Source: Octopus bimaculoides (Eukaryota). Taken from it: 62,723 nt of DNA. Below, in pieces: positions 1 to 62,723 of this stretch. The notes beneath the pieces were generated by a model. It did not search any database. It was not told where the DNA came from and saw only the letters and a list, made by a program, of their open reading frames with translations. Where the stretch lies: NCBI RefSeq assembly GCF_001194135.2, contig NC_068993.1, positions 58,975,024 to 59,037,746 on the forward strand, read 5' to 3'. The first letter of the stretch is position 1. Every line of letters starts with the position of its first letter. Both the position numbers and the translations under genes were made by a program.

Positions 1-491
1 ATATATATATATATATATACTCACATATACATATACATATATTTATATAGCAGCTATGACCTTCTTGCTTTAGTTAGTTAGGTTAATAGACTACGATAAA
101 CTCACCTTTTAAAGGTAGGAATTTATTCATGTATGTGAGTCTGTGTATATAGTTGCACACAAAAGTGAATATGTATGTTTGCAAATAAATGTGTGTGTGT
201 AGTGTTAGGTTTGTGTTTTTTTGATACCCGAATATGTCAATACATTTTTTATTGATATCTTGATTCAGGTCCATTATGAAATATATTTGTCAAAAGTTGT
301 TTTCTATAGAAAAAAAAACAAAAACCCAAGAATATGGGGCCCTTATAAATGAAGGTTGTTTTTCGTTAATTGTGTTTTTGGTCACCTTCACAAGGTTGTT
401 TTAGAAAGAATGTTGTAAAATATATATCTATCCATCCATCTTTCAAATAATCTCTCTCTCTTTATCTATCTGTCTGTCTATCTATTTATCA

Positions 492-527
<36 letters not shown>

Positions 528-913
528 GTGAGTGTGTGTGTGTGTTTATGTGTCTGTATGTGTGTAAGTAAAAAATACACACACACATACAAACATATAT
601 GTCTCAGTTGAATGAAGATTGTTTTGATGTTTATTTATTTTTCACTTGTTTGTTTGTTGTCTTGCATGTATATCAGGTATATGTTTATGCATGTAGGTGT
701 TTTAATTATTAGATGATTCCATTTTTAATTGGTTGTAGGTTTTCTTCCCATATTGATTTTTGGGTTATTTTTATTTATTCATCTTCATCATCATCATCAT
801 TGTTATTATTATTATTATTATGATTATTATTATTATTATCATTATTATTATTATTATTATCATTATTATCATTATTATTATTATTATTATCATTATTATT
901 ATTATTATTATTA

Positions 914-944
<31 letters not shown>

Positions 945-956
945 CATTATTGGCAT

Positions 957-1140
957 TCAGCTGGCAGAAGCGCCAGCATGCCAGACAAAATTCTTAATGG
1001 CATTTTACCTGTATTTATGTTCTGAGTTCAAATGCCACTGAGCTCAACTTTGCCTTTCATCCCTTCAGGGTCGATGAAATAAGTACCAGTTACACACTGG
1101 GGGTTGATGTAATTGACTAGCCCTTTCCTTGAAAATTTCC
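957..1140 (+). mobile_element. tRNA-derived SINE (ctggcagaa...ctgagttcaaat...aataagtaccag family)
   Basis: B-box GAGTTCAAAT. Other + copies lie at ~1820, 3700, 18200, 18563, 19870, 20000 and 33535. Confidence 0.82.
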
Positions 1141-2574
1141 AGCTTCAACCTTCTTCAATAGTCTAAAACTTTCAAGCCATCTCAGAAAAGCCATTGCTGG
1201 TTTAGTCAATTAGGTGCCAGACTACCAATTACCAAAATCTGGGCCAGTCTTCATGATTTTTCTCAGAGCTTCTGAGGATCATAGAATGAAGAATGAAGAA
1301 AGTAACCCTCAGACTGGACACCTGGCTTGAATGCTTACAAGAAAGTGGCCTCTACTAAAGAAAAACAAGGACCAGATAATAGCATATTCAGATCCACAGG
1401 GCAGTGTGTGGCACAATCAGTAGATCAATAGTGTGTGGCACAGTCAGAAGTCTCATAGGAGAATGCTTGGTACAATCATGGTTCCTCAGGATAATACACA
1501 GTGAAATCATTAGCTCTACAGGGAAGTCTGTGGAACAATTAGTAGAGTCATAGTACAGTGTATGGCACGTGTTCTGTAGAATATCAGAGGCCTTGAGGAA
1601 TTTCATTACATGCATTTACATCCTTCTATTTCAAATAAGTCAGAACTGTCTCTGCCCTTTCACCATTCCAGAGTCAATAATATGAGCAACAATTGACTGG
1701 TTTATTGAGCCCCTTTTTGAGATTTTGAGGCTGTCCCTATCAAATACTTGACTCCTTGTTATCTCCCCGAAAGTTTTTTGTTTGTATGTTAGAAATCATC
1801 ATTGTCAATTAGGGTGGAGAACTGGTCAGATTGGTAAATGATCAGGCATAATGCCTTGTGGTATTGAACTGTCTCCTTTTATTGTTCTCTGTTCAAATCA
1901 CATAAAGGTTAACTTTGCATTTCATCATTCCAAGGTTGATAAACTAAAGTACCCATAATGTACTGGAGTTAATATAATCTGTAATAAGCAGGACTGATTT
2001 GAACTCAGAACCTCTGTTCTCCCAAAATGTGTAGCAGCATCACTATCTTAAGTATATTTATTATTATTGTTTTAATTGTATTTCTTTTTTTATTTTCATT
2101 TTGTGTTTCTGTTTTGTATTAGTCATGGTTAAAACAGAGTTGAAATTGATCCATACAGAGTTAGATTATAGTTAATAATTATTTATTATTGACAACAAAC
2201 CTATCATTTTTCACATTGTGGTTTCTGACTCTTTGGAAAACTGGCAACTGCAATAAGTCATCAGGTTGGCAGAGCTTTTGGGTTATGATTGAGAATATTC
2301 TTAGATGATTTATTGAGTATTTGATGGCCTTTTAAGATCCCACTGTATCATAGAGACAAGGAGTATTTTTGACAAAATATGCTATAATAGTTATTTTTTC
2401 TATATTTTGCCTACATCCTAAACTCAAATTCTGCTGCTGTTAACTTTGATTTTCAATTCACTCAGGATTCTGTAAAATAAATATACCAGTTGTTTATTGA
2501 GTCAGTTGAATTTATAGTACATCTCACTAGATATCCACCATAAAAGGTTTTGTTAAACACTACTTTACAATAGA

Positions 2575-2960
2575 AGACACTGGACAAACAGGAATATTGG
2601 ATGCACAGATGTACTGGACACACAGATCTACTAAATGCACAAATGTACTGGACAGACAATTGTATGAGATATACACAGAAACATATGTAGCTATACACAC
2701 TAGATACATAAATGTATTCGATATACAGATGTACTAAATATACAAATATAATGGACACACAGGTGTTCTAGGTACACTGGTGTTCTAGGCACAATGGTGT
2801 GCTCAACTCACAGATATACTAGACACGCAATTGTTCTAGCATACAGATGAACTAGGTACACAGTCATACTAGTTGCAGTTGAACAAGATATACATGTGCT
2901 AGGCATACCAATGTACTAAACACAGTTGTGCTGGACAGAATAATGTACTGGAGAAAATTT
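2575..2960. repeat. Degenerate ~16-17-bp minisatellite
   Basis: Recurrent cacagatgtactaga-like units. Confidence 0.65.
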
Positions 2961-4311
2961 GAACCCCTGACTTCTATTTCTAACACAGTTTCAATGTTTC
3001 ATCCACTGCTCCACTGAACCTATCATGAGAAGGTACTGAGTTCAATCCAACCCAAAGATTAAACATCCATGTATAAAGATATATAGATATCTTATCAATA
3101 GAGCAGTGTTGCCTCTGAAAGATGAAGCCATCCATGTTACTGTAACACAGCAATTTGTTTCATACATCATATACCCAACCTCTTTGTTCCATAATCTGGC
3201 TGTCCACCCAATCAATGGAACAGCTTGTTCAAGAATTAATGTTTACGTGGTTGAGCACTCCATAGACCTGTGTATCCTTAACATAGTTCTCAAGGAGATT
3301 CAGTGAGATACAGAGGGTAACAAGGCTGGCCCTTTGAAATACAGGTACAACTCATTTTTGCCAACTGAGTGGACTGGAGCAACGTGAAATAAAATGTTTT
3401 GTTCAGGGACACAATGCATTGCTGGGAATGGAACTCACGACTTTATGATCATGAGCCAAATACTCAAGCCATTAAGCCACATCATAATGAAGGTACAGCA
3501 TAGTCAGTCCCAGGTGAAACCAGAAGTACAGTATGTCTTGGATGTAAGGTAACCAAGTGTTTTCTGTCCTAAGCATCAGGCTGGTTACCTCTGTTACTGG
3601 CTGTACCTTAACAGACGAGCTCACAAAGGATGCAACACTGACTATTTGTCAGCAACAATAATAATGACAATAACAATATCAGTGGCCTGAATAAAGCAGC
3701 AGGTTGGCAGAATCGTTTGCTTGATGGCATTTCGTCTTCTTTACGATCTGAGTTCAAATTCCGCTGAGGGAGACTTTGTCTTTCATCCCCTCAGGGTCGG
3801 TAAAATAAGTACCAGATAAGTACTGGGGTCAATGTAATCAACTTTCCTCCCCTTCCGAAATTGCTGGCCTTGTGCCAAAATTTGAAACCAATACTATTGG
3901 CCTGAGTTAGTTGTTACTGCTTCACAATAGGCTTGTCCATTTTAAGTTACAACAGCAACACCAGTTACAATAATAATAGTTATAATAATAATAATAATAA
4001 TAATAATACCATTAACAACAAAAACAACAAAAATTAGCCACCTTAATTAGTTTATTTTATAATTCATTTATGGATGTTTTTTTTTTTTTCCACCCCCTTC
4101 AAAATTTTCTAAAATCATTTTCCATATTTATTTTCATTTTCATTTTTCTTTGTTTGATCTTCCTACGTTACCGTCTTGCATTCTCTTGGTTCTTCCCTGT
4201 CTGTGTGTTAAAAGTTAATTCATCATTGGGTTATAAATTTGAGACTATTCTATAATTAGTAAAATGATTTTTGTGTCTCAGAACCTTGGTAACTATGTAA
4301 TAAAACCCAAG

Positions 4312-4347
4312 TGACAGTCAGTACCAATGCTAGAACTCTTAACATGG
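4312..4347 (+). CDS. Candidate Fat microexon (36 nt; alternative 30-nt start at 4318), (V)TVSTNARTLNM
   Basis: Perfect donor ATGG|gtaagt at 4348. In-frame acceptors are caag (4311) and cag (4317). The exon is symmetric phase 1 and stop-free, but its polypyrimidine tract is weak. Confidence 0.45.
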
Positions 4348-4609
4348 GTAAGTCATTCAACAATAACCCTGCACAATTTCCGGCAATTCCTACTTTCAGT
4401 TTTTTTTATATTTTTGTTTTTCTTTGGCGTTTTTGTATTATTATTATTATTATTATTAGTGTTATTATTACTATTATGATTGTTGTTGTTGTTGCTATAT
4501 TTTTTTGTTAGTTTTCTTTAAATTAAAAAAGAAATTTTTTTTTTCTCTTCTGTTCAATCACTGCTGTTTTAGTTTTGAACTTTGTGTATGTGTGTATGTA
4601 CATATATAT

Positions 4610-4650
<41 letters not shown>

Positions 4651-4806
4651 TATATATATATATCTGTTTGTATGTATATACACACATAAACAGATGTGTG
4701 TATTTACAATGATGGAATCTGCTGTTTTGCAACATTAAAGAGCACCTATTCAGTTTCCCCGCTTGATTCTAGCTGTTTATTATCAACGCATTTTGCTATA
4801 TATAGG

Positions 4807-4869
<63 letters not shown>

Positions 4870-5216
4870 AAAATTATGTGTGTAACAACAAAAAAAAAGT
4901 AGATCTCAATATTGAAATGGTGGAATATATTTGATATAAGATACAACCATGGAACACTCACAATACTTGGAGTTTCTCCAGAAGCCACACATATGAAGTT
5001 ATCCAATTTCTAGACATTAAATACCAATTTAAAGTTGGATGGTTTCATATCCACAGCTGCCAAGACACTCTGAGTACTGATTCTTAATGTCCCATGCTTA
5101 TATTTTATACATATATATACATATGTATGTATATATATATATATGTATATGTGTATATACATACACACATGCACACACAATGTTCACTACGTAATTTTTT
5201 GAGTTTTTTCTGAGGG

Positions 5217-5257
<41 letters not shown>

Positions 5258-7421
5258 TGTTCTTTAGTTTGGAACAAATTTCTTATAGGAGAATCTTTTA
5301 TACTTTCTAATACCTACCTGGATGATGTAGTTGATGTAGATGATGTAGAAAATGATGATGATGATGATGATGGTGATGATGATGCTGATCGTAGTGGTGG
5401 TACTGTTGTAATTTTCGTGTACATGCATAGTTGTAATAGAAATGGTGGCCAGTGAACAATCAGACGCGACTGTCCTAACCCACAACCAATGCTGAAGTTT
5501 ACTACCACCATTCATTGTACCAGTAATACACTGAGGCGTCAGTAGCCTACTGGACAAGAATGTTGTTACTCTTAGTTTAGAAAGAACATGTACACTGTTC
5601 GACTATGTACACTTTTGGAAATAATAATAATAATAACAATAATAATAAATATTCAATGCTGAATGGAGATGAAGCTGAAAATTTAAAGAAAATGAAAAGA
5701 ATGAAATAGTGTTATACGAGATTAATATTGACTAGAAATTTTAAGAACTTCATAATAAGTATGCTAGGTAGAAATAAATTAAATAGGTTTATTCCGTGTA
5801 TCTTCTTTATTTCTTAATTTCATATTCAAATTTGTAATCCCACCAAATAATATGAAGAAATGGTTATCTTCCTTGTATTAACTGCCTGCTAGTTCAGGAA
5901 AGCTTCAAATAATGATCTTGTTAGGTTGTCAGGTAATAAAAGCTCTGAAGTTATTTGTAGTACTAAAACTACTGTAGTTATAAACTGCAGTAATTATAAT
6001 AACTTTTCACGTAGATATAGGTCCAGAAATTTGCCAGAGTAGTTCACTGGTTATGCTGACCTTAGTCCTTGACTACTCTTCTGTGGTTTCCAGCAATGTC
6101 CTGCAAAATGCAAGCATTTCTCTGTAATGATGTCAATAAACATTGTCATATAATCTTTGTATGCTCTGATATGTTTTCTACAAGATTGTCTAAAACATTA
6201 GAATTTTCCTTCTAGCTACTACATTTATGCTAGATATAAACTACTCTAGTTATAAGTTCTCATATTAACTCATCTAAAAATTTTACACTCGAGGGAGCTT
6301 TAGGGACCAATTAAAAAGGGATCTGTGTCATGTTTAAATTTTTAAAGAAATCAGAGGACGATTTGAAATGAAAATAAGGTCATTATTTCATTAATATGGC
6401 CCAATTAAACTCAGCACTGGGTGCTGACAAGATATTCTTGGTTAATTAATATTCAAGTATTTGATCCCATCCATTTGTTGCTTTCAAGAAAGCTGGGTCT
6501 TTAAATCATAAACTGAAACACACAGCGAGAATTTTTAAAGTTTTTCAATTCTACTTCATCTATATCTAGACAGACAGACAGACACATATATGCATAAGCA
6601 GGCATACATCAGCATACACTTGCACTCATACGTATTACACAAATACATTGTTATGAAACTAAAATGAAAAAGAGCTGATATGTGCCTGTAGATGCTCCAT
6701 CATAGCTTATACACTGTGAAGAACATGTTTGTAAATATACACCATACATAGAGACATGAACATACTTGGACTTTCTGTGGAGAGCATTTGAGGGGTTTTT
6801 TTTTTTAAATCATAAGATAACAAGAGTTAATATTCCTCCTCAGGTCACCCAAAAATGCCCTTAAGTATGTTTTCTTATTCAGTTATAGACCCATTATAAA
6901 TATTCATTTATGTACAGAGCTGAGACAGGCTTTAAACCAAAATAAACTGAGATTAACTTTACATTAAACTATACATAACTTACCTTTTCATTATATTAAT
7001 GTAAACATGACTAAATCTTTCTGTGACTATTGATTCAAGTTTAAAGCTTAACTTAACATGCATACTTAGGCATACTGGATCTGATGAGGATGTAGGGAAA
7101 TCTGATATCAGTACAGTGTAATGCTTGATGTTTTTAACACCCAAATAATTCCCCACAGCAAGACTAAGTATGTTTCACTTGGTATTTGGTTGAACTGGTG
7201 ACATAAAATTTCATAAAGCAATCAAAATGTCGGAATTTCTTCAAAGTCCTGATGGTTTGTGGCTACCGTTTCTTTGAGTTTTGGTATGGTATGATTGTTG
7301 TTCTGTGTTCTATTTGCAGCTATGTCATCATAGCTTACTAACACTGCATCATTATGATTATTATTATTATTAGTATTATTGTTTTTCTATTTTTCCGTTT
7401 TTGTTTTTTTTCCTTTCACAG

Positions 7422-7442
7422 TGAATCAGGATAAAAGAAAAG
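7422..7442 (+). CDS. Candidate Fat microexon (21 nt), (V)NQDKRK
   Basis: A ~40-nt T/C tract ends tttcacag, TACTAAC lies at 7336-7342, and the donor is AAAG|gtagtt. Symmetric phase 1, stop-free. Confidence 0.62.
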
Positions 7443-7991
7443 GTAGTTCTTTGTTTTTATGCTCCAAACTCCCAGCTCTTACGGAAAAAAAAAAAAGAAA
7501 TATACATATATAAATATTCATAAATCAATGCATAAGTGAGACAAAAAAAATTGCAAAAAAAAAAATCACTTTCTGCTCTTTGTTCTACAAAAGATTTTAA
7601 TAACGACAAAATATATTTATATACATACACACATATCTATTCTGCTTGTATGTTTTCTTGACCTACATTATTACACCATATGGACATAGGATTAGTTAAA
7701 TTCATACCTCTACACACATGTACGTATATATATATATAAATATATATAAGCACATGTAAATATGCACATGTACATAAATATGTATTATTTAATAAATACA
7801 GTTTATATCTTTTTGTGAACTGCTAATAGTTTCATGCGATGAAAACAACTCAGACAGCATTTTATAACATGTCTGGTGCCTTCACACAATCCTCAGGCTC
7901 ACAGAAAGATATGTATTGTGTTCATTAAATATTGTTTATCTCACACCAGATAGAGAATCTTTTTGTTGACCTTCGCATCACAGAAAAGGTA

Positions 7992-8051
<60 letters not shown>

Positions 8052-8179
8052 GTATGCATGCACATGTATATGTATGTATGCTCACATATATGTGTGTATG
8101 TATGTATATATATAGATATATGTATATATATGCACATATATGTGCATATACACTCTCATGTGTATGTGTATATATATAT

Positions 8180-8619
8180 ACTAGAGTGAGTCAAAAAGTA
8201 ATGCCATTTTGTTTAGGACAGGTATAATTACCAACCCAGGAAATGTATTTCCACCTGCCCCGTAAAATTCTGTTGACTGTTCTTTGAGACACTTCTTCAC
8301 TACAGTTTTCACTTCCTCGTCACTGGAATAATTTAGCGCCTTCAGACTATGGCCCCATGAAAGAGGGTTTGAGAGGCAAACATTATTCCAGTGACCAGGA
8401 AGTGAAAATTGTTGTGAAGAAGTGGCTCGAAGAACAGTCAACAGAATTTTACGGGGCAGGGATACATGCTCTCATTCCAAGGTGGAACATTGCAATTGAG
8501 AGAAACGGTGATTATGTTGAGAAGTAGGGATGTGATCCACAGAGGACCAGATTCATTTTGATGTATGATACATATTCCTGTGTTGGTAATTATACTTGTC
8601 CTAAACAAAATGGCATTAC
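8180..8619. mobile_element. Mariner-derived foldback made of two inverted 3' ends
   Basis: Inverted arms 8198-8242/8575-8619 (43/45 identical) and ~8255-8335/8383-8460. The + arm encodes EVKIVVKKWLEEQSTEFYGAGIHALIPRWNIAIERNGDYVEK*, a mariner transposase C-terminus. Confidence 0.85.
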
Positions 8620-9323
8620 ACCAATACAATTTATATGTGTCTGTATATGTATTTATGTACATATGTATTTGCATATACATGCGGACACACATGTATGCAT
8701 AAAATTGGTATAGATGACAAACAGTTGACTGCCAGACATTCACATTTATGTAATACCTCATTTATTTGGCAAGGTGCATAAATTTGCTTTCCTCAGTCTG
8801 CTTGGCTGACAACTTTTATACTCTTAGTCTACATTTTTATAGCTTCAAGCTGTAAGTTGCATTCAGCTTTAAAAGCAATTGCTTTCAAAAGCTTTTTAAA
8901 CTATTATAGCTTCAGCAATATGCAAAGTATATATAGGTAGGTATTTATAGAGATATACATAGGTATATATACATACATACATACATACATATATATATAA
9001 ATATATATATATATATATTTACACACACACACATATATGTATACATACACACAAACATGCATACATACATACATACATACATACATACATACATACATGC
9101 AACCAAACATACAAAGTAAATTTAGTTGGGTTAGATGGTAGGGAGAAAATGTAATGTTACTATTTCATTCAGTGTTGCTTCATCTTTCTCACGCCAAAAT
9201 ATTTGGAAGTTTTGAAATTGGCTTTAAATCTTATTTTTCCAGGATCAGTGAATTAATGGTGCACAAGAACTACTATATGTATATACATACATACACATTC
9301 ACCTGGCTGAAACGAATACAACT

Positions 9324-9374
<51 letters not shown>

Positions 9375-9456
9375 GTGTGTGTAGATATACTTATATATAT
9401 ATGTATGTGTGTGTGTGTGTGAACATATGTGTGTCTAAGAAAATATATAAACAGAC

Positions 9457-9491
<35 letters not shown>

Positions 9492-9810
9492 TATATATAT
9501 ATACACAAAATGGGACAAGGATGCAAAGAATCCACACATACATATATATATATATATATATACACATACATACATATATATATATAGACACACATGTACA
9601 TATATATATATACATACACACACATATGTACATATGTGTGTATATATACAGGTATATACACAGATGTAATATGTATATATATCTTATATATGCGGATGTG
9701 AACAGGTATGTGTGTGTGTATATATATATATATATACACACACACACATGTGTACATATATGTATATATGTATGCATATATATTATAGATGTGTCCATAT
9801 ATGCACACAC

Positions 9811-9844
<34 letters not shown>

Positions 9845-10093
9845 GCACATATTCACATATATACACATATATATACATATGTTTATGCGGTCACAAACAT
9901 TGAATTTGGTTAGTATGTCAGTGATTCAAAAAAAGTTTCGCTTCATCTTCATGCATTCATCCATTTTTCTTTCCAGCCCTCTTTCTCTCTCATTCTCTCT
10001 CTCACTCCAGCTCTCTCTCTCTTTTTCTCTCTCTATCTTTCTCTTTCTCCCCCAACTTTCACAAACATTTCGCTGTTTTGTTTCGTAATCTAG

Positions 10094-10156
10094 ATGGACA
10101 TCATACGTTTCGGAATACCTTTGGTAAAATTCTCAAGGACAACAAAATTCGTGAAG
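10094..10156 (+). CDS. Candidate Fat cassette exon (63 nt), (D)GHHTFRNTFGKILKDNKIRE
   Basis: A long pyrimidine tract ends aatctag and the donor is GAAG|gtatcc. Symmetric phase 1 and complex protein-like sequence amid low-complexity DNA. TGCATG lies at 10320-10325 downstream. Confidence 0.65.
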
Positions 10157-11068
10157 GTATCCTTATCATTATTATTATTATTATTAATACTTTTTTTTTC
10201 CACTGCAAAGGACTGATTTTTATATATTTTTTTCCAACTAAAATAGTTTATAATAAATTCTTATCCCCCCCCCCTTTTTTTTTTCCTTATGTTGCTAATT
10301 CATTTCTACTGATCCATTTTGCATGGTATTATTTAGAATGAAATTAATTATAACGACTCAGAAATAACATTAATGCCTGTTTGATGTTTGTTTTTGTCTT
10401 GTAAACATTAAACAAACAGGCAAATTAAATTATTAATCATTAATAATCTATGATGGAATGCAGCTTTGCTTGAAAATGAATTTTGAAAAAAAAAGAAAAA
10501 AGAATAAAAAGGAAACTATTTTAACTATGACAAAATCTGATACGTTTAATCTGTTAGGAAGGTTCATATCTGTTTTTATCTGTTGTTGGTTTAGTCTGTT
10601 TAATCTGTCTTAAAGCTTAATTTATCTGTTATAAGTTTTAATCTATTATAAGGTTTTATCTTAGTTCTTTGTGGTTTTTAGAAAACATTGGAATCCCTTT
10701 TTCAGTTTTTTATTTATCTTTGATTTTCTATTAAAAGCATTTGCAATTTTGTTTTAATTACCACCAATAAGAATATTTAAGCGGGAATTGTCCCCCTTTG
10801 TATGTCAGCTATGACATCACATTCTATTTGTTAGATAAGGTGATGAAATTAGAGTTTGCAATTAAAGGTTTTGTGTAAAGTATGATATCACATTCTAATT
10901 ATTCACTATATAAGGTAATATGGTGAAGCTTTGGGCCTAAGTTTTGATGCCATCTGTTATGTTATTATGGCATTGTATAACAACGCATTTATTATATAAT
11001 GTGATATGGAAAAGTTTGACATTAGAAGTGTTACATACAAAAATATATGGAGAAAAATAGTGTGTGTG

Positions 11069-11270
11069 TGACACCATTTTCAGCATGGCTGTTGCCAGTA
11101 CCGCGTGACTGGCCCTCGTGCCAGTGGCACTTAAAAAGCACCCACTACACTCTTGGAGTGGTTGGCGTTAGGAAGGGAGCCTGGTGTAGCCATCTGGTTC
11201 ACCAGTCCTCAGTCAAATCGTCCAACCCATGCTAGCATGGAAAGCGGACGTTATACGATGATGATGATGA
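11069..11270 (+). mobile_element. 5'-truncated RTE 3'-UTR copy
   Basis: Ends ...gtccaacccatgctagcatggaaagcggacg...(GAT)n. Confidence 0.85.
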
Positions 11271-14036
11271 CATACACAAATATGTATGCCCTTTCTTTCA
11301 AACTTTAACCTCTCAACACTAACATACAAAGCCACCTTCCTCTGTACTATAGTCTGACTTAGTCGAGAGACATCTCCATCTTGTGAGTTACATAGCTACC
11401 TCACTAGTGCTGGTGCCATGAGAAAAGTACTCAATACACATTATTTTGTGGTAGGCATTAAAAAGGAAATCCAGTTGCAGAAATCATGCCAAAGTAGTTA
11501 AAAGTACCCAGTGTTCTCCTCTGACTCACTGGATCCTGTTAACCCATCCAACTTGTGCTAGTATGGGAAACAATCTTAAATGATGTGGAGATTTTTTATT
11601 CCTCCTGATTTTTCATGCTAGGGGCATAATGAGATCTATTCAGTCTTCATTATAACACATACACAACATTGAACTTGGCCTGTCTTTTCTCTTGTCGTTT
11701 GTGCAAGTTGTCTCAGACCATGATAATCAATCCAGATCCATCCAGCATATTTGATTTTTAATTAAGCCCTTCACTCGTTATGGAGCGTAAGCCATCAATG
11801 ACTTCTCTCCATTTGTCCTTCATTCTGAGTTGCTTTTCTTCTCTCAGATCTTGTTGCATTTGAATTGCTTTCAATGTTTCGGTAGCTTTGCTTTCTTTCT
11901 TGGAAAGGGTGTTTAGCTCTACACAATCTGATTTTTACCTCTTTGAAAAAGCAGTCCATCATAGTCTGGTCTCTATTCTTTGATCTGTCCAACATGGGAG
12001 GACTTACAAGGAGTTTGCACTCTGTTGAAATAGCTATCAGTGTCATTGAGACCCACAAGCCACCACAACTAGAGCTGGGCATTGTGGTGGAAGCCAATAC
12101 ATGCGAGCATGGAAAAAAATTGGCATAAAATAAGGATGATATATGAGTATGAAAGCGTGTGTGTCTGTTGATTAGGTTTCATTATAAATTGTAGGTTTGT
12201 TTTTTTTTTCTTTTCTCAATTCAGTTTCCCCAACACTTTATGTGTTTTCTCAAAAAACTAACAGACCTTAGTCAAAGTAGTATGGCTTGTTCGTTCTAAC
12301 AACAGTTAAATGACAACAAAAGCAGAACAAAATGAGCAATTCAATTTTCATTGTTATTATTGTTACTGTTGCTACTATTACTACTACAATTGCTTCTATT
12401 ATCACTTACTACCACTACTATTACTGTTAGTATGAAATAACATAGAGATGACTTTTAATTTGTTAATGAACGCATTAACCAACACATTGCTAAATCAACA
12501 TTATTGGTAAATTTATTGTTTTTGATGTTGATGATAATGGCAATAATGACGATGACACTGTTGATGATTGTGATATTAATTTTAATGATGTTCATGATGA
12601 TGTTGTTGCTGTTGCTGTTGTTGTTGTTGAGTGTCAAGTCAGTTCTGATTGAGCAGTAAAAAAAGTAAAGTTACCGTCCCGAATCATGCAAACTCATAAG
12701 GGCCGGTTTCCCAGTTTCAATGGCATATAAATTCCCCACCTGGACAAGTCGCCAGTCTCTCGCACAATCATGCATATTTGACAGCTGAGTGGACTACAGC
12801 AATGTGAAATGAAGTGTTCTGCTCAAGAATACAATGCGCCGCCCGGTCCAGGAATTGAAACCGCAATCTTATGTTCATGAGTCCAACACTCTAATCACTA
12901 AGCTATGTGCTGCCACATTGATCAGCCATAAAGCATGTAGGCTAGATAACAAGATGCAACTCACAGATTCAACTTTTCTGCCCTACCATGTCTCCCTGAA
13001 GCTGAGACCCTTACAGAATGCTCTAATATGCAGTGGGAAATTGTATGGCATGCTGTATGATAGAATCCACATAATTATACCTCTCCACTGTCCACTCTCT
13101 CTGCTATCCACTCTTTCCACTGCCCACTTTCTCCACTGTCCACTCAGTATTTGAAAGGAGAGAAAATGATTTTGGACAAAAGCAGCAAATTCTAAAAACT
13201 AAAGAGCCAAGAGAGAATGTTCTATTTCAAAGTAATGTTTATCGCCACTTCACCATGGCTGTTCCATACGAACTGGCATTACTATCATTTTTTTTAACCC
13301 CCAAGAGGATGCCTCCTGCAGCTGGTTATCAATGCAATCTGCACCCAACATATATTGCAAGTTTGGGAGCAAACTCCTACTATCTTCTAGCAACTTGACA
13401 GGACCACTAGGCTGGCTGGCTTCAGGCTATTTTTGCCCATCCTCAGCAGTGGATACTTGTCTGCTAACCTCAGGTTGGCTTCAGTCCAGCAGGTTTTTGG
13501 TCAAAGACATTTTAGCTGTCACAATCATGCCATTTATTCAAACATGGTGTACTTAAAACTACCATATTGAATGTGCCCTTCTTTTAGGTGTTTGGTCCTG
13601 AGTTAACCTTGGCTGAGAAGGCCTTGTTATTGTGTTTCTTGCTTATCATGGCACACGTGAAAGCAAAACCCAGTCTTCAGCAAGGGGACACTACTTCACT
13701 TTCTCCCTGCTATGATGGCCTAAATAGCCTGTTGGTTAACTACTACAATTAACCAAATAATCCGTTGGCTACTTGGATCTAAGGTGAGAAAACCCCAGGT
13801 AGTTTGACTTTCGTAACTACCAAATAAAGGGTTTCTGCATATGTGTGAAAGTTGGTATGTGTGTATGTGACTAAACATGAGAATGTGAGTATGTGTTTGA
13901 ATGTGTATGCATGTATGGAAGTGTGGAGATGCTTGTATATATGTATACTTCCCAGGACTAGTCAAGCCATATATATTCTGGAAAGAACCAAAGAAAGACA
14001 GGTGTGTGTGTGTGTATATTTGCATATTTAAAACAG

Positions 14037-14116
14037 AGAGTGCAAGCAGACAGTTAAGTGGACAGTCGGACAAACAGTCTAACAAACAGCTACAAACAGT
14101 GATAAGACACCAGTAA
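14037..14116 (+). CDS. Candidate alternative truncating terminal exon of Fat, (E)SASRQLSGQSDKQSNKQLQTVIRHQ*
   Basis: Acceptor ttgcatatttaaaacag. The phase-1 reading is open to TAA at 14114-14116, overlapped by AATAAA (14116-14121), with a long T tract ~35 nt downstream. Confidence 0.33.
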
Positions 14117-14152
14117 ATAAAAGACTAGCGAATACCTATTATCAAAGAATTT

Positions 14153-14190
<38 letters not shown>

Positions 14191-15372
14191 TTATTGTTTT
14201 TTTTTTCTCCTGTATGCAATGAATGACTCCAGTCTAATGCTTTGATCTTTGACTTTTGACCTTTGCCTTCTAGAATGATCTTGAGTATTTCATATTATCT
14301 TGGCTAGTTGGCATGACAGTTCTTGATAATATTCTTTCTTTTATCTTGCATTGGACATCTTTGATTCAATTTATTTTTTCAAGACGTCTCTTTGTTGTTT
14401 TGTTTTGTTTTGTTTTTTGTTTATATTTTTCCTTTCGATTATCATTTTATATTTATTTAATTATTGTTTTTTTTTATTTGTTCTTACATGTTGATGCCAA
14501 ATCTCTTTACATTCTACATAGCATTTAGAAATTTGGTTTGGTTTGATCAAGTCTTTAAATGAGACAAGAACGAAAATATTATATTATTATTATGTTTCCC
14601 AAACAACCAAAGAATCTATTTTGAATAAATTGGTCTTTTTTCAATATTTTTTTGACCATTTATCTTTTCATGACTTTTTTTATATTTCAATAAAAAATGT
14701 AATAAAAATAAAAAAAACAGAAATATTTCTAATAGTAATATATTTTATGAGTTTGTAAACCTAAGGTCAATGTAGTGAGTGTCTATCAAGTGAGGTTGAC
14801 TATTCTTTCTGGTGAGCAAGTTTGCATCCTACTTGTGAGTCTGACAGCAAGATCTCAAAGATGTTAATGTGACTATATATATATATATATATGTGAATGT
14901 TTTAGCACCCACTCGCATATATGTGGCTGTTTTACTACACGCACACACATATATACATGTATGTATGTCTGTGTGTGTATGTATGCTAAAATAACAGGCT
15001 TTAAAATTTTAGCCGTTGTTAAAATTTGATACCCCAGAAGCACAAGCTAAACAACAACAAAAACAACTGATTATAGACAAAGGTTATTGTTTTAGGTTTT
15101 ATATCTGCTTTTAAGATGTTGATCCAACCAAAATATACATATATTTTGATTGTTTTGTTTTTCTTTTATTCTATTCTTTTTTTCTTCTTTTTTTTGTTTT
15201 GGTCTTAGCTAAATATTGTCATCAGGATTAAAGAATAAAATTTGATTTTTAGTAAGAAACATTCATTTGACTTTAGCTATGTGAATCTCAAAAATGTTTG
15301 CTCAGAATTGGTATTTTTAGGTAGATGCTGTGACTCAAATTAAAATATTTTTTCTATTTTATTTCAATTCTA

Positions 15373-15700
15373 TGTGCCAGTGGTGCGTGAAAAGACATTC
15401 GAGCGAGTTCGTTGCCAGTACTGATGGACTGGCTCCTGTGCAGGTGGCATGTAAAATACACCATTTCGAGCATGTCCGTTGCCAGTACCTCCTGACTGGC
15501 CTTCGTGCCGGTGGCACGTAAAAGCACCCACTACACTCTCAGAGTGGTTGGCGTTAGGAAGGGCATCCAGCTGTAGAAACTCTGCCAAATCAGATTGGAG
15601 CCTGGTGTAGCCATCTGGTTCACCAGTCCTCAGTCAAATCGTCCAACCCATGCTAGCATGGAAAGTGGACGTTAAACGATCTTGTTGATGACGATGATGA
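15373..15700 (+). mobile_element. 5'-truncated RTE 3'-UTR copy
   Basis: High similarity to the other copies; GAT tail. Confidence 0.88.
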
Positions 15701-16253
15701 ATTCAATGCAATGGAAATAAATAAGAATCGCATTTGACAGAATAATTTGAACGATACATAGGAAACCCAAGAAAACTTCCTGAATAAAAATGGTTGTAGA
15801 ATTGGGTTTTAAAATCAGGGGTATTGAGGAATATGAAGAATATGATTACATTTTGATGCAGTGTCTAGAACTGCAGTGGGGTGGGAGAGATAATGCATCA
15901 CTGTTGTCATCAAATTGGATTTTCAAAGAAGATGTCAAGGCAAATGAAACGATTTTAGGTGAAGGATTAGCACGAGGAGATATATTGTGGGTTGTTGATT
16001 AGTTTCATAGTTCTGTCTCAATCAAAGACTTGATCAAATGACTATCCCATAAATTTTCATCAGCCACAGTTATGTAGGCTCACATTATCTAATGTGTCCT
16101 TCATTACTGTTCCCAGAGGTCTGACTCAACTGAGCAGATCAAAGATCAAAATTATTCCAATCCTAACCATCCTACACTTCTATATTTAAGAGATGAGGAA
16201 TTATTTACATTATTTACAATTGACGGATATTTGTCCTCATCTTGTTTGTTGTT

Positions 16254-16299
16254 AACACATCATTTCGGCTGATATACCCTCCAGCCTTCATCAGGTGTC
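16254..16299 (-). ncRNA. Degenerate antisense copy of the same hammerhead
   Basis: GACAC-CUGAUGA-A-GGCUG/CAGCC (perfect stem II)-GAAAU-GAU-GUGUU. Stem III and the cleavage triplet are mutated. Confidence 0.65.
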
Positions 16300-16398
16300 T
16301 TGGGGAAATTTCGAACGGGCATATGGCATAGTGGTTAAGAGCGTGGGCTATTAACCCCAAGATTCTGAGTTCGATTCCAGGCAGTAACCTGAATAATG

Positions 16399-16443
<45 letters not shown>

Positions 16444-16491
16444 TCGAAAAATACCTTAGGAATGAGAACCCAGGTTCGAAATTTCCCCCAA

Positions 16492-16537
16492 GACACCTGA
16501 TGAAGGCTGGAGGGTGTATCAACCGAAACGTTGTGTT
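16492..16537 (+). ncRNA. Minimal type-I hammerhead ribozyme motif
   Basis: GACAC-CUGAUGA-A-GGCUG/loop/CAACC-GAAAC-GUU-GUGUU. Stem I GACAC:GUGUU is fully paired, stem II has one mismatch, and stem III is the palindrome ACGU (dimer type). Confidence 0.75.
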
Positions 16538-17374
16538 AAGAACAAACAAGATGCGAACAAATATCCAACAATTGTAAATAATTTAACTAACCATGCTGTC
16601 AATTTGTTAAGACAGTATATCTAGGACTACATTATCCACTATATTCACCCCTGATTTTGTTGTTTAACACCAGGTCAATCATGATGTTGTGGACCAATAA
16701 TAATAATAGGTATTGCAAGTCTTCTGTTCAGGAATTGTCTACCTTAGAGTATATTAATTAACATTTCCTTTCCTTGTCGTTATTGTTTAACATCAGTCCA
16801 GTCCTAATCTAACAGATTTTTATCACCAAAGGTTTTTCAACCAAACCAAACCAAACCAAACCAAACCAAACCATTTTTTGTTTGTTTGTATTTTTTTTTT
16901 TCAGTCTTATAGTATTATAGTATCCAATATATTATTATAGTATTATAGTATCCAATATATCCTTCCATTTTTAAGACAGTACAGTGTAATTAGCTGCCAC
17001 TTTTAGCAGATCAAGTGATCAAGTAGAAGCTGCCTTAGTAACTCATAAATTCATGGTGGTCAGGGTGGGGCATCTTTTTTTTTTTCTTTTGCTAATGGTA
17101 AAACTGAACCAAAACTGGATTCTTTGAGCAGCTGATTACTTCAAAAACATTTCTTTCTCAGAAAAGCATTCCGTAAGGGCTGTGTGTGTGTGTGTGTGAG
17201 TGAGTGTACATGTGTATGTATGTGTGTGTATATGTGTAATACATTTTAATACCTTTTTCTTACCCTTTGCCTTTTCATTTTGATCTTTACGAAAGTTTAT
17301 AAGCATATATATATTATATATACACACATCTGTACATATATATTTATATATGCAAATGTATATGCATGTGTGTG

Positions 17375-17405
<31 letters not shown>

Positions 17406-18401
17406 GTGCACTCATACACTCACATATACATATATATGCACATATACATGTATATATGTACATAGTTATATATATACATATATATATTATTGAAATGTTA
17501 AATACACTACTGTGTCGCCATCTATTGATCATCCAACCCTCTGCATGTCTTATTAATATATCATCACCTCCTTCACTTCCCCTACACATCCTCCACCTTC
17601 ACCTCTTTTACCTGCCACTTTTTCTTGTTTTTTTTTTATTTATTTATTTATTTTCTTGACCTCATCTCCATGTCATTATCGTCGTCGCCACCACCACCGT
17701 CACCTCTCACTTTATTTCACGTCAAAACTTGCACCTATCATCTTTGTATCAGTCGTCACTTTGTCATCACCGTCATTGCTCTTGTTGTTGTTGTTGTTGT
17801 TAGCTATGCACATGCACCTCTTTTCAAACTTTTTCTATGCACTTGTTAATCTTTTTTATATAGTGACCATCACCTAAGAATTCAAGTCTAATTGTAGACA
17901 GACTCGTTCACCAAACTTTGTTTAATATTATCACATTTCACCTTTTTCTTCTTCTGCTTTTTATAATTATATATATATATATATTATTACTATTATTATT
18001 AGTATTATTATTACTATTGGTATTGCCTTTTCTCTGATGTTGTTCTCATTAATTATTTCTGTCATTTTCTGAGGTTTAGTTTTTTTTTTTGTTTTTTTTT
18101 TTTGCTTTTGCTTCATTTTGGGGAGGGTTACCTTTGTGGTAACATTACTGTAGCTATTCTTTTTTTTTTTTAGCATTATTATTATTATTATTATCATCAA
18201 AGGTGGTGATCAGCAACCTGGCAGAATTGTTAGCATGCCGGACAAAATGCTTAGTGGCATTTCATCTGTCTGCATGCTCTGAGTTCAAATTTTGACCTAG
18301 CCATCGATAAAATTAGTAGCAGTCAATCATTGGAGTTGATGTAATTGACTTACACTTCTCCTCTGATCATTCTGCTTTTGTGGCAAAATTTGAAACCATC
18401 A

Positions 18402-18445
<44 letters not shown>

Positions 18446-18533
18446 TAGTTTTATTTTTATAGTGTGCTTTCACTTCACTATCGAGCACAGCTCTGTGTGC
18501 CTTGGGTGTGTGTTGTAGTTTGCTGTGATGCTC

Positions 18534-18564
<31 letters not shown>

Positions 18565-21212
18565 AAAAGTAGTGAACTGGCCGAATCCCTCGCACATGGG
18601 ACAAAATGCTTAATGGCGTTTTTTACAGCTCTTTACATTCTGCTGTCATCTTTTCAGGATTAGTATCCCTTTAGCATTTCAACTGGCCATATCTGGCCCA
18701 AATATTCTACCTGTGTCTGTCTTATGTTCAAACTGACCAGGTCTGGCTTCTTACAACAATCCTACATCATCACTCTAAAACTAAGCAGTCACATCATGAA
18801 GCTACGAGATAACATGTGATTAATTCAAAACAATGTGAAATAATAAGCCATGACATTTGATAACATTATCTGAATGCTAAAAGGATAAAATAAATACCAG
18901 CTGAACACTGACGGAGGTGTTATTGTAATCAATCACTGACCCTCCAAAGTTGCTGGCTTTGTGCCAAAATTAGAAAGAATTATTAATATTCTGCCACTGT
19001 TACTACTAGTTTCACAAAGTAACTGTCATATACTAGGGTTATTTACTTCATTCTATTTTTCATCTTCAACATTTAGTTTTCTACTTAAGAGTAATTAAAT
19101 CAGACACTCCCTGATATCAAAATCAGCTTCAAATTTTGTTCTGTTTTGTTCTTTTTCTTTTTTCTCCTTCCTTTATCATTACTAATATTATCATTATTAT
19201 TATTATCATCATTATTATTATTATCATTATTATTTTCGCTTTTACATTCATTTTATTCTGGGAGAGTTTTTAAAATGGTATACTTTCATTCCCACTACCC
19301 ACTACTGACATAACTATTTCTGGTTTCCATTTTTTTTTTCTTTCAGTTTTCAGTTTCTCTTGTAATTTTCAGCCTCTTATAACAAATCTCTTTCAGTTAC
19401 AGTTCCCTTTTTTTCTTTAATAGCCTTTCCAATAAGACCACCCTGCCTGGAACATCCATACCAAAATGTTCATTTTTAAGCTATAATTATAATTGTCATT
19501 ATATTTACAATGATATTAGGAGATTTCAGTTGATCCAATCAATATTTATATGTTGATTTATGTATACACCTATCAATATTTAAGTTAGAGATAGTCGTGA
19601 CCATAATTCCACCTCTGTGGAATTATGGTCATAAAAGTCTTCATTTTTTCAGAGACTTGCTGACTCTGTTTACATAAGTTCTTAACATTTTCTCAATAAT
19701 ATTTTCAGTCACACTAACCCTTGTAAATATTCTTGTTTCAATATTCCCCTTATCCAGTACAAGAGTTGACCATTTAACTTCAAGAGGATTGACAATTTTC
19801 TAACTACTGTTAAAAATGGAAGGCAGAATCTGTCAATTGATATATTGCTGTATATAGTTTAGATTCTTCGTTTGACTTGGCTTTTATTACCTGAGGTCAA
19901 TAAAATAAAGTACCAATCAATTAATGGTATCAGTATGATTTTCGGTCTCTCCTATCGAACTTCTAAATTTGTGCCTCTGTAAAAATGATGAGATGGTGCA
20001 TTGCCTGAATCGTTAACGCATCATACAGAATACCTTGAAGTAGTTGTTCTGACCTATTACATGCCGAGTTCAAATTTCACTTGGGCCAGCTTTGTCATTC
20101 ATTCTTTCAGAAATGATAAAAGGGTGGTCAAATATTGGTGGTGGCTGGAGGGGGTCAGTTTGACCAAAGTCCTCACACATGTGTCCCCTGCAAAAGTTAG
20201 CAATCGTTTAGGGCCAGAGTAAAGAAATCAACTGGTGTGAAACTTTGGTTAGAACGCAGTGCTTAAGGAGGGCAAGACATGAACTATTAACATTACTGCT
20301 TGCCGTTTGCTATCCCAGCCAATAAACCAGCTGTAGTCACTTTGAAAACATATTGCGATACAACAAATTTCTTTATAAGTTAATAAAATTAGTTAAACCC
20401 ATTTAAAAACATTTTATTTATTTTTTTTTTTTTTAGAATTTCATTTTCTGTTTACTTAGGATTAATATCATTTAATTTTTCCCTTTTCCCTTCTCTTTTT
20501 ATGCCCAATTTTTTTTTCTGTTTATATGCCAAAAAAAAAGATTAATTTAATTTTTCTTTTTTCTTTCTTTCTTTTTCTACCTACCTTATTTTTCTGGATT
20601 CCTCTCTGCAGAAAGCCAAAAATATCTGATTTTTTTTCCTTTCTTCATTTAGCATTTTATTCTCTCTCAGATGGAAATAGTCAGCATTTTAAGAACCAGA
20701 GCCAATTTTTTTTTCTTTTATATAAATCATAAATCTAATTTTATAGCTTTAAATTTTTGCCAGTTCCCTTTTGCATTTTTTTTTTTTTTTTTTTAATTTC
20801 ATTTCATTATTAAATTTATGTTTATTATTTTTTAATCTCTTAATTTCTGATATCTTGTGCATATGTGATGTCATGCAATAATATGAAACCCTTTCATTGC
20901 AGTTTTTAATGTAATATTGCTTTTATTAAATTTATACTTCGGTATATTTATCTGTCTATCCTATATATCTGTCTGTTTGTCTATCTATCTATCTATCTGT
21001 CCATCTATCTATCTATCTACCTACTTATCTATCTGTATGTCTGTCTGTCTCTCTATCTATCTATATATATATATCTATCTATCTATTTCTATCTATCTAT
21101 CTGTATGTTTATCCAACTATCTATTTATCTAACTGTCTGTCTGTTTGTTTGTCTAACTTTCATGCTATTTGTCTATGTACATGTACGTCTGCTTGTCTAG
21201 GTCACTTTGCTC

Positions 21213-21253
<41 letters not shown>

Positions 21254-21532
21254 TAAGGATATTGTTTCCATTATGAATTGTTCTGCCGCATTATTTCATT
21301 TTGTTTTCCATCTTTTATTGTTAAAAATAATTTCCCTGCCATGCATCTCTTGTATTCTCATTTTACTGTTTTGTTGTGAAAGAACTTGATCTTTACTCTT
21401 GCATGTAATTATGATTTTTAACTTCATGAATTCATTAATGTTGTACAGCAAGGGTGGACATTGATTGAAAAAAAAAAGGTGAGAGTGATTAAAAGGAATT
21501 GAGACAAAGGTGTATGTGTGTGTGTGTGTGTC

Positions 21533-21564
<32 letters not shown>

Positions 21565-22585
21565 TGGAAAAAGAGTACAAGCCATGGTTGAGAAAGTGTG
21601 CTGTAAGACTGAGAGAGAGACAGGGAAAAAAGAGATTGGTGTTATTCTATCTTGATTACTAATTAGTCATTCTATTTTACCTTCATGGTTCCTCAGGTAA
21701 AACCAGAATGGAGAATGTAGGCCTTTAGTTCACATAGATCTACGTTATATGATACTAAAAAGTTTATGCAACTTCCTAGTATGGTTTAGGAAGTCATATT
21801 GAGATCAATGGTAATTTGTTATCCATCTTGAAGAATCCTGCAATAAAGTCTACCAGCAACACTTGAGTCAAGAATAAGGTTTCAATTCTCCAAGTGCCTA
21901 CTCTGACATTTTACCTTGTTTGGTTGTAAAAAAGGCATAATTGTCCTAGAATCACACATCAAGCATATAACCCTGCTTGCTTCAATATTCCTACTCGACA
22001 ATCAGACTCTGTTTGCTTCACAAGTGACGGATTTGCAGTAGAATAAATATGAACGTAGCTGTTGGAACAATAACTCCAGAAATAAGCAAATGAACCACAG
22101 AAAGCGAGGAAGAATAGTGGCTGTCGGCATTGTTGTTTAACATGCCAGAGGTAGCAGCCAGATCTCCCTCGAAAATTAAACTGTACCAGTTTAAAAAGAG
22201 GAGACATATGTACATCCAGAATAATGTTGCAGTCCTGAATATAATCTACCTTAAATAAGAACAGGCAAGCAAAATCTATGGTACAGGTTCAATACTTAAG
22301 TAAGTCATTTTCGCTAGATTTGTTCCTTAGGTCTGTAATGTTTGTTACCTGGAAGTTAATTACCTGGAAGTTAATTACCTGGAGAGAAAAAAGCTGGATG
22401 CTGTCAAGCTGGGGGCATATAAGCCCTCGACAGAAAAAAGTAGGATTTCCTGTATGCATAGGACTCAAACAAAGAGATGTGGGTTCAAGTCCCATGCATA
22501 CGGGAAAGCTTATACGCCCTGTTATTAGACTATTTTCGTTAGTCATTGCACGGTGATTGCTATAGGCTTTAAGCTTATAATATAC

Positions 22586-22616
<31 letters not shown>

Positions 22617-22629
22617 TATGGCCCATAAA

Positions 22630-22996
22630 TAGCACCATTAGAGCCAAATCGTTACCAGCGTTGCCTTCTAGTACTTGTGCTGGTGACACGTTAGAAAATC
22701 ATTCGAGCAAGGTCAATGCCAGTGCCGCTGGACTGGCTCCCGTGCAGGTGGCATGTAAAATACACCTTTTTGAGCGTGGCCATTATCAGTACTGTGTGAC
22801 TGGCACTTAAAAGCACCCACTGCACTCTTGGAGTGGTTGGTGTTAGGAAAAGCATCCAGCTGTAGAAACTCTGCCAAATCAGATTGGAGCCTGGTGTAGC
22901 CATCTGGTTCACCAGTCCTCAGTCAAATCGTCCAACCCATGCTAGCATGGAAAACGGACGTTAAACGATAATGATGATGATGATGATGATGATGAT
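22630..22996 (+). mobile_element. 5'-truncated RTE 3'-UTR copy
   Basis: Same family; long (GAT)n tail. Confidence 0.88.
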
Positions 22997-23247
22997 TGCT
23001 AACTTGTTCTTGTCATGTTCCAGGCAGGCTTTGATTGTATCAGGCTTGTAATGAAAGTCAATCCATCCATGATCTATATGCAGAATTACATTTGGTGGGA
23101 GGGTCTGGGATTCTTAATTACATTTCAACAATTTCGTAGCCGCATTCAGCAAGGTTATACACTACAGTCAGGCTTCTTACATTCTCCAATCTGGTTCTTT
23201 CTTGTTCCCTACTAAACTCAAACGACACCAGTTCAGTTTTTAAGCAG

Positions 23248-23274
23248 GTACCCGTTTATTGTCCCCTTTCAAAG
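23248..23274 (+). CDS. Candidate Fat microexon (27 nt; NAGNAG 30-nt alternative from 23245), (G)TRLLSPFK
   Basis: Perfect donor AAAG|gtaagt at 23275 and acceptor tttttaagcag. Symmetric phase 1. Competing upstream AGs (23231, 23236) would give frameshifting exons. Confidence 0.58.
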
Positions 23275-23823
23275 GTAAGTGACCAGCTGTCATTACGATG
23301 TGTGTGTCACACTGTCCTTCTGTTCAGATTGAGGCTGCTGCAGCTGTCGCTATTTATTTTTTATTGTAATTGTTGTTTTTATTGTTGCTCCCTCGCTCTA
23401 TTCATACCGCCACTGCTGATGTTGCTGCTGTTGCTGCTACTACGACCTTTCATTGTCATTTTCGAAGTTTCTCCCCTCCCACAAATGTTTCTGTGATGTA
23501 AAAACCTCACCCCAACACTATCACCTAATGTTGTTGTTGTTGCAGTTGTTATTATTGTTCTTGTTAGTTTCTTTCTTTCACTTTTTCTTTTCTTTTTTTC
23601 TTATTTTTTTTACTCCAACCCCTCCACATCGGTGATCCTTCTGATTCGCACTGCAGCCTTCCCTCCACGTGGTTAAAATTTTTTTTTTTTTTTTACCTTG
23701 TTTCAGTTTTTCTTTGTCTTTCTCTCTCTCTCACTCTCTCTCTCTCTCTCTTCCTCTCTCTCAGTCTGTCACCCTCCATTTTATACTGCTGTCCTTTCAT
23801 CGAAGTCCTCTTCCTCATTTCAG

Positions 23824-24530
23824 GCTATCATTGGGACACCTCAGACTGGGCGGCTCCACACACCACGTTACCAAACATCAGTGAGGTACCAGTGAAAGAA
23901 ATTTTGGATTCTCCAAGCTCCACTCCACAGAGTAATGACTCAAACACGCATGTAGATGATGTCAATGATGCTGATATGGACGACATGGATAACGACTCTG
24001 AATACTGCGGGGATTGTGAATGTGGCGAAAACGACGACGACAACAACGCTGCCGACTTCCATCCTGCTGCCAACTTCCACCATTTCCTTGAATTAGCGCC
24101 TTATGCCGATGAGGTCAACGAGGGACCTCAGCGGTTCCATCCTAACTTCATGCCGGACTTCGACCAGCCACCTGGTGGTGCTGCCCTCGACAACTGGCCA
24201 GCTCCACCGGGCGCTGAAAACGGCAACCAGCCACCACATAGTGATGAAGAGGAGAACAGCGAGAGGTGCCGGTTGCGGCGTCACCTACGTAGGGGTGCTG
24301 CTCTAGCTAGGTACCCTCCACTCGATGCCAGCGACTATGAACATTCAACGGCAGCAATGGCGGACGACATGAGTGTGTCGGTGGGCGGCTGTACATCGAC
24401 GAACGTCTCTTGCTCTGACATTTCCGGACTCTGTGACATCGATGACAGTGATATGAACATTACAGATGAGAGTGACAATGACATCCATCCTGTGAAGTTT
24501 AACAGCGCCCACCTTCACACCCAGGTGTGA
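23824..24530 (+). CDS. FAT1: Terminal coding exon of a Fat1/2/3-type (Fat-like) atypical cadherin; cytoplasmic tail
   Basis: A pyrimidine tract and tttcag acceptor end at 23823. Phase-1 translation gives (G)YHWDTSDWAAPHTTLPNISEVP...QRFHPNFMP...MSVSVGGCTSTNVSCSDISGLCDIDDSD...HLHTQV*. This matches vertebrate FAT1 motifs recalled from memory (GYHWDTSDW, QRFNLNQYLP, SCSDVSACCEVES, C-terminal PDZ ligand HTEV). The gene is best regarded as co-orthologous to FAT1/2/3. Upstream constitutive exons lie outside the window. Confidence 0.93.
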
Positions 24531-24641
24531 AGTTCTTCGCCTCTTCCTACCCCCATCCTGTGCTCACCTTCACAGCCAGGTGTGAAGTTCTCTTCTTCTT
24601 CCTAACATCCCAGCGCTCTACTTCACATCCAGGTGTAAAGT
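24510..24641 (+). repeat. Three ~54-bp tandem units overlapping the Fat stop codon
   Basis: cttcacacccaggtgtga / cttcacagccaggtgtga / cttcacatccaggtgtaa. Confidence 0.85.
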
Positions 24642-24689
24642 TATACATATATATATATATATATCTATATACACACACACACACACACG

Positions 24690-24744
<55 letters not shown>

Positions 24745-24934
24745 ATATAATATATATGCATCTTCCTAATGCCCCAGCTACAACATTCACAGAAAAACTA
24801 TAATATAAGAAAAAAAAAATACAAACTCCTCCCACCACCACCACCAATACAAAAACAAATTAAATGGACTTTAAACAAAAATTATACACATTCATACATA
24901 TATATACATATATAATCACACACACACATGTATT

Positions 24935-24966
<32 letters not shown>

Positions 24967-24992
24967 TGCATATGTATTGATATATATACATA

Positions 24993-25065
<73 letters not shown>

Positions 25066-25303
25066 GTATATATGATATACATATATATATATATCTATAT
25101 ACACACATTAACTGACTTGGATATAGACAAAAGAGTATATGCAACACATACCACCCCAAAAATCAACCCACCTAAACATGAACATATGCTTGTATGTGTA
25201 ACTATATGTGTGTATTCATATAAATATATATATGTATACATATATATGTGTGTATGTGTGTGTGTATATATATATATACTCCTTACCTGCTCCCAATCAC
25301 GTG

Positions 25304-25335
<32 letters not shown>

Positions 25336-26038
25336 TACTTATACATGACCATACACACATCCAAATGTAAAAATAAAACTTACAGTGGCATCACCTCGGG
25401 TCCATTATAAATGGATCTATGCCCTGCCTTCTCAAGCTAGCGATGCCTTTTCCTTTCTAAACTAGGGCCATTATACAGCCCCGATGGTTCGAGAAAAAAA
25501 TTCTTCATTAAATAAATATATTTACCAATTTTTTTTTTTCTCTCTAAATTTAATTTAATTTCCCATACCCTAACCCCATCCCTTGACCATAACCCCTCCA
25601 TAAAATGGAAAAAAGAAACAAAAAGCTCTCTACCCTTCTCCGATCCCACACCCCACAAAATCCAATCCATGAAACTCCTGACTATGAATCATGTTCTTCC
25701 TACCATACGCTAGTGTTGAATGGATGTAGAACAAGGGACTCAAAGCATGCAATCTGCTTCCATTGGTGTTATGATTTTTTTCAACAAAACAAAAGGGCAA
25801 TAGTTTATAATTGAAGAATTTAATGGCATGGCTAGAGAGAAAGAAAGAAAGAGTGACAGTGAGAGAGAGAATGAGAGATACAGCATGAGAAAGAGAGAGA
25901 TGTATACCATGTGTATGCGTGAGACAGAGATACAGAGAGAGAGAGAGAGAATGAAAGAAAGAAAGCTGTGATGAGAAAAACAAAGACAACCAAATAAATG
26001 ATATTGCATAATTGATGAAAAAGAAAATGAACTTGTGT

Positions 26039-26070
<32 letters not shown>

Positions 26071-26124
26071 GTGTATATATATATCTGTACCTTGTATATG
26101 TATATATAATGTGTGTGTGTGTGT

Positions 26125-26182
<58 letters not shown>

Positions 26183-26586
26183 GTATATACACATATATAT
26201 TGTATATATGCTGTATGTATATATATAAAAATGATAATGCATACACACACACACCACACACACACTTAAATGCTTAACTATATATATACATGTATATGTA
26301 TAGGTATTATTTGGTATTGATAGTCAACTTGTAGAAATCAAAAGAAAATAAAAAATACCATTCACTCACAGTGGGACACAACCTAGTTTTGTAGAGAATA
26401 ATTTACTATTTTGGCTTGTTCAGTAAGCCTTCTAACGTAAAACTTAATGTCCCAATCAACTCCATATAAATGTGTACAAGTATAAATATATATAGATAGA
26501 TAGATATATACACACACTCACACACATATATATACAAACAAATATACTTCTCTTGGCCTGAGTATGTGTGTACATGTATGTGTATG

Positions 26587-26652
<66 letters not shown>

Positions 26653-26717
26653 TACACACACACACACATACAATAACAGAAGGAGCATGCAGCTGACAAA
26701 ATTTATAATCAGTTTAA

Positions 26718-26943
26718 CTCTTTAAGCATTCAGAATACTCTGTCAAATCTAATGCTCATTTATTCACATTGCTTTGAATTAACCATAGATTATCTTGTAG
26801 ATCTGACATTTCAATGATCTGATTATTTGTTTTTAGAATAGAATGACATTGGAGGATAGGTGTGAAAGGCCAGATATGACCAGTTAGAATATAAAACAGA
26901 AGCTATGTTATGACCGGTTATGGCTGGTTTAGACACTAAAGAA
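26718..26943. mobile_element. piggyBac-like MITE
   Basis: TTAA on both sides and degenerate TIRs. A related reverse copy at 18667-18884 interrupts a SINE. Confidence 0.62.
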
Positions 26944-27659
26944 TTAATATGTATGTTTTTAGTCCCCAGGAATATCACTGAGCTGAATTTTAATGAAATG
27001 TTGCTTGGATAGAAAGGAATGCATTCAAGAATGGTAACAGGAATGGTTTACCGTAATTTCTACAAGATGTGCCTCACACAACCTGATTGCCTGTTATTTT
27101 CTTCACGAGTAATGTTTATTAAATAAATAATTTATGGATCTGTCTTAGAATTCAACAGCACTATGGTTGGGTAGTATTCCTGGGTGTCTTGAACATTAAT
27201 TTATCTTTATTTATTTCAACATTAAGTTCTTTCAAACAATTGTTTTAAGTTCATTGACCAATGTATGTATACGTTTGTGTGTGTATAGATATATTTGTAC
27301 AAACACATGTATGCAGTATTCCCTATCTGAAGAAATAGTAATATTTTCAAGGAAATCTAACAAAACAACACTGTGAAAAGGTTCAATGAATATATATGTC
27401 TACAAACATGCACATGTGTATGCATATATGTACGTATGATTGTGTACATAAGTGTGTGTGTGTGTGTGTGTGCATATATATATATAGACAGATATATGTA
27501 TATGCATAGATATATATGTGTATCGATGTATATACAAGTATACACACATACATATACATATATATATAGATATATATATATGTATATGTAAATATAATAT
27601 TATCAGTATATACATGTATGTATATAAATATATTTAAATATAATCATTTTATACATATA

Positions 27660-27715
<56 letters not shown>

Positions 27716-28436
27716 TATATCTACAGATATATGTTGCTTTAAGACTATGTATGTATATATAAAATTTTTATGAAACAAAAGGCGGTGCTCCAGCATGGCC
27801 GCAGTCAAATGACTGAAACAAGTAAAAGAGAAATGTATGTAGATGTATATGTGTGTGCACATATTTGTATATATGTATGTCAGAATTTACAAACAGCAGA
27901 AGATAATTATTCAATACATGTTGCTTAATACATGTTGCTTAATACATGTAGTGGTGACATTGATTCATTTACATCTAAATCGAGGCATTGCTACTGTCAG
28001 TTTCACTTTTCTATTATTTCTCCTCATTTATTCTGAAGAGCAGACATAGTGGAAACTTTATATAATGAGTAAGTGAGGCCACAACATGGAATATATCGAT
28101 GTATGCATATGAAAGTGTACATTTCTCTCTTTGTGTGTGTGTGTGTGTATGTGTGTTTATATGCGCTTTTGCAAATGTGGACGCATGAAGTTCGATGCAG
28201 AGGGTGATTGAGAAAATGGTCTTTTGTAGAATTTTAAACCAATAAAAGATAATAAAAAAAAAACAAATAAAAATTTTGAAATGCCTATTGTTGCTCTCAT
28301 GTGCTCTCATATGTCTTGTTGACCAATGTAATCCCCTGTATCTATGTTATATCATGATGGGTTTGTCATTTCTCAGGAGATGAAAAATTTATACGTATAC
28401 ATGTATAAATATATTTATATATACATATATATATGT

Positions 28437-28478
<42 letters not shown>

Positions 28479-28565
28479 GATCTGTTTTATTCTGTTTTTA
28501 TTTCCTCTCAGTTTATCATATATTTTATTTTTATTTCTATTGTTATTATTATTATTATCATTATT

Positions 28566-28607
<42 letters not shown>

Positions 28608-28778
28608 GTTATCACCAATACTACTACTGCTACTACATTTATGACGACGACTATTATTATTATTACTGTTACGATTATTTTGGTTTAAGATTATGAAAAC
28701 AAAAAAACATTTGTGTGATTTGTGTATATAAATATATATATGTATGCATGTTATATGAATATGTGTGTTTGCTTGTGC

Positions 28779-28812
<34 letters not shown>

Positions 28813-29397
28813 TCGTGCGTAGTTTCTTGTATATATATATACTTAGAGGCGTGTATGTGTGTATATCCATGGATGAGTGTGTCTGTATGTTTGTGTGAGT
28901 ATGAATACTTAAATACTTACATAAGAGTGTGTATATATATGTATATATATATATGTATGTATGTGTATATATATGTATATATAATCTCCATGAGTATGCA
29001 TGCTCCTCTGCATGTAAGTGTATGTGTGTATGGGTCTATATTACCCCAGCCCACCTCCACAAAAACTGGAAAAAAATGAAATGAAAATTATAAAAATAAA
29101 TTTTAAGCAATTTATAACAATTATCTTTTTTTCCTCTTATTATTTCATTTCATTTCACATCTCAGCAATATTTCTTTCTTTTATTTATTTTTTGAAATAA
29201 AGATGTTCATTTTTTCTTTCTTTTTCTTTTCTTTCTTTCCTTTCGTTTTTTTTTTCTTGAAAGTTCTAAGTTTTCACTTTTACAAATGCATACACACATA
29301 CATACATATGCCCATGTATCCATAAACTTAAGGAAAATGCAAATACCGTTTTTAAGGACCTGTAACCATTACATTTCATCATATGTCAAAGGAGACC

Positions 29398-29765
29398 ATC
29401 ACCATCATTATCATTTAACATCTGTTGTCCATGAGTTGGATGGTTTGACCAGGGCTGGTAAGCTGAGGGGCTGCACCAGACTCCAGTCTGATTTGGCATG
29501 ATTTCTATGGCTGGACACCCTTCCTAATGCCAACCAATCCAAGAGTGTTACAAGGTGCTTTACATGCCACCTGTGCCAGTGGTATGGCACCAGTATCTGC
29601 CATGACTATGGTTTCTCTTGGCTTTAAGGGTCTTCGACTTAAGCACGGCATTTCATCAAGTGTCTCGCTCATTTGTTAGTCCCTGCGTGAGGCCCAACAC
29701 TCGAATGGTGCTTTTTACGTGCCACTGGCACAGGTGCCAGTTACGTGACACCAGTATTGGCCATG
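29398..29765 (-). mobile_element. Older RTE 3'-UTR copy, antisense
   Basis: catcatcattatcatttaacatctg... start and tggacacccttcctaatgccaacc core. Confidence 0.75.
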
Positions 29766-30039
29766 CCAAAACAACACTGAAACCCTTGAAACCTCCGAGA
29801 TTTGGCTGAAATTGACAAATATCTTTTGCTTGCTTCGGTCATTAGACTGTGGCCATGCTGGAGCAATGCCTTGAAAAATTTTTTGTCAAATGAATTGACT
29901 CCATTACTTGTTTTTTTTTTAAAGCCTAGCACTTATTCTATCTATCTCTTTTGCTGAACCACTAAGTTGCAGGGATGTAAACACACCAACACCAGCTGTC
30001 AAGTGGTGGTGGAAGAACCAACACAGCCACACACTAACA

Positions 30040-30091
<52 letters not shown>

Positions 30092-30174
30092 ATGGGCTTC
30101 TTTCAATTTCCTACTTTCAAATTCACTCACAAGGCTTTGGTCAGCCCAGGGCTATAGTAGAAGACACTTGCCCA

Positions 30175-30464
30175 AGACCTCTTTAAAATATTGAGGAGGA
30201 AAAGCCTCGTTTTTAAGGGCGAAACCTTAGGGGATTATCTCCCTTTGCCATTGTCCTGTGATCTTCGGCTGCGCTGCCATTTTGGTGGTCACCAAAGCAC
30301 CAAGAAGGTAAACGATTGTCTCCCTTTAGCCTTGGTTATTAGTTTCCAGCTGTGGTGCCGCCATGCAGATTCCAAAATCGGATTCCAATAGCAAAGGGAG
30401 ATAATCACCTTGGGTTTTACCCTTAAAAACGAGGCTTTTTCCCCTCCTTATTTTAAAGAGGTCT
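30175..30464. mobile_element. Long-TIR foldback element
   Basis: 79-bp inverted arms 30175-30253 / 30386-30464 around a GC-richer 132-bp spacer. Confidence 0.75.
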
Positions 30465-31251
30465 CAGGCCAGCAGTGTTCGCGGTCTGAAGATACACTGT
30501 AAGGTCAAACCCCTTATGCGCGAGAAACCCTGGGTAACCCCATAAACTGGCCTACCCCACTATAATACACACGTATATATATATTTGAACAATGATGCTC
30601 AAATAGAATCTTTGACTTTTCTCATCCAAAGATTTACACAGTTTCCATCAGCAAAGTAATTCTCATCATATTGATTAACCTGAGGATTCTTGATTCAAAG
30701 TGCTGCACAGTGGGACTGAACCAGAAACCAAGTGGTTGCAAAGCGTACTTCTTAACCACAGACCATGCGTGCAATTTTTCTTACATATTTTCTTTTTTTT
30801 TTTTTTAAGACCTTAATTTTTTTTCTTATATGATTAGGTGTGATTTGAAGGAGATTTTCTTGCTACTGTCTCTAGAAACCACAAAGAGTTTCTATGGTGG
30901 TGGTCACCATTGAACACAGGTAAACTTCCTCAGAAAAACCAAAACAGCATCACAGTTTCAATACCATGTTACAGCCATTTCACTTCACGGCATTAACCCT
31001 CAAACTGTAGGGTATAATAGTCAATTAATCTTAAGCAAGTGAATCAACAATACATCCTCACGACCAATACTGATGTCATAGCGACCCTGGTTGATTGATC
31101 GACAAGATTAATTCCATCTGGATTTGAACTCAAAATCAAACAGTGTTTCTGTGGAATAAATGGGTTTTGTTTTTAAAGAAAATGAAAAGAAAAGATGAAA
31201 TAAAAAAAAAGGAAAAAAATATTGGTTTAATAAAAATGGGGAAAATATTTG

Positions 31252-31285
<34 letters not shown>

Positions 31286-31428
31286 GACAATAATGTTTTC
31301 TAACTTTGGTATGAGGCCACAAATGTGGAAGAGTATAGTTCATTTGGTGTATTTTAGGTTCTTAACTGTTAAATACACAGGCACACATTATACATATATG
31401 TCTCATGTACACAAATATCTATTATGTA

Positions 31429-31460
<32 letters not shown>

Positions 31461-31629
31461 GGTTTTATGTGTGTGTGTGATATTTATATATTGATACATA
31501 CATTATATATATGACAGAAAGTCAAGGAGTAAATTTTGGTGTGAGTTTTGGTGCAGAAAATATTTTTAAAAATAAGGATAAAATTAAGAATAAAGGGAAC
31601 ACAACTAGCAAAACAAATTAATAATGATC

Positions 31630-33045
31630 TGGTAAGGTAGGATAGGGGCTAGTCACCTGCTTAGTTAATCAGGTTATTCAGAAAGGTATAATACTCAGTG
31701 ACTGATGTAGCAGCAAACTGATGTACAGAGATGATGTCCATAAGGTCACAAGTACAGCAAAGAATTTAGTGTACAGTGTTCATCAAGGTTCAGTCCTGAG
31801 TCCCCTCCTTTTAATCATTGTCCTCCAGGACATAGCAGAAGAATATAAGAATGACAGCCCCTTGGAGTTATTATATGCTAATGATCTTGTCATCATAGCA
31901 GATTCTGTGTCAGAGCTAGAAAAGAAATTTCACGAGTGGAAGTAAAACCTGGAATTTAAGGGCCTTAAGGTTAACTTAGTAAAGACTAAGGTCTCAGTAA
32001 GCAAGAAAACAAACACGACCCTGCCCACTCCAGGTAAGCAGCCCTGCTTAATTTGTAGGCAGGAATTCCAGATGGTGTATCAAGTGCAAGCTATGGACAC
32101 ACAAGAGGTGCAATGGAAGAATAGGAAGGTTGTCACAGAAAGTAGCCATCATATGTGGAAGATGCACAGGAGCCATAAAAACTACAGATACTCTGGGAAT
32201 TGATTTTCTCAAATGCCCCAGAGGCTCTTTAGGGGTAGTGGATAATTTCTGCTACCTAGAGAACCAAATTAGTACTTGAGAGGGATCTACAGAGAGTGTA
32301 ATAGCTAAAATAAGAATAAAATGGAGAAAATTCAGAGAGATTTTACCTCCGTTGGCAAACAAAGGGTTCTCTCTCTCTCTCTCTTTGAGTGAAAGGAAGA
32401 TTATACGATGCATGCATACTGCAATTCTACATGGTAGTGCAACGTGGGACCTGATTGCAGAGGACACGTGAAGATTTGAGAGGAGTGAGGCCAGTATGCT
32501 CCACTGGATGTGTAATACAAATGTACTTGTGCAACTGAGAGCTAGTGTATTGAGAAAGAAGTAAAGCATAAAAGGAATTAGATGCAGTGTGCTGGTTTGG
32601 TCATGTGATGCAGATGGATGCCAACAGTTCCATAAAGAAGTACCGATCTCTCAAAGTGGATGGATCTTGTGGAAGATGGAGACCCAGGAAGACATGGGAT
32701 GAAGTACTGAAAGGTGGTGACCTTAGAATACTGAAGCTTTCAGACAAGTTGACAAAGAACCGAGATACTTGGTGCCTTGCTGCATTCAAGAAGATTTGCC
32801 CTCCACAGCATAAGTGTTAAGGCTACATCTACTGGTGAAGAGGGGGAGTTTACAAGGGTCCTGTGCCAGTGCCACATAAAAAGCTCCCAGCACACACTGT
32901 AAAGTGGGTGGCACTAGGAATGGCATCCATTTGTAGAAACCAAGCTGAATCAGACTGGAACCCAGTGCAGCTCTGGCCAAACTGTCCAACCCATGCTAGC
33001 ATGGAAAACGGACTTTAAAAGGTGATAGGGATGATGACAATGATA
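31630..33045 (+). mobile_element. Decayed RTE-clade LINE (RT domain, ORF2 C-terminus and 3' UTR/tail)
   Basis: VHQGSVLSPLLLIIVLQ...LELLYANDLVIIAD (RT motifs) and WFGHVMQM...GRWRPRKTWDEV, with stops and frameshifts. It ends in the ccatgctagcatgg...(GAT)n-type tail. Confidence 0.9.
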
Positions 33046-33351
33046 ATAATGACCTCCAGGAAGATTCCTCCAGCTTTAAATATTCTTAGATATTTCTGAT
33101 AAATTCTCACTCAACAAATATTGTCCAGTGGCTGAAAGGACCTATTATCAAAGACATCCTGGCCATGACCAGAGTCCACTGTGCACAATATATATCATCC
33201 TCTCGTAATCTGAAGGAGAATTTAACTGCTACTTTTAGCTGCTTGAGTAGCAATATAGAGCATCATCATTGGATCACACCTTGATGATGTGGGGCATTTT
33301 CATGGACAAGAACTGGTATTAGTTGTTACTGCTTTCTTATTTCTTCTTCTT

Positions 33352-33453
<102 letters not shown>

Positions 33454-34140
33454 ATCATCATCATCATTATTATTAGGGACAGTACATTGGCTGAAATGTC
33501 AGTGTATGAATCAGAAATCACTGTTGTTATTATTGTTCGGCAGAAAGCTGGCAGAATCATTAGCACCCTGGACAAAATGCTTAGTGGTATTTTACCCATC
33601 GCTACGTTCTGAGTTCAAATTTCACTGGGGTCGACTATGCCTTTCATCCTTTCAGGGCCAACAACATAAGTACCAGTTACACACTGATTTCAATGAAATC
33701 AACTTAATCCCTTCTCCCAAATTTGAAGCCTTGTGCTTTCAGTAGAAAGGATTATTATTATTATTATTATTATTATTATTGTCATTGTTACCATCATCAT
33801 CATCATTATTATTAGGAACATTGGCTGAAATGTTAACATATCAGACAGAAATACATTGTAGTCTCATTTCAGTTACCACCAAGGTGAACTTAGACTTCCA
33901 TCATTCTTGAATGCATTGTTAGAATAAAGTACCAGTCATGTACTGGGACTAATTTAATCAGTTAATCCATCTCCATCAAAGCTTTATGGCCTTGTGACTG
34001 CATCAGAAATCATTGTTGTTATTATCTAAGGGTTACAGCAGGGAGCTGATTCCAGGTAAACGGGACCAGATAATATAATTAGAAAGAACATCAGAGTAAA
34101 AGCTTCAGACTCTCTTACCTCTTACATATGTCTATGTATA

Positions 34141-34190
<50 letters not shown>

Positions 34191-34495
34191 TGTATATGTA
34201 TGTGTGTGTGTTGTGTGTGGGTGTGCGTGTGTATGTGTGTGTGTATATATATATGAGTGTATGTGTGCATATGCATGTATGTGTATGTGTGTATATATAT
34301 GTGTATGAATGTGTGCATGTGTGTATATATGTATGTGTGTTGTGCATATATGTGTGTGTGTATGTGTGCATGTGTGTGCATATGTATGTGTGTGTTGTGT
34401 GTGCGTGTGTGTGTGTGCACGTGTATGTGCATCTGTGTATATATACATCTGTGTGTATGTGTGCATGTGTGTGTATATGCATGTGTGTGTTTACA

Positions 34496-34526
<31 letters not shown>

Positions 34527-34714
34527 TGTGTTGTGTGTAGCTGTGTGGTAAGAAGCTTGCTTCCCAACCACATGGTTCCGGGTTCAGTCACATTGAGTGG
34601 CACCTTGGACAAGTGTCTTCTTCTATAGCCTCAGGCCCACCAAAGTGTGAGTGCCATATCAACCTTTCCCAGAAGTCTTGTATCTTAAATGCTTACTAGT
34701 ATATCTAAGAATAG

Positions 34715-34900
34715 TTAGGCACTTCTGCTAGATTTATCCTTTGTGAGTGTGATATAGGCGCTTTGAATGGTAATGAAATGTTTACTGGCAATTTCCTTCA
34801 TCTTGGGGTCTTTGTGTCTGTCGGGATGCCATTCTTTGACCAGTTTTCGGTAACTGCTTTTGATTTCTTGCAAAGATGCGTTATGATGTAAACCAAGTAC
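34715..34900 (-). CDS. DNAJC22: DNAJC22 coding exon 3; J domain
   Basis: Acceptor ttttggaacag|GTA, then VLGLHHNASLQEIKSSYRKLVKEWHPDRHKD...FITIQSAYITL...* with the HPD motif. The spliced CDS is 1044 nt = 347 aa. Confidence 0.94.
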   Translation of the reverse strand, partial: VLGLHHNASLQEIKSSYRKLVKEWHPDRHKDPKMKEIASKHFITIQSAYITLTKDKSSRSA

Positions 34901-35215
34901 CTGTTCCAAAATATTAAAAAAAAAATAAGCAAGCATATAGACATGTATGTATGTGTTATTTCTTTACTACCCACAAGGGGCTACATACAGAGGGGACAAA
35001 CAAAGACAGACAAACAGATTAAGTCAATTATATCGACCCCAGTGCGTAACTGGTACTTATTTAATCGACCCCGAAAGGATGAAAGGCAAAGTCGACCTCG
35101 GCGGAATTTGAACTCAGAACGTAGCGGCAGACGAAATACTGCTAAGCATGTATGTATGCGTGCATGTATACATGTGTATGTGTGCACGTGCATGTGTGTG
35201 TTTGTGTGTGTATGC

Positions 35216-35251
<36 letters not shown>

Positions 35252-35751
35252 TTTATCTTTTATTTTTTAGTTGTTTCAGTCACTTGACCACGACCATACT
35301 GGGGCACACCCTTCAAGGGTTTTACAGGAACAAATTAATCCCAGGACGTCTTTTGTTGAGTCGCATATTTATTTTATCACTCTCTTTTGCCAAACTGCTA
35401 AGTTACAGAGACATAAACACACCAATATTGGTCGTCAAGCAGTGCCGGGAGACAAACACAGACACAAAGACACACAGACACAAAGACACAAAGACACACA
35501 TAGCTCGTATCTGTTTTAATAAAAGGTTGAAATTTAAAAAGTAATGGGAGATAACTAAGTGATGAATCTTTTTCAAAGATCAGACAACTCTTGGCTTACC
35601 ACATGAATTTATCCGAGTTGAATTGTGATTTGAACATGATTGTACTTCTAAACAGATACACACGTATAAGATAATAGCTTTCAAACAACGAAAAAAAACA
35701 GAGAAACGAGACATGCAACATAAAGAGTATAACCTTCGTCAGTGGTCCCTA

Positions 35752-35779
<28 letters not shown>

Positions 35780-35784
<5 letters not shown>

Positions 35785-36128
35785 TATACAAAATGTGTAG
35801 TATTAAATATCCATCATGGCTGGTCTTACCAATCGGTTTTGCGTAAAGAATATAATGGAGTGTTAGGCAACAAATCGATTATATAACTTAACGCTCATCA
35901 GAGTTTGCCGATATGGAAGTGAATATAGCGACTGCTCTCTATTGTCGGTGGTGGATTAGCACAACCCCCAAAATAGTCGCCATATTCCCTTCCATATCAG
36001 CTAACTCTGATGAGCGTAAAGTTATATAATCGGCTTGTTACCTAACACTCCATTATATTCTTTACGCGAAACCGATTGGTAAGACCAGCCGTGACAGATA
36101 TATAATATTATACATTTCAGATAATATA
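35780..36128. mobile_element. Foldback/MITE in DNAJC22 intron 2
   Basis: 154-bp inverted arms 35780-35933 / 35975-36128 with a 41-nt spacer. Confidence 0.8.
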
Positions 36129-36351
36129 CCCTCTCTACTGACAGATATGCGAGTGCATCTTTTCCCTGACTTATGGTCTTTTAAACAACTCACGCACGTA
36201 TACACGCGCGTGCACGCACACATATTGTCTTTTATTTTTTTCACGTTTCAGTGATTAGGTTGCAGTCATACTGGGGCACAGCTGCTTTGAAGAATTTTTA
36301 GTCGAATGAATCGATCCTAGACCCTTTTTTAAAGCCTGGTATTTATTATAG

Positions 36352-36662
36352 TGAAGGCACATGACCTAGTAGTTAGGGTTTTGGGATCGCGATCCTAAGG
36401 TCATGAGTTCAATTCCCAGCGACGCGTTGTGACCTTGAGCAAGACTCTTTATTTCACGATGCTCCAGTCCACTCAGCTATAGAAAATGAGTTGTACCTGT
36501 ATTTCAAAGGGCCAGCTTTGTTGCATTTTGTGTCACACTGAATCTCTTCGAGAACTAGGTTAAGAGCACATGTGTCTATGGAGTGCTCAGCCACTTACAC
36601 GTTAATTTCACGAGCGGGCTGTTCCGCTGATCGGATCAAATGGAACCCTTGCCGTCGTAACC

Positions 36663-36663
<1 letters not shown>
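36352..36663 (+). mobile_element. tRNA-derived SINE with central cttgagcaagac...ctccagtccactcagct domain
   Basis: B-box GAGTTCAATTCC. Partial reverse copies lie at ~3315-3480, ~12650-12910, ~54020-54215 and ~56950-57110. Confidence 0.8.
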
Positions 36664-36709
<46 letters not shown>

Positions 36710-36814
36710 TTGTATGTAGATAGACGCTTTCTCACACACCTACAAACACACATACACACAACTACACACACACACAACAACACACAAACACACACACATT
36801 GAAGAGAGAAATAC

Positions 36815-37284
36815 CTTGTAAGCATTGTGGATACCGTCGGAGTCAAATATCTTCCATACAGCTTCAGCAAGATTGTACCAACCGTACTGTGTACCATACT
36901 CAAAGAGAAACCAAACCGATTCTTTCGTTTCTTCCCATGCTGGTGACGCAAGAAACGTAGAGATTACTTCGGACAATTTCCGTTCTTCTCCGTTGCTGTT
37001 TGTGACCGTAATGTTGTGACAAATAACCGAGACCCACAACATAAGGTAGATACAGCAGAATATTGTTATTCGTAAAGTTCGTTTCGGGCAACTGGTCCGA
37101 GAACGACGATGCATTGTTTTAGACCATTTGTTGCCCTTGTAGTTGAGAAGAGCCGTAGAAATCAGCGAAGAATATATGATTTGGGTTGGATTGTTCCAAT
37201 AGAAAGGAACTCCGAGGAAGGAACCGATGAGTGAGAGTTTCAAGTCGCCCTCTTGGTCACCAATGTTGGCTACCAGCATCACGC
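36815..37284 (-). CDS. DNAJC22: DNAJC22 coding exon 2 (membrane segments)
   Basis: Acceptor tatattacag|GCGTG continues the phase (YG|[12 protein letters not shown]). 470 nt open; donor TACAAG|gtattt, phase 0. Confidence 0.92.
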
Positions 37285-37618
37285 CTGTAATATAGTAAAA
37301 TAAAATTGAGATGTAAGTACCAGAAAGACCGACCCATAGCATTAACCAAAAAGTGACATCATATATAATGTTTAATATAACATAGAAACAGACGTTAAAC
37401 GACCACAACGACGATGATGATGATGATATATATATACATATATTTACATATATATGCATATATACATATATATATATTACGGAGATGTACTTGCATAGCA
37501 AGTGACCTGATCTGAGATCGTGTGCTGGAACGAAAACAATTGCAGCGTGGAAGGTGTTTATAAGCCATTTAAAATAACACGCAAAAGGCGTCAGATTCAC
37601 TTCAACATTTAAATTTAA

Positions 37619-37669
37619 TTTGCCAAAATATTTTCGTCGCTTTGAGACCGCGACCTCTTCACTGACAAA
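37619..37669 (-). ncRNA. Hammerhead-like motif in a second repeat family (element ~37470-37685)
   Basis: UUUGUCA-GUGAAGA-G-GUCGC/GCGAC-GAA-AAUAUU-U-UGGCAAA: 7-bp stem I, 5-bp stem II and a palindromic stem III; C3 is replaced by G. Confidence 0.5.
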
Positions 37670-38011
37670 ATTCTGTGCTGCATTTATATATATATATATA
37701 TATATATAGCTAGCATGGAAAGCGGACGTTAAACGATGATGATGATGATAATGATATATGTATATATATAATTCTTACAGATATAGGGTGAAAATTAATA
37801 ATTAATAATTAGTAATTTTACCAAGTAGTTCAGTGTGTTAAAAAACCATTAACGGTAAACTTATACAAAAGTTTTATTATCATAAACATAATTAAAACTA
37901 TTATTTATATTGTGGTAGTGAAATAGTAGTTTTAACTGCTAATTCTAATTTCGGAGTGTGGTGAAGCAATTTTTGCTGAACCCTAATTTTAATTATGTAT
38001 ATATATATATA

Positions 38012-38757
38012 NNNNNNNNNNNNNNNNNNNNNNNNNNNNNNNNNNNNNNNNNNNNNNNNNNNNNNNNNNNNNNNNNNNNNNNNNNNNNNNNNNNNNNNNN
38101 NNNNNNNNNNNNNNNNNNNNNNNNNNNNNNNNNNNNNNNNNNNNNNNNNNNNNNNNNNNNNNNNNNNNNNNNNNNNNNNNNNNNNNNNNNNNNNNNNNNN
38201 NNNNNNNNNNNNNNNNNNNNNNNNNNNNNNNNNNNNNNNNNNNNNNNNNNNNNNNNNNNNNNNNNNNNNNNNNNNNNNNNNNNNNNNNNNNNNNNNNNNN
38301 NNNNNNNNNNNNNNNNNNNNNNNNNNNNNNNNNNNNNNNNNNNNNNNNNNNNNNNNNNNNNNNNNNNNNNNNNNNNNNNNNNNNNNNNNNNNNNNNNNNN
38401 NNNNNNNNNNNNNNNNNNNNNNNNNNNNNNNNNNNNNNNNNNNNNNNNNNNNNNNNNNNNNNNNNNNNNNNNNNNNNNNNNNNNNNNNNNNNNNNNNNNN
38501 NNNNNNNNNNNNNNNNNNNNNNNNNNNNNNNNNNNNNNNNNNNNNNNNNNNNNNNNNNNNNNNNNNNNNNNNNNNNNNNNNNNNNNNNNNNNNNNNNNNN
38601 NNNNNNNNNNNNNNNNNNNNNNNNNNNNNNNNNNNNNNNNNNNNNNNNNNNNNNNNNNNNNNNNNNNNNNNNNNNNNNNNNNNNNNNNNNNNNNNNNNNN
38701 NNNNNNNNNNNNNNNNNNNNNNNNNNNNNNNNNNNNNNNNNNNNNNNNNNNNNNNNN
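38012..38757. other. Assembly gap (others: 39618-40401, 44499-44508, 46606-46887, 55881-56269, 59681-59690)
   Basis: N runs, mostly flanked by microsatellites. Confidence 0.99.
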
Positions 38758-38762
38758 ATATA

Positions 38763-38804
<42 letters not shown>

Positions 38805-39049
38805 ATGGTATGTATTTACTTTTCTACATACCAATTTATATAACTTTTCTATGAACCTTTCTACCAATCTCCCTACCCGACTACCAAGCAATTTTCCCAC
38901 CTAACTACTTGCCTACTTAGAAATCCACCTTGCTACCTACCTGACTACCAATCTATATAATTACATACTTTCCTACTCACCTACCAGTATACCAACCTAT
39001 GTAAGTATGTATGTATGTATGTATGTATATGCATGAATGTATTTATGTA

Positions 39050-39095
<46 letters not shown>

Positions 39096-39549
39096 CTCTT
39101 TTTAATTTTGAATAAATTTTCAGCAGCCACCTGCTTGATACCCAGGTTGTGAAAGAAATGTGTATGATTCTTCTTTGAGTTTAATTTGGGGAAGTTCGCA
39201 CCAGTTGCTAACAAAGCAGCAAGATTTTTGAGTTTAAGTCAGTTCCTGGTGTTTGTAAATATGTAGCTGTATGTATGTATGTGTGTTTGTATGTATGTAG
39301 CTGTATGTATGTATGTGTGTTTGTATGTATGTACATATGTATATAGGTTAGTAGGTAGATAGGTTGGTAGATAGGTAAGATAGGGAAGGTAGGGAAGTAG
39401 ATGGAGGGAGGGGTGGATGGATGGATTGGGTTAAAGACATCATGGAGACAAATAAAGAGAACATATTGTGCTTGGGTCAATTGGGTCAATAGAGTGATGG
39501 TGAAAGAGTAGGAGAGCTAGAAGGAGAGAAAGAGGAAAAGAAAGGAATG

Positions 39550-39617
<68 letters not shown>

Positions 39618-41118
39618 NNNNNNNNNNNNNNNNNNNNNNNNNNNNNNNNNNNNNNNNNNNNNNNNNNNNNNNNNNNNNNNNNNNNNNNNNNNNNNNNNNN
39701 NNNNNNNNNNNNNNNNNNNNNNNNNNNNNNNNNNNNNNNNNNNNNNNNNNNNNNNNNNNNNNNNNNNNNNNNNNNNNNNNNNNNNNNNNNNNNNNNNNNN
39801 NNNNNNNNNNNNNNNNNNNNNNNNNNNNNNNNNNNNNNNNNNNNNNNNNNNNNNNNNNNNNNNNNNNNNNNNNNNNNNNNNNNNNNNNNNNNNNNNNNNN
39901 NNNNNNNNNNNNNNNNNNNNNNNNNNNNNNNNNNNNNNNNNNNNNNNNNNNNNNNNNNNNNNNNNNNNNNNNNNNNNNNNNNNNNNNNNNNNNNNNNNNN
40001 NNNNNNNNNNNNNNNNNNNNNNNNNNNNNNNNNNNNNNNNNNNNNNNNNNNNNNNNNNNNNNNNNNNNNNNNNNNNNNNNNNNNNNNNNNNNNNNNNNNN
40101 NNNNNNNNNNNNNNNNNNNNNNNNNNNNNNNNNNNNNNNNNNNNNNNNNNNNNNNNNNNNNNNNNNNNNNNNNNNNNNNNNNNNNNNNNNNNNNNNNNNN
40201 NNNNNNNNNNNNNNNNNNNNNNNNNNNNNNNNNNNNNNNNNNNNNNNNNNNNNNNNNNNNNNNNNNNNNNNNNNNNNNNNNNNNNNNNNNNNNNNNNNNN
40301 NNNNNNNNNNNNNNNNNNNNNNNNNNNNNNNNNNNNNNNNNNNNNNNNNNNNNNNNNNNNNNNNNNNNNNNNNNNNNNNNNNNNNNNNNNNNNNNNNNNN
40401 NTCCACCACTATCATCACTCCCACCACTACCATTCCTACCACCACCACCACCACCACCACCACCACCACCACCACCAATAAATCTAAAGTTATTTAATGT
40501 ATTTCTCTACATGATTCCTAGATAAACACTCGGTTAAGTCAGCTGGTGTATATGCCACACTGATAACGAGTTAACGAGAGAGCATTTACATGGTCGCTTG
40601 GCCTGCTTGAAATAACAGCCAAATCTCCTTCAAATTACAGACTATCATCGTAGTAACGGAAACAACAGATGACGTGATCCTGAGTTCATGGCATCAAGAC
40701 CAACGGGATGGTCATGGCTGGAGTGTCTTTGATCATAAGTTTGCTCAATCAGGTTGACCAAAGTCTAAATACCAACAACAACAACTATCAGTACTAGACT
40801 GATAAAATAGTTAAAGCTCTCCCTGGGGCCCTACCCTTTCATTATGTTTCACTCATGGTTTATCTTGATATTGGGAGTAACAGATGTTTTACATCAGTGG
40901 TTCCCAGCAATTTTTTTTCATCTATAGGTAAAAAGAAAGGTAAAATCACCTTCTCATGTCATTCCGACTCACAAAGGCTGCTCTCCCTGGTTTCATGGCA
41001 TGTATATTCTGCACCAAGATGAATATGTATGTTTGTATGTATGTATTTAGATTTATATTATGTGTTTGTGAGAGAAAATAGTCTATGACAATAAGAAAGT
41101 CTGGAAGAATAAGCTTAC

Positions 41119-41506
41119 CATAAGCAGCAACAAGTGGTGTGAAAACAGCCACTACCAAAGTCTTGAGACTTCCATAAGATTCCAGGAGTTCAGAGGGCCA
41201 AGCAGAATAAAAGAGATAGGCAAAGAGTGCCGAGATGAAGATCTGGGTTATAATTCTTTCATAAGTGATTGGTGGATGAGAATAAATCCGCTTCCGGTCT
41301 TTCATTTCTTCCACATAAAAATGGTCATTATTGGCACGGTGTACATAAAATGGAATTCTCCAGAGGTCCCTAAACCAACCAATTCCACAGCCTGCCAGAG
41401 TTGCCCACCACACAAGAGCCTGGTTATCTCTGTTCAAATAAATATGATGAATGCCAAACAGTCCACCAAAAAACCACAGAATGTAGGCTATCACAACTTT
41501 GGCCAT
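41119..41506 (-). CDS. DNAJC22: DnaJ homolog subfamily C member 22 (wurst-like), coding exon 1; TM2-like domain
   Basis: MAKVVIAYILWFFGGLFGIHHIYLNRD...WFRDLWRIP is typical of TM2/DNAJC22 N-termini. Donor TATG|gtaagc (388 nt, phase 1). A probable acceptor cctaag lies 14 nt upstream of the ATG. Confidence 0.93.
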
Positions 41507-41559
41507 TTTGGGGTGACCGTCTTAGGTAGTTTTGTATTTTTGGTGAGATAGTTGTATGC

Positions 41560-42070
41560 TATAGCATAGGTGGTTGTCGTTGTAGTGGTGACCAGTGTTA
41601 TAATGGTTGTAGTGGTTTTGGTGGAAGTAGTAGTAGTTGTCGTTGTGGTACTGGTTATTGGTGTAACAATGGTTATTGTTAAGGTTGTTGCAGTGATGGT
41701 GGTGATGGTGGTGGTTGTGGCGGCAGTAGTTGTAGTGTAGTAATGATGTTAGTTACTGCTGCAGTGTTGTAGTGGTCATTGTAATGGTAGTGGTGTTTTT
41801 TGTTGTAGGGGATTTTGTAGTAGTAGTAGTAGCTTTGGTAGCGAATACTATTGCTGAGGTAGAAGTAATATTAGTGGTAGTTGCGGTTGTGGAGTTTGCT
41901 GAGGTAGTGGTTGAAGTAGTAGTTGTTATTATAGCTGCAGTGGGAGTTATAGTAGCAGTCACTGTCACTACAATGGTTGTTGTTGTGGTGGTGGTGGTGG
42001 TGGTGGTGGTGGTGGGAGTGGTGGTGGTTGTAGCGATGGTGTGGAGTGGTAGTGGTTGTGATGATAAGGG
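41560..42070. repeat. Compound (GTA/GTG/GTT)n trinucleotide tract just upstream of DNAJC22 exon 1
   Basis: Low-complexity tract that produces the spurious Thr- and Val-rich ORFs. Confidence 0.9.
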
Positions 42071-42451
42071 TGGTGCGAGGTTAACAGATGCTACCGCCAA
42101 TGACAGAAATACAAACGAATGTATCCAAATGAACAGTTTTCAGCAACATACGTCAGTGCTAAAAATTATCTCTGTTGCCTGGCACAAAAAGAGTCGATAG
42201 GTACCCTGAATTAAAACCATAGTTATTTCCTGTCTGTCTGTGTGTCTCCCTGATTTTGCAGAATCTGTTGACATTGTGAGCTTGCATTGTGTTCTTCATA
42301 TTCTGGTAGTGAAAATAAAAAAAAAATTTTTAATTAAAAAAGAAGAAAATAAAGAAAAGAGAAAGATCACTTTGTTATGACCCCAAAAAAGAAACCCTAA
42401 TAACTTACGGGTAGAAGAATATTAAAAGACAAATTAATCCAAAGACATACT

Positions 42452-42770
42452 AACATAATAAACATCAGTTTTCCCATCTTAACATAATAAACATCAGTTT
42501 GCCCATACTAGCACAATATACATCAGTTTGCCCATACTAGCATAATATACATCAGTTTGCCCATGCTAACATAATAAACATCAGTTTGTCCATACTAGCA
42601 CAATATACATCAGTTTGCCCATACTAGCATGATATACATCAGTTTGCCCATCTTAACATAATATACATCAGTTTGCCCATACTAGCATAATAGATATCAG
42701 TTTGCCCATACTAGCATAATATACATCAGTTTGCCCATAGAAGCATAATATACATCGGTTTGCTCATACT
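42452..42770. repeat. Minisatellite, 29 bp x 11
   Basis: Unit agcataatatacatcagtttgcccatact, head to tail with no spacers. Confidence 0.95.
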
Positions 42771-43241
42771 GCAGATGGTAGTTTTTTTGTTGTATGTATG
42801 TGTGTGTGTGTGTGTGCGCATGTGCACAGATATCGCTGGATGTTTAAAATATCCACTTCACAATCATGAGACTCTAGGTTCTATTCTACTCCCAGGCACT
42901 TCAGAGAGATATCGGGGTTTTTTTTTTCTTTTTTGTGGTCTCGAGATGATTTTAGACACATGAGTGAGACCAGGCAGATGGAAACTGTGTTGAAGGCCAC
43001 TGGAAGGATTTTTACTTCTAAATTGGAAAAAAAAAAAGAAGAAAAACAGCTGTGTCATGCTGATTCTTTTATATATTATTTGAATAGTACGAACGCCTAT
43101 GGTGTACTCAACCACTTACAGTATTATACAATAAGTATAATTGATTGATTAGCTGAAAACACATCGTGGAAACCAACATGTGGCTGTACGTGTATGTGTG
43201 TGTGTACATGTGTATGTGTGCTCATGTGTGTGTGCATTTGT

Positions 43242-43287
<46 letters not shown>

Positions 43288-43612
43288 ATATGTGTGTGTG
43301 TGTGTAACTGGAGTCACATTGGTTGTTAGTTTTCTTTGAAAGGGAGAAATAATTTGCTAAGAATCTATTCAATTTTTCATACAAATGTGTGTGTATATGT
43401 ATATATATATATGTGTGTTTGTGTGAGTGTGAGTGTGTGCATGTGTGTGTTTATATGTATGTATGCATTCATGTATTTATGTATGTATGTATGTCTGTAT
43501 GTATGTATGTGTGTGTATGTATATATGTATGTATGAATGTATGTACGTATACAGTGGTTTGGTAGACAAACAGGATAAGCAGAACTCAGTAGATAAGTGT
43601 AATGGCTTTTAC

Positions 43613-43665
<53 letters not shown>

Positions 43666-43934
43666 GTCAACAAAAGGGATTTAGTCCCAAAGGTTTTGTG
43701 CATGGTACTACCAAACTCTTCAATAAGTTTTGTAACTTATGTCACTTGAAAATACTAAGGAAATATATATGTAACTATGTGATGTCTAGTTTATATGTGT
43801 GTATATGCTTACAAACAAACATACTTACATATATACATATATATATATATATTGTTATAATATGTATGTGTGTATAATGTTTGCGTGTATGTATGTATGT
43901 ATATGTATATATGTATATATGTGTGTGCATATAT

Positions 43935-44498
43935 ATGTGTTTATATCGAACTTTAGGCCTCACCGAGGCAATGACTAGTGACCGGGACCTTTGGAAATAT
44001 GCAGTACGTGAGAAGACCCGGGAAGCCAAGTGAGAGCATAATCCCTGGCCTCTGCCAGAAGTGTAGCAAGCTCACTTATTCATATCTTTACTTCATTGGA
44101 CACTAACTCTGCTTGCGAAGACCTGTTGAGGCAAGTGAATTTGAAATCTGAAATCGAAATTGAACCATATTCGATGACTGGCACCTGCGCCAGTGGAGCA
44201 CTAACAGCACTGTCCAAGCGTGATCATTGCCAGAGCAGCTGACTGGCTTCCATGCTAGTGGTCCGTAAATAGCACCATTTGAGTGTGATCATTTCCAGCG
44301 TTGCCTTCTGGCAACTGTGCTAGTGGCACATTAGAAAATCATTCGAGCGAGGTCGTTGCTAGTGCCACTGGACTGACTCCCATGCAGGTGGCATGTAAAA
44401 GACAGCATTTTGAGCGAGGCCGTTGCCAGTACCATGTTACTGGCCCTCGTGCCGGTGGGACGTAAAAGCTCCCACTACACTCTCGGAGTGGTTGGCGT
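43935..44498 (+). mobile_element. RTE LINE 3' end (last ORF2 codons plus repetitive 3' UTR), cut by a gap
   Basis: GLTEAMTSDRDLWKYAVREKTREAK* followed by UTR subrepeats shared with the many short copies. Confidence 0.8.
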
Positions 44499-44514
44499 NN
44501 NNNNNNNNTATATA

Positions 44515-44550
<36 letters not shown>

Positions 44551-45329
44551 TGTGTGCATGTATATATATATATATATATATATGCATGTATGTATGTGTG
44601 CATGTATATATATATATATATACATGTGTGTGTATGTATAAATACATATATATGTATGTATGTATGTATATAGATGCATACATGAGTGGTTAAGAAATTT
44701 TACTTGCATTCTCAAGATCACCATATTCAATCCTACCAGTAGGCAACTTGAGCCAGTGCCATTTTTACCATTTCTCAGACTGTTCCAAGCCTAGTGAGTG
44801 GGAAAGACCGGACAACCCCCCCCCCCAAAAAAAAAGATTGTACCTATAATTGAAAAGGGCCTGCCCTTTTCCCCACCCTGCATCACACTGATTCTACCCA
44901 AAAGTTACACGAAGGCTGGACGTGTCTATGGAACATTCAACCACATGTGGTATAATGCAGTTAGTAGATAGCTCAGTGATCATACAAATGGAAGACCCAT
45001 TCTGGAAACGTACAGTTTATTCATTTACTCCATATGTCTATGTGTGTTTATATCTGTATAGTGTTGAGTTTACGACTTAGAGTACAAAGTACAAACAGGG
45101 TGTTGTTGTTGTGTAATTGTTTTCTTAGATTTATCCACGTTTTTCTTTTTTTGTGGTGAATACTCATTGTCTGTGATGCCTATTGCCGTACACCCCACTA
45201 CCTACCCGAAGCATGCATGGATGTATTGTGGGTATTTGTTTGCTATGGGACGCTGGTTGATATATCAAACAAAGATACTCACCACTCACCCTCGTTTGGT
45301 CTGCTGGTCAAGTCCATGTTGCTTGTGCC

Positions 45330-45379
<50 letters not shown>

Positions 45380-45555
45380 AGTGAGAGAACCATGTTCGTC
45401 CTCTCAACCTATTGTTGTCAGGCACAACAATCAATAACTACATCACACAGCCTACTACGACTACTACTACTACTACCACCGCCACTCTTGCCATTTATCT
45501 CTTGCCTCCTACTCTCAATACTTATCTCCAGTTTTCTTGTGTCTCGGTGCGTGCA

Positions 45556-45603
<48 letters not shown>

Positions 45604-45795
45604 TGTGTGCATCTCTCCCTCTCTCTTTCTCTTTCTCCAACACACACACACACTCACACACACACGTATATGTTCTTTACGGCTCCGAATCCAACTTTGT
45701 TATCACACATCACCACACTCCTGTAGAACTCCCATTGCCTTCTCCCTCCCCTACCAACACCACCACCAGCTCACACACACATACACACACACACG

Positions 45796-45827
<32 letters not shown>

Positions 45828-46022
45828 TCACTACTACCGCCAACATCGCCACCACCACTACTGGCCCCTCCACTACAACCACCACAACCACTTCCATCCC
45901 ACCACACAACGCTACAATCACATTAACCACCACCATCACCAGTAACAAACTCATCCCAACACTATCGCCAATATCACCACCATGTATGAAACCACTTCCC
46001 CCTCTGTCTTTCTCATCCTCTT

Positions 46023-46129
<107 letters not shown>

Positions 46130-46942
46130 TTATCAATCTGTTTATCTCTCTTTAACTGTGTCTCTAAGTGCAAGGTCTTATCATTGTTGTTGTTGTCAAG
46201 CTTAATTGAATAGACCAATTGTCAAAGTCATTCCAAATGTGACCAACCTGTCTTTATCCTATGAGTACCAGGTACTCGCATTACTTACAAAGTTGTACAT
46301 ATTCACATAGATATGCACATTTGCAAACACGTACATGTTCACACATAGATATGCATGCATATAAACATATAGGCACACATACACACATATACACATACAT
46401 ACATAACCTTGCATGAATGAGTTAATGAGGAGGTCCCTTAGTGGCTGTTCAACCTGCAAGAAACAGCAGTCAAGTCTCCCTCAAATCATGCCCCACTATC
46501 TTAAAACTTGACAGGTCAGATAAGGTGCCCCTTGGTTTTGGTGGTATGGTGGTATGGTGGTGATGGTGGTATGGTGGTGGTGGTGGTGGTATGGTGGTGG
46601 TGGTGNNNNNNNNNNNNNNNNNNNNNNNNNNNNNNNNNNNNNNNNNNNNNNNNNNNNNNNNNNNNNNNNNNNNNNNNNNNNNNNNNNNNNNNNNNNNNNN
46701 NNNNNNNNNNNNNNNNNNNNNNNNNNNNNNNNNNNNNNNNNNNNNNNNNNNNNNNNNNNNNNNNNNNNNNNNNNNNNNNNNNNNNNNNNNNNNNNNNNNN
46801 NNNNNNNNNNNNNNNNNNNNNNNNNNNNNNNNNNNNNNNNNNNNNNNNNNNNNNNNNNNNNNNNNNNNNNNNNNNNNNNNNNNNNNNATGATGATGATGA
46901 TGATGATGATGATGAGGAGGAGGAGGAGGAGGAGGAGAGGAT

Positions 46943-46973
<31 letters not shown>

Positions 46974-47187
46974 CAGGGTGGGCTAAAAGTTGATTTACAG
47001 TTATTATGTAGGCACTTGAAATTTCTTTTAAAACATTTTATTACATTTGAATTTCTATCTTACAATTAATTAAATTAGCATAGAATAATGGTTTCATATT
47101 TTTTTTAATAATTAAGATCTAAGCTGTTAATATATGAATGCGAAAGAGATAGTTGAATAACTGTAAACCTACTTTTGGGCCACCCTG
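46974..47187. mobile_element. Tc1/mariner MITE
   Basis: ~32-bp TIRs cagggtgg...tttacagttatt with TA TSDs. A second copy lies at 54808-55042 in the opposite orientation. Confidence 0.88.
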
Positions 47188-47634
47188 TATAAATATTTAT
47201 ATAAATACTGTATAATACAACTATTATGCTACAACAATGGCTTTCTGCACAAATTAAATTATAAAACTACAAAATAAAGCTTAAGCATAACCCACCCAAC
47301 CAATGTAATTACTATAATTATTAATTGAAATACTGGAGTAAGTTGATACAAGCCATACTTTTTGTGGCATCTCAGCCATTGAAAAACATCAACACATTCA
47401 CTGTATGATTACTTTTAGTTTGTTGTAATGGCTCAACCATCAAATTTGTGTATGCATGTGTGTATGTGTGTGCATGTGTGTGTGTGTGTGTGTGCATGTG
47501 TGTGCATGTGTGTGTGTGTGTGTGTGTGTTCATCTCCCATTATTGCTTAACCACTGATGTTGGTGCATTTATGTTCCTGTAACAATGTCGACAAAAGACA
47601 TTGATAGAATAAGTACCATGTTTAAATAATAAAC

Positions 47635-47936
47635 AAAAGCACTCAGAGAGTGCAAACCTCTGCCAAGGCAGCACCAACGTCCTCTCAACGATTAGCTGCG
47701 GATGATTTTTAGAATGAGAATATCTGAAATAAATCTGACTGCTCTCAAAAATTAAGTAAAAAAAAGAAACTGGAAAAATAATCCAGAATCATGGTCCGGT
47801 ACTGGATCAATCTCAAAATCTGATCAGTTTGTACCAGTCATGAGGCAAAACATCTCTGAAAGTTTCATCTGCATCCATCCAGCGGTTCTTGAGATATCTT
47901 GTCCACAGACAAACAAATATAACTGAAAACAATACC
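47635..47936 (+). mobile_element. Probable non-autonomous Helentron/HINE-like repeat
   Basis: 5' aaagcactcagagagtgcaaacctctgccaagg and 3' aagtttcatc...atccatccagcggttcttgagatatcttg...acaaacaaa...gaaaacaatacc resemble mollusc non-autonomous Helitron-type elements. The family assignment is from memory. Confidence 0.45.
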
Positions 47937-48034
47937 GTGTTTGCAAATGTGCATATCTATGTGAATATGTACAACTTTGTAAGTATTTTGAGTGTCTGCA
48001 TATCTTGGTACTCATAGGATAAAGACAGGATGGT

Positions 48035-48385
48035 CACATTTGGTCTATTCAAGGATGACAGGCAAAGTCAACCTCAGTGGAATTTGAACACAAAATGTGA
48101 AGACAAGTGAAATACCACTAAGCATTTTGCCTGGCATGCTAACGTTTCTTATTTCTTTATTGCTCACAAGGGGCTACACACAGAGGGGACAAACAAGGAC
48201 AGACAAACGGATTAAGTCAATTATATCGAGCCCAGTGCGTAACTGGTACTTATTTAATCAACTCAAAAGGATGAAAGGCAAAATCGACCTCGGCGGAATT
48301 TGAACTCAGAACGTAACGGCAGACAAAATACCACTAAGCATTTCACCCGGCGTGCTAACGTTTCTGCCAGCTCGCCACCTTTGAC
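48035..48385 (-). mobile_element. Two tandem copies of the same SINE family, antisense
   Basis: gaatttgaactcagaacg...gctaacgtttctgccagctcgcc. Other - copies lie at ~31020, 34960-35147, 55560-55712 and 61525-61645. Confidence 0.85.
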
Positions 48386-48837
48386 ATTTGTAATAACAGT
48401 ATTGACAGATTTGTTTGGAACAGGCTGCTATAAATTCTTAAGTTAGTGAATATTCCAGTTATTAATACACACAAAAACACAAACAAACAAAGATACAGAT
48501 TTACTTAGCTAATATTGATTACAATAGATAATAAGTATTGCATTTATGCAATTACTTTTTTCAATTACAGCCAACTAATCTGTCATTCTTTCCTCCTTCC
48601 ACTCTATATCATCCTCTTAATATGCCAAAAACAGAAACAGCTGTAAGGCTAACTTTCTCTTTATAAATGTCCTCTGAAATTCCATACAGCCCTGGCTTTG
48701 TTGTCTCATTACAAGACCTGCATTAGACTCCTCACTCATGGAACCAAGAGTTTAACTACGGTCCTTCTGTAGCAATTACATAGCCTTACCTATCAACTTG
48801 GGTCTTGTGGATATCAATACCTCTCATTATATATCAT

Positions 48838-49075
48838 CATCATCATTGTTTAAGGTCTGTTTTCCATGCTGGCATGGGTTGGACAGTTTGACTGGGAGCT
48901 AGCAAACCAGGAGGCTGCACCAGGCTCCAATCTGATCTGGCAGTGTTTCTACAGCTGGATGCCCTTCCTAATGCCAGCCACTCCGAGAGTGTAGTGAGTG
49001 CGTTTTACATGCCACCAGCATGGGAGCCAGTCAGGCGGCACTGGCATCGGCCATGTTCAGATGATACTTTTCACA
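48838..49075 (-). mobile_element. RTE 3'-UTR copy, antisense
   Basis: Same family, reverse orientation. Confidence 0.82.
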
Positions 49076-51320
49076 TGCTACAAGTAGGAGATTCCGGAGG
49101 ACCGACGTTCGGGGAGGCGGTGGCGGGGAAAAAAAGGATTGGATGTAGTGGTTAGTGTGGTGTTCTGCTCTGGAAATCGGACAAAAAATTGCGCAAGGAA
49201 AGGAAGAGTGCTGTACGAGCGCAGAAAGTACAAAACTATACAACCCCAAGGGGCAGTAGCAAAAGAAAACGCTGAGACAGCATGACTGTGGGGCCAAGGA
49301 GTGGAGTGTGTCTGTGTTCTAGGATGTCTCTCTGTGACGCAAAATGTTGACAGCGAGGTTGTGATGATGATGATGATGTGTTCGTATTGATGCTTAGTTC
49401 CTAATTAAAGTGATGTGTGTGTGTGTACTTACATATATGAGTGTGAATATACACACACATTAGTGATTATAGAATACATATACACCGTTTCTAAATGTAG
49501 ATAACAAGTATATCAACGTTTCTTTGTCGGCTTGCCAAGAATATTGATCGAAATTAAAAAAGTATACAAAGACGTTTATCCTATATAACTTCACAAGGTC
49601 ATCTTTGATGTATTGTATTGTATTATATAATTATAATATTAAATACTATTTAATTATCTATCCACCATATCTATCTGTTTATCCATCTATTCGATTAAGC
49701 TAGCTAACGGTCTAACTACCTGTTTGTGTATCTGACCATCATTGTGTATCTATCCGACTACCTGATCGTGTCTACCTACCTTCTGTTTAGATATATATAT
49801 ATGTGTATAATTTGCTGTCTATTTATATATTTGTGTGTTTGTCGATCTACCTATCCACGTCCGTATTTATATCCGTTTTGCCTTCCCTAACAGATTAAAA
49901 CAACACGAAAAGGGAACACACGAGGTACATGATTTCATTGAACACCGAATCACCAAGAATGACATCATTAATAGCGCACCGGCTTTAATCACTTCATACT
50001 CACCCCCATCGACATTCACACCCACACAGAGACACAAATATACACTCATTCACATCATTACACACAAGTGTCACAAACACCCATCCACGGCCTGCTAATA
50101 ATCAAATCTAACATCCTCATACACATCCTATGTTTTTGTTACACTCTCATGCACATGACACATTTGTTCTAATAACCTATTGTTTCTGTGACTTCCACCA
50201 GACCCGCCCAGCAGGAGCATCGGTCGTAAAGTAATTTTTTGAAAAGCCATCATATTCCTCATATTCAAAGTTCTGACAGATGTCGACCAAACAATGTAAG
50301 TAGAGAACAATTATTATTATTATAGTTTCTATTATTCTCATTGTTTCATCATCTTTTTGTCTTTTTTTCTCTCAAACTATTCTCATCTTTCTCTCTCTCT
50401 CTTTTTTATTTCATATGTTATTGGTAGTTTTCTTTTGTGTGTGTGTTATATCCCTTTGTTAAAATAATAGATGCCTCATTTATACAGAGAGACCCTCACG
50501 CTTATATACCAGTATATATCTATAGACATTCATGTGTATTTGTACGTACGTACATATGTTTGTATGTACGTATGTTGCTTCAGCGTGGTAATGGTTAGAA
50601 TAAACTAAACAGTCCTCGGCATGTATAGAAACTTATGTTCACATAGATATCTAAATACTCGTTCAACCATGTCCGTGCGCGCGCACTCAGTATTTCACAT
50701 ACCTTTACCCTATTCTTCTCTCTCTCTCTCTCTATTTATTCTGCTGTCAATCGACCTACCCATTTAGCATTGATCTCAACCATATATAGGCACTCCTTAA
50801 TATATATAAAATTCCAGCGATTGAAATGGGCATCAAGAACCATCAGTATCATAACTTCCGAGAGGCTGGACCAGACACACTTAACCGTTATCCACACCGT
50901 AAGCTGAAAATTACAGGAACTCCGTACCCCTGAGAACTACCCCAACATTCTCTCACTCCATAAACGTCCTCTCTAACACAGCTTTTCATCTCACATTTGT
51001 ACACTGGCAAACATGTTCTCTACTCACGCCAACACTCACATTTATACACCCATATGCATACACATAACTTTACAGTTACCGAAACTATTGTTCCCACCAT
51101 CGTTTCCGTTTTTCACTTCTTCCCTATCTGTGCATTCATCACACTCTCCTTCATCACTAACTTATATATTTCATCATTTTTTACTTTTCTTTTATGAGAG
51201 ACTGGCAAGCGAAATGGCTCAAAGCGTATACATTGGTGTATGTTAATTAATTAATGATGCATCACTCAGCGTTTGTTTAATAATCTGAACTTTGATGTTA
51301 AGCACACCTACAAGTTTTAT

Positions 51321-52032
51321 CATCATCATCGTTTAACGTCCGCTTTCCATGCTAGCATGGGTTGGACGATTTGACTGAGGACTGGTGGACCAGGTGGCTA
51401 CACCAGGCTCCAATCTGATTTGGCAGAGTTTCTACAGCTGGATGCCCTTCCTAACGCCAACCACTCCAAGAGTGTAGTGGGTGCTTTTACGTGCCACCGG
51501 CACGAAGGCCAGTCAGGCGGTACTGGCAACGGCCATGTTCAAAATGGTGTTTTTTACATGCCACCTACACAGGAGCCAATCCAGCGGGACTGGCAACGAC
51601 CTCGCTTGAATATTTTTTCATGTGCCACCAAAGCAATGCTGGTAATGATCATGCTCAAATGGTGCTATTTACGTGCCACTGGCATGGAAGTCAGACAGCT
51701 GCTCTGGCAACGATCATGCTTGCATGGTGCTCTTAGAGCTCCACTGGCACAGGTGCCAGTCATTGAATTTGGTTCAATCACGATTTCGATTTCACTTGCC
51801 CCAACAGGTCTTTGCAATCCAAGTTAGTGTCCAATGAAGGAGAGGTTGGCATGGGTGCCAGTCGTCGAATTTGGATCGATTTCATTTGCCTCAACAGGTC
51901 TTCCCAAACAGAGTTTAGTGTCCAATGAAAGAAAGGTACGCATAGGTGGGCTGACTACACTCTTGGCAGAAGCCTCAGATTATGGTCTCACTTGGCTTGC
52001 CGGGTCTTCTCATGCACTGCATATTTCCAATA
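51321..52032 (-). mobile_element. RTE LINE 3' end, antisense
   Basis: Reverse-complement homologue of 43935-44498, with the (CAT)n tail at 51321. Confidence 0.85.
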
Positions 52033-52169
52033 TGTATGTATATATATTCTATATTTCATTTATCCAGTTTCAGCTCATGAGCTGTGGCCATGCTGGGGCA
52101 CCGCCATTTATGTATATATATGTATATATATATATATTTTATTCTCTCTCTGTTTATTTTCTCGTGTTC

Positions 52170-52205
52170 CTTTCTGTTGAAGAGCATAGGCTCGAAATGT
52201 AAAAG
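52170..52205 (+). ncRNA. Hammerhead-like motif in a third repeat family
   Basis: CUUU-CUGUUGA-A-GAGC/AUAG/GCUC-GAAAU-GUA-AAAG. Stems I and II are paired; the core has A6U. Confidence 0.42.
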
Positions 52206-52269
52206 ACTTTCTCACCTTCCCAAGCGTTAAACTAATACACCTGTTTGTTGTTTACAAACCTGTTTTTGT

Positions 52270-52660
52270 CAGTGGCACGTAAATAGCACCATTTGAGCGT
52301 GATCGTTACCAGCATTCGCCTTCCTGGAACTTGTGCCAGTGGCACATGAAAAGACATTTGAGCGAGATTGTTGCCAGTGCCACTGGACTGGCTCCTGTGC
52401 AGGTGACATGTAAAATACACCATTTTGAGCGTGGCCGTTGCCAGTACCGCCTGACTGGCCCTCATGCCGGTGGCACGTAAAAGCACCCACTACACACTCT
52501 GAGTGGCTGGCGTTAGGAAGGGCATCCAGCTGTAGAAACTCTGCCAGATCAGATTGGTTCCTGGTGCAGCCATCCGGTTCACCAGTCCTCAGTCAAATCG
52601 TCCAACCCATGCTAGCATGGAAAGCAGACGTTAAACAATGATGATGATAATGATGATGAT
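52270..52660 (+). mobile_element. RTE 3'-UTR copy
   Basis: Same family; GAT tail at ~52640-52660. Confidence 0.88.
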
Positions 52661-52954
52661 GTTTCTGAGTATCAAAATATTACACCTGCTTATTGTTCCC
52701 TCACATATCTGTGTCATATGCATTTATACAGGGCACACAAATGAGAAATTATGAGAAAAACAAGTTTATATCATTGGGAACTTGTCATGCCATAAACTTG
52801 TTTATCCTAATTTCCTCCTACATTTGCTTTGCATTTCGTAACTAGTAATACTACCAATTAGTAACCAAACCACTACACTGGTAGTAAGATGATCCACGTC
52901 GATCTCTAAACTCAACAGTAGCAGTTGTACATCTGACTGTACACCCAAAATATA

Positions 52955-53117
52955 CTGTATTTTAACGTGTATAAGGAGCCCCCTAATTCTTTTGGCTTAA
53001 AATTTGGAAAAAAGGGTTTTGTAAGGAATTATGATACTATCCATGTATAAGGAATTCCCATATTTTTTTAACCGAATTTTTGACAAAAAAGGGTTCCTTA
53101 TACATGTTAAAATATGG
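52955..53117. mobile_element. Tc1/mariner-superfamily MITE
   Basis: TIRs ctgtattttaacgtgtataagga / tccttatacatgttaaaatatgg, flanked by TA. Confidence 0.78.
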
Positions 53118-53489
53118 TATATCATCATTGTCATCATTTAATGTTCATCTTTGATGTTGGCATGGATTGACAAGAGCTGGCAATCTAGAGAACTGCACCA
53201 AACCCCATTGTCTGTTTTGGCTTGGTTTTTACAGCTGGATGCTCTTCCTAATGCCAACCAACCACATTACAGAGTGAACTAAGGGTTACTAATATTCTCT
53301 CGCTGTTAAGACACATGGTTAAGTAGTTCTTTTATAACATGCTTTCAGCTATCAAGCAATCTTGATCTTGAAGATTGCTTGGAGTCACTGGGTGCATTAT
53401 AAAACCTGATTAACCACATATCTCAATGCAAGAAAATATTAAATAGCTCTTATTGTAATACAGTGTATATTCAGTGATATTTGTTGATC

Positions 53490-53613
53490 TTTACCACATG
53501 GTTCTGGGTTCAGTCCCACTGTGTGGTACCTTAGGTAAGTGTCTTCTACTATAGCCTCAGGCCAACCAAAGCCTTGTGAGTGGATTTGATAAACGGAAAC
53601 TGAAAGAAGCCTG

Positions 53614-53657
<44 letters not shown>

Positions 53658-53862
53658 GTTTGCGTGTCTGTGTTTGTCTTGACCACTATCGCTTGACGAC
53701 CGATGTTGGTGTGTTTACGTCCCCATAACTTAGGAGATCGGCAAAAGAGACCGATAGAACAAGTACTAAGCTTACAAAGAATAAGTCCTGGATTCGATTT
53801 GTTTGACTAAAGGCGGTGCTCCAGCATGGCCATAGTCAAATGACTGAAACAAATAAAAGAAT
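53490..53862 (+). mobile_element. tRNA-derived SINE with internal (TA)n (ggttcagtcccact...ggtgctccagcatggcc family)
   Basis: Near-complete copy. Fragments lie at ~27770, ~29830-30175, ~34540, ~35250-35500, ~54540, ~55200, ~60580 and ~62090. Confidence 0.8.
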
Positions 53863-54258
53863 ATATACATATCGTTTCATTTTATGTCCAATTTCCGTTC
53901 TAGCATGGATTAGACAAATGGATTTTGACATATGTTATTGATCCATATGCTCGTGAGTGCAACACCCTAAACACTAAGCCTTGTGCCTCCACCCTATTAC
54001 TTTAAGGGTTAGTCCACGTTACTCTGTAAGGAAAATAGGGGTCTGTTTCCTGTTTTCTCTCGTGTATATATTCTTCCCTGGATGAGACGCTAGTCCATCA
54101 TCAGATAACTCATTTTTACTAGAGCACTGTGAAACGCAATGTTTTGCTTGAGAACACAATGCATCACCCAGTCCAGGATTTGAAACCACAATTTTACGAT
54201 CGTAACCACTAATGCACACAGCTCCAAAATTGCTTTAATGACTCATCTAAAAAGCGCG

Positions 54259-54296
<38 letters not shown>

Positions 54297-54807
54297 CACA
54301 CAGCCTGCAAAAAATCACCTCTTGTTTCGAAACAGAAACTACTTCAGTTCCAATCAGTTGTTGACCCCTGTACGAAGTTCAAGTGTGTTCCATACTGGAT
54401 GGCTGCTCATGCTTCAGAGATAATGACTTTTCAAATGTGTTTTAAAATGCCAGTCTGTCACACTTGATGTGTGTTGAGGAAGGGAGGAGGCTTGGTAGCT
54501 TATTGGAGCTGAAGTAGTTCATTCTTGTTATAAAAGTGTTGGCATGGCTGTTTGATTTCAGAAGTTTATATTGCAACTATGTGGTTTATGGTTCAATTCC
54601 ACTGCATGATACATTGGACAACTTGTTCTCTACTATGGTCTCAGATTGACCAAAATCTTGTAAATGAAATCTGGTAGGTAGAAATTATACAGAAGCCTAG
54701 TTGCGTGCACACGTGTGTGTATGTGTGTGTGTGTGTGTCTGTCTGTCTCTCTGTGCTTTCACATTGACACTTTTGACGACAGTAATGTCTGTCTCGCGTA
54801 AATTGTA

Positions 54808-55042
54808 CAGGGTGGCCCAAAAGTAGGTTTACAGTTAATCAACTATCTCTTTCGCATTCATATATTAAGTTTAGATCTTAATTATAAAAGAAATATGAAA
54901 GCATTATTCTGTGCTAATTTAGTTTAATTTTGTCAAGCTCTCTTTGCAGTTTGTAAGATAGAAATTTCGATGTAATAAAATGTTTTAAAAGAAATTTAAA
55001 GTGTCTACGCGATAACTGTAAACCTGTTTTGGGGCCACCTTG
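54808..55042. mobile_element. Tc1/mariner MITE (second copy)
   Basis: TIR cagggtggcccaaaagtaggtttacag; internal sequence homologous to 46974-47187. Confidence 0.82.
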
Positions 55043-57385
55043 CATGTTCCATAGCTTGGCAGTCCAACATATGAGGACTAGTGGAGTTAAATATCTAACA
55101 TGCAAACGAGTAAGGTTGATGTCTCATACAACCCATGCCATCATGGAAAAATGAACGTACAGACGATGATGTGAACGAAAACTATTGTTAGACTCTCTCT
55201 CTCTTTCTCTATGGAACCCACTCACATGGCTTTGGTCATCTTGGGGTTATAGTTGAAGAATCGTAACGAAGGTGTCACACAGTGGGACTGAATCTGAAAC
55301 CATGCGCTTGTGAAGTGAACTTGGGAACCACACAGTTTGTGTCAACGCATTTAATGCAGGGAGTGTCCAAAAACGTGATTGGAGAAAATATGCCATGATG
55401 AAGAGATATCATTAGCTCCATGATTAATATTATTTTAATTATTTTGATGACACCCTCAGACAGAGCATAGACTTCACTGCATAATTGTCGAAGAGAATCA
55501 CTGACATTGTATAATGTTGTCCACGAGTATGAGTGGAAAATTGAGATTAATCTTTTCTACTCTAGGCACAAGGCTAAGTACTTAATTTATCGACCCCGAA
55601 AGGCTGAAAGGCAAAGTCGACCTCGGCGGAATTTGAACTCAGAACGTAAAGACAGACAAAATACCGCGAAACATTTCGCCCGGCGTGCTAACGTTTCTGC
55701 CAGCTCGCCGACTTAACAACAGAAACAGCAACAACAATAATAATCATTATTATAATTATAGACGGGGGTAAAGAATACGTGCACCACCCATTTTCGGCGT
55801 AACCCTAACCCCCGAAAGCGTGTGGTGTGCGTATTCTTTACCTTCGCCTGATAATAATAACAATAATAATACCCCTTTCTNNNNNNNNNNNNNNNNNNNN
55901 NNNNNNNNNNNNNNNNNNNNNNNNNNNNNNNNNNNNNNNNNNNNNNNNNNNNNNNNNNNNNNNNNNNNNNNNNNNNNNNNNNNNNNNNNNNNNNNNNNNN
56001 NNNNNNNNNNNNNNNNNNNNNNNNNNNNNNNNNNNNNNNNNNNNNNNNNNNNNNNNNNNNNNNNNNNNNNNNNNNNNNNNNNNNNNNNNNNNNNNNNNNN
56101 NNNNNNNNNNNNNNNNNNNNNNNNNNNNNNNNNNNNNNNNNNNNNNNNNNNNNNNNNNNNNNNNNNNNNNNNNNNNNNNNNNNNNNNNNNNNNNNNNNNN
56201 NNNNNNNNNNNNNNNNNNNNNNNNNNNNNNNNNNNNNNNNNNNNNNNNNNNNNNNNNNNNNNNNNNNNNAAATAACTCTGCTGAACATTCTATCGCTTGC
56301 TACTATGAGGAGGGAAGAGAGAGGCGAGTAAAAGCACGATGACACACACACACACACACACAAATGCGCGCGCGCTCACGTTGTCATCAGTCATGACGTA
56401 AGGGGTCGTGTTCTGGAGTCTTGAAGTTTTCGGGAATTTTGTTTTGGCAAAGTCTATTTTTCTTTTCGATTTCTCTGTTGCATAACGGAGAAGCCGATGG
56501 GAAAATAGTTTCCATGTTTTGGAATTTCACATTACACTAAGATTTGCAGAAATGTAACACTTCTGCAACACACGCACGCACACACACACGCAACTACTCG
56601 CCAACGCGCGCGCGCACACGCACACACACACACACACACACATGGGTTGGACGATTCGATTGGGAACCAGGAGGCTGCACCAGTCCCCAATCTGATCTGG
56701 CAATGTTTCTACAGCTGGATGCCCTTCCTAACACCAACCACTCCAAGAGTGTAGTGGGTGCTTTTTACGTGCCACTGGCACGGAAGCCAGTCGAGGCGGC
56801 ACTGTGGAGAAATGGGGAGAAAATTCATCAGTTTGTGCAGAGTGTAAAGAGTAAAAGTGTGAAGACCACTCCCTTTGGTCATGAATGACCATGGGTTTGC
56901 ACCTAGAAAGTTCCCCTTGGAGGTAAGGTTATTTATGCAAGATGAGCAGTCACCCATGCTTACTAGCGTCTCTTCGCCACGCCACTGATGTTATCCAAGG
57001 GAAAGGCAAAGGGGCTGATACAGCTTGGCACCAGTGACGTCGCAACTCATTTCTAAAGCTAAGCAAAAAGGAGCAACATGAAATAACGTGTCTTAAGAAT
57101 ACAACGTGGTCTGAGTGGTTTTTATGTGGCACCAGCAGCATAGAATTCACCAAGTAACTTACTGGACAGAGCCCCGCCAATTGGAGGGAATAGTATTGAA
57201 AGACAGAAAAGATGTACCAGGTCATGAAAGTTACAGGAAGAATTATGGCACAATTAAGAAAAGAATTTAGCTTAAGTAAGAGGAAGGTTAGTTTTGTGCC
57301 AAACAGAATTATTTATTAATGTCCGTTTTCCCTGTGAAGCAACTACAGTAGAACTATTTAGTTAAAACTAAGCCACTGTATTTAG

Positions 57386-57698
57386 TGGAGGCGCAATGGC
57401 CCAGTGGTTAGGGCAGAGTACTCGCGGTCGTAGGATTGTGGTTTCAATTCCCAGATCGGGCGTTGTGTGTGTTTATTGAGCGAAAACACCTAAAGCTCCA
57501 CGAGGCTCTGGCAGGGGATGGTGGCGACCCCTGTTGTACTCTTTTGCTCCAACTTTTTCTCACTCTTTCTTCCTGTTTCTTGAGTTACGCTGCGATGGAC
57601 TGGCATCCCGTCCAGCTGGGGGGAACACATACGCCATAGAAACCGGGAAACCCGGCCCATGAACCTGGCTAGGCTTGAAAAGGGCGCAAAAAAAAAAA
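57386..57698 (+). mobile_element. Full-length tRNA-derived SINE with poly(A) tail
   Basis: A-box TGGCCCAGTGG, degenerate B-box GGTTTCAATTCC, A-tail, and a perfect 17-bp TSD taagccactgtatttag at 57369-57385 and 57699-57715. Confidence 0.9.
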
Positions 57699-58206
57699 TA
57701 AGCCACTGTATTTAGCAGTTGTTGGTCTGAAGAAGCCCTTTGAACAGGTCCCTTGCTCTGTGATCTTGTGGTTAACGTGGAAACTTGGAGTAGGCAAATA
57801 ACTGCTGAGAGCCATATGAGGCTTGTATCAAGGTATTGTCAGTAAGGTGTAAATGAGTAATGAGTACAACAAGTACAGGTACAGGTAGAAAGGTAATTTT
57901 TTTAGTCAACTTTTATTTGTCATAGTCCATGAAACCAGTTCATTGTGAGAACTACATTCTGCTGACGGTGATACATTGTGACAAGTAGGACAATTGAAAT
58001 ATCTAGAAATAAACAGACAGCAGTCGCTCTCAATTGATAGCATGCCTTGTATATAAATATAGTTTTCACAGACCAACCAGCTGTTGTCAGTCTCTGACAT
58101 ATCGATCTTATCTCTTTTTTCTTATTAAATAACTATAGATTCCACTTCCTTTATTCAATCTCACACATCTAAACTATTGCAGTGCTTTTTACTTGTCCCT
58201 TACTGT

Positions 58207-58246
<40 letters not shown>

Positions 58247-58464
58247 ATACATGTATGTATATTTATTTATACAAAAACACTTATGACTTATGGCCTTTCT
58301 GTATATCGAGCATTATGGTTTTACCAGGAACAGTAAGTTGTATATATATTTTTTATTTTGTTCTTGTTTAGCCTTTGGTCAACTCTGGTCCTGCAGACCT
58401 TATGGTCAAAGACGTTCCAACCTTGATTCTTCTATATTTTTTTTTATATTTGATTACCTATTGT

Positions 58465-58511
<47 letters not shown>

Positions 58512-58595
58512 CTTTTAAGACAGCAGTGGGGCTATGATTTGCGAGAGATTTGGCTACTATTTCTCACAGGTCTAGTGATCATGTAGAACAGTGAA

Positions 58596-58869
58596 CAGTG
58601 GTTCTCAACTGGAATCCATATAAGATTTTGTGGGGTGGGGGTGGGAAGCTCCATGTAAGATTTTGTTGTTAAAATTTACGTACCATAAATTGGTTATATT
58701 TCTCACGAAACACAAAATATTAAAATTTTTTTTTCAATAGAGTTCCTAATAATATTTCATTCTAAAAATGTAACAGGATTTCTTTAAACATTAAATGACT
58801 TTAAGGGGCCCATCCGATTAAAGCAGGGTTCAAAGGGGTCCATAGATGAAAAATGGTTGAGGAACACTA
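58596..58869. mobile_element. hAT (Charlie-like) MITE
   Basis: Termini cagtggttctcaac ... gttgaggaacacta. Confidence 0.68.
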
Positions 58870-59174
58870 GAAGTTCCCTTGTCAACTTTTGTTTTGCTTC
58901 TGCTTAGCTCCCTTATTGGGGACCCCTTTGAGCATGAGAGCATTCCAAACTTACTGATCCCATTTTTTTCTTCTGTTCCTGTTATACTGAGTATATGTTG
59001 GACTACATTACTCAACATATCTTTCACATTTTTAAAGTGTGATCTGGAGGATATTTGGCTGCTATTTGTAGCAGGTCAAGTGATTCAAACTGGTACGAGT
59101 TATCTTTAGACATGAGACTTGGTTTGAATTCTTGTAACAGAGTAGATCTGCTACAGACACTCAAGGACCAGATC

Positions 59175-60040
59175 ATCATCATCATCATCATCGTTGTTAT
59201 TATTTAGTATCTGTTTTCCATATTGGCGTGGGTTGGATGGTTTGACAGGGGCTGGCAAGGCCAGGAGCTGCACCAGGTTCCATCGTCTCCTTTGGCATGG
59301 TTTCTACAGCTTGATGCCCATTCCAACACCAACCACTTTACAGCCTTTACTGGGTGCTTTTTACATGGCACTTTACCAGTGCTTTTTACGTGGTACCATC
59401 ACCAGTAATTTTTATGAGATCGTTGCCAGTGCCCCTGGACTGGCTCTTGTGCAGGTGGCATGTAAAAATACACCATTTTGAGTGTGGCCGTTGCCAGTAC
59501 CTCCTGACTGGCCTTCGTGCGGGTGGCACGGAAAAGCACCCACTACACTCTCTGAGTGGTTGGCGTTAGGAAGGGCATCCAGCTGTAGAAACTCTGCCAA
59601 ATCAGATTGGAGTCTGGTGTAGCCATCTGGTTCACCAATCCCCAGTCAAATCGTGCAACCCATGCTAACATGGAAAGCGGNNNNNNNNNNGTGCCCCTGG
59701 ACTGGCTCTTGTGCAGGTGGCATGTAAAAATACACCATTTTGAGTGTGGCCGTTGCCAGTACCTCCTGACTGGCCTTCGTGCGGGTGGCACGGAAAAGCA
59801 CCCACTACACTCTCTGAGTGGTTGGCGTTAGGAAGGGCATCCAGCTGTAGAAACTCTGCCAAATCAGATTGGAGTCTGGTGTAGCCATCTGGTTCACCAA
59901 TCCCCAGTCAAATCGTGCAACCCATGCTAACATGGAAAGCGGACGTTAAACGATGAGCACCAGTAATTTTTATGTGGCACCACCACCAGTGCTTTTTATG
60001 TGGCACCACCACCAGTGCTTTTTACATGGCACCATCACCT
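59175..60040. mobile_element. Antisense RTE 3'-UTR copy interrupted by a sense copy of the same family (59417-59957)
   Basis: A 17-bp TSD caccagtaatttttatg lies at 59400-59416 and 59958-59974. Confidence 0.8.
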
Positions 60041-60814
60041 GAAAGGACAAGCTTGTACGTGTGGAAGACGGCAATCAGCTCCTGAACAAAGAAGTAAATT
60101 CTTGCATATAAAACTCGAGAGTAATGGCTGCAGGCAAACTAATGGCAAACAGAATCACAAAAGAGTTCAGGAGAATAACAGCCACATGCCTTTCAAACTA
60201 CCATATTTGTTAGGTAACAAGGAATAAATCCAGGGTGTATTTTCTCAATAAAAAACAAAAGTAAACAGCAGTTATGGGGAGGGGTGATGACCCCATTAAC
60301 AATGAGTGATATACACACACTTGTAAACAAAACTGCAACATGATTGTTTGTCTAATTTTAGTATCTTATCTATCTTCTCTATACGTGTTGTCCATTACTG
60401 TTTTAACGGCAACCTGGCTGAGAATGACATTGAAACTATTCCTACTATAGCGGAAATACAACATGACAGGGTTAAAAATAACTGTGGAATATTTACAATT
60501 TCTCAGTACTCAGAGGGAAAGTTGTATTGTGAAGTTCAAATTGACTAAGACCAAAGTGTAACTGAATAACTTATTCAACCAATGCATGTATGCTTCCCAA
60601 CTGGACCAAAAAGGGTTCAGTCCCACTGCATGGCACCTTGCTCAAGTGTCTTTTACTATAGCCATGGGCTGACTAAACTCTTGTGGGTGGATTTCGTAGG
60701 GGGAAACTGAAAGAAGCCCATCATACCTGTGGGGCACTGCCTTGAAGAACTTTTAGTTGAATGAATAGACCTGGGTACTTATTCTATCGGTTCCTTTTGC
60801 TGAACCACTGAGGG

Positions 60815-61180
60815 CTGGAAAGCCAGCGGCTGCACCAGGCTCCAATCTGTTTCTCCAGTGTTTCTACAACTGGGTGCACTTCCTAACGTCAACACTCTTA
60901 GAGTGTAGTGGGTGCTTTTTATGTGTCACTGACACAGGAGCCAGTTAGGCAGGCCTGGCATCGATTACATTCAGATAGTGCTTTTTACATGCCACCGGTA
61001 GGGGAACCAGTCAGGGGGCACTGGCATCGGCCACGTTCGGATGGTGCTTTTTACGATCCACTGGCACAAGAGCCAGTCAGGTGAATATATATATATATAT
61101 ATATTATATATAAGTCCAACCCACGCTAGCATGGAAAGCAGATGTTAAACGACGACGACGATGATGATGATGATGATGAT
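60815..61180. mobile_element. Antisense RTE 3'-UTR copy followed by a short sense tail
   Basis: Same family motifs in both orientations. Confidence 0.72.
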
Positions 61181-61193
61181 ATATATATATAAT

Positions 61194-61422
61194 GAGGGAG
61201 TGGTGAAAAGTTCCTAGCTTTAATAGTATTGTGAAAGGTCTGGTTGGAGACACAACCTTCCGGGTTCTTTCATAGGACTTAGAAAAACTGAAGGACTGTT
61301 GCAGTAAGTGTGTGAATCAGAAGGGGAAATAGTTTTTTTTCTTATTTTATTAATAAAATCATAATTAATTGATCCTCCTGTATTTTCTTTCACCCAAAGT
61401 CAGGAACCTTTCAGCCCCCCCC
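61194..61422. mobile_element. Mariner-derived MITE
   Basis: Imperfect TIRs gagggagtggtgaaaagttcctagcttt / aaagtcaggaacctttcagcccc. Confidence 0.6.
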
Positions 61423-62406
61423 CCCATATATGTGTGTGTACAAAATTCTCCATATAGGATTTGTACAACATATTGTTATATGTAGTAGGCAACATACTAC
61501 ATTGTCATAGGGTTTATTATTTTCTACTCTAGGCACAGGGCCCGAAATTTTTTGGGGAGGGGAGCCAGTCGATTAGATTGATCCCAGTACACAACTGGTA
61601 CTTAGTTTATCGGCCCTGAAAGGATGAAAGGCAAAGTCGACCTTGTCGAGGGTTGATACTGTGTTATTCAACTTTCTTCTTAAAGTATTGCAATGATTTA
61701 GTATCAAGTGTCACAGCTATCTTTGTATAAGTTTCCTTTGTGGTTGCTTTCATCTCCAAAATAGGTTACGACAATAAAAAAAACAAAAACGAATAGAATA
61801 AATACTATTAATGTACGAACTACTACTTTGTCACACACAAATTCTCTCTCTCTCTCTCTTTCACACACACCAAACACACATACACAAAGAAACCCAGACA
61901 CATATAAACCGAGACACATGCACACGCATACACAACTTACCTATACACACATACACCACACACACACGCACCACAAAGACACACGCGCACCACACATACA
62001 CATGCACTAAACACACACACAAACACAGACCCCCCACACACACATACCCCCTCACACAGACACACTCACACAAACACACCACTTGTCTTTTATCTTTTAC
62101 TTATTTCAGTCATTGCACTGCGACCATGCTGGGGCACCACCTTGAACTAATTGATTCCATTACTTCTTTTTAAGTGTGGTACTTATTCTGTTGGTCTCTT
62201 TTTCTCAAACTGCTAAGTTGCAAGAATGTAAACAAACCACACATGTTGTCAAGTACTCGGGGATGGGGCAGGAGTGACAAGCACAGACAAACACACACAT
62301 ACGCATATACATACATAATATATATACACACACATGTATATCATCATCATCATCATCATCATCATCATTGTTTAACGTCTGCTTTCCATACTGGCATAGG
62401 TTGGAT

Positions 62407-62723
62407 ATATCTGGCAGTGTTGGCTATAGCCTAGTCACCCGTATTACGAACCAGGTGATACACGAAGGAGTCATACCCAATGACTGGTGTAGCAGCATCA
62501 TAGTCAACTGCTACAAAGGTAAAGGTGACGCTTTAGATACAAATAATTACAGAGGCATCAAGCTGTTAGATCAGGTTATGAAAGTTACAGAGAGGGTCAT
62601 AGCCCAACTAATTAGGGAGCGAATCAATTTAGATGAGATGCAGTTTGGGTTTGTGCCAGGTAAAAGCACTACTGATGCCTTATTTCTAGTGAGACAGTTG
62701 CAGGAGAAATACCTAGCTAAGGA
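62407..62723 (+). mobile_element. RTE LINE reverse-transcriptase fragment with an open frame running off the window
   Basis: Manual translation gives SGSVGYSLVTRITNQVIHEGVIPNDWCSSIIVNCYKGKGDALDTNNYRGIKLLDQVMKVTERVIAQLIRERINLDEMQFGFVPGKSTTDALFLVRQLQEKYLAK with no stops. Confidence 0.92.

What the first reader, a model, noticed from the sequence alone, without database searches (positions are those of the whole stretch)
4312..23274. Series of phase-1 microexons in the last intron of the Fat cadherin, at the site of the vertebrate FAT1 +12 insert
Seen: four short AG...GT cassettes of 36/30 nt (4312/4318-4347), 21 nt (7422-7442), 63 nt (10094-10156) and 27/30 nt (23248-23274). All are multiples of 3, phase 1, stop-free and end in G, so any of them joined to 23824 regenerates G-YHWDTSDW. 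Two have perfect GTAAGT donors and two have long pyrimidine tracts. Including all four adds VTVSTNARTLNM-VNQDKRK-DGHHTFRNTFGKILKDNKIRE-GTRLLSPFK (49 aa). Known (from memory): vertebrate FAT1 has a regulated 12-aa insert and truncating isoforms just before YHWDTSDW. Inference: a combinatorial, possibly neural, microexon code (up to 16 isoforms) diversifies the Fat tail in this animal, by convergent or ancestral use of the same hotspot.
Basis: partly seen in the sequence, partly recalled or inferred. Interest (0 to 1): 0.8.

Follow-up and report, generated by a model that had tools for sequence, protein, structure and literature searches.

The report
Alternative tail exons in octopus Fat cadherin
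Two of the four proposed mini-exons (21 and 63 bases) are real, cuttlefish-conserved alternative exons that insert peptides into the octopus Fat1-like cadherin tail at the spot where vertebrate Fat1 and Fat3 are alternatively spliced; a third is doubtful, the fourth is unsupported, and a tail-truncating 11-base exon was missed.

Summary
The window is Octopus bimaculoides chromosome CM046613.1. It holds the 3' 23.8 kb of a 38-kb intron before the terminal exon (23824-24530, GYHWDTSDW...HTQV*) of a FAT1/2/3-type cadherin.

All four cassettes exist as described. Sequence alone is not evidence, though: 744 stop-free AG...GT phase-1 cassettes lie in the same stretch.

- **c2 (7422-7442) and c3 (10094-10156): real.** RefSeq isoforms fix their boundaries. 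Sepia RNA-seq contigs carry a 21-nt and a 63-nt orthologue in the same order. c3 is 13/21 aa identical, with synonymous changes in the Fat frame.
- **c1 (..4347): doubtful.** Only its donor is supported. The proposed acceptors lack a pyrimidine tract, and better ones give an in-frame stop.
- **c4 (23248-23274): no support.**
- **Missed:** an 11-nt exon (14274-14284) that ends the Fat reading frame (E-stop). Sepia has 84-nt and 47-nt truncating exons.

Vertebrate Fat1/Fat3 splice alternative exons into this same junction and so disrupt a Kif5-binding DNxYH motif. Their insert peptides are unrelated to c2/c3. A scallop isoform has an 8-aa basic insert at the same place.

Verdict: a new member of a known kind. 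"Neural" and "16 isoforms" are untested.

The parts
4312..4347 (+). c1: exon whose donor (4347|GTAAGT) is used in RefSeq models.
   Evidence: Proteins X2, X3, X5 and P0034 all start at ATGs inside 4328-4346 and join at 4347 to c2, c3 or the last exon. No Sepia counterpart was seen.
7422..7442 (+). c2: 21-nt in-frame alternative microexon, phase 1-1, encoding VNQDKRK (basic).
   Evidence: Both junctions are in XP_014780830.1. It has the best acceptor and ranks 2nd of 744 chance cassettes. Sepia contig L014 has a 21-nt exon TGAGACGGGGAAAAAAGAAAG (VRRGKKK) between E_B and the c3 orthologue, 14/21 nt identical. Scallop isoform X4 has AARRKKNK at the same junction.
10094..10156 (+). c3: 63-nt in-frame alternative exon, phase 1-1, encoding DGHHTFRNTFGKILKDNKIRE.
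   Evidence: It is in XP_052828471.1 and in isoforms X1-X5. The orthologue DEQRILRNSFGKILKDNNVRE is in the S. pharaonis model CAE1313885.1 and in 9 Sepia RNA contigs. Identity is 47/63 nt and 13/21 aa, with 4 synonymous codon changes and 9 of 16 differences at third positions; the other frame has a stop in Sepia. tblastn of the Sepia peptide on the 59-kb octopus locus hits only c3, E = 3.7e-6. It is skipped in L006, L021, X6 and P0034.
After any upstream exon ending in G it reads GAA TGA (E-stop) and gives a tail-less Fat isoform.
   Evidence: Isoform X6 (MILS|YHWD = ATG ATC TTG A|GC) fixes the 14284 donor. The acceptor ttgccttctag scores +3.4. Isoforms X1, X2 and X4 need a 7-nt version (14274-14280), which is unexplained.
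23248..23274 (+). c4: candidate 27-nt cassette (GTRLLSPFK). Most likely a chance AG...GTAAGT open frame.
   Evidence: It ranks 1st of 744 on a crude splice PWM. It is absent from all octopus models and from all 19 Sepia RNA contigs. There is no match in the ~9.9 kb upstream of the last exon in L002.
23824..24530 (+). Terminal coding exon of the Fat1-like cadherin: (G)YHWDTSDW...SDISGLCDI...HTQV, stop included.
   Evidence: Translation. It is 100% identical to the RefSeq octopus proteins. Homologous last exons start at the same (G/D/A)YHWD position in many molluscs.

Best explanation
The window carries the 3' two-thirds of the large intron that splits the conserved D-x-x-G|Y-H-W-D motif in the cytoplasmic tail of the octopus FAT1/2/3-type cadherin. 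The intron holds a set of alternatively included short exons of two kinds.

(a) In-frame, protein-coding inserts. c2 is 21 nt and encodes a basic heptapeptide. c3 is 63 nt and encodes 21 aa with a conserved core RNxFGKILKDNxxRE. Both are conserved between octopus and cuttlefish. They add 21 or 28 residues directly in front of the invariant Tyr.

(b) Frame-terminating exons. These are the 11-nt exon at 14274 and probably c1 when spliced from its better acceptors. Sepia has an 84-nt and a 47-nt exon of this kind. They produce isoforms that lack the whole conserved terminal-exon tail and its PDZ-type end HTQV.

Shown: the exons, their junctions in database models and in Sepia RNA, their variable combinations, and purifying selection on c3.

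Inferred by analogy with mouse Fat3 and Fat1: inclusion moves the Tyr away from the acidic, serine-rich half of a kinesin-1 (Kif5) interaction motif. This would switch trafficking or subcellular localisation of the cadherin. The truncating exons would remove tail-dependent interactions altogether.
For: - Window identity and gene structure. The window is 100% identical to GCA_001194135.2 CM046613.1. TM exon E_A and the 141-nt exon E_B lie upstream of the window, and both end in phase 1.
- RefSeq isoforms with c1/c2/c3/e11 combinations.
- Sepia RNA contigs from 19 SRA runs, listed by what lies between E_B and the last exon: 84 nt alone (L006, L021); c3+84 (L007, L015-L020, L024); c2+c3+84 (L014); 47 nt (L008-L013)..
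- The S. pharaonis annotation has E_B+c3+last.
- c3 codon pattern and tblastn specificity.
- E_B is conserved (68% aa) in a cuttlefish-like genome.
- Bivalves: the Argopecten isoform X4 carries an 8-aa basic insert, while the Tegillarca model joins directly at the same junction.
- Vertebrate precedent and mechanism: PMC5082931. Fish FAT1/FAT3 inserts at the same junction.
Against: - No octopus RNA reads could be examined. The octopus evidence is Gnomon models plus conservation.
- The Sepia contigs were retrieved through a separately called tail ORF, so only frame-broken transcripts were sampled. Isoform proportions and the plain E_B|last junction in cephalopods are unknown.
- The octopus motif (EEDLPGYH) matches the vertebrate Kif5-ID only in D-x(3)-Y-H; the Q/S positions upstream are not conserved.
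- No functional test of any kind exists.
- c2 is too short for its orthology to be statistically secure on sequence alone.
Confidence: 0.75

Rival explanations
1. All the cassettes are chance AG...GT open frames, and the database isoforms reflect splicing noise or annotation artefacts with no function.
For: 744 equivalent cassettes occur by chance in the same 23.8 kb, and the reverse strand has as many high-scoring ones. Several Gnomon ORFs are plainly artefactual frames, for example X1, X2 and X4. c4 and the in-frame c1 have no support.
Against: c3 is conserved between octopus and cuttlefish at the level of the constitutive exons: 62% aa against 68% for E_B and 64% for the last exon. It has synonymous substitutions and an open Fat frame in both species. 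c2 has the same length, position and basic character in Sepia RNA.
Confidence: 0.05
2. The main role of the intron's exons is to make tail-less or unproductive transcripts, not to diversify the peptide. In this reading c1 (as a 66-nt or longer exon with an in-frame stop), the 11-nt exon and the Sepia 84/47-nt exons act as a regulated truncation or NMD switch, and c2/c3 are minor passengers.
For: All 19 Sepia contigs recovered carry a terminating exon. The better c1 acceptors give stops. e11 gives E-stop. The 84-nt exon's stop lies 61 nt before the last junction, which is borderline for NMD. Vertebrate Fat1 also has a truncated isoform (PMC5082931).
Against: The Sepia sample is biased towards frame-broken transcripts by the way it was retrieved. 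c3 shows protein-level purifying selection, which a passenger would not need. Annotated octopus and S. pharaonis models join c3 in frame to the tail. The Sepia truncated end ...TTEL* itself looks like a PDZ ligand, which suggests a functional alternative C-terminus rather than decay.
Confidence: 0.2
3. c1 is not a cassette but an alternative first exon driven by an internal promoter. It would give short transcripts that encode only the cytoplasmic tail, starting at the ATGs at 4328 or 4344.
For: Four protein isoforms start inside c1 and none shows sequence upstream of it. No credible acceptor precedes 4312 or 4318.
Against: The same ORF starts are expected if c1 is an internal exon carrying the in-frame TAA at 4290, or if it follows the Met-less E_A fragment after the assembly gap. 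No transcript 5' ends were available.
Confidence: 0.2

Closest known systems
Mouse Fat3 alternative exons 24.1/24.2 (+32 aa) between exons 24 and 25 (Cheng et al. 2016, PMC5082931)
   Same: The intron is the same: the one splitting the D-N-x|Y-H-W-D motif just before the terminal exon. Short alternative exons are used, and the insert separates the essential Tyr from the rest of the motif. The same gene subfamily (FAT1/2/3) is involved.
   Different: The vertebrate exons are 56 + 40 bp and form an obligate pair, each frame-shifting alone. The octopus exons c2 and c3 are each 3n and appear independently includable. The peptides are unrelated: ASIVTVIRLVND... has no match in the octopus locus. 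Kif5B binding is shown only for the mouse.
Vertebrate FAT1 isoforms +12, +32 and a truncated form (Braun et al. 2007, J Biol Chem 282:22823; seen only as cited in PMC5082931)
   Same: Alternative exons occur at the same junction, including a variant with a premature stop. The isoforms differ in subcellular distribution.
   Different: The primary paper could not be read here. The fish FAT1 +32 peptide ASIVTVIHLVNSVVDSVEKEESFSAHEPKNSR is homologous to the FAT3 insert but not to c1-c3.
Argopecten irradians protocadherin Fat 1-like isoform X4 (XP_069130301.1)
   Same: An 8-aa basic insert (AARRKKNK) sits exactly between ...SESEDEP and DYHWDASDW. It has the same position and character as c2 (VNQDKRK / VRRGKKK).
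   Different: It is 24 nt rather than 21 nt. It is a model only, and no c3-like sequence was seen. Homology with c2 is too short to test.
Bilaterian neural microexon programme (Srrm234 eMIC-dependent exons)
   Same: c2 is of microexon size (21 nt), is in frame, and lies in a disordered cytoplasmic region of a neuronal adhesion gene.
   Different: Tissue specificity is unknown. No UGC motif lies within about 50 nt upstream of the c2 or c3 acceptors. c3 (63 nt) is above the usual microexon limit.

Membership tests
FAT1/2/3-type (Fat-like) cadherin gene | Large ectodomain with many cadherin repeats plus laminin-G and EGF modules, encoded directly upstream on the same strand | tested here: met
   The 4314-aa upstream gene model has Cadherin, Laminin_G and EGF Pfam hits. 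EGF and laminin-G exons are visible in L001.
FAT1/2/3-type (Fat-like) cadherin gene | Single TM exon followed by a cytoplasmic tail with SDTDSIQKP...W..DY, YHWDTSDW and a C-terminal HT(E/Q)V | tested here: met
   The human FAT1 tail query shares GYHWDTSDW and HTEV.
Fat1/Fat3-type alternative splicing at the DNxYH junction | Alternative exons lie in the intron that separates D-x-x-(G/A) from Y-H-W-D, immediately before the terminal exon | tested here: met
   Octopus ..EEDLP|[c2][c3]|GYHWD. Fish FAT1 ..CDDN|32 aa|GYHWD and FAT3 ..CDDN|32 aa|AYHWD. Literature.
Fat1/Fat3-type alternative splicing at the DNxYH junction | Both in-frame insert isoforms and a truncated isoform exist | tested here: met
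   In-frame: X3, X5 and XP_052828471.1. Truncating: e11 (X6, E-stop in the Fat frame). Sepia: 84-nt and 47-nt exons.
Fat1/Fat3-type alternative splicing at the DNxYH junction | Alternative exons homologous in sequence to vertebrate exons 24.1/24.2 | tested here: not met
   tblastn of the FAT1 and FAT3 +32 peptides on the 59-kb octopus locus gives best E of 0.9-1.8 at irrelevant sites. Exon sizes and phases differ.
Fat1/Fat3-type alternative splicing at the DNxYH junction | Insert abolishes Kif5B binding and changes subcellular distribution | not testable with these tools
   Needs pull-down and localisation assays. Only D-x(3)-Y-H of the proposed Kif5-ID is conserved in octopus.
Neural (eMIC/SRRM4-type) microexons | Neural-specific inclusion | not testable with these tools
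   No octopus RNA-seq was accessible. The traceable Sepia runs come from studies of S. esculenta larvae and juveniles.
Neural (eMIC/SRRM4-type) microexons | UGC-containing enhancer close upstream of the 3' splice site | tested here: not met
   No TGC in the ~50 nt before 7422 or 10094. This was a visual check only.

The most novel reading that the evidence does not exclude
Regulated insertion or truncation at the D-x-x-G|YHWD junction is an ancestral bilaterian property of Fat-like cadherins. The switch would be retained in molluscs (cephalopods, scallop) and vertebrates while the exons themselves turned over. Within it, a polybasic c2-type microexon would be conserved across Mollusca and c3 would be a coleoid-wide module with its own binding function.
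Probability: 0.3. Interest if true: 0.65.

Novelty: new member of a known kind. Interest (0 to 1): 0.45.

Why it matters
Fat1/Fat3 tail splicing is one of the few cases where a short alternative exon is known to switch motor binding and the polarised delivery of a giant adhesion receptor.

Molluscs place their own, unrelated alternative exons, including truncating ones, into exactly the same junction. That marks the junction as a long-lived regulatory hotspot and gives an invertebrate system in which to test whether the Kif5-type switch is ancient.

There is also a practical point for annotation. This 38-kb intron and an assembly gap split the octopus Fat gene into two RefSeq genes and produced several wrong-frame protein isoforms.

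Tried and rejected
- **Splice-site statistics alone.** They cannot separate real from chance cassettes. c4 ranks first yet has no support, c3 ranks 38th yet is real, and the reverse-strand control is equal.
- **Upstream constitutive exon in the window.** It is absent. It lies 14.3 kb before the window start.
- **Octopus transcripts in the protein and contig collections.** Two homology searches and three exact look-ups found none.
- **A close relative's genomic contigs (L003, L004).** They stop 89 nt upstream of the last exon, so c4 could not be tested there.
- **Cuttlefish-like genome contigs.** L002 gives about 9.9 kb upstream of the last exon and L005 gives 2.4 kb downstream of E_B. They contain neither c1-c4 nor the Sepia 21/63/84/47-nt exons, so the intron could not be aligned. 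The S. pharaonis genomic locus was not on record.
- **Octopus orthologues of the Sepia 84-nt and 47-nt exons, or an ...ETTEL* end.** None found.
- **Homology of the vertebrate inserts to the octopus locus.** None.
- **The 7-nt 'NDR' exon needed by isoforms X1, X2 and X4.** The only candidate has a TT donor; unresolved.
- **Braun et al. 2007.** The paper is not held.
- **The 2026 bioRxiv splicing atlas that includes octopus.** No supplementary tables are held.


Full report
**What the window is.** The window is 100% identical to Octopus bimaculoides assembly GCA_001194135.2, chromosome CM046613.1. Window position equals L001 position minus 24462.

The terminal coding exon starts at 23824 and reads (G)YHWDTSDW...SDISGLCDI...HTQV*. 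Upstream on the same strand lies a 4314-aa gene model with cadherin, laminin-G and EGF domains. It is cut off from the tail by an assembly gap inside the transmembrane exon E_A (L001 7019-7131).

- E_A ends at L001 7295 in phase 1.
- A 141-nt exon E_B (L001 9984-10124...GSEEDLP|G, donor gtacgt) also ends in phase 1.
- The intron in question runs from L001 10125 to 48285 (38 kb). The window contains only its last 23.8 kb. No upstream constitutive exon lies in the window.

**Check of the observation.** The four cassettes are exactly as described. Their existence is not informative, however. The same 23.8 kb contains 744 AG-preceded, GT-followed, 3n-long, phase-1 stop-free cassettes of 9-66 nt. 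Of these, 128 end in G, and the reverse strand gives 690 with the same number of high-scoring ones. On a crude splice PWM, c4 and c2 rank 1st and 2nd, c3 ranks 38th, and c1 ranks 115th or 220th depending on the acceptor.

**Independent evidence from octopus models.** A homology search with the concatenated peptides returned RefSeq proteins of O. bimaculoides LOC106876693.

| Isoform | Composition |
|---|---|
| X3 | M(c1) + VNQDKRK (c2) + DGHH..KIRE (c3) + GYHWD... |
| X5 | M(c1) + c3 + tail |
| P0034 (236-aa form) | M(c1) + tail |
| XP_052828471.1 (current) | E_B + c3 + tail |
| X6 | MILS + YHWD... |

These fix both boundaries of c2 and c3 and the donor of c1.

- X6 is explained by an 11-nt exon, AATGATCTTGA|gtattt, at 14274-14284 behind a good acceptor. 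In the true Fat frame this exon reads G|AA TGA, that is E-stop, so it truncates the protein before the terminal exon.
- X1, X2 and X4 translate c3 in another frame. They are artefacts of ORF choice in a gene model broken by the gap. In Sepia that frame contains a stop.
- X1, X2 and X4 also need a 7-nt version of the 14274 exon whose donor would be TT. I could not resolve this.
- c4 occurs in no model.

**c1.** No pyrimidine tract precedes 4312 or 4318 (taactatgtaataaaacccaag). Their scores are -13.1 and -9.9, against -2.9 for 4282 and -2.0 for 4215.

- An exon 4282-4347 (66 nt) would read ..EPW* in the Fat frame. This would also explain why all c1-containing models begin their ORF at ATGs inside c1.
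- c1 could instead be an alternative first exon.
- The proposed in-frame insert VTVSTNARTLNM is the least likely reading.

**Cross-species evidence.** An exhaustive HMMER search with XP_052828471.1 and cluster look-ups led to three things:

- the Sepia (Acanthosepion) pharaonis model CAE1313885.1, which reads ..SESEEDLP|DEQRILRNSFGKILKDNNVRE|GYHWDTSDW;
- a 15-kb Logan RNA contig encoding a 4474-aa Fat protein that ends ..EEDLPEVETTEL*;
- nineteen RNA-seq contigs from nineteen SRA runs. Three of the runs appear in studies of Sepia esculenta larvae and juveniles.

The contigs show the following between E_B and the terminal exon:

| Between E_B and the last exon | Contigs |
|---|---|
| 84-nt exon with an in-frame stop | L006, L021 |
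| 63-nt c3 orthologue + 84-nt exon | L007, L015-L020, L024 |
| 21-nt exon TGAGACGGGGAAAAAAGAAAG (VRRGKKK) + c3 + 84-nt exon | L014 |
| 47-nt frame-shifting exon | L008-L013 |

L022 and L023 lack E_B. They show intron-like sequence running into the 84-nt exon, which is then spliced to the last exon.

c3 is 47/63 nt and 13/21 aa identical between octopus and Sepia. It has four synonymous codon changes, and 9 of 16 differences are at third positions. The Sepia peptide finds only c3 in the 59-kb octopus locus, E = 3.7e-6. That is as well conserved as E_B (68%) and the terminal exon (64%).

c2 shares length, position, first codon and basic character (14/21 nt), but it is too short for statistics.

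These contigs were retrieved through a separately called tail ORF. In-frame transcripts were therefore not sampled, and proportions mean nothing.

I found no octopus counterpart of the 84-nt or 47-nt exons. I found no c1- or c4-like exon in Sepia.

**Other molluscs and vertebrates.**
- The scallop isoform XP_069130301.1 has ..SESEDEP|AARRKKNK|DYHWDASDW.
- The clam Tegillarca and the snail Babylonia join directly.
- In mouse, Fat3 exons 24.1 (56 bp) and 24.2 (40 bp) insert 32 aa into the DNxYH motif that spans the exon 24/25 junction. This abolishes Kif5B binding and changes localisation. Fat1 behaves analogously and also has a truncated form (PMC5082931).
- A search with the human FAT1 tail recovered fish FAT1 (..CDDN|ASIVTVIHLVNSVVDSVEKEESFSAHEPKNSR|GYHWD) and FAT3 (..CDDN|ASIVTVIRLVNDAVDTIESEVSVMDQGQTYNR|AYHWD).
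- The vertebrate insert is therefore shared by FAT1 and FAT3 and sits at the same junction. It shows no similarity to the octopus locus.

**Interpretation.** c2 and c3 are genuine, coleoid-conserved, alternatively included coding exons. The intron also supplies truncating exons. This matches the logic of vertebrate Fat1/Fat3 tail splicing, but with unrelated exons: either convergence on the same hotspot, or exon turnover at an ancestral switch.

The functional step, separating the Tyr of GYHWD from the acidic stretch EEDLP and so altering kinesin-1-type binding, is inference. Only D-x(3)-Y-H of the vertebrate motif is conserved.

'Neural' and 'up to 16 isoforms' are untested or unsupported. 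c4 is best regarded as chance.

The exons are already present in public protein records. I found no paper describing them: the only full-text hit for microexons plus octopus does not contain the word 'Fat' in its main text.

Noticed in passing
window 34715-34936 (-) and 40946-41506 (-): A DnaJ-domain ORF (Pfam DnaJ, 1.9e-15) and a TM2-domain ORF (Pfam TM2, 4.1e-13) lie on the minus strand downstream of Fat. Together they look like a DNAJC22-type gene (TM2 + J domain) arranged tail-to-tail with Fat.
   Followed up: partly
window 15370-15588 (-), 48943-49155 (+), 51420-51827 (+), 52269-52490 (-), 56544-56888 (+), 59194-59831 (+): A repeated ORF family (..FLQLDALPNANHSESVVGAFTCHRHEGQSGGTGNGH..) occurs on both strands. 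It is an interspersed repeat with no Pfam hit. One copy lies inside the Fat intron.
   Followed up: no
window 31721-31945 (+): A reverse-transcriptase fragment (RVT_1, 23.6 bits, below the Pfam cut-off) lies in the intergenic region.
   Followed up: no
L001 7019-7131 (upstream of the window): An assembly gap inside the Fat TM exon changes the apparent frame. It splits the gene into a 4314-aa model and a separate 297-aa 'Fat 1-like' gene. The Sepia-like ORF P0040 shows the exon is continuous (..SPQPPPVPNRPASYTPSNHDSLNTLNNFD..).
   Followed up: partly
window 14274-14280 vs 14274-14284: Isoforms X1, X2 and X4 require a 7-nt exon (AATGATC) whose donor would be TTGAGT. Isoform X6 uses the 11-nt form with a GT donor. 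The 4-nt discrepancy is unexplained. In addition, none of the six older isoforms X1-X6 contains exon E_B.
   Followed up: partly
L006 9850-9936; also L007, L014-L021, L024: The Sepia 84-nt exon ends the ORF with ..EVETTEL*. T-E-L fits a class I PDZ ligand, like the canonical HTQV end, so this may be a functional alternative C-terminus rather than a poison exon. The exon is near-identical in contigs that differ in their tail sequences, probably two Sepia species.
   Followed up: no
window 38012-38757, 39618-40401, 46606-46887, 55881-56269 and two 10-nt runs: N gaps total 2221 bases, and di- and trinucleotide microsatellites (TA/CA/ATT runs) are abundant throughout. Many of the long mechanical ORFs are translations of these.
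   Followed up: no
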